The notes beneath the pieces were generated by a model. It saw nothing but the letters and a program-made list of their open reading frames with translations, was not told the origin of the DNA and did no database searches. 64,000 bases of DNA from an uncultured bacterium (GTDB taxonomy: Bacteria; Verrucomicrobiota; Kiritimatiellia; RFP12; UBA1067): the NCBI GenBank assembly GCA_902776615.1, contig CACYQU010000003.1:1434-65433 (forward strand). Direction: 5' to 3'. Both the position numbers and the translations under genes were made by a program. Below are positions 1-64,000 of the stretch, in pieces (the stretch's first letter is position 1; each line of letters starts with the position of its first letter).

Positions 1-969
1 TGTCACCCAGCCTACATAAAGCGAATGCTGGCGATAGTTGCCTTTCTTGGCGTCGATCGGACGCCCGAGCGCGCCCGAGTACGGACGCACCCCGGTGCGC
101 TGGCTCTGGCCGAGGCCGAGAACCGACGGACAGCTGGTGTCACCATTGAGGCGCGGTATGAAAAACTCGAATGTCTCAAGCGGCGGAAGCGACCAGTTGG
201 TCACGAATATCCAGCGCGCCTCGCGGTCATCGGCCTTCTCTCCGCCGGTCAGGGCCGTCCCCTTCGATTCCTCTATCTGCCTGTCGCGTCCCGCCTTGTC
301 GCCGTATGCGCCTACGAAACTCGGCGCGCCAATGGCCGCGAAAACCACCGCCGCAACCGCCACGCCCTTCCAGCACGGCAACTTGCGTTCGCGCACGCAG
401 CACCAGATGAAGTAGGCGGCGGTGAATACCGTGAAGAGGAGCCAGAGGTCCGGCTGGTAGAAGCTCGCCCACGCTACACACGCGCCGAGCAGCACCCAAT
501 TCTTGAGCTTGTTCTTGCGCACGGCCCTGTCGGCCAGGCCGAATGCGAATACGCCGAAGGTCATCCACCTGAACCAACCGGCGTGCCCCGCCGAGAAGAG
601 AGAAAGCCAATATCCGCAAAAACCGAGGAGCAGTCCCGCGCCGTAGCCGGAAAGCCGCGACAGGCCGCGTCCGCGCAGATAGTATGCGAGCCCCAGCGCG
701 GCGAAATACGCGGCAAGCGCGTATTGGAGCTCTTGCCAAAGATACGGCGAGCCGATGAAAGCCGTGACATCCCACGGCACGAACTTGCCGTTGCCGATCC
801 ATGTACGCAGTACGTCGGCCACATACCCCTTCGCCGGGAACGTCATCCGCGCATCCGGCATGACCGGACACGCGGAAAGGCTCCACGTTCCCCAAAAAAC
901 GAACCCCGCCAGAACCGCGAAAACCGCAGTAAAGGCGAGGAACCATGCCTTGCGTGGCGTCAGGCGCAT
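1..969 (-). CDS. YfhO-like polytopic membrane protein (GT-C-type glycosyltransferase candidate), partial, runs off the left edge
   Basis: Not in the ORF track because no stop falls in the window. Manual translation from ATG 969, abutting the K-subunit stop: MRLTPRKAWFLAFTAVFAVLAGFVFWG...many hydrophobic segments...TNWSLPPLETFEFFIPRLNG...NYRQHSLYVGW. Open to position 1. Confidence 0.7.
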   Translation of the reverse strand, partial: MRLTPRKAWFLAFTAVFAVLAGFVFWGTWSLSACPVMPDARMTFPAKGYVADVLRTWIGNGKFVPWDVTAFIGSPYLWQELQYALAAYFAALGLAYYLRGRGLSRLSGYGAGLLLGFCGYWLSLFSAGHAGWFRWMTFGVFAFGLADRAVRKNKLKNWVLLGACVAWASFYQPDLWLLFTVFTAAYFIWCCVRERKLPCWKGVAVAAVVFAAIGAPSFVGAYGDKAGRDRQIEESKGTALTGGEKADDREARWIFVTNWSLPPLETFEFFIPRLNGDTSCPSVLGLGQSQRTGVRPYSGALGRPIDAKKGNYRQHSLYVGWVT

Positions 970-1422
970 TTATCCGATCTTGCCGAGGGCGATCAGAGCG
1001 AAAACCATCGCAAAAATCGCGACCGTCTCGACGATGCCGAGCGCGGCGAGGTAGTTGGTGAAGCCCTGGTTGGTCTCGGCCTGCGCGTCGCACGCGGCGG
1101 CGCCGGCGCGTCCCTGGAAGAGCGCCGAGAGGCCGATCGCGAGGCCGGCGAAGATGCCCGAAACGAGAACGGGCACTCCTGCGTTCGGCACGTCGACCTT
1201 GCCGAGCATGATGAACATGAGAATCATTCCGTACAGGGTCTGCGTTATCGGCGCGCCCACAAACGACAGGAGAAGGAACGGCGCCGGCTTGTTGGCGGCG
1301 TAGCACTTCTTCCACGCGCCTACGGCCGCGGCGGCCGCGAAGCCGGTACCAAACGCACTTCCCGCACCCGCGAGACCCAGGCAGGCGATTGCGCCCGCGA
1401 CTATCATTGCTGCATCACTCAT
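970..1422 (-). CDS. ntpK: V/A-type ATP synthase subunit K (c-ring proteolipid)
   Basis: 150 aa, four hydrophobic helices, GAPITQTLYG and ion-binding GIVET; follows subunit I. Confidence 0.93.
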   Translation of the reverse strand: MSDAAMIVAGAIACLGLAGAGSAFGTGFAAAAAVGAWKKCYAANKPAPFLLLSFVGAPITQTLYGMILMFIMLGKVDVPNAGVPVLVSGIFAGLAIGLSALFQGRAGAAACDAQAETNQGFTNYLAALGIVETVAIFAMVFALIALGKIG

Positions 1423-1434
1423 CTTGTTTCTCCT

Positions 1435-3081
1435 TTAGTTGTTTTTCCTGAATGGACTAAACCCGTAGCCAGACCACGACACGCCCTTGTGGTTGGAAAA
1501 CTCGAGCGTGTTGAGGCGAACGGCGTGGACAAGTATCGAAAGGCCGGCCATCGCGAGGTTCAGGCCGTGGCCGACGACAAGTATCGCCACCATTGCGACG
1601 GACATGATCGCGTTCAGCCACCAGGCGTTCCCCGGGGAAACGAGGCCCGTGGCCATCGAGTTGAAGTTTTCCGCAACTTTGACGGAGGCCAAGCCAACCG
1701 CAAACAGGCGAACGTAGCTTATGATGTCGCCCAGCGCGCTCATGATGTTCAGCGGCAGCATGCCGAGCTCCGCCCCGCGCGTCTTCAGCTCGGACGGCTT
1801 TACGGAAAAGCCGAACACCGCCACCAGAGACGCGCCGAACATCCAAAACGCCCACGCAGGAATCGACGGGAATATGCCTACGATGGAGTTCGTCACGAAA
1901 TACATGAAGAGAAGAACCCCCGCCCAGCCGAATTCCGCAACTGCGGTGGAGTCGGGCAGGCGGCAGACCGCGTTCCACAGGCGGGCCAGCATCAGATGCG
2001 AAACTCCTATCGTGAAGCACAGAAGCATCATGTTGCCGTAACTCGGGTCCGCAAGCCACTTCACCGTGGGCCAGTTCGCGCAGAACGGAATCTGCGCGCC
2101 GAACCATGTATTGGAAAGCGCGCCCCACAGCACCGTGGCGGACGAGAACACCGCAAGCATCACGAACCAGCTGCGCGGCAGCTTGCGCCTCAAGAGGAGA
2201 GTGGTCGCGAGGAAAATCGCGCCGTACGCCCCGTCGCCTACGAGCATCGCGAAGAACAGCGAGAAATAGCACATGAACGGCACCGACACATCCGACTCCG
2301 TATAGGCGGGCGCGATTCCAAGGCCGTCGAAAAGAGCCTTCACCGGCTTGAACAGTTTCGGCGGCTCTATGAGAGTGGGCGGCGTCTCGCCGTCGGCCGG
2401 TTCGCGCAGAAGCAGGCCCCAGCCGCTTTCGCGGGCCGCGGCCAGCACGGCGGCGCACCCGCTCTCCGGCACCCAACCCGAAACATACGCCACGGCGCCG
2501 CTTTCGGCCATCAGCTCCTTCGCGCATTCGAACGCAATCTTGTCGGCAAGCGCCGGATAATGCCTCAGTATCGCCTGCTCGTCGCACCCAGCGAGGCGCG
2601 CCGTCGCGGCGGCGATCCGGGTTTCGCGCTTCGCGAGCCTGGCGCGCATCTCGGAAAGCCTCATCTCCGGTAGCTTCTCCGGGAGTTCGGCGACAGAGGA
2701 AAGATCGACCCCCGCGTCCATTATCTTCTTCGCCAGCGCCGGATCGAAGTCGCCGTAAGGCTCGTACTGCGCGATGAGGCGCTTCAACTCTTCGACCTCG
2801 CCCTTGAGCTGTTCGCGGTCGGCGTCGAGGGCGAGAACCTCCTCCACGGGATGGGGGCGCACCTCCAGCCCTTCGTTTTTGCTCACGCCCTCGCGCGCCT
2901 TGAGTATCAGCCTGACAGCTCTCTCGGCGTCTGCGGCCTCGCCCTTGGCGGCGGCGACCGCTGCGCCGGATGCGCTTCTCAAATCAAGGTGGACCGCCCC
3001 CAGCCCGCGAAGCCTGTCGAGAGTCGCCTCTTTCTCGGACGCCACGCAGACGAGATCGAGATGTCGCATCTTCACTATCAT
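1435..3081 (-). CDS. ntpI: V/A-type ATP synthase subunit I
   Basis: MIVKM start, GWVP, FFAMLVGDGAYG, DIISYVRLFAVGLA, HAVRLNTLEF motifs. Confidence 0.93.
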   Translation of the reverse strand: MIVKMRHLDLVCVASEKEATLDRLRGLGAVHLDLRSASGAAVAAAKGEAADAERAVRLILKAREGVSKNEGLEVRPHPVEEVLALDADREQLKGEVEELKRLIAQYEPYGDFDPALAKKIMDAGVDLSSVAELPEKLPEMRLSEMRARLAKRETRIAAATARLAGCDEQAILRHYPALADKIAFECAKELMAESGAVAYVSGWVPESGCAAVLAAARESGWGLLLREPADGETPPTLIEPPKLFKPVKALFDGLGIAPAYTESDVSVPFMCYFSLFFAMLVGDGAYGAIFLATTLLLRRKLPRSWFVMLAVFSSATVLWGALSNTWFGAQIPFCANWPTVKWLADPSYGNMMLLCFTIGVSHLMLARLWNAVCRLPDSTAVAEFGWAGVLLFMYFVTNSIVGIFPSIPAWAFWMFGASLVAVFGFSVKPSELKTRGAELGMLPLNIMSALGDIISYVRLFAVGLASVKVAENFNSMATGLVSPGNAWWLNAIMSVAMVAILVVGHGLNLAMAGLSILVHAVRLNTLEFSNHKGVSWSGYGFSPFRKNN

Positions 3082-3695
3082 GCGGCGGTCTCCTCCTCTT
3101 TCACCTCGGGCGTGCGGCCCTTGGCTATTTTACCGCGCGTCACGGCGGCCGTCTGCTCGTCGCCCAAGGCGATCTTGATTACGCGTATCGCCTCTTTGCA
3201 CTGGGGTATCTTTACCTTCTCGAAAAGATTCACGCGCTGCGAAGTCGTCTGCAGCTCTATCGTCACGAGGCGGCGCTGCTCTTCAAACACGGCTCGCTCG
3301 CACTGCAGCGAAAGTATCTCGGTCGTCGCCTTCACGGCGTCGTCCACCCAGGCGGGCGTCGCCCACAAATCGACATCCTTCACCTCGGTCTCGATGGACT
3401 CGAACGTCGGTATCGCCACGCCGGCGATGTTCGCCGACCCGGTGTTTACCGATTTCACGCCGACAAGCCCCGAAAGCAAATCCGCATCGGTGGCGAAAAG
3501 ACCTACCCACCCGTCAAGCGCCGCGCGCGCCGCGCGCTCCTTCGCAGCGACTTCTTCCGCTTTGGCGGAAATGCCGGCTATCTCGCTCTGAAGCTGCTGC
3601 TTCTTGAGCTGAAGCATGGGCAGGAAGCGCTGAAACCTCTTCAGCGCGTCCGTCTGGGCCTTTAGCTCGGTCTTGGTCAGTTTTATCTTCGCCAT
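3078..3695 (-). CDS. ntpD: V/A-type ATP synthase subunit D
   Basis: KLTKTELK...LPMLQLKKQQL, TTSQRVNLFEKVKIP motifs. Confidence 0.94.
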   Translation of the reverse strand: MAKIKLTKTELKAQTDALKRFQRFLPMLQLKKQQLQSEIAGISAKAEEVAAKERAARAALDGWVGLFATDADLLSGLVGVKSVNTGSANIAGVAIPTFESIETEVKDVDLWATPAWVDDAVKATTEILSLQCERAVFEEQRRLVTIELQTTSQRVNLFEKVKIPQCKEAIRVIKIALGDEQTAAVTRGKIAKGRTPEVKEEETAA

Positions 3696-3703
3696 CGCCG
3701 TGT

Positions 3704-3712
3704 ATTATACCA
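3704..3712 (-). promoter_or_regulatory. Extended -10 promoter TGGTATAAT for ntpD-I-K (near-leaderless)
   Basis: TGGTATAAT ends 8 nt before the ATG at 3695; no SD. Confidence 0.65.
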
Positions 3713-3729
3713 CTTTTCCGCGGCGAATT

Positions 3730-6700
3730 TCAAACGCCTGTCTGCGCCACCGGCTTGACGGTTATCCTCGCGGCGCGGCCGTTCAGATCGACCGCCTCGC
3801 CCTCGGACGGCCCGAAAACGAGCTTGAGCGCCAGAATCTCGGTCTTGACGTAATCCGCATGGGCTTCGATCGCCGATCTCACCTCTGCGTCCGCGTCGAC
3901 CACGACCTCGATGCGCTGCGTCACCTCGAAGTCGGCATCCTTGCGCATGGACTGCACATGGCTCACGAACTCGCGCGCCAGGCCTTCGGCCACCAGCTCC
4001 GGCGTGAGGGACGTCTCAAGCCCCACGACCGCCGCGCCTTCAGAGGCGACCACGAGGCCGGCCTTCGGAGTGCGGGTAACGACCACATCCTCGGCCGTCA
4101 GTTCCACGCCTTCGACCGTCGCCGAGCCATCGAAGCTCTTCATCGCGGCGATTGCGGCGGCGACGGCCTTCATCTTGGGACCGCACTTCTTTCCGAGCGT
4201 CTTGAAGTTCGCCTTGTAGCTTACGTCGCAAAGCGCCGTCTCGTCGGCGATGTGCTCGACGCTCTTCACGTTGAGTTCGTCCACGATGAGATCCTCGAGT
4301 CCCTTCACGTCCGCGCCTGCGATTCTGATCTTGGCGAGCGGCTGGCGAACCTTCAGATCGTTGTCGGCGCGGAGGCGGCGGCCGAGTTCCACGACGGTCT
4401 GCACGGCCGCCATGCGGGATTCGAGCGCGAGGTCGCGAGCCGCCGCGTTCGCGGCCGGGAAATCGCAGAGATGCACGGATTCAGGATCGCCCGCGCCCTT
4501 GAGGTTGCGGTATATCTCCTCCGCGATGAACGGCGTGAACGGCGCGGCCACCTTCGCGAGCTGAACGAGAACGTAGCGCAGAGTACGGTAGGCGCACAGC
4601 TTGTCGCCGTCGTTCGTCGATTTCCAGAAGCGGCGACGCGAACGGCGTATGTACCAGTTGGTGAGGTCTTCGACGAACTTCACGAAAGGCCTCACGGAAC
4701 GCTGCAGGTCGTACGCGTCCATCGCGGCGGTAACGTCGGCGATAAGCGTCTCCATCGAAGAGACGATCCACTTGTCGAGCACGTTGCCGGACTCGGGATA
4801 GACCACCTCGGCATCCGCGAAGCCGTCGACGTTGGCGTATGTAACGAAGAACGAGTATGCGTTCCACCAGGGTATCAGGAGGTCGCGCATGAGCTGCTTT
4901 ACGCCGTTCTCGGAGAACTTGAGGTTCTCGGCCCTGACGACCGGCGAATAGATCATGTAAAGGCGTATCGCGTCCGCGCCGTACGTATCGAGCATCTTGG
5001 TCGGATCGGGATAGTTCTTGAGGCGCTTCGACATCTTCTTGCCGTCTTCGGCGAGCACGAGCCCGTTGACGATGACGTTCTTGTATGGGCTCTTGCCGAA
5101 GAGGCAGGTTCCAAGCACCATGAGAGTGTAGAACCATCCGCGCGTCTGGTCGAGGCCTTCGGCGATGAAGTCGGCCGGGAAGAAATCGGAAACCGGGGCG
5201 TCTCCCATGTAGTGCTGCTGCGCATAAGGCATCGAGCCCGACTCGAACCAGCAGTCGAGAACCTCGGGGGTGCGGCGATAGGTTTTGCCGTCCTTCCTTA
5301 TGAGAATCCTGTCGATGAAATGCTTGTGGAGGTCGGTCACCTTCTCGCCGGAAAGCTCTTCGAGCTCCTTCGCGGACCCGACGCAGATCATGTCGGACGG
5401 ATCGGCCTCGTTGACCCACACCGGTATGCAGCTGCCCCAGAAGCGGTTGCGCGAAATGTTCCAGTCGCGCGCTTCGCCGAGCCAGTTGCCGAAACGCTTC
5501 TCGCCGACGTAGTCGGGCGTCCAGTGCACGGCGGAGTTGCTCTTCGCAAGGCGTTCGTGCAGGTCTTCGACGCGCACGTACCATGCGTCGATGGCGCGGT
5601 AGATGAGAGGGGTGTCGGTTCTGTCGCAGAACGGATACGAGTGGGTTATCGTAGCCTGGTGCACGAGTTTGCCGCCCGCCTTGAGCATCTTGATTATGTC
5701 TTTGTCGCAGTCCTTGCAGAAGCGGCCCTTGAATTCGGGAATCTCGCCGGTGAACGCGCATGCGTCGTCGAGCGGATCGACAAACGCCGTCATTCCCGCC
5801 TCGCGGCACACGCGGAAGTCGTCCTCGCCGTACGCCGGCGCGATGTGAACTATGCCGACGCCGTCGTCGGTCGTAACATAGTCGTCGTTCAGCACGCGGA
5901 ACGCGCCCTCGGTTCTCTTGTCGGCAAAGTACGGGAATATCGGCTCGTACTCCATGCCCTTCATGTCCACGCCCTTGAATTCGGCGACGGTCTCGTACTG
6001 CTCGGGCTTCTTGAATATCGCCGAAAGCCGTGCCTTGGCCATCACATACACAGGGCGCGCGTCGTCGGTGAGGTCGCGAACGGCGACATAGTCTATGGAC
6101 GCGCCGACGCACATCATGAGGTTCTCGGGCAAAGTCCACGGAGTCGTCGTCCACACGAGCAGGTATACCGTCGGCTCCTTTGCGAGAAGATCCTTGAGCG
6201 CGGGTGTCTCGGCCGAAAGCGCCTTCGTCCTCACTGTCACGGTCGGGTCTTGAACGTCCTTGTAGTTGGAACCGGCCTCGAAGTTGGAAAGCGGAGTCGA
6301 AAGCTTCCAGCTGTATGGCATGATTCTGTGCGACTTGTAGACGCGCCCCTGCTCCCAGAGCTGCTTGAAGACCCACCACACGCTCTCCATGAAGCCGAAG
6401 TCCATCGTCTTGTAGTCGTGGTCGAAATCGACCCAGCGGCCCATGCGTGTGACGGTCTTGCGCCACTCGTTCACATACTTGAGAACCATCGAGCGGCACT
6501 GCTCGTTGAACTTCTCGACGCCGAGAGACTTGATTTCGGGCGCGCCCGAAACGCCGAGCGCGTCCTGCGCGAGCGCCTCGATCGGCAAACCGTGGGTATC
6601 CCAGCCGAAGCGACGCTCGACGTACTTGCCGCGCATGGTCTGGTAGCGCGGCACGATATCCTTGATGGTGCCCGCGAGAAGGTGTCCATAATGCGGCAGA

Positions 6701-6867
6701 CCCGTTGCGAAAGGAGGCCCGTCGTAAAACTTGTAGCGCTCCTTGCCCTCGTTGCGCTTCAGCGACTTTGCAAAAGTGTCGTCTTTCTTCCAGAATTCGA
6801 GAACCGCCTCCTCCATTTTGGGGAAGGCGACCTTGTTTGATACCGGCTTGAACATTCCTGTCTCCAT
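3730..6867 (-). CDS. ileS: Isoleucine--tRNA ligase, type 2 (eukaryote/archaea-like)
   Basis: YDGPPFATGLPHYGH, WTTTPWTLP, DWNISRNRFWG, KMSKR; long type-2 C-terminus without Zn finger. Confidence 0.96.
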   Translation of the reverse strand: METGMFKPVSNKVAFPKMEEAVLEFWKKDDTFAKSLKRNEGKERYKFYDGPPFATGLPHYGHLLAGTIKDIVPRYQTMRGKYVERRFGWDTHGLPIEALAQDALGVSGAPEIKSLGVEKFNEQCRSMVLKYVNEWRKTVTRMGRWVDFDHDYKTMDFGFMESVWWVFKQLWEQGRVYKSHRIMPYSWKLSTPLSNFEAGSNYKDVQDPTVTVRTKALSAETPALKDLLAKEPTVYLLVWTTTPWTLPENLMMCVGASIDYVAVRDLTDDARPVYVMAKARLSAIFKKPEQYETVAEFKGVDMKGMEYEPIFPYFADKRTEGAFRVLNDDYVTTDDGVGIVHIAPAYGEDDFRVCREAGMTAFVDPLDDACAFTGEIPEFKGRFCKDCDKDIIKMLKAGGKLVHQATITHSYPFCDRTDTPLIYRAIDAWYVRVEDLHERLAKSNSAVHWTPDYVGEKRFGNWLGEARDWNISRNRFWGSCIPVWVNEADPSDMICVGSAKELEELSGEKVTDLHKHFIDRILIRKDGKTYRRTPEVLDCWFESGSMPYAQQHYMGDAPVSDFFPADFIAEGLDQTRGWFYTLMVLGTCLFGKSPYKNVIVNGLVLAEDGKKMSKRLKNYPDPTKMLDTYGADAIRLYMIYSPVVRAENLKFSENGVKQLMRDLLIPWWNAYSFFVTYANVDGFADAEVVYPESGNVLDKWIVSSMETLIADVTAAMDAYDLQRSVRPFVKFVEDLTNWYIRRSRRRFWKSTNDGDKLCAYRTLRYVLVQLAKVAAPFTPFIAEEIYRNLKGAGDPESVHLCDFPAANAAARDLALESRMAAVQTVVELGRRLRADNDLKVRQPLAKIRIAGADVKGLEDLIVDELNVKSVEHIADETALCDVSYKANFKTLGKKCGPKMKAVAAAIAAMKSFDGSATVEGVELTAEDVVVTRTPKAGLVVASEGAAVVGLETSLTPELVAEGLAREFVSHVQSMRKDADFEVTQRIEVVVDADAEVRSAIEAHADYVKTEILALKLVFGPSEGEAVDLNGRAARITVKPVAQTGV

Positions 6868-6889
6868 GCTTTGCCTTAAAAGAGTGGAT

Positions 6890-6898
6890 ATTATACCA
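6890..6898 (-). promoter_or_regulatory. Extended -10 promoter TGGTATAAT for ileS
   Basis: Exact TGnTATAAT 22 nt upstream of the ATG. Confidence 0.6.
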
Positions 6899-6948
6899 AA
6901 TCTCCCGCATCCGTGCGCATGGCACGGCTGCGAGAAGCCCGGCAGGTT

Positions 6949-8232
6949 TCAGCATCTGGTGATATTGGCGCCAAGCGCAGACAATGAATGCTCCACATCG
7001 ACATATCCGCGGTCTACGGTTTCGGCGTTCTGTATCACGCTTTCGCCCTTCGCCGCCAGCGCAGCTATCACCAGCGCTATGCCCGCGCGAATGTCCGGCG
7101 ATGTTACGGTGCAGCCGGAAAGCTGGGCAGGGCCGGTCACCACTACGCGGTGAGGGTCGCACTGGACTATTCTCGCACCCATCTGCCGCAGATGGTCGAC
7201 GAAATACAGGCGGCTCTCGAACATCTTCTCGAAGAACAGGCATGTGCCGCGCGCCTGCGTGGCCAGCACGATCAATATCGACATCAGATCCGACGGAAAC
7301 GCAGGCCATGTGCCGTCCGACAAAGACGGTATTGCATCGCCCAGATCGTACTTCATCTTGAGCTTGCGCCGGGGCGAATACCTGAGCGTGCGCTCGTCCG
7401 GATCGATGCTCCAAGTAACGCCAAAGCGCGAAAACGCGCCCGCGAGGACTTCGAACGGTTCGGGATCGATCCCCTTCAAGACCAGCTCTCCGCCTGTTAC
7501 GGCCGCGGCCGCTATGTAACTGCCCGCCTCGATGTAGTCGCATCCGACGCGTGCCTCGCATCCCTTCAGAACCTCTACGCCCTCGACGGCTATCCGGTTC
7601 GTGCCGACACCGGTTATCTTCGCGCCCATCGCATTGAGCATGCCGGCGAGGTCGCATATGTGAGGCTCGCACGCCGCGTTGTATATCTCCGTACGGCCGG
7701 GGGCCAAAACGCTGGCCATCAATATGTTCTCTGTGGCCGTCACGCTCGCCTCGTCGAGAAGTATGCGCGCTCCTTTCAGAGAACCGCTGAAACGCAATGT
7801 CTTCTTGCTGGCGACCGCCTTTGCGCCGAGTGCGCGAAAGCCCGCGAAGTGCGTGTCGAGGCGACGGTGGCCTATGGCGTCCCCGCCCGGAGGCGGCAGG
7901 GAAGCGCGGCCCGCGCGGGCGAGGAGCGGTCCGGCGAAAAGAAAACTCGTCCTTATCTTGGCGGCGGTCTCGGGCAGGATTTTGACGGACTTCAGCCGCG
8001 GCGTCACGAGGGTGACGGTCTTCGCCGCGCGGTCGCGCGAAATACGCGTTCCAAAGCCCTTCGCCACCGAAAGCATCGTTTCGACATCGAGAATGTCGGG
8101 CACGTTCGAAAGCGTGACAGGCTCGCTCGTCAGAAGCGACGCCGCTATCATCGGGAGGACGGCGTTCTTGTTCCCCGCGACCTCGTACGAGCCCGATACC
8201 GCCCGCCTGCCCTGTATGAGAAAGCGACTCAT
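6949..8232 (-). CDS. murA: UDP-N-acetylglucosamine 1-carboxyvinyltransferase
   Basis: GNKNAVLP, PGGDAIGHRRLDTH, SVTATEN, ACEPH, DIRAG, DRGY. Confidence 0.95.
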   Translation of the reverse strand: MSRFLIQGRRAVSGSYEVAGNKNAVLPMIAASLLTSEPVTLSNVPDILDVETMLSVAKGFGTRISRDRAAKTVTLVTPRLKSVKILPETAAKIRTSFLFAGPLLARAGRASLPPPGGDAIGHRRLDTHFAGFRALGAKAVASKKTLRFSGSLKGARILLDEASVTATENILMASVLAPGRTEIYNAACEPHICDLAGMLNAMGAKITGVGTNRIAVEGVEVLKGCEARVGCDYIEAGSYIAAAAVTGGELVLKGIDPEPFEVLAGAFSRFGVTWSIDPDERTLRYSPRRKLKMKYDLGDAIPSLSDGTWPAFPSDLMSILIVLATQARGTCLFFEKMFESRLYFVDHLRQMGARIVQCDPHRVVVTGPAQLSGCTVTSPDIRAGIALVIAALAAKGESVIQNAETVDRGYVDVEHSLSALGANITRC

Positions 8233-8234
8233 CG

Positions 8235-8894
8235 TCAGGACAATTCGTCAAGCCGCTTCGTCTCGCCGAACACGATCAACCTGTCGTCCTCGCGAAGAAC
8301 ATCGGTCGCCTGCGGTATTATGACGGTGCGAGGCTCTTTGGAATCTTCGGCGGGACGGCGGATGCAAAGAACGGTAAGACCGGTGGCCGTGCGGAAGCTG
8401 GACTCGGCGAGGGTTTTGCCGCGAACATTCTCCGGAACGTCTATCTCGGCGATGGAATACCCCTCGGAGACTTCCAGGAAATCGACCACGTCGTGGTTGG
8501 CTATCGCCCTGGCGAGCCTGTGGGCGCTGTCGCGATCGGGGTATACGACGGAATCCGCGCCAATGCGCCTGAGTATCTTTCCGTGAAGTTCGCTCGACGC
8601 CTTGGCGATAACGGTCTCTACGCCCAGTTCCTTGCTGTTCGCCGTGGCCATCATGGACGCTTCTATGTTGGACCCTATCGCCACAACAACAACGTCGCAT
8701 TCGCCGAAGCCGGCCTCCTCAAGCACATGAGGCTGCGTGGCATCGCCCTGAATCGCCGTGGCGAACTCGCTGGCCGACTGCATTGCGGGCCGGTTGCGAT
8801 CGACCAGGACGACCTCCATTCCGGCATTCATCATCGACTCCGCAAGCGACATGCCGAACCTTCCGGCGCCGATTATGCCGATGCGCTTTTTCAT
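8235..8894 (-). CDS. ktrA: TrkA/KtrA potassium uptake regulatory subunit (RCK_N + RCK_C)
   Basis: IIGAGRFG Rossmann motif, GDAT, IGADSVVYP. Confidence 0.88.
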   Translation of the reverse strand: MKKRIGIIGAGRFGMSLAESMMNAGMEVVLVDRNRPAMQSASEFATAIQGDATQPHVLEEAGFGECDVVVVAIGSNIEASMMATANSKELGVETVIAKASSELHGKILRRIGADSVVYPDRDSAHRLARAIANHDVVDFLEVSEGYSIAEIDVPENVRGKTLAESSFRTATGLTVLCIRRPAEDSKEPRTVIIPQATDVLREDDRLIVFGETKRLDELS

Positions 8895-9688
8895 GTTTCA
8901 AGCTCCATCTTGCGGGCTTCGCCGACCAGTTCCCTGGAATAGGGATGCTTCGGATTGCTGAAGAATTCCGCAGGGTTGCCGGATGTTTCGACGACGCGCC
9001 CGTTTTTCATCACAGCGAGCTTCGTGGCCATCTGCGAAACCACGCCCAGGTCGTGGGTTATGAGCAGCACGCCGGAATTCGCCTGATGCAGGCGCTTCAT
9101 GAGACGCAACACCTGCGCCTGTATCGTCACGTCGAGAGCCGTCGTGGGCTCGTCGGCTATGACGAGATCGGGACCGAGCATCAAACCCATCGCTATCATC
9201 ACGCGCTGCTGCATGCCGCCGGAAAGTTCGTGCGGATACGCAAGCGCCCGCTGCTCTGGATCGGGTATGCCCACTTTGCCGAGCCATTCAAGCGCATGCG
9301 CGCGAGCGGCCGGCTTGGACATCTGCTCGTGCAGAAGTATCGTTTCGACCAGCTGGTCGCCTATTCTGTGAAGCGGCGAAAGCGAGCCCATAGGGTCCTG
9401 GAACACCACGCCTATGCGCTTGCCGCGCAGTGCGCGCAAGTCGGCGAGCGGCATCGTAAGCGTATCCACCCCGTCCAGCAGGATTCGCCCTTTGGGATAG
9501 AACGCCGGGGGGCTCGGCAGCAGCCGGGCCACACTCATCGATACGGAACTCTTGCCCGAACCGGATTCCCCCACGATACCGAGAACTTCGCCGCGTTCGA
9601 GCTCGAGGTTCACGTCCATTGCGGCCTTTGTGACCTCACCCTCGTCGTTGCGGAACGATACATCCAAATCTTCAATTTTGAGAAGCAT
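8891..9688 (-). CDS. Oligopeptide/dipeptide ABC transporter ATP-binding protein (OppD/DppD-like)
   Basis: GESGSGKS, YPHELSGGMQQR, IADEPTTALDVTIQAQ, PKHPYS. Confidence 0.9.
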   Translation of the reverse strand: MLLKIEDLDVSFRNDEGEVTKAAMDVNLELERGEVLGIVGESGSGKSSVSMSVARLLPSPPAFYPKGRILLDGVDTLTMPLADLRALRGKRIGVVFQDPMGSLSPLHRIGDQLVETILLHEQMSKPAARAHALEWLGKVGIPDPEQRALAYPHELSGGMQQRVMIAMGLMLGPDLVIADEPTTALDVTIQAQVLRLMKRLHQANSGVLLITHDLGVVSQMATKLAVMKNGRVVETSGNPAEFFSNPKHPYSRELVGEARKMELET

Positions 9689-9723
9689 GTGCCTTGCCTT
9701 TGCAGTTTGGCGTGAAAAGTTTG

Positions 9724-10614
9724 CTACCAGCTTAGCGCCGAAAGCGCGTCCGTCAGAAGATGCGCGGCGGAAGTGTCGCGCTCTTTTGCGGTGTTGGATC
9801 CGAGAACCACGACAACCGCGCGCGCCGCGCCGCGCTTGCCCGTAAGAACAATCGAACTTCCTCCAGCGTCGATGTAGCCGGTCTTGAGACCGTCGACGGC
9901 TTCGGAGCCGTCGGGGTTGATTACCTTCTGCTTGTTCTTCACCATGACATTGTTGTGGTTTACGAACGAAAGCTTCTGCCCGCGACCGTCGGTCACGGCG
10001 CCGATCTTGAGCGAGGTGTACTTGAACACCTGCGGTCTTTTGACCAGCTCCAGGGCGAGCTTGAGCTGGTCGCGGCAGCTTGTGACGTTGAACGACTTCC
10101 AGGGATATTTGCGAGTTCTCCCGTTCGCGTGGGAGACAGGCGGCAGCCCGTTCGGGTTATAGTACTTCGTGCGCGTCATGCCGAGCTCGGCTGCGCGCGA
10201 GTTCATCCTGGCGACGAAAGCGTCGAAGGACCCGGCGGAGTTGATCCCGAGCGCGACTGCGGCGTCGTTCGCGCTCTTGACCATCAATGCGGTAAGAAGA
10301 TCGTCGACCGAAATCTTTTCGCCCGGACGCAAATCCACCCAGCTCGGTTCGCTGAGGCGGGTCGCGTCTTCCGTGGCGACGACGCTGTCCGAAAGCGAGT
10401 ATTTGCCGGCCTCGACATCCTCCAACACGAGAAGAAGCGTCATAAGCTTGGTCACGCTCGCGGGATACGCCGGCGCGTCGGCGTTCTCCTCGAAGAGTAT
10501 GCGCCCGGTTTTCGCGTCGGCCGAAAGAGCCCCCACATACGGAGAGGCCCGGTAGCCCGCTAACGCTGCGACGGACAGCGCGGCGACTGCAGCAAAAAGA
10601 ACGGTCTTCTTCAT
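9724..10614 (-). CDS. D-alanyl-D-alanine carboxypeptidase (peptidase S11)
   Basis: Signal peptide, PASVTK (SxxK), SAN (SxN), KTG. Confidence 0.92.
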   Translation of the reverse strand: MKKTVLFAAVAALSVAALAGYRASPYVGALSADAKTGRILFEENADAPAYPASVTKLMTLLLVLEDVEAGKYSLSDSVVATEDATRLSEPSWVDLRPGEKISVDDLLTALMVKSANDAAVALGINSAGSFDAFVARMNSRAAELGMTRTKYYNPNGLPPVSHANGRTRKYPWKSFNVTSCRDQLKLALELVKRPQVFKYTSLKIGAVTDGRGQKLSFVNHNNVMVKNKQKVINPDGSEAVDGLKTGYIDAGGSSIVLTGKRGAARAVVVVLGSNTAKERDTSAAHLLTDALSALSW

Positions 10615-10621
10615 GCAAGGC

Positions 10622-11449
10622 CTACTTGAGAGTCGCCCGCGTCGCCTTTACTATCACCTTCCAAAGCGCGGCCTGATCCTGCGCGGCAAACGCCGCCTCG
10701 CGGTTCGCAGGCTTGTTGAAGGCCTGTGAAAGGGCGGACATCATCCGCAAATAGAACGCCGACACGGCTACGGGTATGGCGGAGAGGAACACTATGTTGA
10801 CCTTTGTTCCGGCCCAGTCGATGCCTTTGCGCGAGACTCCCATGGCAAGCGTAAGCGAGCCGCCTTCGACTCCGCGAACGTGGGGAAACGCCAGCCCCTC
10901 GCCCATTGCGGTGGAAAGCACGGCCTCGCGATCCATCGCGGCTGTCACAAGGCTGTCGGCGTTCGATATGAAGCGACCCTGCTCCATCGCATTGGCCAAC
11001 TTTGCGATCGCTTCTTCGCGCGAACAGTCGCCAAGATCGACAATCATGAGATTCTCGTCGCTGAAGCGGGCGATTCCGGTTTTCTGCTCGTCTCTGTCGC
11101 CCTTCTCGGCGACATTGCGCGCGGCATCGTCGCCATCGGCGAAAAGGATGCGCCCGCAGCTTGAGCACGTGACGAGATGCTGGCCGAGCTTCACCTGCTG
11201 GCCCTGGGCGATCGGAACCTGCATGCCGCATGCCGCGCAGCAGCCGTTGGACATCGCCGCCATCACGACATGTCCCTTCTTGTAGAGGCGGTCGTACACG
11301 CCCCTCACTTGCGGATTCAGCTGCGACTGAAGCTCGGCGATCTTGTCGCTCAAGTTGTCAAGCTGGCTTCCGTCGCCAGTCTGATGATGTTCGTCTCTGG
11401 TGAGAACAAGTTCCTGCAGCTTCCTGAGTGTATTGATCTGACTTTTCAT
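10622..11449 (-). CDS. Coiled-coil/C4 zinc-ribbon protein fused to a PTS EIIA (Ntr/Fru-type) domain
   Basis: CAAC...CSSCGRIL ribbon; DREAVLSTAMGEGLAFPH phospho-His motif. Confidence 0.82.
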   Translation of the reverse strand: MKSQINTLRKLQELVLTRDEHHQTGDGSQLDNLSDKIAELQSQLNPQVRGVYDRLYKKGHVVMAAMSNGCCAACGMQVPIAQGQQVKLGQHLVTCSSCGRILFADGDDAARNVAEKGDRDEQKTGIARFSDENLMIVDLGDCSREEAIAKLANAMEQGRFISNADSLVTAAMDREAVLSTAMGEGLAFPHVRGVEGGSLTLAMGVSRKGIDWAGTKVNIVFLSAIPVAVSAFYLRMMSALSQAFNKPANREAAFAAQDQAALWKVIVKATRATLK

Positions 11450-11467
11450 TTTCTGGCCTTGGGGTTT

Positions 11468-11848
11468 TCAGTGCTTTTCCGTAAAAATCCTGATCTTGTC
11501 CATCGTCTCCGCCGAAAGGATGTGCTCCATAAGGCACGCATCCCTGTCGGCCATGCGCTGGCCGACGCCAAGTTTCATGAGAAACGACGTGAGCAGTCTG
11601 TGGCGCGAAAGGACCGACTTGGCGACGCGCTTTCCCTTGGCGGTGAGATCGACGCCGCCGTAGGGCTCGTGCGTCACAAGGCCAAGCTTCATCAATTCGC
11701 GTATCGCCTTTACGACGCTCGGCATCGTAACCCCGAGCGACTTCGCTATGTCGCGCACCTGCGCGACGCGGTTTTCGGTTATGAGCCGGTATATTGTTTC
11801 AAGATAATCCTCGAGACTTTGCGTCATGGTCGCCTCCGTGCACGTCAC
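11468..11848 (-). CDS. DtxR/MntR-family metal-dependent transcriptional regulator
   Basis: SLEDYLETIY, DIAKSLGVTMPSV, RHRLL, ACLMEH. Start may be the ATG at 11827. Confidence 0.9.
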   Translation of the reverse strand: MTCTEATMTQSLEDYLETIYRLITENRVAQVRDIAKSLGVTMPSVVKAIRELMKLGLVTHEPYGGVDLTAKGKRVAKSVLSRHRLLTSFLMKLGVGQRMADRDACLMEHILSAETMDKIRIFTEKH

Positions 11849-12921
11849 TTGCCAAACGGACTCGTCTTCTTCATCAGATGGGAGAACTTCACCGCCTCGA
11901 TGGAATCTTCCAGCGCGATAGGGAAAGGCGCCGCCGTGCGAACGGTATCGTATACATGCTTCCAGAACGCTGAGATTCCGTGCATAGTGCCTTTCGGCAA
12001 CTGAAACGGAATGTCGACCACGTTGAACGACTCGTGGAGATCCTTTATCTCCGGGGTGCGAACCGAAGAGCGCCGGCGCGGGAAGGAGAAAGCCGGGTCT
12101 ATGACGGTGAGAGTACCCTCCGTCGCGCCGGGGCGCACCTTGAAAACGCCTCTGTCGCCGCGAATCTCGAACGACGGCCCCCTCTCGGGTTCAAGAACGC
12201 CGCCGTTGAATTCTATGTCGGCGGATACAGCCCCTCTGGTCTTTAGGCTGACGTGGACATAATCCTCGGCGTCGCCAAGAGAAGCAACGCGCTTCAGCTC
12301 GCTCCACATCTGTATCGGCTGCATCGGCAAAAGCCTAAGCGCCTGCAATATGAGATCAGGCATTGCATAGTAGGCGGCACCGCCGCCCATGCGTTTTACG
12401 GCCTGCCAGTCGTCGCGGCGAATGTAGTCTTCCCTGCGAACCTTTATCTGGTACAGTTCGCCCAGGCGGGAATCGGACATCGCGAGCTTCGCAAGCTGGA
12501 AGTCGGCGTCGAACAGGCCGCGATGCATCACTATGAGCCTGTTCTTGGCCTTCATCGCAGCGCCGCGCAATATCTGGGCGTCGTCGAACGTCAATGACAT
12601 CGGCGACTCCAGAAGCGTCCAGAACCCCTTGGAAAGGGATGCGAGCGCATGCTTGACATGGTCGTTCGAGCATGTGGCGATGTCCACCAAGTCTATGTCT
12701 CGCTCGTCAAGGAGGTCCTTGTACTGGCGAAACATGCGGCAGTTGGGGAAATCGACCGCGATTCTGTCGCGTCGCTCCTTCAGAAGGTCGCACGCGGCGA
12801 CGACTTTGAACATCGCCGGATGGGCCTTGAACACGGCATAGTGGTCTTCAAGCATCGCGCGCCCGAGACCTATGAGCGCGACCCGCACTGGCGGACGCTG
12901 GTAATCAACCTTGTTCGTCAT
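11845..12921 (-). CDS. Gfo/Idh/MocA-family oxidoreductase-like protein
   Basis: RVALIGLG, DIDLVDIAT..H, GGG. Start reassigned to MTNKVDY (ATGA overlap with nrdR). Confidence 0.8.
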   Translation of the reverse strand: MTNKVDYQRPPVRVALIGLGRAMLEDHYAVFKAHPAMFKVVAACDLLKERRDRIAVDFPNCRMFRQYKDLLDERDIDLVDIATCSNDHVKHALASLSKGFWTLLESPMSLTFDDAQILRGAAMKAKNRLIVMHRGLFDADFQLAKLAMSDSRLGELYQIKVRREDYIRRDDWQAVKRMGGGAAYYAMPDLILQALRLLPMQPIQMWSELKRVASLGDAEDYVHVSLKTRGAVSADIEFNGGVLEPERGPSFEIRGDRGVFKVRPGATEGTLTVIDPAFSFPRRRSSVRTPEIKDLHESFNVVDIPFQLPKGTMHGISAFWKHVYDTVRTAAPFPIALEDSIEAVKFSHLMKKTSPFGK

Positions 12922-13361
12922 TTCTTCACTATCTCCGTTATGGCCGACAGGAACTGGGCAACATCCGTAAACTGGCGGTAGACGCTTGCAAAGCGGATGT
13001 AGGCCACCTCGTCCACTTTGTGCAATTCGGCCATTACCAGTTCGGCTATCTTGTCTGCTGGAATCTCCTCTCCGTCGAGATTGGACACAACATTGTCTAT
13101 CATCGTGCGTATCTGGGCGTCGCTCACGGGCCGCTTTCCGCACGCGCGCCTTATGGACTTGTCGACCTTCGAGCGGTCGAAAGGCTGGCGCGAACCGTCT
13201 TTCTTCACGACCAGCACCTCGTCGCGGTCGATCTCTTCATATGTGGTGAAACGGTGGGCGCACTTCGTGCACTCGCGCCTGCGCCGTATCGCCGCACCGT
13301 CCCTGGCGCTGCGGGAATCGAGCACCTTGTCGTCGTCAGCTCCGCATTTTGGACACTTCAT
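12918..13361 (-). CDS. nrdR: Transcriptional repressor NrdR
   Basis: MKCPKC, DSR, IRRRRECTKC..RFTTYE, ATP cone, VAYIRFASVY. Confidence 0.96.
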   Translation of the reverse strand: MKCPKCGADDDKVLDSRSARDGAAIRRRRECTKCAHRFTTYEEIDRDEVLVVKKDGSRQPFDRSKVDKSIRRACGKRPVSDAQIRTMIDNVVSNLDGEEIPADKIAELVMAELHKVDEVAYIRFASVYRQFTDVAQFLSAITEIVKK

Positions 13362-14044
13362 CAAGGCTTCTTTCCATTTCCGCACATGGTGCAGTGGCGG
13401 CAATCTAGGTTTACGGGAAGCGGCGCGGGTGCGCCGCGGCGACGGGCGCTCCACTCGCCGATTCTGTTGATCAGCGCGAGAAGCAGCCCAAGCGTTATGA
13501 ATCCGCCGGCCGGCAGAATCGCGAGCGTGACTGGGCCGGGGTTGATGCCCTTTACGGCGATGTCGCCCCACACCGTCAGCGTACCGGCGCCGACAATCTC
13601 GCGCACGGACGCTATCAGCGCGAGCGCGAGCGTGAAGCCCACCCCGCTGCCAAGGCCGTCGGCAAGAGAGTCGATGACGCCGTTCTTGGACGCGAACGCC
13701 TCGGCGCGGCCGAGGATGATGCAGTTGACGACAATCAACGGTATGAAGATGCCGAGCGAGGCGGAAAGATCGGGCAGGTACGCCTGCATGAGAAGGTCGA
13801 TCGCCGTCACGAACGTTGCGATGATCACGATGTAGCACGGTATGTGCACGGCCGCCGGAATGACCTTGCGCAAGGCCGATACCAGGCCGTTCGAGCATAT
13901 CAGCACGAATGTCGCCGCCATACCCATGCCAAGCGCATTCTCAAGACTGGTCGTAACAGCCAATGTCGGGCACATCCCAAGCACCAACCTGAAGATCGGG
14001 TTGTTGCGGAAAATTCCATACCAAAAAGCAAGCCAAGTTTTCAT
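13361..14044 (-). CDS. rnfE: Rnf electron transport complex subunit E
   Basis: NPIFRLVLGMCPTLAVTT, FIPLIVVNCIILGRAEAFA, LPAGGF. Confidence 0.92.
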   Translation of the reverse strand: MKTWLAFWYGIFRNNPIFRLVLGMCPTLAVTTSLENALGMGMAATFVLICSNGLVSALRKVIPAAVHIPCYIVIIATFVTAIDLLMQAYLPDLSASLGIFIPLIVVNCIILGRAEAFASKNGVIDSLADGLGSGVGFTLALALIASVREIVGAGTLTVWGDIAVKGINPGPVTLAILPAGGFITLGLLLALINRIGEWSARRRGAPAPLPVNLDCRHCTMCGNGKKP

Positions 14045-14088
14045 AACGAGGCAATTATACAATATATAGAGCGGAAAAGCAAGTGCCC

Positions 14089-15621
14089 TCAGAAAAAAAG
14101 ATCGCGCTCGCCGCGGCACGTCGCTTCGTACTGTTTCATCACCGTGGGATAGAACTTCGGCAGCCACTCCTTGATGCCGGCGAGTTCCTTTTCGATAAGG
14201 CGTTCGCCTATCGCCCGCGTTTCGTCGCTCGCGAAGTCGTCCAGCCACTCGCGGAACGTAAGCACCGCGTTGATCTTGCAGAACTTGCCCTCGCGGCCGG
14301 TCTTCAGCGCGTCCATGATGCAGCCTCCCGTTCGACCGCAGCGGTAGCCGGCCGTGCAGAACGAGGTGATCGTGCCGCGCGACGCGAGATACCTCACCAT
14401 CTCGTCGATCGACCTGTTGTCGCCGAGCATGAACTGCTGGCGCTCCTTTTCCTGGTGGGCCTCGTTCGCAAAATCGCTGTAGCCCTTGATCGCGATGTTC
14501 GACGAGCAGTCGAGCTGGGTCATGCCGTGGTCAAGCACGCGGTTGCGGCTCGCCGGCGACTCGCGAGCCGTCACGATCATGCCGGTGTAGGGAACGGAAA
14601 GGCGCGCGATTACGAGGATGCGCGCGAAAGTATCGTCGTCGATCAGCCAAGGCGACTCCTCGGGCACGCGCGTGCCGCTCGCAGGCTCGAGACGGGGAAA
14701 CGACAGCGTGTGCGGACCGATGTTGAACCACCGTTCGAGGTCGCGCGCATGCATTACCGTCGCAAGAAGCTCGAAACGCCAGTCGCAAAGTCCATAGAGA
14801 ACGCCCAGACCCACATCGTCAACCCCCGCTTCGAGACAGCGGTGGAAGCATGTCGTGCGCCAGTCGTAGTTGCCCTTCACGCTCCAGGCCGGATGCATCT
14901 GCTCGTACAGCTTGCGGTTGTACGTCTCCTGGAAAACCTGGAACGTGCCGATGCCGACCTTCTTCAGAACCTTGAGATCCTCCACCGGAAGCGGCGCGGC
15001 GTTCACGTTCACGCGGCGAATCCCCACAGGCGCGCCGGTGCGCGGCGCCTTCACCTGACGCGCGTAGCAAGTCTCGATCGTCTCGGCGATGTATTCGGTG
15101 GATGTCGAGGGGTGCTCGCCATAGACGGCTATGAGACGCTTGTGGCCTATGCGCCCCGCGAGAACGTCGATCTCCTCCTTCAGTTCGTCCATGGTCAGCA
15201 CGCGGCGCTTCTGAAGCGAGTTGCCTTCGCGGAAGCCACAGTACCTGCAGCCGTTCACGCAGAGGTTCGACATGTACAGCGGCGCAAACATCACAATACG
15301 GTTGTCGTAGACCTTGTGCTTTATACGGTCTGCCGCGGCTCGCATCTCCTCGAAGAGCGCAGGGTCTTCGACCTGCATGAGCACGGCAGTCTCTTCCGGC
15401 TCGAGCGTTTCGCAGGTGGATTCGCTCTTGGCTATTATCTCGCGCACGCGAACCGGATCGGCCGGCTTGCCGTCTATGCCGGCGATGATCCTCTCTATGC
15501 GCTCCTCGTCGATGAAATGCCGTCCGCCGGGGAGATATTTGTCGATCTCCTCCTGTACTATGAACCGCTTTGTGTAATCGGCCGCGTCCGTGAACTTGCG
15601 TATGCTTGATGTGTCAGCCAT
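14089..15621 (-). CDS. hydG: [FeFe]-hydrogenase H-cluster radical SAM maturase HydG
   Basis: FAPLYMSNLCVNGCRYC, GEHP, FQETY, GPHTLSFPR, C-terminal CX5CX19C cluster motif (distinguishes it from ThiH). Confidence 0.92.
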   Translation of the reverse strand: MADTSSIRKFTDAADYTKRFIVQEEIDKYLPGGRHFIDEERIERIIAGIDGKPADPVRVREIIAKSESTCETLEPEETAVLMQVEDPALFEEMRAAADRIKHKVYDNRIVMFAPLYMSNLCVNGCRYCGFREGNSLQKRRVLTMDELKEEIDVLAGRIGHKRLIAVYGEHPSTSTEYIAETIETCYARQVKAPRTGAPVGIRRVNVNAAPLPVEDLKVLKKVGIGTFQVFQETYNRKLYEQMHPAWSVKGNYDWRTTCFHRCLEAGVDDVGLGVLYGLCDWRFELLATVMHARDLERWFNIGPHTLSFPRLEPASGTRVPEESPWLIDDDTFARILVIARLSVPYTGMIVTARESPASRNRVLDHGMTQLDCSSNIAIKGYSDFANEAHQEKERQQFMLGDNRSIDEMVRYLASRGTITSFCTAGYRCGRTGGCIMDALKTGREGKFCKINAVLTFREWLDDFASDETRAIGERLIEKELAGIKEWLPKFYPTVMKQYEATCRGERDLFF

Positions 15622-15653
15622 AAAAGGCAATCTCCATTTCCATTAAAAGGACA

Positions 15654-16883
15654 TTATACCGCTTTTCCGTCCTGCGAGCCGACATGCGGTATGGGTTTCC
15701 ACCGGCGCGTGGGCAGCACGAGCGTGTACAGCACCGCGGCGGACAGTACGAGCGAAAAAACCGGAAACGTCAAGATGGCGATCCAGCGCGGGCGTCGCTT
15801 CCTCTGCGAAAGGGCCGTAGCCGCCAGCGCGGTAAACCAGCCCATCACGCAGACGAATGCAAGAACGCCGAAAAAGAACGTATACGCCCTGCTTCCGGCC
15901 GCTCCGCAGCAAAGCTTGGCGATGAAAGTTATGACGTTGAAAAGAAGAACGAACGCGACCGACATGCCCGTCAGTATTGCGAAATATATGTCGAACAGCC
16001 TGAGCGACGGGTGTTTGGCAAGCGCACAGATCCACGGCAGCATGTAAAGCCGGGCCACCTGCCAGCCGCCCGTGGCCCACCGCCGCAGCTGGCGCCACAT
16101 GTATCTTGCGGCAACAGGCTGCTCGTCGGCATAGTCCGCTTCAGGCACGTACGCTATTCGACGGCCGACGATGTTGCACTGCACAGTGAACTCGACATCC
16201 TCCACCATGGTTCTGGTCTTCCAGCCGTCAGGCCCGAGCGCGGAAACGAGGAACGCGAAACCGGTGCCTGTCAGCTTTGCGGAAAGCCCCAGGTTGGTAC
16301 GCACCCTGTTCGAAAGCTCGTTCATGATGTTCCAATACACGGTGTACCAGCCTGCGATCGAATTGGCCTTTGCGTTTGACGAATGGCGGCGCCCGGTCAC
16401 GACGCATTCGCCGTCCTGAAGCGCGTCGTTGACCGTGTCCAGCCAATTGTCGGCTACGATGTTGTCGGAATCGAACACCGCAATCGCGTCGAAACCGCCG
16501 TGGGCGAGCACGCGCTCCACGCCCCACGCGAGAACGTCGCCCTTTCCGCCGCTCGGGGTTTTCTTCTCCCAAACCGTCGCTCCAGCCGCCCAGGCGCACT
16601 CTGCCGTTCGGTCTGTGCAGTTGTCGGCCAGCACGATCACTTCGCGGCGGTCGGCGGGGTATTTGCCCATCGCGATGCTTTTCACCGGCATGCGTATCAC
16701 CGCCTCTTCGTTCCTCGCGCATATCAAGACGGCGAAGCGCATCTTCCTCTGCGCGGCAGGATGGCGGCGCGGACTTTTCAAAAGGCCCAGCAGCACTATA
16801 AGCGTGGACCACAGGAAGACGCAGCTCAACAGGCAGCAAACCAGGTCGAGCGTCAGCACAAACGTCGGATTGTTCACCTCCAC
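15654..16883 (-). CDS. Membrane glycosyltransferase family 2 (cellulose synthase-like superfamily)
   Basis: CARNEE, DNCTD, FDSD, VED, QLRRW (D,D,D,QxxRW) plus TM helices. Confidence 0.9.
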   Translation of the reverse strand: MEVNNPTFVLTLDLVCCLLSCVFLWSTLIVLLGLLKSPRRHPAAQRKMRFAVLICARNEEAVIRMPVKSIAMGKYPADRREVIVLADNCTDRTAECAWAAGATVWEKKTPSGGKGDVLAWGVERVLAHGGFDAIAVFDSDNIVADNWLDTVNDALQDGECVVTGRRHSSNAKANSIAGWYTVYWNIMNELSNRVRTNLGLSAKLTGTGFAFLVSALGPDGWKTRTMVEDVEFTVQCNIVGRRIAYVPEADYADEQPVAARYMWRQLRRWATGGWQVARLYMLPWICALAKHPSLRLFDIYFAILTGMSVAFVLLFNVITFIAKLCCGAAGSRAYTFFFGVLAFVCVMGWFTALAATALSQRKRRPRWIAILTFPVFSLVLSAAVLYTLVLPTRRWKPIPHVGSQDGKAV

Positions 16884-17689
16884 CTCCTATGTGCCCAAAG
16901 ATACTGCTCGGGGTACTTGCGTATCGCCTCGCCTAGACGGTCGTTGAGGATCTGCGTGCACTTCGCGAGGTCGTCGCCGCGCGAAAACCTCAGAGGCGCG
17001 CCGCCGACCAGTCTGTAGCGGTATGGCGCGACCCTCACGAACGATCCCACTACGACAGGGTAGCCGGTTCTCATGGCGAGGCGCGTGACGGATGTGAACG
17101 TCTTCGCCGGGCGCCCCAGAAACTCGAGCTTCAAGCCGCCGCTCGTGTGCTGATCCATGAGAATCGTCATCGCCGCGCGCTCGTCCTTCCACTGGCGCAT
17201 GATTTCCGGCGTGAAGCCGTTCTTCTTGTCAATCACCGTAACAGGTCCGCGGAAGTGGTGGTTCTTCATCCACTTCGCGACCAGCTTGTTGTTCATCACC
17301 CGCGCGATTGCTATCATCGGGCGCGCGAAGGAGATTACGTTCGTCGCAGCCTCCCACACGCCATGATGCGCACTCGCAAGTATTATTGGAGTGTCTGGCG
17401 ATTCCAAGAGCAGCTTCACGGCTTCCGGCGACGCCTCGGTTTCAACATCCAGATGCTCGCGCCAGTTTTCCGCGTTCACTACGCATGGCACGCAAAGCGC
17501 CTCGCATACATGGCCGGCAAGATGGCAGAACGATTTCCTGGCGATGCGTCGAGCCTCTTTCGGGTCTGTCGCCACGCCGCACTTGAGCACATTCTCCACC
17601 GCAATCCTGCGGCGCTTCGGCATCACCGCCCACACCAGCGCGGCGAAACCGGCTCCAAAGTCATATGCATGGCGATGCAAGAAGTTCAT
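16874..17689 (-). CDS. Lipid A lauroyl/lysophospholipid acyltransferase (LpxL/HtrB family)
   Basis: SAHHGVWE, ILMDQ, FLG, PEQYLWAHRRWR. Confidence 0.9.
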   Translation of the reverse strand: MNFLHRHAYDFGAGFAALVWAVMPKRRRIAVENVLKCGVATDPKEARRIARKSFCHLAGHVCEALCVPCVVNAENWREHLDVETEASPEAVKLLLESPDTPIILASAHHGVWEAATNVISFARPMIAIARVMNNKLVAKWMKNHHFRGPVTVIDKKNGFTPEIMRQWKDERAAMTILMDQHTSGGLKLEFLGRPAKTFTSVTRLAMRTGYPVVVGSFVRVAPYRYRLVGGAPLRFSRGDDLAKCTQILNDRLGEAIRKYPEQYLWAHRRWR

Positions 17690-17706
17690 GCGGAAACCGC
17701 TCGGCG

Positions 17707-18990
17707 CTACAAAAACCTTATTGTTGCGGCGCGACCGTGTCCGTCAAGACCCTCGACGGACGCAAACGCCTCGATCGCTCCGCGCGTCTCGCGCAGATCG
17801 CCTTCTGTGAAGGCCACGAAACTGTGGCGACGGCGGAAGTCGTCCGGCGTGAGGCCGCTGAACATGTTCGCGGCGCCGCCCGTGGGCAGCACGTGGCTTG
17901 GCCCAGCGACAAAATCGCCGACGGATTCCGGCGTCCACGGTCCGACGAAGACGGCACCGGCCGAGCGCACTCCCTTCATAAGGCGGGCGGCGTTCTTCGT
18001 CATTATCTCGAAATGCTCCGGGGCAAAGCGGTTCACGACTTCAAGCCCCTCGTCGAGGTTCTTGGCGACCACTATCAAAATTCCGTTGCGGTCGATCACA
18101 CGCTGCACGAGGGCCTTTCGCGAAAGGGTTTCGGTCTGGCGAAGAACCTCGGCTTTGATTTCCGCGGCCAGTCTGCGCGATGTGCAGACGCAAAGCGACT
18201 TCTCCCAGCCGCTCCCGTGCTCCGCCTGCGAAAGAAGGTCCGCCGCGATCCAGCGAACGTCCACCGAGCCGTCGGTCAATACGGCGATCTCGCTCGGCCC
18301 TGCGACCTGATCTATCGCCACGTATCCGTAGACCTGCCTCTTCGCGGCCGTGACAAACGCATTTCCCGGCCCGGCGATTTTCTGCACCTTGCGGCACGTT
18401 TTAGTGCCGAACGCCATCATGCCAATCGCCTGTATGCCGCCTACGCGGTACACTTCTGTCGCGCCTGCAAGACCGAGCGCATAGAGCAGAACGGGGTTCA
18501 CCTCGCCGGTCTTGCCGGCCGGAGTGCAGGCGACGATTTCCTTCACTCCCGCGGCTTTGGCGAGAGTGACTGTCATTATGGAAGTCGACGCGAGCGGCGC
18601 GGTTCCTCCGGGCACATATACGCCAACGCGATCCATGGGAGAGAAGAACTCGCCGGCCGAGCCGCCGCGGGGCGTCTTCATCGACCACGGCTTTCTGAGC
18701 GACGCCGCCGAGAACTTCCTCACTCGCCTGTGGGCGTCTTCCACGGCGCGGCGTATCGCCGGAGGAACTTTCGCGGCAGCGGCCGCCATCTCGCCGTCGC
18801 CAACCCTGAAGCGCTTCGCCGGAAGCTTCGCCCCCTCGAACTTCGCCACATACTTCGCAACCGCAGCATCGCCGCCCTTGCGAATTGCAGCGAGAACCTC
18901 TGCGGCCGCCTTCTCCGCTTCTTCAGGAAAAGCCGGCCGCGCGCCGAAGCGCTCGACGGCCGGGCTTGCGGAATCTACGATGTGTATCAT
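17707..18990 (-). CDS. hisD: Histidinol dehydrogenase
   Basis: VGVYVPGG, GGIQAI, GPGNAFV, AGPSE, QAEH, APEH, GPSHVLPT. Confidence 0.96.
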   Translation of the reverse strand: MIHIVDSASPAVERFGARPAFPEEAEKAAAEVLAAIRKGGDAAVAKYVAKFEGAKLPAKRFRVGDGEMAAAAAKVPPAIRRAVEDAHRRVRKFSAASLRKPWSMKTPRGGSAGEFFSPMDRVGVYVPGGTAPLASTSIMTVTLAKAAGVKEIVACTPAGKTGEVNPVLLYALGLAGATEVYRVGGIQAIGMMAFGTKTCRKVQKIAGPGNAFVTAAKRQVYGYVAIDQVAGPSEIAVLTDGSVDVRWIAADLLSQAEHGSGWEKSLCVCTSRRLAAEIKAEVLRQTETLSRKALVQRVIDRNGILIVVAKNLDEGLEVVNRFAPEHFEIMTKNAARLMKGVRSAGAVFVGPWTPESVGDFVAGPSHVLPTGGAANMFSGLTPDDFRRRHSFVAFTEGDLRETRGAIEAFASVEGLDGHGRAATIRFL

Positions 18991-18993
18991 GGC

Positions 18994-19458
18994 CTACTTT
19001 TCGCCGAGCATGCATTTGACCGTGCAGTCGCATGCAAGCTGCCCGTTGACATAGCCCTTGAGCCCGAACACGCCGAGCTTGGAGCGTATTTTTACGTTCT
19101 CGACTACGGTGGTCATCTTGTCCCCCGGACGCACCGGGCTGCGGAAACGCGCGTTCTCGACCGCCGCCAGAACGAACACGGGCTCTTTGTCGGGATCGGC
19201 CGCAAGCGCCCCGCGCGCGACGATTCCGGCGCCTGCCACCTGCGCCATCGACTCCACGAGCACCACTCCGGGCACTATCGGATTACCGGGGAAATGGCCC
19301 TTGAAGAAATCGTTCTTCTCCTCCGTATACGTATATTCGCCAACGGCGCCGGTCTCGTCGGCCGAAAGCAGCGTATCGACGAAGAGGAACGGCGGTCGGT
19401 GCGGCAGAAGCTCGACGCCGGGTTTGTTGTACACATTCTTGAAAACAGGGAATTCCAT
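18994..19458 (-). CDS. fabZ: 3-hydroxyacyl-ACP dehydratase
   Basis: LPHRPPFLFVD, FFKGHFPGNPIVPGVVLVESMAQ. Start reassigned to MEFPV. Confidence 0.93.
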   Translation of the reverse strand: MEFPVFKNVYNKPGVELLPHRPPFLFVDTLLSADETGAVGEYTYTEEKNDFFKGHFPGNPIVPGVVLVESMAQVAGAGIVARGALAADPDKEPVFVLAAVENARFRSPVRPGDKMTTVVENVKIRSKLGVFGLKGYVNGQLACDCTVKCMLGEK

Positions 19459-19462
19459 TGCA

Positions 19463-20746
19463 TCAGACCTTCTTGAAAACCAGTATTCCGTTGTGTCCGC
19501 CAAAGCCGAGCGAGCTTGAAAGCGCAACGCGTATATCGCGGGCGACGCCAACGTTGGGCGTGTAATTGAGATCGAGCGGCGTCTCGCCCTTCTCGACATC
19601 TACCTCGAGATCCGGCTTTTCGTAGTTGATTGTCGGCGGCACGAAGCCTTCCTTTATGGCAAGGGCAGTGATGGCAGCTTCTAGAGCGCCCGTTCCGCCG
19701 AGCAGGTGGCCGTGCATGGACTTGGTGGACGACACGTTGATCTTCTTGGCCCCTTCCTCGCCGAAGACGCGCTTGAAGGCCTTGGTCTCCATCTGGTCGT
19801 TGAGATGGGTCGAGGTTCCGTGGGCGTTGATGTAGTCTACGGTGGAGAGGTCTTCCACGCCAGCATCCTTGAGCGCGATGTCGATCGCCTTCACCGCACC
19901 GTCGCCGGACGGATCGGGCGCTGTGATGTGGAACGCGTCGGCGGTTGCGCCGTAGCCCGCGAGCTCGCAGTAGATGCGAGCCCCACGCGCCTTCGCATGC
20001 TCTTCGGATTCAAGTATGAGAACAGCCGCGCCTTCGCCCATCACGAATCCGTCGCGATCGGCGTTGAACGGACGCGACGACTTCTCGGGCGTGTCGTTGA
20101 AATGGGTGGAGAGGGCTTTCATCTTCATGAAACCGCCGATTGTGAACTCGAGAATCGACGCTTCGGTTCCGCCCGCGACCACTACGTCAGCTCGCCCGGC
20201 GCGAATCATATCCATCGCAAGGCCGAGCGCATCGGTGGAGCTGGCGCACGCCGTTACGACAACTTGGGCAGGTCCCTTGGTGCCGAGCGCGATGGAAACA
20301 TTGCCGGCAGCCTCGTTCGGAATGAGTTCCGGCACTGCAAGCGGCGAAAGTCTGTCGGGGCCGCGATCGAAAAGGATCTTGTAGTTGTCGCCGGTTATGT
20401 CGAGGCCGCCGATTCCATTGCCGATCATCGTGCCGACGCGATCCATGTCGGGCTTGTTGTCTTCGGTAAAGCCGGCGTCGCGCCACGCCTCTACGGCGGC
20501 CGCCACCGCATATTGGGAAAACAATGCCATGTGGCGCGCCTCGCGCTTGTCGATAAGGCCGCCATCAATGGCATACGCCTGAAAATCCTTCACCTCGCCG
20601 GCGACCTGGCAAGTGCAACGCGACGGGTCGAACTTGGCGATTCGGGAGATCCCCGACTTGCCAGACTTCACCGCATTCCAAACGGCATCTTTACCATTGC
20701 CACATCCACAGAGCATGCCAATGCCCGTTATCATCACTTTCTTCAT
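19463..20746 (-). CDS. fabF: 3-oxoacyl-ACP synthase II
   Basis: TACAS, NAHGTST, KSMHGHLLG, GFGGHN. Confidence 0.95.
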   Translation of the reverse strand: MKKVMITGIGMLCGCGNGKDAVWNAVKSGKSGISRIAKFDPSRCTCQVAGEVKDFQAYAIDGGLIDKREARHMALFSQYAVAAAVEAWRDAGFTEDNKPDMDRVGTMIGNGIGGLDITGDNYKILFDRGPDRLSPLAVPELIPNEAAGNVSIALGTKGPAQVVVTACASSTDALGLAMDMIRAGRADVVVAGGTEASILEFTIGGFMKMKALSTHFNDTPEKSSRPFNADRDGFVMGEGAAVLILESEEHAKARGARIYCELAGYGATADAFHITAPDPSGDGAVKAIDIALKDAGVEDLSTVDYINAHGTSTHLNDQMETKAFKRVFGEEGAKKINVSSTKSMHGHLLGGTGALEAAITALAIKEGFVPPTINYEKPDLEVDVEKGETPLDLNYTPNVGVARDIRVALSSSLGFGGHNGILVFKKV

Positions 20747-20795
20747 TGTGTACGTTCTCCCATTTCCGCCTTTAGAGTGGAATCTTTTGGCGCAT

Positions 20796-20804
20796 ATTAT
20801 ACCA
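20796..20804 (-). promoter_or_regulatory. Extended -10 promoter TGGTATAAT for fabF
   Basis: Exact TGnTATAAT in the polA-fabF intergenic gap. Confidence 0.6.
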
Positions 20805-20853
20805 AAATTTCACATAGCCCGCCGAACACCCCGCTACAGGCGGCGAGATTGAA

Positions 20854-23574
20854 TCAATGGGCCGAGAGCCAGTCGCGGCCTACGCCTATGCCGACCTCAA
20901 GCGGAACGCCGAAATCCAGCGCCGTCGTCATCTCGCGGCGGACGATCTCTTTCAAACGCTCCACCTCGTCGAGCGGAGTATCAAACACGAGTTCGTCGTG
21001 TATCTGCAAAACCATCTTCGCGCGCAACCGTTCCGCCTTTATGGCACGGTCCACCTTGACCATCGCTACCTTTATCAAATCAGCCGCAGAACCTTGGATT
21101 GGCGTATTTATGGCATCGCGCTCAGCCGCCTGACGCGCAGTCGCGTTTCGCGAATTAATGTCGCGCAAGGTTCGCCGTCGCCCGAGAACCGTCGTGGCGA
21201 ATCCGTTTTCGCGAGCCTTGGCGATAGCAAAATCCATGTACTCGCGAACCTTCGGATAAAGCTTGAAATATGTCTCTATGAGATCGCCCGCCTCGCGTCT
21301 CGAAACACCCAGTCTCTGCGAAAGTCCAAACGCCGATATGCCGTAGATTATGCCGAAGTTGACCATCTTGCACTTCGCGCGCATCTCCGGCGTTACGAAA
21401 GCAGGCATTACGTCGTACACACGGCTGGCGGTGTCGCGATGGATGTCTTCACCGTTTCTGAACGCGGCGAGCATTGCCTCGTCCTTGGAGAACGCGGCCA
21501 TCAGCCTCAACTCTATCTGCGAATAGTCCGCCGACACTATCGCGTGACGCTCGTCGCGCGCGACGAACGCCTTTCTGATCATCTTGCCGCGCTCGGTGCG
21601 GATTGGTATGTTCTGCAGGTTCGGGTCGGACGAACTCAAGCGCCCGGTCTCCGTGAACGCCTGCGAATATGTCGTGTGCACGCGTCCATTCTCGTCTATC
21701 AGCGTCGGCAGCTTGTCCACGTATGTCGACTTGAGCTTGGCACACGCACGATACTCCAGGATCTTCTTGACTACAGGATGGTCGTTGACGAGCTTGGCAA
21801 GAGTCTTTTCGTCAGTCGACCAATTTCCCGTCGACGTCTTCTTCGATGCGCCAGAATTCAGCCCCAGCCGCCCGAAGAGGAACTCGCCGAGCTGCTTTGG
21901 ACTATCCACATTTAGACCCGGTCCGGCATACTGGAGGATATCCTGCACAAGGCCAAGTATCTCGCGATCCAGCGCTTCGCCGTATTCCTTCAGAGCATCG
22001 ACGTCGATCTTAACGCCCTCGCGCTCCATATCGATGAGCACCTTCACAAGCGGCTCTTCGACTTCGGCGAGCGCCTTCGCCGCCCCGGACTCTTCAACCT
22101 TCGGGCGCAGCGCGTCGTCGAGTCTGAGCGTGACATCGGCGTCTTCGGCGGCGTAGTCGCGAATCTCCTCCGGCTTTAGCGCCGCCATCGAAAGCTGGCT
22201 CTTGCCGCGTCCGCGCTCGCCTATCAAAGCCTCGATAGGTATGGGCTTGTAGCCGAGAAACTGCACAGCGAGCGCGTCCATACCGTGACGCGCGGCAGCA
22301 TCAAGGCAATAGTGCTCGAGCATAGTGTCGCGCGGGATGGACGCGAAACCGATTCCGTATCGGTGAAGAACGGATCTGTCGAATTTCACATTGTGGCCGA
22401 CAAAAACCTTCGTCGGGTCGGCGAAGAGCGGACGGAACACGTCTATCTGGTCTGCCGTGACATACCACGCCTTCCCAGGCTCCGTGGCGAACGAAAAGCC
22501 CACAAGCTTGCAGAAGTGGGCCTCTGTGGAGTCGTGGTCCTCGACCGCAGCAGTCTCGGTGTCGAACGCGATCCGCGACTCCTTCATAAGCTCCACCAGA
22601 AGCTCCCTGGCGCCAGCCTCGTCGCTGACTAGCCGATAGTCGTGCGGAAACTCCGCGAGCGACGCGACCTTCGCCGAGCCCGGCTCCGCGGACGCTTCAG
22701 GCGCGGCGTCGCCGAGGAGCGCCTTCGCAAGGCGCGTCAGCTCGAACTTTGCGCACACGGCGGCGAGCTTTTCGGGATCTGCCCCTGCGAAGCGGTAGTC
22801 GTTCCAATCAGGCTCTATCGGCACGTCGGTGCGTATCGTCGCGAGGAATTTCGACATACGCGCGTCTTCTACCCCGAGCGCCACCTTTTCGCCGAGTTTC
22901 CCCTTTATCTTCTGCGCGCCCGCGATTATGCCCTCTACGTCGCCGAAGCGCGAAAGAAGGTCGGCCGCAGTCTTCTCGCCGACCCCGCGTATTCCCGGTA
23001 TGTTGTCTGATGAATCGCCCGCGAGCGCGAGATAGTCGATCATCTGTCGCGGCTCGCGCAGATGCCAATGTCCGCAGACCTTTGCCGTATCGTATATCTC
23101 GGCGTCTTCGCCGGCGTGAGACGGACGATACAGGCTTACGCCCGGACGGACAAGCTGTGCCGCGTCTTTGTCAGGCGTGGCCATGTATACGTCGAATCCG
23201 GCTTCCGCGCCTTTCACGGCCAGAGTGCCCATTACATCGTCGGCCTCGAAACCTTCGACCCGCACCACCGGTATTCGCAAGGCCTCGGCCAGTTCGAATG
23301 CGTAGGGAATGGACGCTGCGAGATCTTCGGGCATCTTCTGGCGTTGCGCCTTGTAGGGCGGATACGCCTCATGGCGGAACGTAGGCCCGCCAGGATCCAT
23401 CGCAAGCACCACATGCGTCGGCCGCTCCTTCTTCAGTATGGACGTCAACCCGCTCGCAAGGCCCAGCAACGCCGACGTGTTGATGCCGCTCGATGTCATG
23501 CGCGGATTCCTGAGGAACACGAAATGCCCCTTGTAGAGAAACGGCATCATGTCGATTATGAAGAGCTTGTTCAT
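20854..23574 (-). CDS. polA: DNA polymerase I
   Basis: 5'-3' exonuclease (FEADD, GDSSDNIPG), 3'-5' exonuclease AFDTET, TGRLSS.DPNLQNIP, DYSQIELR, QIHDEL. Confidence 0.97.
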   Translation of the reverse strand: MNKLFIIDMMPFLYKGHFVFLRNPRMTSSGINTSALLGLASGLTSILKKERPTHVVLAMDPGGPTFRHEAYPPYKAQRQKMPEDLAASIPYAFELAEALRIPVVRVEGFEADDVMGTLAVKGAEAGFDVYMATPDKDAAQLVRPGVSLYRPSHAGEDAEIYDTAKVCGHWHLREPRQMIDYLALAGDSSDNIPGIRGVGEKTAADLLSRFGDVEGIIAGAQKIKGKLGEKVALGVEDARMSKFLATIRTDVPIEPDWNDYRFAGADPEKLAAVCAKFELTRLAKALLGDAAPEASAEPGSAKVASLAEFPHDYRLVSDEAGARELLVELMKESRIAFDTETAAVEDHDSTEAHFCKLVGFSFATEPGKAWYVTADQIDVFRPLFADPTKVFVGHNVKFDRSVLHRYGIGFASIPRDTMLEHYCLDAAARHGMDALAVQFLGYKPIPIEALIGERGRGKSQLSMAALKPEEIRDYAAEDADVTLRLDDALRPKVEESGAAKALAEVEEPLVKVLIDMEREGVKIDVDALKEYGEALDREILGLVQDILQYAGPGLNVDSPKQLGEFLFGRLGLNSGASKKTSTGNWSTDEKTLAKLVNDHPVVKKILEYRACAKLKSTYVDKLPTLIDENGRVHTTYSQAFTETGRLSSSDPNLQNIPIRTERGKMIRKAFVARDERHAIVSADYSQIELRLMAAFSKDEAMLAAFRNGEDIHRDTASRVYDVMPAFVTPEMRAKCKMVNFGIIYGISAFGLSQRLGVSRREAGDLIETYFKLYPKVREYMDFAIAKARENGFATTVLGRRRTLRDINSRNATARQAAERDAINTPIQGSAADLIKVAMVKVDRAIKAERLRAKMVLQIHDELVFDTPLDEVERLKEIVRREMTTALDFGVPLEVGIGVGRDWLSAH

Positions 23575-24434
23575 TTGAAGAGTCCCAGATACCAGGTGAC
23601 GAGTTCGGCGCCGAAGAACATCCACGCCAGACAGCCGAGGCAGATGTAAGGCCCGTAAGGAATCGCGACGAACCGGCCGAACTTCGCCTTAGAAGCGAGA
23701 ATCATTCCAAGACCGACAATCGAGCCGAACACCGAAGAAAGCATGATAACCGCCAAAACCGCCTCTGGACCGAACAAAGCGCCAACAGCCCCCATGAGCA
23801 GAACATCACCCATCCCCATCGCCTCTCGCTTGAAGGCTTTCGAGCCAAGCCATCTCACAAGCCACATTAGCCCGAAGCCGAAGGCTAGCCCGACGAGGGA
23901 GTGGATGATTGGCGCGAGTTTGGCCCACACCGATGCACCGAGACCCGAGCCATATGCGAAATTGAAGCCACTAAACACCGCAGCTTCGGCGACGCCGAGA
24001 ATCATACCGCCGACTGTCGTGAAGTCTGGCAGAAGCTGCAGGTCGAAGTCTATGAACGAGCCGACGATCATCAGCGATATCCATATCCACATCACCAGCA
24101 GATGCACTACCGAAATCCATATTGGAACCTGCGGCATCCACAGCCGCAGAAACGCCGCGAGGAAAAGCGCGCCGCCAAGAGCCTCGACGCATACGTAGCG
24201 CGGCGAAATCGGCTCGCGGCACGCGGCGCATCTGCCGCGCAAGGCGAGCCACGATATTATAGGAATGTTCTGCCACCACTTTATCGGCGCGTTGCATTTC
24301 GGACAATGGGACGGCGGACTCACTATCGACTCGCCGCGCGGCACGCGCCATATTACGACGTTGAGGAACGACGCTATGCAGGCGCCAAGCCAGAAGGAGA
24401 AGAACGCGAGAACAGGTATCAATTCACGCACCAT
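23571..24434 (-). CDS. pilD: Prepilin peptidase / N-methyltransferase (A24)
   Basis: SFLNVVIWRVP, SHCPKC, GRCAAC, MGMGD, PYGPY. Confidence 0.9.
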   Translation of the reverse strand: MVRELIPVLAFFSFWLGACIASFLNVVIWRVPRGESIVSPPSHCPKCNAPIKWWQNIPIISWLALRGRCAACREPISPRYVCVEALGGALFLAAFLRLWMPQVPIWISVVHLLVMWIWISLMIVGSFIDFDLQLLPDFTTVGGMILGVAEAAVFSGFNFAYGSGLGASVWAKLAPIIHSLVGLAFGFGLMWLVRWLGSKAFKREAMGMGDVLLMGAVGALFGPEAVLAVIMLSSVFGSIVGLGMILASKAKFGRFVAIPYGPYICLGCLAWMFFGAELVTWYLGLFK

Positions 24435-24439
24435 CACTG

Positions 24440-25426
24440 CTACTCGCTCTTCAGCGACCTGCTCATGACCGTCTCGGCAGCCTTTCGCGCATCGGCGTTC
24501 TGATAGCATACCGCGTAGACAAGGTCGCATATCGGCATCTCTACGCCGAGCCGCGACGAGAGGTCGTGGACGACTTTCGAGTTCCACACGCCCTCGGCCA
24601 CCATCTGCATCGAGCCGAGGATGTCGCCTATCTTCTCGCCGCGTCCGAGACGCTCGCCGACGGAGTGGTTTCGCGAATGCACCGACGTGCACGTTACTAT
24701 CAAATCGCCGATTCCCGCAAGTCCCGAAAGCGTCTCGGGGCTGCCGCCGTAAGCGAGAACGAACCGCTTCATCTCTGCTAGGCCGCGAGTGATCAGCGCC
24801 GCACGGGTGTTGTCGCCGAAGCCCATTCCATCCGAGCAGCCTACGGCTATCGCTATCACGTTCTTCACCGCGCCGCCGATCTCTACGCCCGCCGGATCGC
24901 GCGACGTGTACACGCGGAAGGTCGGCCCGGACCAAAGCTCCTGCACGCGCTTCGCCTTCGCCTCGTCCGCACACGCGGCGACTATAGCCGTTGGTATTCC
25001 GCGACTCACCTCTTCGGCATGTGTCGGGCCGGCGAGCGCCACTACATCCTTTACGCCGAGTATCTCGGACGCTAGAACGGTCATGCGCTTGTCGGTCTTC
25101 TCGCAAAGCCCCTTCGTGAGCGATACGACAAGATGACGTTCGTCCACGAGCCCCTTGAAACCCTCTGCGACGGACGCGAAATACTTCGACGGCGGCGCCA
25201 GTACTACAACCTCCGCGCCGGCCACCGCCTCTGCACGGTCAGCAGTGAGCTTGAGCGAATTAGGCAGTTCGACACCCTTCAGAAACTTCTCGTTGCGACG
25301 CGTGCGGCGCATCTCGTCGACATAGTCCGGAAACGCGCCCCAGAGCGTCACATCATGTCCGCGACCGCAGAGAAGCATCGCATTTGCGGTTCCCCACCCT
25401 CCGTCGCCTATTACCGCAATCTTCAT
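24440..25426 (-). CDS. gpsA: NAD(P)H-dependent glycerol-3-phosphate dehydrogenase
   Basis: MKIAVIGDGGWGTA, TKG, GPTHAEEV, KNVIAI, GLAGIGDLIVTC, SRN. Confidence 0.95.
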   Translation of the reverse strand: MKIAVIGDGGWGTANAMLLCGRGHDVTLWGAFPDYVDEMRRTRRNEKFLKGVELPNSLKLTADRAEAVAGAEVVVLAPPSKYFASVAEGFKGLVDERHLVVSLTKGLCEKTDKRMTVLASEILGVKDVVALAGPTHAEEVSRGIPTAIVAACADEAKAKRVQELWSGPTFRVYTSRDPAGVEIGGAVKNVIAIAVGCSDGMGFGDNTRAALITRGLAEMKRFVLAYGGSPETLSGLAGIGDLIVTCTSVHSRNHSVGERLGRGEKIGDILGSMQMVAEGVWNSKVVHDLSSRLGVEMPICDLVYAVCYQNADARKAAETVMSRSLKSE

Positions 25427-26619
25427 AGCAGGTGCCCCATCTTTTCTTTTTTCGTGTCGAGATAGCGCTTGTCGTGCGCATTCGCGGGTATGACTATCGG
25501 GACACGTTCGGTTATCTCTATTCCGTAGCCGCAAAGCCCCTTGACCTTGCAGGGATTGTTCGTCATGAGCCTCACCTTCTTCAGCCCGAGATCCGCGAGA
25601 ATCTGCGCGCCTTCGCCGTAGTCGCGAAGATCCGGCGCGAAGCCGAGCGCGATGTTGGCCTCGACGGTATCCATCCCCTGCTCCTGCTTTTTGTAGGCGT
25701 GCAGTTTGTTCGCAAGGCCTATCCCGCGTCCTTCCTGGCGCATGTAGAGAACGACTCCGCGCCCCGCCTTCTCGACCATCTCCATTGCGGCGTGAAGCTG
25801 CGGACCGCAATCGCAGCGCTCGCTTCCCAGCACGTCGCCGGTGAAGCATTCCGAATGCACTCGCACAAGCGCCGGTTCATCGCCCGAAAGATCGCCCTTC
25901 ACAAGCGCGAGGTGCTCAAGCCCCGTGATTCGGCTGCGGTACATCTTGAGCCTGAAGTGTCCGTGGTCGGTCGGCAGGTCAACCTCCTCGACCGGTTCCA
26001 CGAGCCTATCGCGGTGACGACGATAGGCGATAAGATCGGCGATGCACATGAGCTTGAGTTTGTGCGTCTTCGCAAACTCCGCTATGTCGGGCAGTCGCGC
26101 CATAGTACCGTCGTCCTTCATGACCTCGCAGCACAGGCCGACTTCCTCCAGTCCGGCGAGACGGCAAAGATCCACCGTCGCCTCGGTGTGTCCGGCACGC
26201 TTCAAAACGCCGCCAGCCCGCGCTTCAAGCGGAAACATGTGGCCGGGCCTGCGGAAATCCTCCGGCTTTGCGCCCTCGCGTATGCACGCGCGGGCAGTCA
26301 CGGCGCGCTCCTCGGCGGAAATGCCCGTTGTGGTCGAAACGGCGTCGATCGAAACCGTGAATGCGGTCGAATGGTTGTCTGTGTTCTCGGCCACCATCTG
26401 GGGCAGGTCGAGCCGCCTGCACCACTCGGCGCTCATCGGCATGCATATCAGCCCTTTGGCGTAGCTCGCCATGAAGTTCACGTTCTCGCGCGTCGCAAAA
26501 CGCGCCGCGCAGACGCAGTCGCCCTCGTTCTCGCGGTCGGCGTCGTCGGTGACAAGAATTATCTCGCCGTTCCTCAGCGCCTCAAGGCACTCTTCGACTG
26601 TGTTGAAGTCAACGTCCAT
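25423..26619 (-). CDS. ribBA: Bifunctional DHBP synthase / GTP cyclohydrolase II
   Basis: DDADRENEGD, GHTEA, RVHSECFTGD, RCDCG, QEGRGIG. Confidence 0.96.
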   Translation of the reverse strand: MDVDFNTVEECLEALRNGEIILVTDDADRENEGDCVCAARFATRENVNFMASYAKGLICMPMSAEWCRRLDLPQMVAENTDNHSTAFTVSIDAVSTTTGISAEERAVTARACIREGAKPEDFRRPGHMFPLEARAGGVLKRAGHTEATVDLCRLAGLEEVGLCCEVMKDDGTMARLPDIAEFAKTHKLKLMCIADLIAYRRHRDRLVEPVEEVDLPTDHGHFRLKMYRSRITGLEHLALVKGDLSGDEPALVRVHSECFTGDVLGSERCDCGPQLHAAMEMVEKAGRGVVLYMRQEGRGIGLANKLHAYKKQEQGMDTVEANIALGFAPDLRDYGEGAQILADLGLKKVRLMTNNPCKVKGLCGYGIEITERVPIVIPANAHDKRYLDTKKEKMGHLL

Positions 26620-26625
26620 TCCTGT

Positions 26626-27699
26626 TCAATTCCCTTCTGCACTCTTGCCGCCGTTCTTGCGCCCGTAGCTTCCGTTCGCCACGGCGGATGTGACGCGGCC
26701 TTCAGGCGGCAGGTCTTCACGCGATTTTCCGCACGCGGCAAGAACCTTGTCGGTTGTCTGGAAATGCGTCTTGCAGTGGTTCATCAACCACACCGGCCCC
26801 TCCTTGCGAACCATTTCCTCGGCGAGCGCCCTCACGCGCGGGTCGCTCGACCCGGCGGGCACGTTCTCGCGGCCCTCCGCCGGAGGGCCAAACACCTCCT
26901 CGCCCATTTTGGCGATGTCCCGCAAAAACAGTTCGCGCGCTATGACCGACGCAGCGGCCACTGCGATGTCGCTTTCGGCCTTATGGCGCTGCTCGACCGT
27001 GGCCTTTTTGCCGAGCGGCTTCAGCGCGCGCTTGATCGTCGCTTCGGTCGGCGCGAACTGGTCCACCACCACGCGATTGCACCCCTGGCGCTTCTCGAGA
27101 AGCTCTTCGATCGCGGTTCCGTGCGCCCAGGCGAGCATCCGGTTTATGTTGTGCATCTTGGCGTAAAGGCGGTTGTACGCCGCGGGGCCGAGCTTCACCA
27201 CCGCATATCCCGATTGGCCAAGCAGCGCGCGCAGTTTCGCGCCGGTCGTCAACACGGCCTTGTCGCTCATCTGCTTGCAGTCCCTCACGCCGAGTTTCTG
27301 CATCTCGGCGGAAAGCGCCTCGTCGGTGTAGGCGCAGCATACGACCAACGGCCCGAAATAGTCGCCCTTTCCCGATTCGTCGCTTCCGGCGTGAGCCGAG
27401 ACGAGCTCGGGGTTCAGAACCGTCTCGTAGCCGAGCGTAGCCGACATGAGCACATTCGGCTCCAGCACGAAAAGCACAAAGTCCTCGGCCTTGGAACCTT
27501 GTATGCAAAGCTTGCGCCGGCCATGCTTCTCCTTGGAATAAAGCGTGGCGTTGAAGTGATCGCCCTCTATGGACCAAAGGGAGTATGGGACCTCGCGCCT
27601 GCGATAGTTGCCGTTGACCATGATTCCAAGCAGAATCTCCTGCTGGTCTTCGGTCAGCTCGTAGGTAAACGTCGTTTTCTTTGTCTGTTCGGAATCCAT
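26626..27699 (-). CDS. rnhC: Ribonuclease HIII
   Basis: N-terminal TBP-like domain (KLCIQG), GSDESGKGDYFGPL, DQF, VAAASVIAR, KTHF. Confidence 0.93.
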   Translation of the reverse strand: MDSEQTKKTTFTYELTEDQQEILLGIMVNGNYRRREVPYSLWSIEGDHFNATLYSKEKHGRRKLCIQGSKAEDFVLFVLEPNVLMSATLGYETVLNPELVSAHAGSDESGKGDYFGPLVVCCAYTDEALSAEMQKLGVRDCKQMSDKAVLTTGAKLRALLGQSGYAVVKLGPAAYNRLYAKMHNINRMLAWAHGTAIEELLEKRQGCNRVVVDQFAPTEATIKRALKPLGKKATVEQRHKAESDIAVAAASVIARELFLRDIAKMGEEVFGPPAEGRENVPAGSSDPRVRALAEEMVRKEGPVWLMNHCKTHFQTTDKVLAACGKSREDLPPEGRVTSAVANGSYGRKNGGKSAEGN

Positions 27700-27774
27700 C
27701 ACACTTGAGATGTAATGATACCATATTCCCGCGTGCGCACGCAAGTGCAGCGGCCCGTCGAGCCGCGCCACCGC

Positions 27775-29100
27775 TCATGCAGGGACGGCGACGAGTGTCT
27801 GCGCGTGAGCCTCGGTTATGCGCAGCCTGACGATGGAACCGGCCCTCGGCGGAACCTCCCCCGGCGGAACCTCCCACACCACAATCCGGTTGCCGCCGTC
27901 GCGACCGGACCAACGCGCCTTGTTGCGCTTCGACGGACCCTCCGCCATCACTTCACGCACCGTCCCCACAAGCAGCGAATTTCTCTCCAGCCCGCGACGC
28001 TCCTGGTCGGCGAGCAGCACCTGGTCGCGGCGTTCCTTCTCCGCCATCGGCACATCGTCCGGCCGGGCCGCACTGCGCGTTCCAGGGCGGGGCGAATACT
28101 TGAAGATGAACGAATTGTCGAATCCGGCCTCGTCCATAAGCGACCTGGTAGCCTCGAAATCCTCTTCAGTTTCGCCCGGATAGCCCACGATCACATCCGT
28201 CGTAAGCGCAAACTCCGCATCGAATTCCCTCAGTTTTGCAACCGCCGCCAGATACTCGGCGCGAGTGTAGTGGCGGCCCATGTCCGCAAGTATGCGGTCG
28301 CTGCCGGACTGCACCGGCAGGTGCAGATGGCGGCATATCTGCGGAAACTCCCTGTACGCCCTCACAAGCTCGTCGGTGCATCCCTTTGGATGGGCCGATG
28401 TGAAGCGTATGCGCCGAAGTCCGTCGATGGCGGCCAGCGCCTCCAGCAGGCGAGGGAACGCCTCGGCATAACCCCCGGGGCTGGGCGCGTCGGATCCGTC
28501 CCATGCGGCGTTCCTCACCCCGTAGCGAAGAACGCTCTGCCCCAGAAGACACACTTCCTTCACGCCGTGCGCAACGAGCGAACGCACCTCCGCCACAATC
28601 TCTCGCGCGGGACGCGAATACTCGTGGCCTCGAACGTCTGGCACGATGCAATAACTGCACCTGTTGTCGCAACCTACAAGTATTGTTACGAACGCCTGCA
28701 CACCTCCCTCTACATGAGAGGCAAGAGCCTCGGACATCATCTCCTCGCCCAGCTCCAGCCGCGGGAAGCATCCGTCGGCGACGATTTTCGGTATAAGGCC
28801 AATCGCCCGCGGACCAACTGCGAAGTCCAGCCTAGGCAGGCGCTTGAAGACGTCTTCGCCGAGCCTCTTCACGGCGCATCCCATGAGACCCGTCAGCTTC
28901 CCGGCGGCGCAGAGGTTGCCAGTCTTGCCGACGGCTTTCTCTTCGGCCTTCTGGCGCACGGTGCAGCTGTTCACGATCACAAGCTCCGCCTCGGCCTCGC
29001 TCGCCGCCTTTTCGTGTCCGGCGGCGACAAGCATGGCTTCAACGGCCTCCGAGTCGCGCACGTTCATCTGGCAGCCGTACGTATGCACGAGAAACTTCAT
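27775..29100 (-). CDS. miaB: tRNA-2-methylthio-N6-dimethylallyladenosine synthase
   Basis: TYGCQMNVRDSE, GCDNRCSYCIVP, HLPVQSGS, YSPRPGT, TRAM domain. Confidence 0.94.
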   Translation of the reverse strand: MKFLVHTYGCQMNVRDSEAVEAMLVAAGHEKAASEAEAELVIVNSCTVRQKAEEKAVGKTGNLCAAGKLTGLMGCAVKRLGEDVFKRLPRLDFAVGPRAIGLIPKIVADGCFPRLELGEEMMSEALASHVEGGVQAFVTILVGCDNRCSYCIVPDVRGHEYSRPAREIVAEVRSLVAHGVKEVCLLGQSVLRYGVRNAAWDGSDAPSPGGYAEAFPRLLEALAAIDGLRRIRFTSAHPKGCTDELVRAYREFPQICRHLHLPVQSGSDRILADMGRHYTRAEYLAAVAKLREFDAEFALTTDVIVGYPGETEEDFEATRSLMDEAGFDNSFIFKYSPRPGTRSAARPDDVPMAEKERRDQVLLADQERRGLERNSLLVGTVREVMAEGPSKRNKARWSGRDGGNRIVVWEVPPGEVPPRAGSIVRLRITEAHAQTLVAVPA

Positions 29101-30311
29101 CTGACAACTCCGTCGCCGGTCACAACGTATTTGTATGTCGTAAGTTCTTCCAGGCCCATCGGCCCGCGGGCGTGAAGTTTGTCGGTCGAAATGCCGATTT
29201 CGGCGCCCATTCCGAACTCTGCGCCATCGGTGAAGCGCGTCGAGACGTTGTGGTATACGCACGCCGAATCGACGTCGCGCATAAACTCCGCCGCGCGAGC
29301 CTCGTCGCTCGTCACGATGCAGTCGGAATGGTGGGACGAGTTGGCGTTTATGAAGTCTATCGCAGCGCGATAGTCGGCAACCGTCGCAACATTCAAGTCG
29401 AGCGAGAGGTACTCCACTCCTGCGCCATCTTCGTGCAACGCAACTCCGCTGCCCTTCGCCCACGCCCTGACCATCGGCAGGAACAGCGGCGCGAGCTTCT
29501 CGTGCACGAGCAGGCATTCCGCCGCGTTGCATGCGGAGGGACGCTGGACCTTTGCGTTGTCGAGAATCGAAAGCGCCATCGCGAGATCGGCCTTGTCGTC
29601 AACATAGATGTGGCACACCCCCTTGTAGTGCTTCAAGACAGGTATCAGCGCGGCTTCGCACATTGCGCGTATCAGCCGCTCGCCGCCGCGCGGTATCGCC
29701 ACGTCCACAAGCCCGACGGCTCTCACAAGTTCTGCCACTATCGCGTGGTCGGTGGTCTCCACAAGCTGAACGGCGTTCGCGATTCCGCCCGGCCTCGCCG
29801 CAAGCGCGGCGGCGACGACCTTGGCGAGGGCCTTGTTTGAGCGAAGCGCCTCCTTGCCGCCGCGAAGGATTATCGCATTCCCCGTCTTCAGGCACAGCGC
29901 TGCCGTATCGACGAACACGTTCGGACGCGACTCGAAGACTACCGCCACAACGCCGAACGGCTCTCTCACCTTCCGAATCGTAATGCCGCTCGGCCGCTCC
30001 CTCGTCCAGATCGTTTCGCCCACGGGGTCAGGCAGCCCGGCGACCTGCCTCACGCCGTCCACCATCGAGCCGTAGCGCGCGTCGGTGAGCGTAAGCCTGT
30101 CGACCATCGCTTCGCTTATGCCGGCGGATCTCGCGCTGGCGACGTCTTCGGCATTGGCGGCGAAGACGTCCCCCTTGGCCGCGTCGAGCGCGTCGGCTAT
30201 CGCGAGCAGAGCCGCGTTCTTTTCCGCCGAATCCAGTCTGCGAAGCGCCGCGGCGGCCGCGCGCGCCTTGAGCGCCATTTCATGGACAATCTGGTTTGCC
30301 GTTTCCTGCAT
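29097..30311 (-). CDS. proA: Gamma-glutamyl phosphate reductase
   Basis: FESRPNV, LRGGKEA, RPSACNA, NVSTRFTDG, ISTDKLHARGPMGL. Confidence 0.95.
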   Translation of the reverse strand: MQETANQIVHEMALKARAAAAALRRLDSAEKNAALLAIADALDAAKGDVFAANAEDVASARSAGISEAMVDRLTLTDARYGSMVDGVRQVAGLPDPVGETIWTRERPSGITIRKVREPFGVVAVVFESRPNVFVDTAALCLKTGNAIILRGGKEALRSNKALAKVVAAALAARPGGIANAVQLVETTDHAIVAELVRAVGLVDVAIPRGGERLIRAMCEAALIPVLKHYKGVCHIYVDDKADLAMALSILDNAKVQRPSACNAAECLLVHEKLAPLFLPMVRAWAKGSGVALHEDGAGVEYLSLDLNVATVADYRAAIDFINANSSHHSDCIVTSDEARAAEFMRDVDSACVYHNVSTRFTDGAEFGMGAEIGISTDKLHARGPMGLEELTTYKYVVTGDGVVR

Positions 30312-30337
30312 GATGCCGTTCCTTTCTGCGCCACCGT

Positions 30338-31651
30338 CTAACCGATGACAAGTTCCTCCTGCGGATATCGTATGTGTCTTGCCGACTCGCGGTCGCCGAT
30401 CATCATTACGACCGCAAGCGCGCCCAGGCGCCCAACGAACATCGCGCACATTATGACGCATTTGCCCGCCGTCGAGAGGCGCGCCGTGGTGTCGCCCATC
30501 GAAAGCCCTGTTGTCGTCATGGCCGATACAGCCTCGAAAAACAGCGCGTCCAGCGTAAGCCCCGTGCTGTCTTCCGTCACCAGCAACGCCCCCACCACGA
30601 CTCCGGTGAAAGCGATGAGTGCCATGAAAATGACGAGCGATTCGCGCACAATCTCCGTCGGCACTGTCCGGCGGTCGATCACCGTCTCGGCCTCTCCGCG
30701 GCAGAGCGCGACAAGCGTGTATATAAGCACGGCGAGAGTTGTAACCTTCATTCCGGCGGCGGCAGAGCCGGGCGCGCCGCCGATGAACATCAAAAGCGTG
30801 TACACGTGGCGAGTAAGCGGACGAAGCGACTCCGTAGGCGTTATGCAGAATCCGCACGTACGCGGCGTTACCGCCTGGTAGAAGCCCGTGGTTAGCTTCT
30901 CCACGAAAGGCATGCCGGCGAGGGCGGCGTTCCACTCCACCACCATGAACGCGACGAACGCAATCGCCAACAGGCAAAACGAAAAGCGCAGCACTACCCG
31001 CGAATGAAGCGTAAGTCGCCCGCGCGCGCCAGAGGGACGGCGGAGAAACTTGAACGTGCAAAGATTGTACAGAACCAGAAAGCCCACGCTGCCGAGGATC
31101 GTCTCCACGGCCAGCGTCACCACGATCAGCGGGTCTTTCGCAAAGGACGCGATCGAGCCGGGCAGTATGCTGAAGCCTGCATTACAAAAACCCATCACTG
31201 AATAGAATATGCTCAGGTACGCATCGTGCAGACGCGTGTAGAGAATCGCCGCGCCGACGCCTTCCATCACGAGCATCGACCCCACTACCCAGCATATCAG
31301 CCCCTTCACGCCGCGAACCTCAGCCACGCCGTACGCATTCATGAGCGTGAACTCGCGCGACAGCGACAGCCGCCTGCCTATCGCGACCATGAGGAACGTA
31401 CTGACGGTCATCAATCCCAGGCAGCCGATCTCGACCAGCACCAGAAGCGCGATCTGCCCAGCAAATGAAAACTCCGATGCGACATCCACCACGCTGAGAC
31501 CTGTCACGCACACCGCCGAGCACGAGGTAAACAGCGACGTCATGAGCGGACCCCATGCGCCGTCGGCCCGCGCCCACGGAGAAGCCAGTATGAACGCGCC
31601 GACTGCAATCAAGGCGAGAAAGCCGAGCGCGACGGAGAACCGCCCCTTCAT
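30338..31651 (-). CDS. ktrB: TrkH/KtrB potassium uptake permease
   Basis: SAVCVTGL, FCNAGF, PRTCGF, GGAPGSAAAGMK, SAMTTTGLS, MFVGRLG. Confidence 0.9.
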   Translation of the reverse strand: MKGRFSVALGFLALIAVGAFILASPWARADGAWGPLMTSLFTSCSAVCVTGLSVVDVASEFSFAGQIALLVLVEIGCLGLMTVSTFLMVAIGRRLSLSREFTLMNAYGVAEVRGVKGLICWVVGSMLVMEGVGAAILYTRLHDAYLSIFYSVMGFCNAGFSILPGSIASFAKDPLIVVTLAVETILGSVGFLVLYNLCTFKFLRRPSGARGRLTLHSRVVLRFSFCLLAIAFVAFMVVEWNAALAGMPFVEKLTTGFYQAVTPRTCGFCITPTESLRPLTRHVYTLLMFIGGAPGSAAAGMKVTTLAVLIYTLVALCRGEAETVIDRRTVPTEIVRESLVIFMALIAFTGVVVGALLVTEDSTGLTLDALFFEAVSAMTTTGLSMGDTTARLSTAGKCVIMCAMFVGRLGALAVVMMIGDRESARHIRYPQEELVIG

Positions 31652-32388
31652 GCACGCTCCCTAAGCCATACGGCCCATATAGAAAGCTCGTACAGCAGGC
31701 ACAAAGGAACAGCCATCATAAGCTGGCTCATTGGATCCGGCGGCGTGAGGAACATCGCCACGACAAACGCAATCACTATCGCCGGACGCCTCTTCGCACG
31801 CAGCCCCGCGCTCGTCACAAGACCAAACCATCCGAGAACAAACAGCACCAGCGGCAACTGAAACACAAGACCGAAGGCTATCACCGTCTTCAGCACTATC
31901 GATATGTAGCCCTCTATGCGAATCGTCGTAACCGGAAGGCCAACCCACTCGTTTATCGATTGGAACGCGGTGACCACGAGAGGAAGCGTCTTTCCGTAGG
32001 CCAGTCCTACGCCAACCGTGAACAGAGTCGAGCCTGCCACAAGAACCGTAAGCAGAATCGCCTTTTCGCGCCTGGTCAGGGCAGGAAACACGAATCTCAG
32101 GACGGCATACGCCAGAAACGGAAACGAAAGCGCGGTGCCGCCCCAAAGGGCTATCGACATCATCGTCGAGAAGCCGCTTGTGAGGTCTAGTCCCTGAAGC
32201 ATGTCTTCGCTCGCGGCGGCGGGGCTTTTAAGCCACGCGAGTATCTGCGGAGAGAATACGCACGCCGCAATCACGCACACCGCCCATGCCACCGAAGCGA
32301 ACACGAGCATGTCGCGAAGCGCCATGAGGTGCTCCAGCAGAGGGCGCGGAGGATCGTTGCGCTCGTCAGGATTCTTTATGATCGGCAT
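31648..32388 (-). CDS. tatC: Twin-arginine translocase subunit TatC
   Basis: LLEHL..LR, FGLVFQLP, LTPPD..SQ, LYE. Confidence 0.93.
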   Translation of the reverse strand: MPIIKNPDERNDPPRPLLEHLMALRDMLVFASVAWAVCVIAACVFSPQILAWLKSPAAASEDMLQGLDLTSGFSTMMSIALWGGTALSFPFLAYAVLRFVFPALTRREKAILLTVLVAGSTLFTVGVGLAYGKTLPLVVTAFQSINEWVGLPVTTIRIEGYISIVLKTVIAFGLVFQLPLVLFVLGWFGLVTSAGLRAKRRPAIVIAFVVAMFLTPPDPMSQLMMAVPLCLLYELSIWAVWLRERA

Positions 32389-32692
32389 CGCCGCCCTCCT
32401 CCGCCTGCGCCGAACCGGCCACGGCCGACGGCTCGGGCTCAGGGTCAGGCTCTACGGTGAACGCGTCCTCAAGCTGGTTCTCCACATCTGCCGCAACATT
32501 GTCAAACCCTGAATCCATGTCCATCAGCTGGCGTTTGAACGAATCGGCCGCTCTGCGCATGCGCGCATACCACCTGCCGACGGTGCGTGCCGTCTCTGGA
32601 AGGCGCTTCGGTCCAACCACAACAAGCACGACGGCGAGTAGCACAAACCACTCGCCGACGCCTACATCGTTGAAGATGAACGCGAACGCCAT
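32366..32692 (-). CDS. tatB: Twin-arginine translocase subunit TatB/TatA
   Basis: GVGEW..L....LVVVGPKRLPE; adjacent to tatC. Confidence 0.82.
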   Translation of the reverse strand: MAFAFIFNDVGVGEWFVLLAVVLVVVGPKRLPETARTVGRWYARMRRAADSFKRQLMDMDSGFDNVAADVENQLEDAFTVEPDPEPEPSAVAGSAQAEEGGDADHKES

Positions 32693-32698
32693 CCGCCG

Positions 32699-33265
32699 TT
32701 ACTTCTGGTAAATGCCGAACTCGCCGCGGCGGTTCACCGACCAGGCCGACTCGTCATGCCCCTCGGCGGCAGGCTTCTCCTCGCCGTAGCTGCGGGTCTG
32801 GATTCTGTCGGCCGAAATGCCGCTCTGCACCATATAGTTGCGAATGATGGTGGAACGGTTCTCGCCAAGCGCAAGGTTATACTCGTTGGAGCCACGCTCG
32901 TCGCAATGACCCTCGACTACGACGACGCGATCGGTGCGGGCCGTAAGGTGCTCCACAACGGCATCGATCTTGCCGAGCTCGCCCTGGGGAACAACGGTGG
33001 AGTCAAAGCCGAAGTAGACTGGCGCGAATGCGACGTCGGTGCACTTCGTGTACATATCCTCGAAGTTGCCGGAAACACCTGCGGCGGATATGTCGCCCTC
33101 GTCGACATCCTGCGACGAAATGTCAGTACCGTCGATGTCGGCGCCAATCGAGGTGGCATCGCCCTCGCCATTGGTCGCGCCGCCAGCAGCGTTGTCGTAC
33201 TTGCAGCCAGTCGCCGCAAAGGCGATTGCAACCGCGAAAACTGCCATAATGCTAGAGAACTTCAT
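32699..33265 (-). CDS. pal: Peptidoglycan-associated lipoprotein (OmpA-like)
   Basis: Lipobox ATGC, YFGFDS, EGHCDERGSNEYNLALG, SYGEEKP, NRR. Confidence 0.92.
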   Translation of the reverse strand: MKFSSIMAVFAVAIAFAATGCKYDNAAGGATNGEGDATSIGADIDGTDISSQDVDEGDISAAGVSGNFEDMYTKCTDVAFAPVYFGFDSTVVPQGELGKIDAVVEHLTARTDRVVVVEGHCDERGSNEYNLALGENRSTIIRNYMVQSGISADRIQTRSYGEEKPAAEGHDESAWSVNRRGEFGIYQK

Positions 33266-33376
33266 TTGACTACTCCTTATATTGGTTAAATTTGGATAAT
33301 ATGATACCGAATATCGCCGCAGAAATCAAGCGGCAACTTTTCTGAGAGAGAGTTGGGTGCGCTCTCCCAGGAAGGT

Positions 33377-34147
33377 TCACTCCATTGGTCGCGGTCTCAT
33401 GCCGCGATGCGACGATTCGGTCGCATCGAATATATCTTTTATAGTCTCGGCGAGCTCCACCGCGTCGTCGCCCTCAAGCCCGATTGCGGACGCCGTCTGC
33501 ATAAGAAGGCTGTCGCGCTCCTCGGTGCCGAGCCGACGAAGCTCGTGGTCGGAGTTGCGCATCTGCTCGAACAGGCTCATGCGCTCCTCGTCGGAGAGAT
33601 TGGGATTGTGTATTTGCTCTTCGAGATCGTCCCGCATGGCGATGGCGTTCTGCAGTGCCTGATGCGTCTTTCTCGAGGAAGCATTCATACCAGACGTGTC
33701 GATGGACGACAAAAAGTCTATCTTGAGCGCGGCGCGTTCTCGGCGGAAATTGCGGATGCGCGCAAAATGGTTCGTCATCTGCGCAAAGCGAACGGGATCC
33801 TCCTTTTCCATTCGCGCCATGCGTTCGCGAATCTCCGCGCCGGTCGGCGGCCCCCTTCTCTCGCCGCGATCGCCCGCCGCGCGCTCCAAACTACCGGCGG
33901 CTTTCGCCGATGCCTCGTCCAGACCGCCTGCACTGCGGCCGCGCGCGGTCAACATTCCCTCAAGTTCCGCAATGCGAGCCCTCAGCGCAGCCACGCTCGC
34001 GGATTCGCCCTTGTTCTCCATAAGCGGCTTTGCCGTCTCGGCCTCGGCAGGCTCCGTCGGCGCAGGCGACTCGCCGGGCTTGACGAAATAGCCGATCGCC
34101 ACGCCAGAGATGAGCGCCGCGAATATGAACATCTGTGTCTTGACCAT
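33377..34147 (-). CDS. Hypothetical N-terminally anchored helical protein
   Basis: Fills the gap between rdgB and pal; N-terminal TM segment followed by charged coiled-coil sequence. Confidence 0.7.
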   Translation of the reverse strand: MVKTQMFIFAALISGVAIGYFVKPGESPAPTEPAEAETAKPLMENKGESASVAALRARIAELEGMLTARGRSAGGLDEASAKAAGSLERAAGDRGERRGPPTGAEIRERMARMEKEDPVRFAQMTNHFARIRNFRRERAALKIDFLSSIDTSGMNASSRKTHQALQNAIAMRDDLEEQIHNPNLSDEERMSLFEQMRNSDHELRRLGTEERDSLLMQTASAIGLEGDDAVELAETIKDIFDATESSHRGMRPRPME

Positions 34148-34148
34148 A

Positions 34149-34712
34149 TCAAACTCCAATTTTAGCGCGGGCCTCGGCAAGCGCCCGACCCCTGTGGGAA
34201 ATCGCGTTCTTTTCGCCGGCCGACAGTTCGGCAAACGAGCGGTCGAACCCGTCCGGGACAAATAGCGGGTCATACCCGAAACCGGCTACTCCGCTTGGCG
34301 CCTCGGCGATGCGGCCGTAGCACCTACCTTCGACGACGCATTCTTCGCCTTCGGGCGACACAAGCGCCACCGCGCACGTGAAGTTCGCGCGGCGGTCTTT
34401 TGCGCCTTCGAGGTTCTTCAGCAGAAGCGCGTTGTTTGCTGGCGTGTTGGACGGCTCGCCTGCATAGCGGGCGCTTCTCACGCCGGGCGCGCCGTCGAGC
34501 GCAGCCACCTCAAGACCGGAATCGTCGGCCATGCACCACGAGCCAGTGTGGCGCGATGCGATCGCGCGCACTTTTATGAGAGCGTTCCCCGCGAAATCGG
34601 GAGCGTCCTCAATTACGCCTTCGGGGTCGTCGGGGACGATTTCGAACGACGGCAGTATCTGGGAAATCTCGCGAACCTTGTGCGCGTTATGGGTCGCAAC
34701 GAACAGTTTCAT
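34149..34712 (-). CDS. rdgB: Non-canonical purine NTP pyrophosphatase (RdgB/HAM1)
   Basis: ATHNAHK, ADDSGL, PGVRSAR, GFGYDP, KNAISHR. Confidence 0.95.
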   Translation of the reverse strand: MKLFVATHNAHKVREISQILPSFEIVPDDPEGVIEDAPDFAGNALIKVRAIASRHTGSWCMADDSGLEVAALDGAPGVRSARYAGEPSNTPANNALLLKNLEGAKDRRANFTCAVALVSPEGEECVVEGRCYGRIAEAPSGVAGFGYDPLFVPDGFDRSFAELSAGEKNAISHRGRALAEARAKIGV

Positions 34713-35203
34713 TTCGCCACGACCTTTCCGGCATCGCGGAGCAGCTCGTAGAATCCGCTAACCCCAGTGTGATGCCAGTTGTCGAGCGTAACCTTTGCGC
34801 CGTCGCGCAGCCGAAGCTTCAATATGCCCTTCTTCTTCCACTGCGAAACATCGACCGACGCCACGTCGTCAATGGCATAGCGCCTGCCCTGAAAGGAAAA
34901 GCCGCGCTCGCGGTATGTGAAGCTGAATCGCGCCGCGCGAAAGACTCCGAGTCCGATTGCCGCCGCGCCTATCAGGCACAGAACCATGAACTGCTTCTGG
35001 CGCGGAATCGCGTTCGCATACACCTTCTCCGCGGCTTCGGGCGTAGGCGGCTGGCTATGCTCGATAAGCTCGTAAAGCGCATCGGGCGTCATCGACGGAT
35101 ACGTGACATAGCCGTCGTAGCCGAACCATCCCGCCATTCCAACGAGAAGCGCCGCCACGAAAATGTGGCGAGTCGCAAACTCCTTGTTAAGTTTGAGTCT
35201 CAT
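34709..35203 (-). CDS. Hypothetical two-TM membrane protein with soluble C-terminal domain
   Basis: SD AAGGAGG upstream, two hydrophobic helices, overlap-coupled to rdgB. Confidence 0.75.
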   Translation of the reverse strand: MRLKLNKEFATRHIFVAALLVGMAGWFGYDGYVTYPSMTPDALYELIEHSQPPTPEAAEKVYANAIPRQKQFMVLCLIGAAAIGLGVFRAARFSFTYRERGFSFQGRRYAIDDVASVDVSQWKKKGILKLRLRDGAKVTLDNWHHTGVSGFYELLRDAGKVVAK

Positions 35204-35221
35204 GGCGGCGACCTCCTTTGA

Positions 35222-35707
35222 CTATCTGCCGACAAGCCGCCGCTGCACCGCGGCGGTCACAAACGGTGCAGTATCGCCGCCATAGCGGGCGATCTCGCGC
35301 ACCGTGGACGCAGTTACATAGGCCAGACTTTCGCTCGGCATCATGAAAAGCGTCTCGATCTCCGGCGCAAGGCGTCGGTTGGTCAGCGCCATCTGGAACT
35401 CGTATTCGAAGTCGCTGTAAACGCGCACTCCGCGAATCACAACGCGCGCTCCCTCGCGCCGGCAGAAATCGACGAGAAGAGTATCAAGCAGCTTCACCTC
35501 GACGTTCGCGATTCCGGCGAGCGCCACGTCTTCGCGTATCATCGCCAGCCTCTCGTCTGCCGGAAACATCGCGCCTTCCTTTGAGCTCGTTGCCGCAACT
35601 GCCACTATAAGGCGGTCGTAGAGCCGCGCCGATCTTTCGATGAGGTCGAAATGGCCCTTTGTCATCGGGTCGAAAGTTCCGGGATAAACCGCAATCTTCT
35701 CTGCCAT
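35222..35707 (-). CDS. coaD: Phosphopantetheine adenylyltransferase
   Basis: YPGTFDPMTKGH, IRGVR..SDFEYE. Confidence 0.96.
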   Translation of the reverse strand: MAEKIAVYPGTFDPMTKGHFDLIERSARLYDRLIVAVAATSSKEGAMFPADERLAMIREDVALAGIANVEVKLLDTLLVDFCRREGARVVIRGVRVYSDFEYEFQMALTNRRLAPEIETLFMMPSESLAYVTASTVREIARYGGDTAPFVTAAVQRRLVGR

Positions 35708-35713
35708 GGCGTA

Positions 35714-36736
35714 TTATTTCAACCTCGCCTTGACTTCCTTGATGTCGGCCTTGAGCTTCGCCACCGTGCGCGGCAGAAGCGTGCGTGCGCCAAAATCGCG
35801 CATGCTTTCGGCGGGCGCCCCCAAGACGTACCGCACAGAACCGTCGAGCGACTGCGACACGCCCGCCTGCGGGCCGACCTGCACGCCATCCGCTATCTTG
35901 ATGTGGCCTGACACGCCCGCCTGCGCCCATATGAGGCAGCCGTAGCCGATTTCTGTCGACCCCGCGACGCCGCTCTGGGCGATAAGGCCGGAGTAGCCTT
36001 TCACTTTCACATTGTGGCCGATCTGCACGAGGTTGTCGATCTTGGTCATCGGGCCGATATACGTGCGCCCGATGCGCGCGCGGTCGATTGTCGTGTTCGA
36101 CCCGATCTCCACGCCGTCGCCAATTTCCACGATGCCAAGCTGCGGTATCTTCTCTATGAACACCGACCCGTCCTCGCGACGCCCGTTGTTGAATCCGTAG
36201 CCGTCGCCACCGAGCCGCACGCCACAGTGGATTATGCAATCCTTGCCTATGATCGTGCCCTCTCGCAACGTGACTTGCGGATAGATGTGCGTCTTGGCAC
36301 CGACCTTGCATCCTTCGCCTATGAACACCTGCGCCTCGATCACCGCGCCGTCGCCGATCTCGGCGCCCTTCTCGATGACCGTGAACGCACCAATATGCAC
36401 GCCTTCGCCAATCTTCGCAGTCGGGGCGACAACCGCCATCGGGTGCACACCTGGCGCGCGGGCGGGTTCCGGCGGGGCGAAAAGCCGCGCTGCGGCCATG
36501 CACGCGCGGTTCGGATCCGACACGCGGATGACAGTGCACGGCGCGCCGCGGTCCCACTCTGGCGGCAAAAGAACCGCGCTCGCCTTGGTGGCCTGCACCA
36601 GCTTGACGTGCTTCGTGTCTTTGCAGAAGCTCAAATCGCCGGGGCGGGCTTCTTCAAGACCGCCGCACGCGATTATCTCGACGTCTTCGCCTTCAAGGAC
36701 GCCGCCCAGGATTCCGGCCAGTTCACTTGCCTTCAT
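35714..36736 (-). CDS. lpxD: UDP-3-O-acylglucosamine N-acyltransferase
   Basis: Hexapeptide repeats, [23 protein letters not shown]. Confidence 0.94.
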
Positions 36737-37295
36737 TCGAGGAGTCCTTTGGACCTTTTGCGGTCGCAGGATCGACGCCCATCGCTTTGAGAATCTCAGG
36801 CGTCACGTCGAGCGACTTCTTGGAATACGGCGCGGCCGCGACGTCTATAATGAGATCGTAGCCTTCCTTCTCGGCAAAGGTGTCGATTCTCTTGTGAAGG
36901 TCTTCCGTTGTGGCCTTGAGAAGCCGCCCTTCGAGAGCTTGAAGATCCTGCTGGGACCGCGCCATCTCGCTTCGTATGGACTGCTGCCCGGCGAGGAATT
37001 TGTTCTGCACGTCGAGAAGGTCCTTTTCAAGCTTGGCCTTCGCCGAAGCCGCAAGCATTGGGTTGCGCAGCTGCTCGGTGAGGCTCTTGCCCTCCTCCTG
37101 CACGTCTTCCAGCTCGGATTTCATGCGATCGACCTTCTTGGCGTAGTCCTTCTCGGTCTCGTTGAGGAGCTTCTTGTTGGGCTCGTAGCTGGAGTGGTTG
37201 CGCACGAGCATGATCATGTCTACCGTACCTATCTTGAGGTCGGCAATTGCCGTTGCGGCGGAAACAATCGCCGCGACTAAAACAAGCTTCTTCAT
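36723..37295 (-). CDS. skp: Periplasmic chaperone Skp/OmpH
   Basis: Signal peptide, KIGTVD, coiled coil, GYDLIID, DVT; bamA-skp-lpxD synteny. Confidence 0.88.
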
Positions 37296-37331
37296 CTGCA
37301 TTCCTTTCATGTATGCTGGCACGCGCCAGAG

Positions 37332-39740
37332 TTAGAAATCGTATCCGACCGAGAACGAGAACACTTCCTTGTCGGCGTTGTCAGGCGTCTCTATGGGGGC
37401 GGCAAAGTCGAGCCTGATCGGGAACATCGGCAGGTCAATCCTGAAACCGACGCCGGCCGACCACGCGAACGTGTCGCCCAGATCCGTGTCGAACTCGTCC
37501 TCGCCGACCGAGCCCAGATCGCTGAAGAGCGCGAGGCGCAGCATCTTGACGATCGGAATCGTGTACTCGAAGTTCACGCAGAACAGCGTCTGACCGCCCC
37601 AAGGCAAGTCGTCATGGGTGTCGATGCGCTTGGCGAACGGCGACACGTGGCGGTATTCGAAGCCGCGAATCGTGCGGGGACCGCCGAGGAACATGCGGTC
37701 GTAGATCGGGATGTCGTCCGAGATGCCGTCGATGGTCTCGTAGCGGATGCCGGCCATGAACACGTGCCTGTAGCGTTCCCAGACGGTCCAGTAGTGGCGG
37801 TGGTTGAAGCCGGCGCGCCAGTATTCGTTGTCGCCGCCGGCGGTGATGTCGAAGAACAGCTGAGTACGACCGCCCTTGGTGGGCATACGGAAGTTGTCGC
37901 GCGTGTCGCGCGTCCAGAACAGCCTCACGACCGACTCCACGGCGTCGCCGTATTCGCGCTCTTCCTCGCGGAGCGAGACGGTGCGATCCTTGTAAGTCCA
38001 CTCGCCCTTTTCGACATCGTCGAACTGCACGTATTCGAGCGTGTAGCGTATGCCAAAGCGCCCGAAAGGATCCCACGTGGGCCAGAACTTCACCGGATAC
38101 GAAAGCGTCGCCGCCGCGCCGCTGCGGTAGATGTCGTACTGGTCGAACCAGCGTCCGCGGCGGTAGCCCTCAACCGTGAACTCAAGCATGCGGTCGAAGA
38201 GATGTGGCTCGGTCACGCTGGCCTCCATCGTCTGGATCCTCGGGCCCCACTGCACGTACGCGCGACCCTTCTGCCCCGCACCTCTGAACCACTTGTCCGG
38301 AGCGAACAGGTCGAAGTTGGACTGCGTCACCTCGGCGGACACGAACACCGAATCGACAGAGCTCGCGCCGACGCCGACCATGAACGAGCCAGTGTTCTTC
38401 TCTTCCACTTCGTAGACGAGGTTGCGATACTCCGCGCCGTTCTCGTCTAGGCCGCGATCGGTCTTTTCGAGATAGTACCTCACGCGGGAGAAGTAGTCCA
38501 GATTCTCGAGACGCTTCTGGCTGCGTTCGGCGCGATCCTCCAGCATCCGGTCGCCTGGTCCGAGCGCAATCTCGCGGCGGATGACTTTGTCCATGGTGTA
38601 GTCGTTGCCGCGTATCACGATGTCGTTGATCACCACCGGAACGCCCTCGTACACCTTGAACACAAGGTCGAGCGTCTGAGGATCGTCCATACGAGGTATG
38701 CGCTTCACGTCCACGCGCGTGTCGGCCAGGCCCGAATCGCCAGAGCCTACCGTGACAGCTATTCTGTGCGCCGCATCATCAAGATCCTTTTGCCCGGCGA
38801 CGGTTCCCGCGGCGGGAATGTCGCTCTTCTCGCGCACCACGCCTTCAGGATATCTCGTAAGGCCCTCTATCTTCGTTTCGCCAACGACGTAGCGCAAGCC
38901 TTCCCTGACCTGGAAGCAGAGGTTCACCTTTTCGGGATCGTCCTCGCACTCCTCGCGGCCCGGCATCGCGACCTTGACGTCGAGATAGCCGTGGTTCCTG
39001 TATATCTCCTCTATCTTCGAGACGCATATCGCAAGCTGCTCGTCGGTGATCGGCGCGTCGTTGAACCAGCCGATCGGGTTCCACCACGGATAGTCGCCGA
39101 TCGCGTCGCGCACCTCGTCTTCGTCGATATTGCCCTCGGCGGGTTCCCACCAGGCTGGCGACCACCAGGGGCTCTTTTCGAGATGCGGCGCGTCTTCGAA
39201 CACATAGCCACGCACCTTGCGGCGCGGGCCTTCTTCGATCTCGAACGTAACCGTGCATCCGCTGCCGCCTTCGATGGCCTTCGCGCTCGCGGAAACCTTC
39301 GCATCGAGGAAGTACTTCTTCTGGTACGCCGTGCGCACTTTGTCCGCCGCGGCCGCGAGATCGCCCTCGCCGTAGAGGTAGCCGTCCTTCAGCTCGCTAT
39401 CCTTGGCGACGCGGGACTCTGCGAAGTAGTCGCAGCCCTTTACGACAAGCGGCGAGTGGTAGCGCATCTTGCGCTTGACGGAGAATGTAACCGCCACGCC
39501 TTCGCCGTCGCGGTCCGCGTTGACGCGGATATCCTCGAACTCGCCCGAATCCCTGAGCGTCGTGACGTCGCGCGTTACGGTAACAGGATCGTACGCCGCG
39601 CCTTTTTTGGTCTGGCAGCGGTTGAGAACCGCCCCTACGTCACCCCCGAAGGAGTCAAGCACTTCAACCTTGACATCGGTCACTTCCGCTGCGAATGCGG
39701 ATGCACCGATCATGGCAAACAAGACTAGCAGTTTTTTCAT
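37332..39740 (-). CDS. bamA: Outer membrane protein assembly factor BamA
   Basis: Signal peptide, POTRA repeats (GNDYT.DKVIRRE), GGPRTIRGF, PIRLDFA, terminal F. Confidence 0.92.
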   Translation of the reverse strand: MKKLLVLFAMIGASAFAAEVTDVKVEVLDSFGGDVGAVLNRCQTKKGAAYDPVTVTRDVTTLRDSGEFEDIRVNADRDGEGVAVTFSVKRKMRYHSPLVVKGCDYFAESRVAKDSELKDGYLYGEGDLAAAADKVRTAYQKKYFLDAKVSASAKAIEGGSGCTVTFEIEEGPRRKVRGYVFEDAPHLEKSPWWSPAWWEPAEGNIDEDEVRDAIGDYPWWNPIGWFNDAPITDEQLAICVSKIEEIYRNHGYLDVKVAMPGREECEDDPEKVNLCFQVREGLRYVVGETKIEGLTRYPEGVVREKSDIPAAGTVAGQKDLDDAAHRIAVTVGSGDSGLADTRVDVKRIPRMDDPQTLDLVFKVYEGVPVVINDIVIRGNDYTMDKVIRREIALGPGDRMLEDRAERSQKRLENLDYFSRVRYYLEKTDRGLDENGAEYRNLVYEVEEKNTGSFMVGVGASSVDSVFVSAEVTQSNFDLFAPDKWFRGAGQKGRAYVQWGPRIQTMEASVTEPHLFDRMLEFTVEGYRRGRWFDQYDIYRSGAAATLSYPVKFWPTWDPFGRFGIRYTLEYVQFDDVEKGEWTYKDRTVSLREEEREYGDAVESVVRLFWTRDTRDNFRMPTKGGRTQLFFDITAGGDNEYWRAGFNHRHYWTVWERYRHVFMAGIRYETIDGISDDIPIYDRMFLGGPRTIRGFEYRHVSPFAKRIDTHDDLPWGGQTLFCVNFEYTIPIVKMLRLALFSDLGSVGEDEFDTDLGDTFAWSAGVGFRIDLPMFPIRLDFAAPIETPDNADKEVFSFSVGYDF

Positions 39741-39745
39741 GGTTG

Positions 39746-40840
39746 TTATTTTATCATATTTAGGGCCTGTTTCATAGTATCCCTGTCGATTTCTTCGACA
39801 ATGGATCCGCCAAGTCCGTTCGGAACCACAAGCTTCTCGGACCCGGTCGAAAGCCTCCACGCGTCAAGGCCGCGCATCACAGCATCGGTCTGGGCGACAA
39901 GATGGCGGCTGTGCATGGCGCCGTCCATCGCGCCGCAATCCTCTAGGGCGCGCATTACGACGGCGCGGTCCTGCTCTGACATAAACCCGCGCAGCTGTGC
40001 GTACGCGGTATCCACCGCAACGCCTATTGCAATCGCATAGCCGTGGGGCAGCTTGTAGCCGCTCATCGCCTCAAGGCGCAGCGCGGACCACAGGCCGAAG
40101 TCGGATCCGCCGCACTTTCTGCGCGCGGCGACCGACCCTTTCACCGTCTCGACCATCGCGTCGTCGCTGCGGCGGCTGTACTCCAGTGCTATCTCCGCGA
40201 GGCGATTCATGAGGCTTGCGTCGGCTATCGTCGCTATGCGCACAGCCTCTGAAAAGCCCGCGCGCCAAACACCGTCGAGAACCGTCGAAGCGAAGCGCGT
40301 GTCAATTATGACAGCCGCCGGACGGCATGCAATCTTGAGCGCATCCTTTACGCATGCGCTGTCGAGTGCCGCAAATTCGGCGAAGCCGGCCTCTATCATC
40401 GCGGCGACGGTGGTCGGCACGCGAACGACTTTTATGCCGCCGCGCGTCTGCGCGGCCGCCCAGCCGGCAACATCCATTACAGTGCCGCCACCAAGCGCGA
40501 GGATGCAATCGCCCACGCCTATCTTGGCGTCGATCGCGGCGTTGGTCACACGCATTGCGCAGTGAAGGTTGTCGCATTTTATCTTTTCCCCGCCAGGCAG
40601 CACCACGGGGTTGTCCACAAGCTCTATTCCGTTGGACTTTACATACCGGCCTATTTTCGTGCCGAGTCCCTCCGTGTGCTGCACCACGTTCATGTCGGCG
40701 ACGAGCATAATCCTCGGATTCTCGGATCCAGTCACGCTGCGCAGCGCGTCCGCCAAAGCGACGTTTCCGTCACCAAACACGTCTTCAGTCAATACAACGG
40801 GGCAATCGCCTCCGTCGCTACCGCTTTTTGATGTTTTCAT
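39746..40840 (-). CDS. 3-dehydroquinate synthase (AroB)-like protein with degenerate active site
   Basis: PGGE..K, ALGGG...D..G, RVPTT and LPHG present, but GGK and GHxxxH motifs replaced. Confidence 0.8.
   Translation of the reverse strand: MKTSKSGSDGGDCPVVLTEDVFGDGNVALADALRSVTGSENPRIMLVADMNVVQHTEGLGTKIGRYVKSNGIELVDNPVVLPGGEKIKCDNLHCAMRVTNAAIDAKIGVGDCILALGGGTVMDVAGWAAAQTRGGIKVVRVPTTVAAMIEAGFAEFAALDSACVKDALKIACRPAAVIIDTRFASTVLDGVWRAGFSEAVRIATIADASLMNRLAEIALEYSRRSDDAMVETVKGSVAARRKCGGSDFGLWSALRLEAMSGYKLPHGYAIAIGVAVDTAYAQLRGFMSEQDRAVVMRALEDCGAMDGAMHSRHLVAQTDAVMRGLDAWRLSTGSEKLVVPNGLGGSIVEEIDRDTMKQALNMIK
39748..39756 (-). promoter_or_regulatory. Extended -10 TGATAAAAT, leaderless promoter for bamA
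   Basis: Hexamer ends 7 nt before the bamA ATG and overlaps the end of the upstream gene. Confidence 0.5.
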
Positions 40841-42494
40841 GGTTGTTCATCCTTTGTGACAAAAGTTCCTGTGCGTGTCTGGCGACAACTCCCGAAGCGC
40901 CGCCAAGCATTCTGGCCAACTCCCGAACCCTGGCCTCGCCGTCCACCGCCACGATTTTTGTGCGCGTACGCCCGGCGCTGACCGCCTTCGATACGACGAG
41001 ATGCCTGTCACCGCATGCGGCGCACTGCGGAAGATGGGTTATCGATATCACCTGGTGGTCGCGCGCGACGGCCAGCATCTTCTGGCCGACCACCCGTCCA
41101 GCCTCGCCGCCGACATTCGCGTCTATCTCGTCGAACACCAGCACGTCTGTCGCGTCGTGCGCCGACAAAACCTTCTTGAGCGCCAGCATGACACGCGCAG
41201 CCTCGCCGGAACTTGCTATGGACGAGAGAGGGCGCGCCGCCTCGCCGGGATTCGGCCCGAACATGTACACCACCATGTCGCATCCGTGGGCGTCCGGCTC
41301 GCGAGGCTCGATGGCGACGGAGAACTCGGCCTGCAGAAACCCGAGGTCGTGCAGCTCGCGCGTCACCGCCTTGGAGAGGCTGGCCGCGGCGGTCTTGCGC
41401 TTCTTCGAAATCGCCGCGCCGCACCGCCTCACCTCGGCGGCGGCACGCTCGACCTCCGCCCTGACTTCGGCGATGCGCTCGTCTCGGCGCTCGAGATCTT
41501 CGAGCCGCGCCCGCTTCGCATCGAGAAGCGCGATGAGCGATTTCGCGTCGGCGCAGCCGTGCCTGCGCTTCAGCCTGTTCACCACGGCCAGCCGCTCGTC
41601 AAGCGCGGCAAGCGTCTCGGGATCGGCGTCGATCGCGCTTGCGGCGTCGGCGATAGAGCGCGAAAGCTCCTGAAGCCGCAGTGTCACATCCTCCACCTCT
41701 TCCGCCCAGGCTTCCGCCGCAGGCATCCTCTTCGCCATCTGCGCAAAGAGCGGACGAAGCCGTATAAGAGTCTCCGCCGCGCCTTCGTCGCCGCCGAGGG
41801 CTTCTGTCGCCGTGTTGGCGGCATCGACGATCTCGCCGGCGTGCGCGGCGGTCGCGTGCCGCTCGGCAATAGTGTCGTCATCCTCGGTTATCGCTGCGGA
41901 CTCAAGCTCGCCGACTTGATATCGAAGCATGTCGAGCTCGTCGGCTGACGCCGTTTCGCCTTCGAGCGCCTCAAGACGCGCGCGTACATCGCACAGGGCG
42001 CGCCACGCCTTCGCATACGCAGCCGCGTCCAAATCGGCGAACGAATCAAGCGCCTCGCGCTGGAAGCTCTCCTCGAGAATGCTCTGGTTGGCGCGTGGAC
42101 CGTGTATATCGACAAGCATCGCGCCGAGCCTCTTCAATGTAGCGACGGTGGACGGCGAATCGTTTATCCAAACCCTGCCCGATCCGTTGGCCGCGACCAT
42201 CCGCCTGACAACGAGCGTAGCTCCGTCGAAATCGATTCCAAGGTCGTCGAGAACTTCGCGAACCGCGTCGGCGCGACGGCCATTCAGCGCGAACTCAGCC
42301 TCTACGCGGGCCTCCTTCTCGCCTTCGCGCACCACGCTGGAATCCGCCCGCGCCCCAGTGACAAGCTCCAATGCGCCCATCAGCACGGACTTCCCCGCGC
42401 CGGTTTCGCCAGTAAGAATATTCAAGCCAGAGGCGAATTCCACCTCTGCCTTTTCCACTATAGCAAGATTCGAGACTGTCAATCTATTGAGCAT
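40818..42494 (-). CDS. recN: DNA repair protein RecN
   Basis: TGETGAGKS, DIHG, coiled coil, ASSGE..R.ML, FDEIDANVGG, ITHLPQ. Confidence 0.95.
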   Translation of the reverse strand: MLNRLTVSNLAIVEKAEVEFASGLNILTGETGAGKSVLMGALELVTGARADSSVVREGEKEARVEAEFALNGRRADAVREVLDDLGIDFDGATLVVRRMVAANGSGRVWINDSPSTVATLKRLGAMLVDIHGPRANQSILEESFQREALDSFADLDAAAYAKAWRALCDVRARLEALEGETASADELDMLRYQVGELESAAITEDDDTIAERHATAAHAGEIVDAANTATEALGGDEGAAETLIRLRPLFAQMAKRMPAAEAWAEEVEDVTLRLQELSRSIADAASAIDADPETLAALDERLAVVNRLKRRHGCADAKSLIALLDAKRARLEDLERRDERIAEVRAEVERAAAEVRRCGAAISKKRKTAAASLSKAVTRELHDLGFLQAEFSVAIEPREPDAHGCDMVVYMFGPNPGEAARPLSSIASSGEAARVMLALKKVLSAHDATDVLVFDEIDANVGGEAGRVVGQKMLAVARDHQVISITHLPQCAACGDRHLVVSKAVSAGRTRTKIVAVDGEARVRELARMLGGASGVVARHAQELLSQRMNNHENIKKR

Positions 42495-42559
42495 CGTCCA
42501 AAGCCGCCGGTTTCCAATGCACGGCTGAAACAAACAAATTCTACTTCAATCAAAATGAT

Positions 42560-42580
42560 GACGCGGCAAGGCGCCGCATC
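42560..42580 (-). terminator. Possible hairpin terminator after the tRNA pair
   Basis: Minus strand GATGCGGC-gcctt-GCCGCGTC followed by ATCATTTTG (weak U tract). Confidence 0.35.
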
Positions 42581-42590
42581 TCCCTGAGTA

Positions 42591-42664
42591 TGGAGCGGGC
42601 GATGGGAATCGAACCCACGTAAGAAGCTTGGGAAGCTCCTATTCTGCCATTGAATTACGCCCGC
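42591..42664 (-). tRNA. tRNA-Gly(CCC)
   Basis: GCGGGCG acceptor stem, anticodon loop TT-CCC-AA, GGTTCGATTCC T-arm, encoded CCA. Confidence 0.96.
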
Positions 42665-42679
42665 AGAGCGCGACATATT

Positions 42680-42771
42680 TGGCGGAGAGAGAGGGATTCG
42701 AACCCCCGATACCCTTGCGGGTATGCATGATTTCGAGTCATGTGCATTCAACCAGGCTCTGCCATCTCTCC
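42680..42771 (-). tRNA. tRNA-Ser(CGA)
   Basis: GGAGAGA acceptor stem, CT-CGA-AA loop, long variable arm, GGTTCGAATCC, encoded CCA. Confidence 0.96.
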
Positions 42772-42786
42772 TAGCAACAGACGCGT

Positions 42787-42816
42787 ATAATATCAAAAAA
42801 TGCCGTCACCTGTCAA
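42787..42816 (-). promoter_or_regulatory. Sigma70 promoter of the tRNA-Ser/Gly operon
   Basis: TTGACA-18 nt-TATTAT with TGn extension. Confidence 0.7.
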
Positions 42817-42917
42817 CGGAGCCGCGTCGCAAACGACGGCAAATCAAGTGCGCAAAGAGATTTGCCGATGAGCGAACGCAGTCGGGACGCACTCGCTCTC
42901 ACAGAGACACCGGCCAT

Positions 42918-44045
42918 TTACTTCGCCAGGCGCTGGACGCGTGTGCCGAGCGAGCAGATTATATCGTAGGCGTGAGTGCCTTTGAGCCGCGCCCAGTCGT
43001 CGGGGGTTACTACATGTCGGCCGCTTCTGCCGAGGCACACCACCTCATCGCCGGCACTCACTCCCGTTGCACCAGTTGCATCCACCGTCGCATAGTCCAT
43101 CGATATGCGCCCGACAACAGGACACACCGCGCCGTTTATCAGCACATGCCCACGATTCGTGAGCGCAAGCGGCAGCCCGTCGGCGTAGCCTGCGGAAATC
43201 GTCGCTATTCGCGTCGGCTCGCGCAGACACCATGTGCGGCCGTAGCCGAGAGTGGTTCCCGCCGGAAGCGATCTCACCTGAGCGACCCGCGTCTTGAGCG
43301 CAAGCACCGGCTCCACTTTGAGAGCCTTGCGTCCGTTCGGGTCGAAACTGCCGTGAAGGTTGATGCCCGTTCGCACCATGTTGAACGGACTCTTCGCACA
43401 CTGCGGAAAATTGTTTATCGCGTCGCTCGCCGCGATGTGGACCTTTCTGAAAGCGACGCCCTCGCGCCGCGCTTCGGCGAGGAACCTCTTGAATGCTTCG
43501 ATCTGGCGGAGCGTAAAGGGATCTTCCGGATCGTACGCCATCGGGAAGTGCGAAAAGACGCCTTCGATATCCAAGCCAGGCAGAGCAGCGATTTCGCGAA
43601 GAACCGCCGGCGCGTCCGCGACGGGCACGCCGAGCCGTCCCATTCCTGTATCAAGCTTGAGGTGCACCTTCGCCGTCTTGCGCCGGCGGACCGCCGCAGA
43701 CGATATTAGCCTGGCGGTCGCCACGTCGATCGCGGGCAGCGTGACGCCAGCCTTCACCATCTCGTCTATTTCGTCAGGGAGGATCGAACTGAGAATCTGC
43801 ACGTCCTTCGACGCACCAAGCCGGCGCAGGACCTTCTGAAGTTCCAGCGCCTCGAAAGGCTCCGCCACGCCGAATCCGGCGCAGTCGGTTTCGGCGAGCG
43901 CCCGCGCGTAGTCTGCGACTCCAAGACCGTAGGCGTTTGCCTTTAGCACGCAGAGCACTTTAGCGGGCTTCGCGTGCGCCGCTATCTTCGCATAGTTGCG
44001 CCGCAGCGCATCGAGATCGATTTCAACCCATACTCTTCTTTTCAT
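42918..44045 (-). CDS. alr: Alanine racemase
   Basis: VLKANAYGLG, HLKLDTGMGRLG, GYG, GYADG, GRISMD. Confidence 0.96.
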   Translation of the reverse strand: MKRRVWVEIDLDALRRNYAKIAAHAKPAKVLCVLKANAYGLGVADYARALAETDCAGFGVAEPFEALELQKVLRRLGASKDVQILSSILPDEIDEMVKAGVTLPAIDVATARLISSAAVRRRKTAKVHLKLDTGMGRLGVPVADAPAVLREIAALPGLDIEGVFSHFPMAYDPEDPFTLRQIEAFKRFLAEARREGVAFRKVHIAASDAINNFPQCAKSPFNMVRTGINLHGSFDPNGRKALKVEPVLALKTRVAQVRSLPAGTTLGYGRTWCLREPTRIATISAGYADGLPLALTNRGHVLINGAVCPVVGRISMDYATVDATGATGVSAGDEVVCLGRSGRHVVTPDDWARLKGTHAYDIICSLGTRVQRLAK

Positions 44046-44097
44046 GGTTCTCTATAGCTTCTCTTTCTGCGCGAGACATTCAACTGACGATACTTGG

Positions 44098-47000
44098 CTA
44101 ATATCTCTTCAGCAGTTCAAGCAGTTGCTTGTCGAGCTTGTGGCCGCGGTAGTCTTCGTACTCCACGTCGTCCCGCTCGGAATCGAGGATGCCGAAACCT
44201 CCGTAAAGGCCCCAAAGCGCCCAGCCGCAGTTGAGCTCGCGCCAGAGCCTCAGTTGGTCTTCCAAAAGACCGAGCGCGATGTCGTGGCGCGTCTTCTTCC
44301 ACACGCCGAACTCGCCTACGTATACGAACGCACCCTTGCCGATGACCTCGTTCCAATCCTTCGAAGTGTAGATATCCTTTATGAGCCACTTGCGAGGATT
44401 GGTAGAATCAACGGGCCAGCGCGGCGTTTCGCTGACGCTCTCTGGATCGTTCCACGGCGTCTGGTGGTGGGTCACGAAGAAAGGATCGTAGCAGTGCCAT
44501 CCGAAGCCGAGACCATTTACGCCGCAGAGCGACGTCGGCGCTATGCGCCCGTAGCCGAGACCGTCGGCGACGATGAACCGCCCGGGATCCTTCGCGCGTA
44601 TCGCCGCGACGAGTTCGCGCACGACGGGCGCGTACTTCCTCTCGCGCATGTAGTCCGGCTCGTTGAAGAGGTTGAACGAAAGTTCCTTGTTGGGGACGCC
44701 TTTGTAGCGCGCGGCGAGCGTCGCCCAGTGGAGGCACGCCGCCTTCAGCGTCGCACCGTCGTCGAAGATGCTCGTCGGCTCGGCGGGGGTTCCGGAAGTG
44801 TAGCCGGGTATGCGGTGCAGGCAGAGCTGCACATGTATATTGTGGCGGCGACCCATCTCGATGGCCTGATCCAGGAACTTGAGGCCGTCTTCGTCAAATT
44901 CGGTCCAGCGGGCGCGGTCGTGGCCTTTCACAAAGTAGCGGTAGTCGAGCGGGAGCCGCGCAAAGTTGAAGCCGAAGTCTTCGAGGATTTCAAAGTCCTC
45001 CTCTTTGAAGCCCCCCTTCTCGTTGTAATCGACGGAGAGCATGTCGAGCAGGTTCACGCCGCGCCAGCGTTTTTCCGGCCGACCGTCAACGACTTCATCT
45101 GCAAGCTGCACGCGCTCGAGGCGCGGCTCAAGCAGAAGACCGGAAAGCGAGACAACCGCGAGCCTCTGCGCAAACTCTTCGGCCGAGATGCTTTCGCCCG
45201 CTTTCGGCGTAAAGCATACCGTAGCATTCCGCCCAGGCAGAAGCGTAAAGCAGTTGTCGTCGAACTCGCCGCGAACGCCGCGCACGTCGAGCCATGCGAA
45301 AAACGCGGGGCGGTCGGTCGAAAGCTCTACCTTGAATGCACCGTCGCCAGAGGGGACGGGGCTCGCAGTCACGCGCGCCTTCGCGAGCTTTGCTTCGCGG
45401 TACGGCACGAAATGCCATTCGCAACGCGACACGCCACGATCCGTGCGCAGGGTGATTGCGGCGAACTCGTCGCCGCGAAGCGCGCGTTCGGACGGTTTGA
45501 GCTCCGCAAGCGGCGTCGCGCCTTCGGGCGCGAGCGCAACCACCTTCTTGCGCGACGAGGCGCACTTTGCGCCGTCGTAGGGCCAGTACTCGACCTCAAG
45601 CTCGCCGCGAATCTCATCCGCCGTATCGTCAAGCCCGAAAACTTCCACCACACCGTCTTCGCGCGGACGCGCCACAACCGCGACCGGCTCGAAGAAGCGG
45701 CGCGCCATGTATTGAAGCGGCTTCCACTTGCCGCCGTACTCCACAGAAGACCAGCTCGCGACCGGCCAGTTGTCGTTGAGCTGCCAGAAGAGCGTTCCCA
45801 TGCAGCGCGGCATCGCCGCGCGCCACGCCTCTACGGCGGTTCTTATCGCCATCGCCTGCTGGAACTGCGAAAGGACGAGTTCGCTTTCGAAGTCTTTCGC
45901 CGCCCCGAAATACCTGACCATCGTTTCTCGTATGCGCCTGTTTCCGCCGGGGTTCTTCTGGTGCCACTCGAAGTCTTCGCAAGGGCCTTTCGCGAATGTC
46001 GCCGCGACCTCGGGCGACGAAAACGACTGGTAGCCGAACTCCGAGCAGAAGCGCGGACGGTACTTGTAGTATTTGGAGAACGGAGCGTTCTCGTGCCAGA
46101 CATCCCAATTGTGCATGTCGCCCTTGGAGTCGTCCTTCCAAGCGTCGCCGAAATCCCCCGGACCGCAGCAAGGCGACGACGGCCAGTATGTGCGCGTGGG
46201 GTCGAATTTCGCAACAAGCTCGCCCTGCCTCTTCGAGCGGGCGATCCAGGCGGACTTGTAGAAATCATAATTCTCGCGAGTCTCCTTGAACCACCGTATC
46301 GCGCCGAGGCATTCGTTGTCGCCGCACCACAGCGCTATCGAGGCGTGGTCGCGCAGACGCCTCAGCTGGTGCGAAAGCTCGCCCTCTATCTCGCCGAGGA
46401 ACGCGTCGTCCGCCGGATATACCGCGCACGCGTGCATCATGTCGTGCCAGACGAGAAGGCCGAGTTCGTCGCAGAGATCGTAAAAGACGTCCTTCTCGTA
46501 CTGACCGCCACCCCATACGCGAATCATGTTCATGTTCGCAGCCTTCGCGCTTTCAAGGAGGTCGCGGTAGCGCTCGGGCGTTTGGCGCGTTTCGAGCGCA
46601 TCGCACGGAATCCAGTTCGCGCCCTTCATGAAGAGGCGCCTGTTGTTGACGCGGAATACCAGCGAAAGCTCTTCCTTGCCTTCGGGCGAAACGGTGCGCT
46701 CGTTCAGCACCTCCAGCTTTCTCAGACCGATGCGCCTCGTGATCTTTTCGCCGTTGACGTCTACGGTGAAGGTGTAAAAGTTCTGGGCGCCTGCTCCGTT
46801 CGGCCACCAGAGCGGGGGATTGTCGATTTCGATGCGGTTCGTCACAGTGGTTCCGTCGGAAAGGTCGGCGAACACATCGAGCGTGCAGTGGCCGAGATCG
46901 TCGGAGAAAGTCTGAGTCGTGTAGACGTAATCGACGCGCGGTCTGTCCGAGGCGAGCAGCTTCACAGTGCCGCAAAAGCCGATCGACTCCACTTCGGGAC

Positions 47001-48831
47001 CCCAGTCCCATCCGGCGTGGCAGGCAGGCTTGCGGATGAGCGCCTGGTTTTTCGCCCACTCTGCGTTGGACATCGGATAGGCCCTGCCTATCGCGACGCG
47101 GCGCTCGTCGGCCTCGACGACCGGACTTCTGAACACGCCCTCGATGGTGTTTTCTCCCTCCTTCAAAAACGGCCTCGCGTCGAAGTCGTAGCGCCTGAAG
47201 CGGTTTGACGTGCGCCCGATTTCGCGTCCGTTGATTTTCACCGTGCAGAACGTATCGCAGTCCTCAAGCCGCAGAACGATCTTGTCCCGCCGCAGAAAAG
47301 CGCCGTCTGCGTTGAACTTGCGCGAGAAGGTCCAGTCCCTGCGGGCTACCCAGAGGCTCTTTTTTTCGTTCGCGCCCCAGTAGATGTCGTCTATCGCGCC
47401 AACCTTCAAAAGCGCGTCGTGGACTCCGCCCGGCACGACCGCGTCCACAGTGCGCTCGCAGTCAGAAACCTGCCATGTTCCGGCGAGGTCGATTTCGGCC
47501 TTGGCGGCGCACGGCGGCGCGGCGCAGGCAGGCGGCGCGGGCGACCCGCCGGAAAGCCGCGCCTTGAGGTCGGCCCATCTGTAGAATGCGCCGTAGACGG
47601 TTTCGAGTCCGCGCAGACGCGTCTCGCCCTCGTTGAACAGGACCTTTACAATCACATCTCCAGCACCGTTACGGTAAAAGATCATCTGGACGTTCGCCGC
47701 CATCGGCATGGCCGATATTATTTCCTCGTGGTCGGCGGCCTCGGCCATGGGGACGCTGTCGCCCGCGCCCTCCACGCCAAGCCGACAGACGAACGGCCAG
47801 AGCGCCGCGTCATGCCCGAAGCGCAGATCCGCCGCAATGCCGCCGTGCGTGATCGCCTCGTCCGCCTTGACCGCAAAGTCCTCCGCGAGCGGCGCCGCGC
47901 ATGAAACGACGCAGTCGCCGAACTCCGCCGAGTTCCCCATAAGCGCGTACCACCTCGCATCCATCATCCGCGCGACTGTCACAAGCTCGTCCTTGGTGAA
48001 GCAGTCGTCTATCGTAAGCCCGGCAAGCTCGACCTCAAGCGGACGGCACGCCGCGAACATGTAAAACAGGCTTCTGATGAACAGCGACGATTCACCGGCC
48101 ATCTCGTCCGCGCGGGCCGTGTCGGTAAAGAGCCGCGCCATGAACGCCCGCCTGTCGAACGTCGCGCTCAAAATGCGCTCGGCGGCAGCCGTGCCGTCCT
48201 CAAGAGCCTTTTTGCGCTTCGGCGAACTGCTGAGCAGTTTGGACATAAGCCGCTCGCCCGTCTTGAATTCAAAGTCAAGCACGGGGGCAAGCCCCTTCAG
48301 CTCGCACGCGAAATTGGCAAGGCTCATGTTGCAGCGCGTGAACGTGCTCGTCTCGCAGCGCACCTTCCTGCCGGCGCGGAACACTTCAGGGACGCGCTCG
48401 AACATCCGCCGCGCTATTCCTCTGTGCTCCGCCGCGCCGCGGGCGGAAAGCTCGCCGTACATCCCTGCATGCGCATCGCGTATGACCTTGAGCTTCTTGA
48501 AAAGCGCACGGCCCTCGTCCGTAAGAATTCCCGCGGCGTCGGCCTTCGCCATGACTCTGGCCGCATAGCAGTTGTCGCGCTCCGACTGATAACGGCTTCC
48601 GTGGCGGCCGTAGTGGCTTATATAGAAAGGATGATATCCTGCCGGCGCGAACGTCTCATGAGTCGCGACCGGCTTGTAGCGGCGGAATATCACCGTGCTC
48701 AGTTCGGGGTCGCCGGCGACCGCCGACGCGAAGTCGCGCGGCGCGCCGTCCGCCCACGCGCCAGCCGCGATCGACAAGGCGGCGACCAGCGCGGCGGCGC
48801 AGATTCCACCGGCGTTGGGAAGGCGGCTCAT
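44098..48831 (-). CDS. Secreted fusion: histidine acid phosphatase + GH2 beta-mannosidase + GH5 glycoside hydrolase
   Basis: Signal peptide. RHGSR and GHD (phosphatase). GWDWGP, KGANWIP, RVWGGG, WCGDNE, SEFG, WQLND.WP (GH2 mannosidase). RGVNL, RLPLDY, NEP, HCY, GEFG (GH5). Confidence 0.88.
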   Translation of the reverse strand: MSRLPNAGGICAAALVAALSIAAGAWADGAPRDFASAVAGDPELSTVIFRRYKPVATHETFAPAGYHPFYISHYGRHGSRYQSERDNCYAARVMAKADAAGILTDEGRALFKKLKVIRDAHAGMYGELSARGAAEHRGIARRMFERVPEVFRAGRKVRCETSTFTRCNMSLANFACELKGLAPVLDFEFKTGERLMSKLLSSSPKRKKALEDGTAAAERILSATFDRRAFMARLFTDTARADEMAGESSLFIRSLFYMFAACRPLEVELAGLTIDDCFTKDELVTVARMMDARWYALMGNSAEFGDCVVSCAAPLAEDFAVKADEAITHGGIAADLRFGHDAALWPFVCRLGVEGAGDSVPMAEAADHEEIISAMPMAANVQMIFYRNGAGDVIVKVLFNEGETRLRGLETVYGAFYRWADLKARLSGGSPAPPACAAPPCAAKAEIDLAGTWQVSDCERTVDAVVPGGVHDALLKVGAIDDIYWGANEKKSLWVARRDWTFSRKFNADGAFLRRDKIVLRLEDCDTFCTVKINGREIGRTSNRFRRYDFDARPFLKEGENTIEGVFRSPVVEADERRVAIGRAYPMSNAEWAKNQALIRKPACHAGWDWGPEVESIGFCGTVKLLASDRPRVDYVYTTQTFSDDLGHCTLDVFADLSDGTTVTNRIEIDNPPLWWPNGAGAQNFYTFTVDVNGEKITRRIGLRKLEVLNERTVSPEGKEELSLVFRVNNRRLFMKGANWIPCDALETRQTPERYRDLLESAKAANMNMIRVWGGGQYEKDVFYDLCDELGLLVWHDMMHACAVYPADDAFLGEIEGELSHQLRRLRDHASIALWCGDNECLGAIRWFKETRENYDFYKSAWIARSKRQGELVAKFDPTRTYWPSSPCCGPGDFGDAWKDDSKGDMHNWDVWHENAPFSKYYKYRPRFCSEFGYQSFSSPEVAATFAKGPCEDFEWHQKNPGGNRRIRETMVRYFGAAKDFESELVLSQFQQAMAIRTAVEAWRAAMPRCMGTLFWQLNDNWPVASWSSVEYGGKWKPLQYMARRFFEPVAVVARPREDGVVEVFGLDDTADEIRGELEVEYWPYDGAKCASSRKKVVALAPEGATPLAELKPSERALRGDEFAAITLRTDRGVSRCEWHFVPYREAKLAKARVTASPVPSGDGAFKVELSTDRPAFFAWLDVRGVRGEFDDNCFTLLPGRNATVCFTPKAGESISAEEFAQRLAVVSLSGLLLEPRLERVQLADEVVDGRPEKRWRGVNLLDMLSVDYNEKGGFKEEDFEILEDFGFNFARLPLDYRYFVKGHDRARWTEFDEDGLKFLDQAIEMGRRHNIHVQLCLHRIPGYTSGTPAEPTSIFDDGATLKAACLHWATLAARYKGVPNKELSFNLFNEPDYMRERKYAPVVRELVAAIRAKDPGRFIVADGLGYGRIAPTSLCGVNGLGFGWHCYDPFFVTHHQTPWNDPESVSETPRWPVDSTNPRKWLIKDIYTSKDWNEVIGKGAFVYVGEFGVWKKTRHDIALGLLEDQLRLWRELNCGWALWGLYGGFGILDSERDDVEYEDYRGHKLDKQLLELLKRY

Positions 48832-48837
48832 ACCGCA

Positions 48838-49935
48838 TCACCTCGCAGAGAAGCGGAACTCGGTCGTCGAACGGTAGGTCTCGCCCGCCTTGACGAACGT
48901 CGTCGGCCACTGGGGCTTGTTGGGCGAGTCGGGCGCGTGCTGGGTCTCAAGCGCGACGCCGCAGCGGAACGACAGATGCTCGCCGCCCTTCGCCTTCTGG
49001 TCGTAGCTCGCCCAGTTGGCGGTGTAGACCTGCAGGCAGGGTTCGGTAGTCCACACCTCGACGGCGCGTCCGTTTAGCGGGCAGTACAGTCCGCCGGCCT
49101 TTACGAGGCCTCCCTTTCCGCCAGCCATCACGCCTTCGTCGAGAATCCAGTTGTGATCATAGCCTTTGCCGATTTCAAGCTGTTCGTCGCCTTCGTTGAT
49201 CCTCTCGCCGATTCGCATGCCGCGGCGGAAGTCGAAGGGGGTACCGTCCACCTTGGCGATTTCGCCCGTGGGAATCTGCCCCTTGTCGGTCGGCGTAACC
49301 GCGCTGGCGGCGATGGTCATGATATGGTCTTCGATCGTGCCGCCTGCCTCGCCCTTGAAGTTGAAGTAGACATGCTGCGTCATGTTGATCGGCGTCTCTT
49401 TGTCGGGCACAGCCTCGTAATCGACGCGCCACACGTTGTCCTTCGTAAGAGTGTACGTGACCTTTACCTCGACCTTGCCGGGGAAGCCCTCGTCGCCGTC
49501 AGGCGAGACGTGGGTGAAGACGACGCCCACGTCGTCGCCCTTCACGAACGGCTCCGCGCCCCACACGTAGGCGTTCCACCCGCGCGCGCCGCCATGCAGG
49601 TTGCAGCCGATTCCGCCGGGCGCGTTGTTGAGCGCCGGCAGTTTGTATTCGACGCCGTTCATCGTAAAGCGTCCGTTGGCGATTCTGTTTCCGTAGCGCC
49701 CGATGATGCAGCCCCAGTAGGCGTCGCCTTCGTCCCAGCCGGCCGGGGAGTCGAAGCCAACGACGACGTCCTTCATCTTTCCTTCGCGGTCGGCCGTGAA
49801 GAGCCGCACCACCTTGCCGCCGTAGTCGCTTACCTCCAGCACGACGCCGCCGGCGCCGTTCAGGGTGAACTTTCGCGCCTTCTCGCCGTACTTCGTTGTT
49901 CCGAAATCGCTTACCTCGTAGCTTGGGCTGGACAT
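48838..49935 (-). CDS. galM: Aldose 1-epimerase (mutarotase)
   Basis: GRYGNRI, LHGG, GFPG, HVYFN, GYDHN, QVYT, ALETQ. Confidence 0.93.
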   Translation of the reverse strand: MSSPSYEVSDFGTTKYGEKARKFTLNGAGGVVLEVSDYGGKVVRLFTADREGKMKDVVVGFDSPAGWDEGDAYWGCIIGRYGNRIANGRFTMNGVEYKLPALNNAPGGIGCNLHGGARGWNAYVWGAEPFVKGDDVGVVFTHVSPDGDEGFPGKVEVKVTYTLTKDNVWRVDYEAVPDKETPINMTQHVYFNFKGEAGGTIEDHIMTIAASAVTPTDKGQIPTGEIAKVDGTPFDFRRGMRIGERINEGDEQLEIGKGYDHNWILDEGVMAGGKGGLVKAGGLYCPLNGRAVEVWTTEPCLQVYTANWASYDQKAKGGEHLSFRCGVALETQHAPDSPNKPQWPTTFVKAGETYRSTTEFRFSAR

Positions 49936-49986
49936 GACTGACTCCTTTTTGATGTTGTGTTGGTTGTTGAAGCTGGTTCTGCATTC

Positions 49987-50232
49987 CTACATTCTGCGGC
50001 TCGTCACCTCGATGACGTTCACCTGGTTCCTGAGCTGCAGGATTATCTGCTCGACGACCTTGTCCGTTCCGAGAATGTCGATCTTCATCCGCGAGACGGT
50101 TCCATCCTCGGTCGGGCCGACGTTTAGCGTCTGGATGTTGTAGCCGCGCCCGGAGATGAGCCCCACGATCCGCGCCAGCACGCCCGGCTTGTTTTCCACG
50201 TAGCAGTTGAGCCTGTGTGTCTGTTCGTTCAT
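49987..50232 (-). CDS. ilvN: Acetolactate synthase small regulatory subunit (ACT domain only, 81 aa)
   Basis: VENKPGVLARIVGLISGRGYNI; SD AGGAG; follows ilvB. Confidence 0.9.
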   Translation of the reverse strand: MNEQTHRLNCYVENKPGVLARIVGLISGRGYNIQTLNVGPTEDGTVSRMKIDILGTDKVVEQIILQLRNQVNVIEVTSRRM

Positions 50233-50252
50233 TTTAAGCGTACTCCTTCGCC

Positions 50253-51986
50253 TCACTTGAAAACCATTTCGCTCACGGGCTTGCCGGCGGGAATCATCGG
50301 ATAGACGTTGGCGCGCGGCTCGACGATCACTTCGACGACGGTCGTTTTCTTCGACTTTACCGCCTTCGCGATCGTGGCGTCGAGCTTGGCCGGGTCGATG
50401 ACGCGGTAGGCCTCGGCGCCATGCGCCTCGGCGAGCTTCACGAAATCGGGCAGATAGTCGTATTTGAGATCCTGCTCGAGCCGCTCGTTCGCGGCGCGGC
50501 CGCGCACAGTCAGAATCGAGCCCGAGTAGTTCTTGCCGTAAAAGAGCTCCTGCCACTGGCGCACCATGCCTAGGCAGCCGTTGTTTATTATGACGAACGT
50601 TACCGGAAGCTTGTGCTCGACGGCGACCACCACCTCCTCGAAGGTCATCTGCGCGCCGCCGTCGCCGCACACCGCGACCGTCTTGTGGTCGGGACGCGCG
50701 ATTGCCGCGCCGATCGCGGCGGGAATTCCGAAGCCCATCGTTCCCATTCCGCCGGACGTGAGGAAGTGGCGCGGAATCGAATAGCGGAAGTGCTGCGCGG
50801 CCCACATCTGGTGCTGGCCGACGTCTGTAACCATCACGGCGCGGCCGCTCGTGGCCTTGTCTATCGCCTCCATCACGGCCTGCGGCATGATCACTTTCGG
50901 GTGCATCTGGCGCCATGTGACGGGGTGGCTCTTCTTCCAGCCGTCGATTTTGGCGATCCACTCGGGATGGGTCGCGGACTTCACGCGCGAAAGCACGGTA
51001 GTCAGAACGTCTTTCACATCCGCCACGATTCCGAGCGCGACGGAGACGTTCTTGCCGATGGACGCCGGGTCGCAATCGACATGCACGATCCTCGCCTTCG
51101 GCGCGTATTTGGAAATCTTGCCGGTGACACGGTCTGAGAAGCGCACGCCGAGCGCGATTATGAGGTCGGCTTCATTCATCGCCCAGTTGGCGGCGGGAGT
51201 ACCGTGCATGCCGGCCATTCTGAGGGAGAGCGGGTCGCGCTCGTCGAAGCTGCCGAGACCCATGAGCGTAGTCGCGACGGGAATCCCCGCCCTGTGCGCG
51301 AGCGTCGCCACGTCCTTCGCCGCGCCGGACGCAATCACGCCGCCGCCTGCGTATATCACGGGGCGCTCGGCCTCGTTGATGAGCTTGGCGAGGCGGGTCA
51401 TCTGCGCCGAAGTGGCCGCGCTTTCGGGATGGTACGCGCGAAGGGAGACGCGCTCGGGATACTGAGCGGAGGTCAGGCCCTGCTGGCAGTTCTTCGGGAT
51501 GTCGATCACCACGGGGCCAGGCTTGCCGTGAGTCGCGATGTAAAAGGCCTCGGCGACAATCTCGGGGATCTCGTCCGCGCTCTGCACGAGGAAGCAGTGC
51601 TTCGACACGCCGCGCGCGACACCGGTCGTGTCCGCCTCTTGGAAAGCGTCGGTCCCGATAAGCGACATTGGGACCTGGCCTGTGATGACGACGAGCGGTA
51701 TGCCGTCGATGTTCGCCGTGGCAAGGCCCGTTATGGTGTTTGTCGCGCCGGGGCCGGAGGTAACCAGGCACACGCCAGGCTTGCCGGTCGAGCGGGCATA
51801 GCCGTCAGCCATGTGGACGCAGCCCTGCTCGTGACGCCCGAGAACAAACGGGAACTTTGCGTCTGTAAGACAATTGAATATGTCAAGCGCCTGTCCGCCT
51901 GGATAGCCGAACAGCACTTCCGTACCCGCCTTGGCGAGCGATTCGACGAGAGCCTGCGCACCCGTTCTCTTTGCATTCTGGTTCAT
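50253..51986 (-). CDS. ilvB: Acetolactate synthase large subunit
   Basis: FGYPGG, RHEQG, TSGPGATN, DVGQHQMW, GDG...NN..LGMVRQWQ. Confidence 0.96.
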   Translation of the reverse strand: MNQNAKRTGAQALVESLAKAGTEVLFGYPGGQALDIFNCLTDAKFPFVLGRHEQGCVHMADGYARSTGKPGVCLVTSGPGATNTITGLATANIDGIPLVVITGQVPMSLIGTDAFQEADTTGVARGVSKHCFLVQSADEIPEIVAEAFYIATHGKPGPVVIDIPKNCQQGLTSAQYPERVSLRAYHPESAATSAQMTRLAKLINEAERPVIYAGGGVIASGAAKDVATLAHRAGIPVATTLMGLGSFDERDPLSLRMAGMHGTPAANWAMNEADLIIALGVRFSDRVTGKISKYAPKARIVHVDCDPASIGKNVSVALGIVADVKDVLTTVLSRVKSATHPEWIAKIDGWKKSHPVTWRQMHPKVIMPQAVMEAIDKATSGRAVMVTDVGQHQMWAAQHFRYSIPRHFLTSGGMGTMGFGIPAAIGAAIARPDHKTVAVCGDGGAQMTFEEVVVAVEHKLPVTFVIINNGCLGMVRQWQELFYGKNYSGSILTVRGRAANERLEQDLKYDYLPDFVKLAEAHGAEAYRVIDPAKLDATIAKAVKSKKTTVVEVIVEPRANVYPMIPAGKPVSEMVFK

Positions 51987-51996
51987 TAGGTTAGGT

Positions 51997-52005
51997 ATTA
52001 TACCA
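51997..52005 (-). promoter_or_regulatory. Extended -10 TGGTATAAT for ilvBN, overlapping the stop codon of the upstream transposase
   Basis: Hexamer ends 10 nt before the ilvB ATG. Confidence 0.6.
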
Positions 52006-53092
52006 AACTACGCATAACAGGGCTAGCCCCCTCGCCGCGAGCGGCTCGATTCGGCGAGTACCTGCCCATCGCTTTCATCATCGTCGCGAGCATTCCGTTT
52101 GGCGCGATGTCGCCGACCCATATCTCGTCGGCGTGGCGAAGAACGTATTCATTGCACCATGCGGCGACTTTCTTGTTGAGGCGTGATCCGGGCCGCTGCG
52201 GCGAAATAAAAAGAATGCGACCTTCGGCCAAGGCTGCGAGAAGATCGTTCGAGAGCTCGCTTTCGAGGGGCAGCCCCTGGGGGACGACCTTGATTGCCGA
52301 GCGGCCTTTGGCAAGAGCGCGGCGCAGAGCCTCGCGCTCCTGCGCGCTCGTGAATGTCGATATGATCGGCATGTCGTGCGGGGCTGAAGCCCCGCGGACC
52401 GAGACAGCCGCCCCTCCCATATCGGAGCGGCCGACTTCACGCCTCCAAACCATTTTCGGCTTAAGATCGCTCGCCCAGAAACCATGGGAAGCGACGAAGG
52501 CGATTCGCGGGCCGTTGAGCAGATCGAGGTTGCCGAGCGAGTACTGGGTCACTGCGCCGAAGCGGTCGCGAGTCCAGTTCGCCGGGTTTTCGCGAATGTA
52601 GCGGCGGAAGGCGGCGAGCTGCTGCTCGCTCGTAACGATCTTGTCCCAATAGTCGAACTGCCAAAGATGGTCGCCGATGTCATCGACCTCGCCCGCGCGG
52701 CGCATCTTGCCGTAGATATAGCCGGTTCCGCCCTTGAAGCGGCCCAGCAGAAAGCCGAGGTGATGCTCCTTGTTCGTTGGACGGAACTTGATTCGCACGA
52801 TGGCGTGGAAGTGGTTGGGCATGACGACAAACTCGTCAAGCTCCAGCTCGGGGTATTTCGCCGGCAACTCGCGCCAGTATGCCTCGACCCTGCGCCCGAG
52901 CTCGTTCAGCTCGCACCGGTCGCCCACGATCGCGCCGAATATCGACTTGTTGTGCGCAGTCTGCCACGTGACGAAGAACCAGCCGTTGCGATAGTTGATG
53001 TTCGCGTTGCGAAGCGACTTTCGAAAGCGCGGCACCTCTGCCGCGCTTCCACGACGCTCGCCCGCATCATCTCTCGCCGATCTCACGCACAT
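51998..53092 (-). CDS. Y1/HUH (RAYT, IS200-like) transposase fused to a C-terminal DprA/SMF(SLOG)-like domain
   Basis: FFVT, DEFVVMPNHFH (HUH), LWQ..Y.D, YIRENP (catalytic Tyr). Then GNLDLL..RIAFVAS, IISTFTS..ER, EGRILFISP, NEYV. Start set by TGGTATAAT 6 nt upstream. Confidence 0.82.
   Translation of the reverse strand: MCVRSARDDAGERRGSAAEVPRFRKSLRNANINYRNGWFFVTWQTAHNKSIFGAIVGDRCELNELGRRVEAYWRELPAKYPELELDEFVVMPNHFHAIVRIKFRPTNKEHHLGFLLGRFKGGTGYIYGKMRRAGEVDDIGDHLWQFDYWDKIVTSEQQLAAFRRYIRENPANWTRDRFGAVTQYSLGNLDLLNGPRIAFVASHGFWASDLKPKMVWRREVGRSDMGGAAVSVRGASAPHDMPIISTFTSAQEREALRRALAKGRSAIKVVPQGLPLESELSNDLLAALAEGRILFISPQRPGSRLNKKVAAWCNEYVLRHADEIWVGDIAPNGMLATMMKAMGRYSPNRAARGEGASPVMRSLV
52378..52395. 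repeat. REP-like hairpin GCGGGGC-TGAA-GCCCCGC inside the transposase gene
   Basis: Perfect inverted repeat of the same geometry as 53222-53239. Confidence 0.6.
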
Positions 53093-53121
53093 GCCGAAAT
53101 TATACCACAATTCCTGCCCTC

Positions 53122-53222
53122 GCGCCCATATCGGACCGACGCCCATATCGCCGATGCGCTCATATCAACACGGCGCTTGCATCGACACGGCGCTTGTATC
53201 GGTCCGCGCTCATATCGGTCCG
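53122..53222. repeat. Six degenerate 16-17 nt tandem repeats (GCGCYCATATCGRYMCG-like)
   Basis: Units start at 53122, 53139, 53156, 53173, 53190, 53206. Confidence 0.8.
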
Positions 53223-53239
53223 GCGGACTTTAGTCCGCC
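53222..53239. repeat. REP-like hairpin GGCGGAC-TTTA-GTCCGCC
   Basis: Perfect inverted repeat directly after the tandem array. Confidence 0.7.
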
Positions 53240-53246
53240 ATTTCAT

Positions 53247-53450
53247 CTCCACCCCGACCATGAAGAACCGATCGAGCGCGTTGGTGGGCGAGTGCCATTC
53301 TTCGCCCGACTCCAGCCCCGCCTTGCCATAGATGGTGTACCGTCTCCGCGACTCCTCCGCCGCGCTCAGCTTCGGCGACCATTCGACGACCGGCGCGCCG
53401 CCGACCATCGTAATCGTCGCGGCGAACACCGAGTTCGTGTCGCTCGGGTC
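53247..53450 (-). pseudogene. Orphan C-terminal domain fragment of a surface/secreted protein, copy 1 of the 204-bp direct repeat
   Basis: DPSDTNSVFAATITMVGGAPVVEWSPKL...YTIYGK..W...RFFMVGVE. No parent gene upstream; no stop where copy 2 has one. Confidence 0.72.
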
Positions 53451-53485
53451 ACGCGCCAGCGCCCTGCCACAGATGCAACATTATT

Positions 53486-53494
53486 TGGTATAAT
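53486..53494 (+). promoter_or_regulatory. Extended -10 TGGTATAAT for the second transposase
   Basis: Exact motif 50 nt upstream of ATG 53545; SD-like GGGAG. Confidence 0.6.
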
Positions 53495-53503
53495 TCCTGC
53501 ACG

Positions 53504-53530
53504 GAAGGTCTGACCTTCTTTGCAATGTTT
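53504..53530. repeat. Left palindromic end motif GAAGGTC-T-GACCTTC-TTTGCAATGTTT
   Basis: 27-bp exact match to 54615-54641. Confidence 0.85.
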
Positions 53531-53544
53531 TGCAGGGAGAAACA

Positions 53545-54624
53545 ATGTCACATTCAAACAACCGTGTAAAAGAACACGAGACTGTGCATCATCTTATCAG
53601 CAGAATAGCGCACCGCGTCTATTTTCTGAAAGACGACGAACGCAAGGATTTCCTGGAGATCGCCCGCCGGGCAGCGCAGTTTTCGGGCGTACAGCTGCTT
53701 GGCTGGTGCGTCATGGGGAATCATTTCCATCTGCTTGTGTTCTTGCCGACGCCACGGTTTGTGGACGAACAGGAAGTAATTGAACGATACGGAGCGCTAA
53801 AGGGACAGCTGGCGGCCTCGTCAATTACGGAAATGTTCATTGAATGGCGCAAGCAAGGCGAAACGGGAGAGCGTCGCGTGTCCGAATGGCTTGATGCACA
53901 AAGACGTCGCATGTATGACGTAGGCATATTCATGAAAATCGTCAAACAGTGGTTCACAACAGAATACAACCGCCGAAACGGACACAAGGGAACACTATGG
54001 GAGTCGACGTATTTCGACAGGGTTGTTCCGCGATGCTTGTCAGAAATGGCGAAGTGCCTTGCCTACATTCACCTGAATCCAATACGTGCTGCTGCCTCGG
54101 ACAAATTCGATGGATATGCGTGGAGCAGCTACTCGGCGTTTCGGAAAGGCGATCCGACCGCGACAGCCGGAATGCATTTCATTTACGGGAAAGAGGAATC
54201 CGATGATGCTATCGCCGGAAGGCATGAGTTTCTTCTCGAGGAATTGCTCGAGAAGGAGAAACTGCGCCGTGCGGAGGAAATCGCTCGAAAGCGAGCAGCG
54301 GGATATGAAGTGCCGACGGATCCACTTACGGACGAGGCGCTCGTGGCACAGCGGGCAGCCCATCTTGCCGAAGTACAGAAAGCATCTGTCGAACTGCGCG
54401 AAGCCCGAAACTACGAGAAGCGGCGTAGCGAGAGAGGTGCGTTGCGCGAAAAGGAAACACTATCCCTTCTCGAGGCAAATCCGGAAATGAACGCAGCCCT
54501 GCTGTCCGAACGGCTGGGCGTTGGCGTTCGCACGGCCTACTGCATCCTGAAACAACTGAAAGACAAAGGCGTCATACAGCAAGAAGCCGGCCGTTGGCGC
54601 ACAAACATTGCAAAGAAGGTCTGA
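53545..54624 (+). CDS. Y1/HUH (RAYT-like) transposase with C-terminal HTH
   Basis: HLISR, WCVMGNHFHLL, YNRR..H.GTLWES, YIHLNPIRA, YAWSS, C-terminal HTH (LSERLGVGVRTAY..LKQL). Confidence 0.88.
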   Translation: MSHSNNRVKEHETVHHLISRIAHRVYFLKDDERKDFLEIARRAAQFSGVQLLGWCVMGNHFHLLVFLPTPRFVDEQEVIERYGALKGQLAASSITEMFIEWRKQGETGERRVSEWLDAQRRRMYDVGIFMKIVKQWFTTEYNRRNGHKGTLWESTYFDRVVPRCLSEMAKCLAYIHLNPIRAAASDKFDGYAWSSYSAFRKGDPTATAGMHFIYGKEESDDAIAGRHEFLLEELLEKEKLRRAEEIARKRAAGYEVPTDPLTDEALVAQRAAHLAEVQKASVELREARNYEKRRSERGALREKETLSLLEANPEMNAALLSERLGVGVRTAYCILKQLKDKGVIQQEAGRWRTNIAKKV

Positions 54625-54642
54625 CCTTCTTTGCAATGTTTG
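54602..54642. repeat. Perfect 41-bp palindrome (20-bp arms) centred on the transposase stop codon
   Basis: CAAACATTGCAAAGAAGGTC-T-GACCTTCTTTGCAATGTTTG. Confidence 0.92.
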
Positions 54643-54669
54643 CCGTGGAATGAGACTTACCATGCGCGG

Positions 54670-54897
54670 CTACCGCAACTCCACCCCGACCATGAAGAAC
54701 CGGTCGAGAGCGTTGGTCGGCAAGTGCCATTCTTCGCCCGACTCCAGCCCCGCCCTGCCGTAGATGGTGTACCGCCGCCGCGACTCCTCCGCCGCGCCCA
54801 GCTTCGGCGACCATTCTACGACCGGCGCACCGTCAACCATCGTTATCATCGCGATGAACACCGAGTTTGTGTCGGTCGGGTCGGTGCAAACAATCAC
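54670..54897 (-). pseudogene. Orphan C-terminal domain fragment, copy 2 (repeat 54679-54882); possibly translated as a 75-aa ORF
   Basis: TDPTDTNSVFIAMITMVDGAPVVEWSPKL...RFFMVGVELR*; 19 mismatches to copy 1 over 204 bp by manual alignment. Confidence 0.72.
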
Positions 54898-55130
54898 TTT
54901 TTACGTAGTGCACGTCCTATAAGCCATGCGATCAAAACAACAGCTCCCCATGCGAACACGCTCCCAAATGAATCAAAATTCTTCTCAGAAAGAAAATCGT
55001 TGAAAAACCAACTAAATATCCCCCCTATGATCTCGAATACCCATACGACCGCTTTTACAACCAGCCATCCAACGACAACTATTAAAGCAAGGACAGCACC
55101 ACCTTTTACTATGTCGATTAGGTTACGCAT
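54894..55130 (-). CDS. Small two-TM membrane protein (78 aa)
   Basis: Two hydrophobic helices; last gene of the AT-rich operon. Confidence 0.7.
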   Translation of the reverse strand: MRNLIDIVKGGAVLALIVVVGWLVVKAVVWVFEIIGGIFSWFFNDFLSEKNFDSFGSVFAWGAVVLIAWLIGRALRKK

Positions 55131-55156
55131 GACTCATTCCGTTCAGATGACTTCGA

Positions 55157-55357
55157 TTAAATCCGAGACCATTTCGCCCAATAAGCGCAGTTTGCACCAG
55201 GTGTACTCATAGACCCAGCTTTAACACAACAAGGTTGTCGGGCCGAATCACACCGAACAACTTTTGCGCTTCCAAGATTCTCAAGCTTGCGCATCCCTTT
55301 CCAGTTTTTACATGTGGCACAAGCACGACTCTCTACCCTAATAGTAGTGCAACCCAT
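55157..55357 (-). CDS. Cys-rich microprotein (66 aa), paralog 2
   Basis: SD GAGGAGG; CATCKNWKGMR...C...CAYWAKWSRI. Confidence 0.8.
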   Translation of the reverse strand: MGCTTIRVESRACATCKNWKGMRKLENLGSAKVVRCDSARQPCCVKAGSMSTPGANCAYWAKWSRI

Positions 55358-55367
55358 ACGAACCTCC

Positions 55368-55574
55368 TCATATTCTTTCCCATTTTGACCATCGGTTACA
55401 AGTATGTGTCGCGCCACGCTCCACGCGCCACGCAGCACAATCGTTGCCACGAGGCATAATGCCGTCAACCGTAACATACTTCGGCTCACGTGCGCCAACG
55501 AAATTCACTTCGCGGCTTCCGCGCCACCACTTGCATGTGGCACAGACTTTTCTTGCTATTGGTACATTGTACAT
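55368..55574 (-). CDS. Cys-rich microprotein (68 aa), paralog 1
   Basis: SD GGAG; CATCKWWRGSR...C...CNRWSKWERI. Confidence 0.8.
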   Translation of the reverse strand: MYNVPIARKVCATCKWWRGSREVNFVGAREPKYVTVDGIMPRGNDCAAWRVERGATHTCNRWSKWERI

Positions 55575-55575
55575 A

Positions 55576-55782
55576 TTACTTTCTCCATTTTGGCCATTCA
55601 CCTAGACTCGCAGATGTTTCATCAACATCATGCTCAGAAGAATTACACCTACGCAATTCATCGCCTATGTCATCAAATTCATGGCTTAGATCCTGTAAGC
55701 CTGTTACAATCCTATGTGCGGCATCGCCAAACACATAACGTCCTAGCGCACCTACCAATGCGCCTGCTATTTCTTCCGACAT
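55576..55782 (-). CDS. Small hypothetical protein (68 aa)
   Basis: SD AGGAGG overlapping the upstream gene end; glycine-rich N-terminus, acidic C-terminus. Confidence 0.6.
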   Translation of the reverse strand: MSEEIAGALVGALGRYVFGDAAHRIVTGLQDLSHEFDDIGDELRRCNSSEHDVDETSASLGEWPKWRK

Positions 55783-55785
55783 TAC

Positions 55786-58700
55786 CTACCTCCTTCTGGT
55801 TTTAGAAACGACATTTATGTAACTACAAAGCTTTTCGAGGCTATCAACAGGGATGTTAATCAACTGACAGACCTTCGAATTGATGGTTATGGCATTTTTT
55901 TGAGCCTCCACGCTCTCTATACTTTCAAAAGGAACTCGAACAGGGTCTTCCATGAAGTTTTTGAAGTACACCGCATCATTGGTGACAAGCATACCCTCCT
56001 TAGCACTACCGAAGACAGTTGAATCAATCAAGAAACGAACAGAGTCGATGGGCTCCCGCACTTTCATTGAAACGAATGCGTTCCGAAGTTTCTTCTCAGG
56101 GATACTTCCTTCCACAAAGAGGCAACTGCACGGAGATTTTGCAAATTCCGCTATATCCGGAGTGTCGGCAGATTGTCCATCAGTTTTTACTGCGGATAAC
56201 CGATCAAGACATGTTGATTCTTTAGCGAAAGCAACTAATTTAACGAGCGTATCTCTACAGGCATCTGCATCGCCATTGGAATTGGTAAAGTCGAACACAA
56301 CCCCTTTCTCAAAAGTTATTTCGCCACGATTCGGTTTTGACGGGGAGTCAAGCGAAGCAAGCTCTTTCCACGAATACGCATTACGAGCAGTTTCCACCGT
56401 ATCGTTCTTCCATATGACACCCCATCGCGATACGACAAGCCCGATTTTTGCCGAACCAAAGATCGTTGTGTCAACTATGGCGAAAACGCCGTCGTCCTGT
56501 ACACCAGAAAGATATGTTCTCGCACCTACAAGTTTCTTGGGTGGGATGCCGTCTTTGAAATAGAAGCCATTGTCATTTGATGAAGTTATTGCAGCTTCAA
56601 CCGCTGCGAAGAACGCCTCGGACGAATCACGTTTTGCCGCAGCCTCTTCGCGGGTTTGATACTCTATGCCAAAAGCTGTTCGCGCAAGTTTGTCAAACCG
56701 CTCCAATTCTCTGTTCACGCGCTCAAGTTTCCAAGTGCCATCAATGCCAAGTCGCGTCGCCATTGCAATAATATCCGATTTAAGTTTGATGGCAGATGCT
56801 TCGTCGGTAATCGTGCAGCTTTTCTCGAAATCAACAAGCTCTCGCTGCTTGGCAGCTTCTTCCCGGGTTTCGAAAATTCTGTCTCCTGCTCTTCTTGCTG
56901 CTTTGTCAAAACATTCAAGCGCCTGTGTGACACGCTCCATTTTCCACGCGCCGTCAACTCCAAGCTTTTTTATGAACTTCTCTAATTTAGCTTTAGCTTC
57001 TATGGCTGACTCTTCGCTTGACAGATCTAGTTCTGCCTCATATGCAGAAAGTTTCCTTTGTTTGTCGGCTTCATCACGGGTGGGGAACTCCCTGCCGTCA
57101 ACCGTACGGTATTCACAGTCAAGCCGTTTTAAAGCAGCATCTATCACTGCAAGATCTTCAGATATGTCGAGTTCCAATTCCCCTGCTGCCTTCACAATCC
57201 TATCTCGATAATCATGAGCACTACTCTCGGCGGACAAATCCGCATCACCGACTATTTTTTTCAGCAACTCTCTCTTTAACGGATTGACATCGACTCGTGC
57301 CGCGCGCGCGATATCATTGATAGGACCTTTCCCGTTGTCATCCAAGTAGCAATAGCTGACCACATCTTTTTTGAACGGGCAGAACTGAAGCATTTTTAAC
57401 TTTGCTTCGTCTCGCCCTGTATCTGCGAAGTTACCGTTCCCTATCTCATCGTTTTCTAATAGTTCTAGAATGTCCGAGGCCGCATCTTCATTGTCTGAAA
57501 CTCCGCTTTCACCTAGTGTCCACCCATTTTCTTCTATCATCCTTCGAAGAAAATCTTTGGTGGAATTCACTGTCGAACAAATCTGGACGAATATTCCAAA
57601 ATGCAGTTTCCGCATTATCATGTCGGCATATGTTTCCTTATCAACGTCATAGTCTCCAGAAACGAAAATTGCCATCATTTCATCTATTTCATCCCCAACA
57701 GTTTTCACATTATTCAATAACTTTGAGATGAAATTGTCGGCCTCTCTGTGACAGTCATCGGGTAAATCAAATAGCTTTAATTCCCATTCAACGTGGCGTC
57801 TAAGATCCTTCTCCGCCTCCTTGAGGATGCTCTTCCAGCTATGAGCGGCTTCGTCCGGCGAAATGTCTCTATATTTTGGAGGAGCTTTTTCTTCGTCGGC
57901 ACATTCCTGATCTCCATATTCTGCGAGGTCCTTCCAAAATGACCAGAAACTCCAATTGGCATATTCTGGCAGTCCATTTTTTACGATGCCTCCGTAAATT
58001 GCAACTTCGCCAGCTTTAGGTTTAGACGAGTTGACGGATTTTTCCTTTTTTTTGTTTTTCTTACCAGGCTTCAGCTTGTTTATGGCAATTGCCGCTTCAG
58101 ACGCTTCGCACATGGAATTTTTCTTATCTTTTTCATCATCCCGGCGATGTCTGTTGCTGCGACTTTTGGATGATGAAACGATTCCGCCGATATCCTCTGA
58201 AGTCAACTTTTCGTTCAATTTCTCTATGTCTATTTTTGCTTCTCGAACTATATCATTAATTGGACCTTTGCCGCCATCGTCAAGATAACAATACGCCACT
58301 ACCTCGTCATTGAACGGACATAATTGCAACATTTTCAATTTTGCTTCTTCAATAGTCGTGTCCTTAAAATCTCCTTTCCCGATTTCGCCGTCCTTCAGCA
58401 ATTTCAAAATCGTTAATGCCGAATCTTCTTCTTCGCCATTCCCTATTTCACCAAGTGGGTATCCATTACTATCAATCACTTTTCTGACACAATCTTTCGT
58501 TGCATTCATAGCCCAGCAGATTTGCACATAGATGCCATAATACATCTTCTTCATCACTTTTTCGACAAAGTCATCCTTATCACCATCAAAATCGCCTGAT
58601 GCGAACTCTTCCATTATAGCATTTACTTCCTGCCCAGCCTGTTCCACATTGTTCATATAAGACACTATACATTCCTTGACTTTCTCTCTATCTAGCTCTG

Positions 58701-59049
58701 GGATATCAAATAACTCTAATTCCGTTCTTGCATAAAGCCAAAGCCGCTTTGTCGCATCCTTGAGAATGTCTTCCCAACGTAGCGCTGCATCCATATGATT
58801 TAGGTCGCGATACTTCGGCGGAATCTCTTCTTCGTCTGCACATTCTTGATTCCCATATTCGTTAAGATTCTTCCAAATAGACCAGAACGCCCAATTATTA
58901 CGTTCACGTTCGCCACATTTTACGATACCACCATATATTGCAACTTCACCGTCTTTCAAGCGAGATGCTTTTTGCGATTTCGAGCCGCTTTTCTTCGGCT
59001 TCTTCACTCCTGTAGGCGCATTACCTGTTTGCTTTGCTATTTTAGGCAT
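55786..59049 (-). CDS. Large modular repeat protein (1087 aa), function unknown
   Basis: SD GAAAGGAAG before MPKIAK; 2 x ~245-aa, 3 x ~70-aa and 2 x ~100-aa internal repeats; AT-rich. Confidence 0.85.
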   Translation of the reverse strand: MPKIAKQTGNAPTGVKKPKKSGSKSQKASRLKDGEVAIYGGIVKCGERERNNWAFWSIWKNLNEYGNQECADEEEIPPKYRDLNHMDAALRWEDILKDATKRLWLYARTELELFDIPELDREKVKECIVSYMNNVEQAGQEVNAIMEEFASGDFDGDKDDFVEKVMKKMYYGIYVQICWAMNATKDCVRKVIDSNGYPLGEIGNGEEEDSALTILKLLKDGEIGKGDFKDTTIEEAKLKMLQLCPFNDEVVAYCYLDDGGKGPINDIVREAKIDIEKLNEKLTSEDIGGIVSSSKSRSNRHRRDDEKDKKNSMCEASEAAIAINKLKPGKKNKKKEKSVNSSKPKAGEVAIYGGIVKNGLPEYANWSFWSFWKDLAEYGDQECADEEKAPPKYRDISPDEAAHSWKSILKEAEKDLRRHVEWELKLFDLPDDCHREADNFISKLLNNVKTVGDEIDEMMAIFVSGDYDVDKETYADMIMRKLHFGIFVQICSTVNSTKDFLRRMIEENGWTLGESGVSDNEDAASDILELLENDEIGNGNFADTGRDEAKLKMLQFCPFKKDVVSYCYLDDNGKGPINDIARAARVDVNPLKRELLKKIVGDADLSAESSAHDYRDRIVKAAGELELDISEDLAVIDAALKRLDCEYRTVDGREFPTRDEADKQRKLSAYEAELDLSSEESAIEAKAKLEKFIKKLGVDGAWKMERVTQALECFDKAARRAGDRIFETREEAAKQRELVDFEKSCTITDEASAIKLKSDIIAMATRLGIDGTWKLERVNRELERFDKLARTAFGIEYQTREEAAAKRDSSEAFFAAVEAAITSSNDNGFYFKDGIPPKKLVGARTYLSGVQDDGVFAIVDTTIFGSAKIGLVVSRWGVIWKNDTVETARNAYSWKELASLDSPSKPNRGEITFEKGVVFDFTNSNGDADACRDTLVKLVAFAKESTCLDRLSAVKTDGQSADTPDIAEFAKSPCSCLFVEGSIPEKKLRNAFVSMKVREPIDSVRFLIDSTVFGSAKEGMLVTNDAVYFKNFMEDPVRVPFESIESVEAQKNAITINSKVCQLINIPVDSLEKLCSYINVVSKTRRR

Positions 59050-59056
59050 TTTCCAC

Positions 59057-59250
59057 TTCCTTTCATGTTGCCGCACAAAGACAACAAAGTCCCCGCGTGC
59101 GTACCGCAGAGGCGACTGGTATGCCCGAAAGGAAACGCGACGCGGGGACGAAATCGGCATAGTGCGCCCAGTGGACGCGCCAAGACAATTTATCTTTGCG
59201 TTGTGCCTTCCTTTCAAGATGATTACCAGTCTTCCTGCGGGTTGGCAACT
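59057..59250 (-). ncRNA. Structured 5' leader, C4-antisense-like translational switch candidate
   Basis: Central stem 59089-59098/59140-59149 encloses boxes complementary to an upstream segment and to the SD. Confidence 0.55.
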
Positions 59251-59256
59251 GACGGT

Positions 59257-59265
59257 ATTATAGCA
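59257..59265 (-). promoter_or_regulatory. Extended -10 TGCTATAAT for the AT-rich operon
   Basis: Lies immediately upstream of the structured leader. Confidence 0.6.
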
Positions 59266-59407
59266 AAATTCGCCGCTTCTGTGCGAGCGGACTTCACCTC
59301 ACGCCGCCAGCCGCCTCTTTCGGACAACCAGCCACCGTAATATTACACGCAGGAGACGCGAGAGAATGACAGCAGAGACGAATTTCAGTAAAAGTCTGAA
59401 CCAAAGG

Positions 59408-60583
59408 TCAGAAAAACCTATCCACCGCGCACGAAAAGAACATCTCCGGAGACATGCCTTGCCCTCCTATTAGATATGGTTTTGCACGAGCATACTTGGC
59501 CTTGAATTCCTTCATCCCCGAAACACTGTCCGCATCTGCTGTCTTGACCTCCATCGCGACTAGTCCATCGCCTTTGCTAAGGACGAAATCAACCTCCTTG
59601 TTTCCGACGTTCCAATATCGCAACTGAATATCATTTCTGCGGCAGCTTGGTATAAGACGCGCACCAACGGCAGACTCAAAGGCATGCCCCCATAATTCAT
59701 GCCTCGAACGGAGTTCGTTGAATCCGTATGGTAGCATCGCCGTCATCAACGCCGTGTTGCAGACCACCAGTTTAGGGCTGGACGCCTTGACGCGAACAAC
59801 CTCTTCGTAGTATTTCTCTATTCCCACGACCAGCCCCGCCTCGCCAAGGAGTGCAAGATAATGCGCAAGCGTAGTGGCATTTCCTGCGTCTTGGAGCTGT
59901 CCAAGCATTTTCTGATAGGACATAATCTTGCCCGAATACGTGCAGGCCAGCGCAAAGAGCTGACGGAGAAGCGCTGGCTTTGAAATGCGCTCAAGCTGGA
60001 TTATGTCACGACTTATGCTCGGCTCTATGATTGAATCCCTCAGATAAGTCCTCCATCGCTCCTCATCTCGAATGTATGGGACGGCTCCGGGATACCCTCC
60101 AAACATCACAAAATCCTCAATTGAAAAACCAAATGCCTCATGCATCTGCTCGTAAGACCAGTGCCATGCCTCAACAAGCTCGAACCTTCCCTCAAGGCTC
60201 TCATTCAAACCCTTCTGAAGCAGGAGACGGGAACTTCCCAGAATCAAAACCTTCAAAGAAATGTCTTCAAATGAGTCTTCGTCCCAGAGTCGCTTGACAA
60301 CCTCAGACCATCCGACAATCTTCTGTATTTCATCGACAACAAGAAGATACTCCCCAAGAGACTTTGCCTGAAGTCGGGCTTGCTGCCATTCGCTCTCCAA
60401 CCACGCAAGGGGATTTACGCCCAGACCCCCCGCAAGACGGTATGTAAACGGCTTGGCATAATGCTTCAAGGCCTGCTTGACGGCCGTCGTCTTGCCCACT
60501 TGTCTGGGCCCAGCAACAACCTGAATTCGAAGCCGTTTCTCATTTAAACGACTCGCTACTACATTTAACCAATGGCAATTCAT
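59408..60583 (-). CDS. AAA+ ATPase with DUF4143 (PD-(D/E)xK-like C-terminus)
   Basis: GPRQVGKTT, VVDEIQK, LGSS, ESLEGR, GGYPG, EVDFV, AMEVK. Confidence 0.9.
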   Translation of the reverse strand: MNCHWLNVVASRLNEKRLRIQVVAGPRQVGKTTAVKQALKHYAKPFTYRLAGGLGVNPLAWLESEWQQARLQAKSLGEYLLVVDEIQKIVGWSEVVKRLWDEDSFEDISLKVLILGSSRLLLQKGLNESLEGRFELVEAWHWSYEQMHEAFGFSIEDFVMFGGYPGAVPYIRDEERWRTYLRDSIIEPSISRDIIQLERISKPALLRQLFALACTYSGKIMSYQKMLGQLQDAGNATTLAHYLALLGEAGLVVGIEKYYEEVVRVKASSPKLVVCNTALMTAMLPYGFNELRSRHELWGHAFESAVGARLIPSCRRNDIQLRYWNVGNKEVDFVLSKGDGLVAMEVKTADADSVSGMKEFKAKYARAKPYLIGGQGMSPEMFFSCAVDRFF

Positions 60584-60592
60584 ACATAATTA

Positions 60593-60658
60593 TTCGCTCC
60601 ACTGAACAAATTTGTTCACTTCGGTGAATAGTATAAATTTCAGAGCCGATTCAGTCAA
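60593..60658 (-). promoter_or_regulatory. Sigma70 promoter plus tandem operator-like boxes for the AAA ATPase
   Basis: TTGACT(60653-58)-17 nt-TATACT(60630-35); palindrome TGAACAAATTTGTTCA at 60603-60618. Confidence 0.65.
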
Positions 60659-60732
60659 GTGCCAGGCGGGTTGAAAGATTGAAACGGGAGCAACAGCACA
60701 TCACAAACTATACCGAAAGCAGTTTGTAGGCG

Positions 60733-61341
60733 TCAAAACTCATTCTCAATCGCGGCGATCATGCGCTCAACACGGGTCTTTATCTGCGAGACGGAGTTGC
60801 GCGGAATGTTGAACTCGGCGGCGACCTCGCCTATCGGACGCTCCTCAAGCACATATGCGCGATAAACCGCTTTTGACTGCGTAGAAAGCGCCGTCTTTGT
60901 AAGCGCCCACTCGACAGCCGCCCTGCGCCGCGCAAGCCGCCACTTTGCGTCGATCGCCGCAGCCGTTTCGGATTCGACAGCCGCCTCGACGCCCGATTCG
61001 GGGTCGTCAAGCGAAACGCACACTCCCTCTCCGCGCGTCACACGCTTGCGCCATCGACTGACAAGTTCATTTCTCACAAGCGTCGCGAGATACCGGCGGA
61101 ACTTGCCAGAATCACCGCCCACCTTCACGCGCCCTTCCCGCAAGACTTCCACGAGCCGCATGAAAATCTCCTGAACCACATCCTCGCTCTCGTCTTCGCT
61201 TCCGCGCTCCTCGGCAAACGCCTTGATCGCAGGTGCATACAGCTCGAAGAGTCGCGTCCATCCGGCTTCGTCGCGTATGCCAGTCTTGTCCGACGCAAGC
61301 CGAACGAGTAGCAAAACCGGTGTATCGGGAAAGTTCGCCAT
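60733..61341 (-). CDS. ECF sigma-70 factor (kinase-associated type)
   Basis: TP..LLVRL, W.RLFELY.P, EDVVQE, GKFR.YL, region 4 HTH; coupled to the kinase stop. Confidence 0.87.
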   Translation of the reverse strand: MANFPDTPVLLLVRLASDKTGIRDEAGWTRLFELYAPAIKAFAEERGSEDESEDVVQEIFMRLVEVLREGRVKVGGDSGKFRRYLATLVRNELVSRWRKRVTRGEGVCVSLDDPESGVEAAVESETAAAIDAKWRLARRRAAVEWALTKTALSTQSKAVYRAYVLEERPIGEVAAEFNIPRNSVSQIKTRVERMIAAIENEF

Positions 61342-62900
61342 CACTCCTTCCCCAGCGCGAGCCTCAGCGTGCTGTTCCATCCCCATTCGCCGACAAGCGA
61401 CTTCTCGGCAATGCCATCCGGCCCGAGTTGGATGTGTTTCGGCCTGCCTTTTTCATCTGCCCCTTCCGTCTCGCGGCAGATCGTCCGCCCCTGTCCAACG
61501 ATATCGTAGACGCCCCAGGCGTTCGGCGGCTTCGTCCGGACTCTACACGGCATCTTCGCCATAATGCTTTCCCACTTGACACCCTTCTCGGCGGCGAGCG
61601 CCTTCTTGTCCGCGACAGACGGACCCTCCACGCCGAGCGCAGACGCGTCCGCCGCGTTCGCGCCACCAGCCGTTGACGCAATGGCGAGTTCGTTCGTCGA
61701 CGGAAGCCTGAATATGCATCCTCGCGGCAGATGCGCAGCGAAACGGCGGTTGAGTTCGTCGATGAATCTCACAATATCCGTCATGGACATAGCGATAGCC
61801 GGCTCATCGTCCGCGCCATCGCGCCTATTTCCTGTGACGCGCCACCACTCGGCGTTAGTAACATGGCTTGCACCGATCCAAAACGGCGCGTCCGATGAAT
61901 CGCGGCATTCGACCATCTCGATGCGCACGCCATCACCAAGATCGAAGGTGAGTGGGGGAGTTTCGTTTGGCCATGCAGAGCGTGTAGAATAGAACACCAA
62001 AGTAGCCGCGATTACGGCGCAGATGGAGCCGATAAATGCAAGGCGCGTCAAAACATTCCTGTGCGGACGAACTGCGTTCGTCCGCGCTTTTCGCAGAAAC
62101 TCGACAAGCTTCACCGGTCTTACCGCCGGGTCGTCAGAAAGCATCGCCGGAAGTATTTTGTCCCAAGGCCCCTCAAGCGGTTCCAGAAGCCGCAGAGCAT
62201 CTGTTCCAGGCTCGTACCATATGCCGGTCAGCAGGCGAAAGAACACTACGCCGAGCGCATATACGTCGGACGCCGCGCTCGCCTCTTCGCCTCTCTTGAT
62301 TTCCGGCGCGAGATATCCACCCGTTCCCATGACAAGCCGCCGCGCCGATTCCTCGTATCCTGCGACGATGGTCTTCTCGACTCCGATCTCGCGCTTGATG
62401 CGTCCATGCTCGTAGCGGGAGATTCCGAAGTCGACGAGAACAGCGTCGTTCTTCGCATCGAGAAGAATGTTCGATGCCTTTACGTCGCGATGGACTATTC
62501 CTTCGGCGTGTATGCAGTCGAGCGCGGACGCTATCGACTCCATCCAGCGAAGACGGTCGGCGTCCGTAAACTCGTCCGGCGATATATCCGCCAAAGTGCG
62601 CGGCTCTCCCTTCGAATCAAGCACGAGATTCATGACGAAATACGCCGTGCCGTCAGGAAGTACGCCAAGGTCGAACACGCGCGCGACATTCGGGTGCTCA
62701 ATGCGCGCGAGGGCGCGTCCCTCGGACATGAAACGCTCGCGCAGAAAATCCGCGTCGCCGCTTTCGAGAACGAATGTCTTCAGTGCATAGCGCGTTCCGA
62801 GGGCGAGATGCTCGACCTCGTACACCTCGCCCATGCCGCCAACGCCGATCCGCCGAACGATGCGGTAGTTACCGACTTTTTCGCCTTGCTTCATCGCCAT
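61341..62900 (-). CDS. Membrane Ser/Thr protein kinase with C-terminal FGE-sulfatase-like domain
   Basis: GVGGMGEVY, ALK, HRDVK..N, DFG, GT.GYLAPE, TM helix, FRLPS..E, PNAWGVYD..G. Confidence 0.9.
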   Translation of the reverse strand: MAMKQGEKVGNYRIVRRIGVGGMGEVYEVEHLALGTRYALKTFVLESGDADFLRERFMSEGRALARIEHPNVARVFDLGVLPDGTAYFVMNLVLDSKGEPRTLADISPDEFTDADRLRWMESIASALDCIHAEGIVHRDVKASNILLDAKNDAVLVDFGISRYEHGRIKREIGVEKTIVAGYEESARRLVMGTGGYLAPEIKRGEEASAASDVYALGVVFFRLLTGIWYEPGTDALRLLEPLEGPWDKILPAMLSDDPAVRPVKLVEFLRKARTNAVRPHRNVLTRLAFIGSICAVIAATLVFYSTRSAWPNETPPLTFDLGDGVRIEMVECRDSSDAPFWIGASHVTNAEWWRVTGNRRDGADDEPAIAMSMTDIVRFIDELNRRFAAHLPRGCIFRLPSTNELAIASTAGGANAADASALGVEGPSVADKKALAAEKGVKWESIMAKMPCRVRTKPPNAWGVYDIVGQGRTICRETEGADEKGRPKHIQLGPDGIAEKSLVGEWGWNSTLRLALGKE

Positions 62901-63012
62901 CTGACAACACTCTTCATCGCCGGAAAGAACACGCTTTTACCGAACCGCTTCGACTTTACGGAGGCACTGCTCGCCTTTTGGGGAACTGGGAGCCGACGCC
63001 GCCGAAAGATGC

Positions 63013-63480
63013 TCAAGATACGGTCAAGGCCATTTCCCTCGCACGGGCGGCAAAGTGCTCGAGTTCTTCGTCTGTCAACGGGCGAAGCCCTTTCAGCCTG
63101 AGATAGCGCACGGCCTTCTTGTAGGCAATCTTCATCTCTTCGCTTGAAGCGCCTCTCAACGCGGCGGCGTTCTGCCGCGTAAGGAAATCGTTCGCCCAAC
63201 TGCCGTCGGCCCTCTGGGCGGACACTATGCTCGAAAGCGCCTCCGCGCCTTTCTCGTACGCCGCAGTGTAGACACCGTGCCGTACAATGACCGAACTCTC
63301 TCGCATCGTGAGCACGCTTGCAAGGCCCAGAAGCGCCACCACAGTGGCCGCAGCGAGATACGGGATAGGCCTGAACGTGCGCACGACGGGCGTAAGGTTC
63401 TGCGCCGTGCGCAGCCTGTCAACGACTTCGCGATAGCCGGGGCCGAGCCCGGCGAGCGTTTCTTCAAGATCCTTCGTCAT
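63013..63480 (-). CDS. Putative anti-sigma factor (single TM, QxxDGSW repeat)
   Basis: Overlaps the ECF sigma stop; one TM helix; AQRADGSW. Confidence 0.6.
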   Translation of the reverse strand: MTKDLEETLAGLGPGYREVVDRLRTAQNLTPVVRTFRPIPYLAAATVVALLGLASVLTMRESSVIVRHGVYTAAYEKGAEALSSIVSAQRADGSWANDFLTRQNAAALRGASSEEMKIAYKKAVRYLRLKGLRPLTDEELEHFAARAREMALTVS

Positions 63481-63949
63481 CGAAAATCTCCTTCAGCTTC
63501 TTCAGTGCATTGTGCATCCTGGACTTCACCGTACCAAGCGGAACCCCGAGGATCTGCGCCACCTCCGCGTACGGAAGATCCTGCATCACCCCGAGCTCCA
63601 CCACCTCGCGCATGTTTTCAGGCAGCCGCCCAAGCGCCCACAGCACATCCTCACCGGCCATAGTGGCCGGCATCTGCACGTCGGACCGCTCCTTTCCCCA
63701 CGCCTCTTCCCTGACCTCACGGCGCGTTTGACGCCTGAAAGCGTCGATACGCACCTGCCGCGCGATCGTAAAGAGGAAGGTCGAGAGTTTTGCAGTCGGC
63801 TTGTACTCGCCGCGGTAGTTCCACAAACGAAGATAAGTCTCCTGGACAAGATCCTCGCCTTCAGAGAATGAAACGCCCTGACGCCAGAAAAAGTTCAAAA
63901 GGTTCTTTTCGAACTTCTTCGCCTCAAGCATCAACCCGTCATCCGACAA
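63464..63949 (-). CDS. ECF sigma-70 factor
   Basis: EDLVQETYLR, LFTIAR, YAEVAQILGVPLGTVKSR; GGAGG upstream of the TTG start. Confidence 0.92.
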   Translation of the reverse strand: MSDDGLMLEAKKFEKNLLNFFWRQGVSFSEGEDLVQETYLRLWNYRGEYKPTAKLSTFLFTIARQVRIDAFRRQTRREVREEAWGKERSDVQMPATMAGEDVLWALGRLPENMREVVELGVMQDLPYAEVAQILGVPLGTVKSRMHNALKKLKEIFDDEGS

Positions 63950-64000
63950 GCGAAAGAACCTCCCTCAGAATAGACGATTCCGCCGAAAACTCATCGCCAC

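Follow-up and report, generated by a model that had tools for sequence, protein, structure and literature searches.

What are two copies of the same surface-protein gene ending, neither with a parent gene upstream of it within the window, doing on either side of a transposase-like gene? The window, a stretch of 64,000 nucleotides from an uncultured Kiritimatiellia bacterium, holds a direct repeat at 53244-53450 (copy A) and 54676-54882 (copy B), returned by a repeat search at 207 nt and 90% identity. An earlier note on this DNA had described it over 204 nt and its count was exact: 19 mismatches, 11 of them synonymous and 8 non-synonymous (pN/pS 0.24 in this alignment). The order it gave along the minus strand is likewise borne out, namely AT-rich operon, copy B, palindrome-bounded HUH gene, copy A, short array and second HUH gene, with 1432 nt between the starts of the two copies. 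The note went on to propose that the tail is an integration target which gathers foreign cassettes in tandem. Comparison with related loci (L numbers below) leads elsewhere: the repeats are best read as a recombination scar of a familiar kind rather than as a new integration system, and the finding reveals no new mobility mechanism.

The repeat pair and its neighbours

The arrangement is real. The concern that the duplication might be an assembly artefact is removed because independent assemblies and bridging Logan contigs carry it: the order tail, HUH gene, tail recurs in L045 (97.5% identical), L040/L058 and L060, and contigs from two Logan runs, covering 53359-54752 and 53367-54790, run from copy A through the transposase-like gene into copy B. 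Most genomes compared are MAGs and the relatives are not independent of each other; L040/L058, L043/L088 and L044/L089 are each probably one record seen twice.

Copy B (54670..54887, minus strand) reads as the 3' end of a surface-protein gene, with codons for TDPTD...VGVELR and a TAG stop. Its match to parent genes begins at 54887, where it abuts the stop of a 78-aa membrane ORF, and it has a GTG start overlapping the stop of that upstream ORF; in L045 the orthologous copy closes an intact parent module. Copy A (53244..53450, minus strand) appears to be an older orphan. L045 has the stop codon TAG where copy A reads TGG, so that the frame in the window continues into the array and gives an 89-aa ORF; in L046 the tail copy at the same position, beside the RAYT-like gene, ends an intact LRR_5/Flg_new gene. 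Upstream of copy A lies what seems to be a decayed trace of its parent (53451..53478, minus strand, about MYVWQDYVAG), roughly 27 nt of upstream coding sequence with 18 of 28 positions matching the parent consensus; by local alignment the trace reaches z about 4 in L040_2 and L039, while the window copy alone is not significant. The junction with copy A carries a 5-nt deletion in a CCGAC-CCGAC-CGAC repeat, common to L045_A, L040_2 and L039. When Logan contigs of other runs were set against the parent consensus, parent-attached versions appeared as loose ends at 53451 and 54887. Intact tail-bearing genes or modules are present in L045, L046, L047 and L038, and all tail copies at the loci examined lie on the same strand as the operon. 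On this sequence evidence we regard copies A and B as non-functional 3' tails, orphaned and decaying, from surface-protein genes of the BspA-LRR/Flg_new type. A hairpin immediately follows copy A (53222..53239, minus strand; 7-bp stem, 4-nt loop; z -2.07 for a 101-nt stretch).

The two copies are separate alleles, since their 90% identity does not exceed that between copy A and the parent tails of other genomes (91%). Seventeen of 18 compared tail copies are 78-94% identical pairwise (L052, 72-82%), with no grouping by context. A recent tandem duplication in situ is rejected on this ground, and also because the two HUH genes are only remotely alike.

That the tail ends many secreted proteins, as had been suggested, holds: 721 representatives match at E<=1e-3, and in 121 of the best 150 of these the matching region stops no more than 6 residues from the C-terminus. 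The tail has no Pfam or NCBIfam match at E<=0.1. An AF2 model of the 150-aa module has a pLDDT of 83; Foldseek against the PDB returned nothing at E<=0.001, and the best VIA-align matches, FnIII-type domains at Z 4.6 (rmsd 2.2-2.6 over 55-61 aligned residues), are within the background range, so that neither fold search gives a clear fold. A limited literature search on the tail in Kiritimatiellae gave nothing relevant, and the tail may still be described.

Between the copies stands a palindrome-bounded unit (53486..54642, plus strand) with a TATAAT-like box, a left palindrome at 53498-53530, a right palindrome at 54602-54642 and, inside, the first Y1/HUH gene with a winged HTH (53530-54624, plus strand). 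This gene scores 29 bits against Pfam Y1_Tnp (cut-off 23), covering only profile positions 7-61 of 121; its putative catalytic tyrosine we take to be that of a YIxxNP-type motif. It is present once in this genome and one to three times in relatives. The second Y1/HUH gene, RAYT-like (51998..53146, minus strand), has a PsyrA/DprA-like C-terminal half and is the tail's conserved right-hand neighbour in relatives. Both genes recall REP/RAYT and IS200/IS605 systems in their HFH (HUH-type) motif and Y1_Tnp matches, and the first is flanked by palindromes (33-41 nt) as RAYT genes are by REPs. They differ in scoring below the NCBIfam RAYT cut-off (NF047646; 54.3 and 46.4 bits against 80) and in that the palindromes are not dispersed: in 2.35 Mb of a genome 87.75% complete, a search allowing as many as 3 mismatches found the pattern at the two flanking sites and nowhere else. 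In comparison with IS200/IS605 elements, the unit 53486-54642 is single-copy here, and its palindrome-to-palindrome core recurs in L059 at 82% nucleotide identity, in other flanks and without a tail. The short tandem array between copy A and the second HUH gene (53156..53225; 17-20-nt units, family D2) is a local repeat whose motif is not dispersed in the genome, and was rejected as a genome-wide REP. None of the ORFs of 48000-64000 matches a tyrosine or serine recombinase.

A variable slot behind a conserved anchor

Upstream of copy B lies an AT-rich, foreign operon (54894..59217, minus strand), with GC of 0.40-0.48 against about 0.60-0.65 in the flanks. Its products are a protein of 1143 aa whose C-terminus is BnzA-like, a pair of small Cys-rich paralogues and the 78-aa membrane protein. 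The operon is also found in L052, L054 and L060, and the slot that it occupies holds surface-protein genes in relatives. The left edge of this slot is a conserved non-coding stretch of 286 nt (59091..59376, minus strand), 86-89% identical in L039, L047 and L055; in all three the similarity ends at 59091, after which the cargo differs. Further left are an ECF-type sigma factor (60733..61386, minus strand) and a Ser/Thr kinase (61341-62900), which are syntenic in L047 and L055 and form the conserved left flank. Between the sigma-factor gene and the non-coding stretch sits an AAA_14/DUF4143 ATPase gene (PADLOC PDC-S01; 59408..60583, minus strand), an insertion relative to both of those loci.

The order at the locus is thus kinase, ECF sigma factor, 286-nt stretch, variable operon, tail and RAYT-like gene, and relatives vary it in its middle. 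L055 has kinase, sigma factor, non-coding stretch, 3.8 kb, a tail remnant and the RAYT-like gene. In L047 the sigma factor and non-coding stretch are followed by about 9 kb, closing with the gene for a tail-bearing LRR protein of 2319 aa, and then by a PIN gene, a tail remnant and the RAYT-like gene. The non-coding stretch of L039 precedes about 9.7 kb of other genes and an orphan tail, and L050 carries a single tail and no HUH unit (78-aa ORF, 59-aa ORF, tail, array, RAYT-like gene). Tandem units of tail and HUH gene are seen in L046 and L043, in L040/L058 (tail, HUH gene, tail, HUH fragment) and in L048 (tail, RAYT-like gene, tail, RAYT-like gene). Past the RAYT-like gene the right flank is not conserved, being ilvB here, a release factor in L047 and a regulator in L044. 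One part of the earlier picture stands: foreign cargo does turn over at this site (the Bunzi-like AT-rich operon, the PDC-S01 ATPase and HUH genes here, PIN or DUF4143 genes in relatives). Tail copies accumulate at its downstream edge. On contig C47, the ORF preceding the third orphan has no Pfam match, and the reading of it as a truncated ATPase is dropped for that reason.

The claim that both copies are cut at the same codon did not survive. The similarity between them does start at GACCCG, as had been observed, but this is no common cut point: copy A keeps its roughly 27 nt of decayed upstream sequence and the 5-nt deletion, copy B matches the parents from 5-6 nt further upstream, and the 5' edge of copy B adjoins a junction formed by a different event from that of copy A. 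The note had held that randomly placed breakpoints would speak against a target cut at one site, and scattered is what the orphan 5' ends are, with junctions at -46, -26, -11, 0, +11 and +14, then from +38 to +149 nt. The 3' ends are far more uniform. Across the related loci and the window, 20 of 23 orphans retain the 3' end (nt 208 or beyond of a 218-nt reference). Twelve of the 23 lack the 5' part, starting after nt 14, at nt 38-149; the remaining 11 start within tail nt 1-14, or from -46 to +14 when decayed traces are counted. Truncations are nested: the copy A alleles of the window and L045 (WIN_A, L045_A), L040_2 and L039 form one lineage marked by the 5-nt deletion, with upstream remnants reaching about -26 or about -46, and its members adjoin different cargo. 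Decay is evident inside four orphans (L043_1, L054, L056 and L045_A), which carry frameshifts or stops.

Proposed displacement and its alternatives

The loci compared share homology to intact gene ends, conserved flanks around variable cargo, nested truncations and decay. We consider that these are best explained by left-anchored sequential displacement of the kind known from Rhs and type VI secretion loci, with the tail serving also as a homology arm, and put the probability of this reading at roughly 0.6. New operons, coming from other strains, would recombine on their left side with the conserved flank as anchor, and on their right side would be joined without homology in or near the tail of the resident gene. 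Each such event would delete the body of the resident gene and push its tail downstream as a 5'-truncated orphan, a sequential C-terminal displacement resembling homology-facilitated illegitimate recombination (HFIR). Copy A would be the older remnant, and copy B the tail of the next gene to enter, whose own body was later lost to the AT-rich operon. One homologous end combined with one non-homologous join leaves 5'-truncated remnants with intact 3' ends, as seen here. No orphan keeps the roughly 70 conserved codons further upstream, a pattern not obviously expected if the right-hand joins were purely random.

Sequential displacement in the T6SS effector-immunity arrays of V. cholerae and C-terminal displacement at rhs loci, with HFIR as the proposed route, are described in PMC5361080, which cites Jackson et al. 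2009. The likeness lies in a conserved upstream anchor, in the replacement of a resident gene body by incoming DNA, and in old 3' ends that move downstream without changing orientation and build up there as orphans. There the displaced pieces are variable toxin tips or immunity genes, which can stay useful, whereas here the displaced piece is the constant tail, which decays, and the incoming cargo may be unrelated to it (a defence-like operon, an HUH gene, PIN). No immunity-like gene was seen after the tail at this locus. The idea that the locus is the reverse of Rhs orphan arrays thus gives way to the same kind of displacement, acting on genes whose conserved part happens to be the 3' end. 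HFIR itself has been demonstrated by experiment, both in transformable bacteria and during conjugation in E. coli (PMC3240628; PMC5361080 cites de Vries & Wackernagel 2002 and Prudhomme et al. 2002); in this uncultured gut Kiritimatiellae lineage it is a putative route. We infer the recombination mechanism from end states, since no transfer event was observed, and with it that the HUH genes are cargo or neighbours and not agents.

Being about 85-93% identical between alleles, the tail could also serve as an ordinary homology arm, and cargo between or before tail copies may be exchanged by homologous recombination. Here the earlier proposal of a recombination target retains some force: the HUH gene of the window is 99.4% identical to that of L045, as against 93.1% for copy B and 91.8% for the other tail, the 46 nt and 27 nt of tail closest to the unit are identical, and the sequence upstream of copy B is completely different. 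The gap between 93.1% and 99.4% also weakens the idea that copy B is a passenger of the HUH unit, as do the non-conserved spacer between them and the tail-less core in L059.

The closest workable form of the proposed cassette target would be Campbell-type integration, in which a circle bearing one tail and cargo, for example a 1432-bp tail and HUH unit, recombines homologously into a resident tail and yields tail, cargo, tail, with tandem units on repetition. The 1432-nt spacing corresponds to a unit with one tail, L050 supplies a single-tail state, and the identity pattern against L045 agrees; the tandem units in L040/L058, L048, L046 and L043 would also fit. We nevertheless think it unlikely. 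L039 has the same 5-nt-deleted pseudogene, retains more of the upstream remnant and lacks an HUH unit, so copy A predates the adjacent unit and is independent of it, and the spacer from the right palindrome to the stop of copy B is not conserved among the window, L058 and L060. The expected circle junction is in no Logan contig. Two weak joints in run X1 skip the unit (53238 to 54679, with 13 other letters between, and 53292 to 54758), and we do not count them as evidence of excision because their sides are only 28-30 nt at 90% likeness.

It is a good deal more doubtful that the tail segment is a portable landing pad, comparable to an integron attC site, such that tail and cargo (HUH gene, PIN, ATPase or defence operon) move together between surface-protein genes, possibly helped by the RAYT-like HUH enzyme. 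If true, each unit would replace the resident tail and leave the gene undestroyed, a cassette system built on a protein-coding module. The locus does resemble an integron in its tandem units, each with a similar element and foreign cargo, but differs in having no fixed crossover nucleotide, no folded site above chance and, among the ORFs of 48000-64000, no integrase linked to it. A direct role for the enzymes, with a Y1/HUH protein nicking single-stranded DNA at the tail's 5' edge and inserting cassettes of tail and cargo at this attC-like site, is very improbable in our judgement. Two HUH genes, both between tail copies in several genomes, the recurring junction of the RAYT-like 3' end with tail nt 1 (L043, L048, P0001) and the clustering of several orphan 5' ends within about 60 nt would agree with it. 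Against this, junctions span -46 to +149; a DNA hairpin or cleavage site at the 5' edge was not found, folds of both copies on both strands being within chance (z -0.45 to +0.55); the palindromes are confined to this site; tail pieces also flank other cargo, PIN and the DUF4143 ATPase, at different breakpoints; and several RAYT-like orthologues contain stop codons. The association is also sparse. A tail lies within 1.5 kb of first-HUH homologues in 3 of 30 loci, all at 85% identity or more, while L059 (87%) and 26 others (at most 66%) have none; it lies upstream of the RAYT-like gene in 6 of 30, and homologues of either gene below about 70% identity mostly have no neighbouring tail. Site-specific HUH integration is unsupported.

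That selection maintains the orphans as functional small genes for an independent beta domain of 70 aa we regard as highly implausible: the pN/pS of 0.24, the overlapping GTG start of copy B and the 27 of the best 150 representatives that are at most 135 aa long speak for it, but four orphans carry frameshifts or stops, 5' truncation varies in 12 of 23, copy A lacks the stop codon present in L045, many short database proteins may be gene-caller read-throughs (as P0003, P0007 and P0001 are), and a low pN/pS is expected if the differences arose within working genes, the copies being no closer mutually than to parent tails.

Meaning for the lineage

The displacement reading has a practical consequence for annotation, in that short hypothetical proteins of 70-130 aa with this tail in MAGs may be remnants or gene-caller read-throughs, as were the three that we checked. 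For the organism, the locus would be a chromosomal slot, in uncultured ruminant-gut Kiritimatiellae, at which large surface proteins of the BspA type and defence-like cassettes take each other's place, and the leftover gene tails a partial record of its earlier occupants. It also offers a site at which phage-driven turnover of surface and defence genes could be sought.

The repeat and the domain it encodes

Copy A (53244-53450) and copy B (54676-54882), both on the minus strand, form a direct repeat of 207 nt with 90% identity and a start-to-start distance of 1432 nt. A recount over 204 nt returned the 19 mismatches, 11 of them synonymous, of the earlier note; the other 8 are non-synonymous (pN/pS 0.24). 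On the minus strand the order is AT-rich operon (minus strand; GC 0.40-0.48 vs ~0.60-0.65 in the flanks), copy B, first HUH gene, copy A, short tandem array (53156-53225), second HUH gene (51998-53146, minus strand, RAYT-like) and an ilvB-like gene. The first HUH gene, a plus-strand Y1/HUH plus winged-HTH gene (53530-54624), is flanked by two palindromes (53498-53530 and 54602-54642), and the two HUH proteins are remote relatives only. Directly after the end of copy A lies a hairpin (53222-53239; 7-bp stem, 4-nt loop), possibly the old gene's terminator; the 101-nt stretch containing it and the array has a more stable fold than its shuffled versions (z -2.07).

Neither copy has a Pfam or NCBIfam match at E ≤ 0.1. 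A search of 1.84 billion representatives found 721 proteins related to the tail at E ≤ 1e-3, and of the 150 best hits, 121 have a match that stops no more than 6 residues from the C-terminus; 81 of these 121 are at least 300 aa long, and 27 of the 150 are proteins of at most 135 aa. Close full-length relatives include P0004 (718 aa, 84% identity) and P0005 (1176 aa, 82%). Parent genes, the intact surface-protein genes ending in the tail, carry LRR_5 (BspA-type), Flg_new, BACON and LamG domains at the related loci, and a further conserved ~70 residues, ending ...MYVWQDYVAGTDPTDTNSVF, precede the tail. In an AlphaFold2 model (pLDDT 83) the C-terminal 150 residues fold as helices and then a small beta domain, which spans the tail. 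The model has no clear match to a solved structure: Foldseek was empty at E ≤ 0.001, and FnIII-type domains, the top VIA-align matches at Z 4.6, lie within the background range.

The tail was matched in 26 of 40 relatives, where it mostly ends open frames of 400-2500 aa. The window's own genome has it at 6 places including the two window copies: it ends long open frames on contigs C45 and C71 (~50% identity), closes a 913-aa frame on C33 as a weak match, and forms a third short orphan, without parent gene upstream, at C47:2805-2954 (locus L005 1444-1668), a 74-aa ORF with an ATG that begins ~20 residues into the tail. This orphan has a 166-aa ORF without Pfam match on one side and an rnfA/rnfB-like pair, named by eye, on the other.

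The possibility that the duplication is an assembly artefact, raised in the earlier note, was rejected, as independent assemblies share the layout and Logan contigs bridge the repeats. L045 is 97.5% identical to window 54887-53218, the same arrangement occurs in L040 (genome G149) and L060 (G161, 80%), and Logan contigs from two runs cover 53359-54752 and 53367-54790; in assembled contigs such as these, rare circular forms are not visible. In 20 runs, drawn from 10 studies that sampled ruminant or other guts, half or more of the words sampled from 53100-55000 are present; one of these runs is possibly the source sample. The related loci, 7 and 12 from two scans of public genome and metagenome contigs, are not independent, and L040/L058, L043/L088 and L044/L089 are each probably one record under two labels. 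The genomes compared are mostly MAGs, the related ones being labelled Kiritimatiellae, Lentisphaerae or Verrucomicrobia from ruminant guts.

Former gene ends, cut at different points

Both window copies are gene ends in other genomes. In L045 the parent gene's full conserved upstream stretch runs in frame into the counterpart of copy B, at the place taken in the window by the AT-rich operon; in L046 an open 485-aa LRR_5/Flg_new frame ends with the tail that sits immediately before the array and RAYT-like gene, the position of copy A. Contigs from other runs likewise leave the window match at 53451 and 54887 and go on as parent-type sequence. L050 has a single tail and no HUH unit, in the order 78-aa ORF, 59-aa ORF, tail, array, RAYT-like gene.

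The earlier note had both copies cut at the same codon; alignment to four intact genes instead puts their 5' ends at different points. A CCGAC-CCGAC-CGAC repeat is 5 nt short in copy A, L045_A, L040_2 and L039, and decayed parent sequence continues upstream of each, matching the parent at 18/28 positions in copy A, at 19/28 in L040_2 and over ~46 nt in L039. By local alignment the L040_2 and L039 remnants exceed shuffled sequence by ~4 sd; the score of copy A alone is not significant. In L039 the same 5-nt-deleted pseudogene has other cargo beside it and no HUH unit, so copy A is evidently an old remnant, with its true 5' end placed ~27 nt upstream of 'DP'. The parent match of copy B starts at 54887, and its junction with the 78-aa ORF lacks the 59-aa ORF and four codons relative to L050 and L054. 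Across loci, orphan 5' ends fall at ~-46, -26, -11, 0, +11, +14 and from nt 38 to 149 of a 218-nt reference; among 23 orphans, 20 reach nt ≥208 on the 3' side, the start lies beyond nt 14 in 12, and just two show a 3' truncation that is not at a contig end.

That the orphans are functional small ORFs, as a pN/pS of 0.24 might suggest, is very improbable: the L043_1, L054, L056 and L045_A tail copies contain frameshifts or stops, and the stop codon TAG of copy A in L045 is replaced by TGG in the window. A low pN/pS is what would be expected of alleles that diverged while within working genes, since the window copies (90% identity) are no closer to each other than copy A is to the L038 parent tail (91%). 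A comparison of 18 tail copies, from parents and orphans alike, gave mutual identities of 78-94% for 17 and of 72-82% between L052 and the rest, with no grouping by context.

A syntenic slot with changing cargo

Mapped onto the related loci, the features of the window fall into one syntenic slot. A conserved non-coding stretch of 286 nt (window 59091-59376) is 86-89% identical in L039, L047 and L055, and its match to each of them stops at window 59091. In L055 a kinase, the ECF sigma gene and this stretch are followed by 3.8 kb of other genes, a tail remnant (from nt 85) and the RAYT-like gene; in L047 sigma gene and stretch are followed by ~9 kb, the last product of which is a 2319-aa LRR protein (tail intact), then by a PIN-domain gene, a tail remnant (from nt 92) and the RAYT-like gene; in L039 the stretch is followed by ~9.7 kb (LamG, BACON/Flg_new and LRR proteins, a 294-aa ORF) and then an orphan tail. 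The PIN-domain ORF of L047 (10478-10948, E 1.3e-12), between intact tail and older remnant, has the position of the HUH unit in the window. An exosortase (EpsH) plus DUF3485 gene (L039 11651-13174) lies ~1.4 kb downstream of the L039 orphan; inspection of the L039 tail revealed no PEP-CTERM features.

Relative to L047 and L055, the window has an extra AAA_14/DUF4143 ATPase gene (59408-60583, minus strand) between sigma gene and non-coding stretch, which matches PADLOC candidate defence family PDC-S01 (E 5.6e-159). DUF4143 ATPases adjoin tail remnants in L041 and L051 too. The AT-rich operon, kept in L052, L054 and L060, may be a defence or toxin cassette: it encodes an 1143-aa protein (55786-59217, minus strand) with an internal duplication of ~300 aa and with repeats at its C-terminus that match the Bunzi defence protein BnzA (residues 1034-1113, E 9e-23), then a pair of small Cys-rich paralogues and a 78-aa membrane protein.

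Displacement, exchange and the HUH genes

The earlier note took the tail for a recombination or integration target collecting foreign cassettes. Site-specific capture by an HUH protein is improbable, as most loci with HUH homologues lack a tail and DNA folding at the tail's 5' edge is nothing unusual. The first HUH gene has homologues in 45/221 genomes of the family, and a tail lies within 1.5 kb at only 3 of 30 loci (own, L058, L060), all at ≥85% identity; the 26 loci with homologues at ≤66% identity have no nearby tail, and L059 (87% protein, 82% nt identity) carries the palindrome-to-palindrome core in other flanks. The palindrome is absent elsewhere in the own 2.35-Mb genome (87.75% complete), though it exists in other metagenome contexts, because contigs of runs X1 and X2 carry the 33-41-nt palindrome with quite different flanks (loose ends 53498/53534 and 54602/54643). 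The spacer between right palindrome and copy B stop is not conserved among the window, L058 and L060. The RAYT-like gene, a Y1/RAYT-like N-terminal half fused to a PsyrA-like C-terminal half (E 5e-8), is also found in 45/221 genomes, with a tail upstream at 6/30 loci, mainly close orthologues; orthologues in G011, G015 and G126 have in-frame stops, and a second copy in the own genome (C54:11913-13022, 70% identity) has one TGA. As tandem units of tail and HUH gene do exist (L040/L058, L048, L046, L043), an involvement of HUH proteins or of circular intermediates, though unsupported, keeps some probability.

Tails may also serve as homology arms. Compared with L045, the window has identities of 99.4% in the HUH gene body (1065/1071), 93.1% in copy B (203/218) and 91.8% in copy A (190/207). 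No difference occurs in the 46 and 27 nt closest to the HUH unit, and upstream of copy B the two sequences are unrelated. Such a mosaic is consistent with homologous exchange in which the crossovers fell within the tails. We consider unlikely a Campbell-type integration of circles carrying a tail, which would likewise recombine at tails.

We favor, at a probability of about 0.6, sequential displacement by recombination with a homologous left join and an illegitimate right join, because it matches the conserved left anchor, the variable cargo, the 5'-truncated, 3'-intact remnants stacked downstream and the nested truncations in one pseudogene lineage. Incoming DNA would join by homology at the left anchor and illegitimately at the right, a mode for which PMC3240628 is the HFIR reference, and the displaced conserved tail would be left downstream, then decay. 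This model has been proposed for effector-immunity arrays of the V. cholerae T6SS and for rhs loci (PMC5361080). What sets the slot apart is that the displaced piece would be the conserved tail, which then decays.
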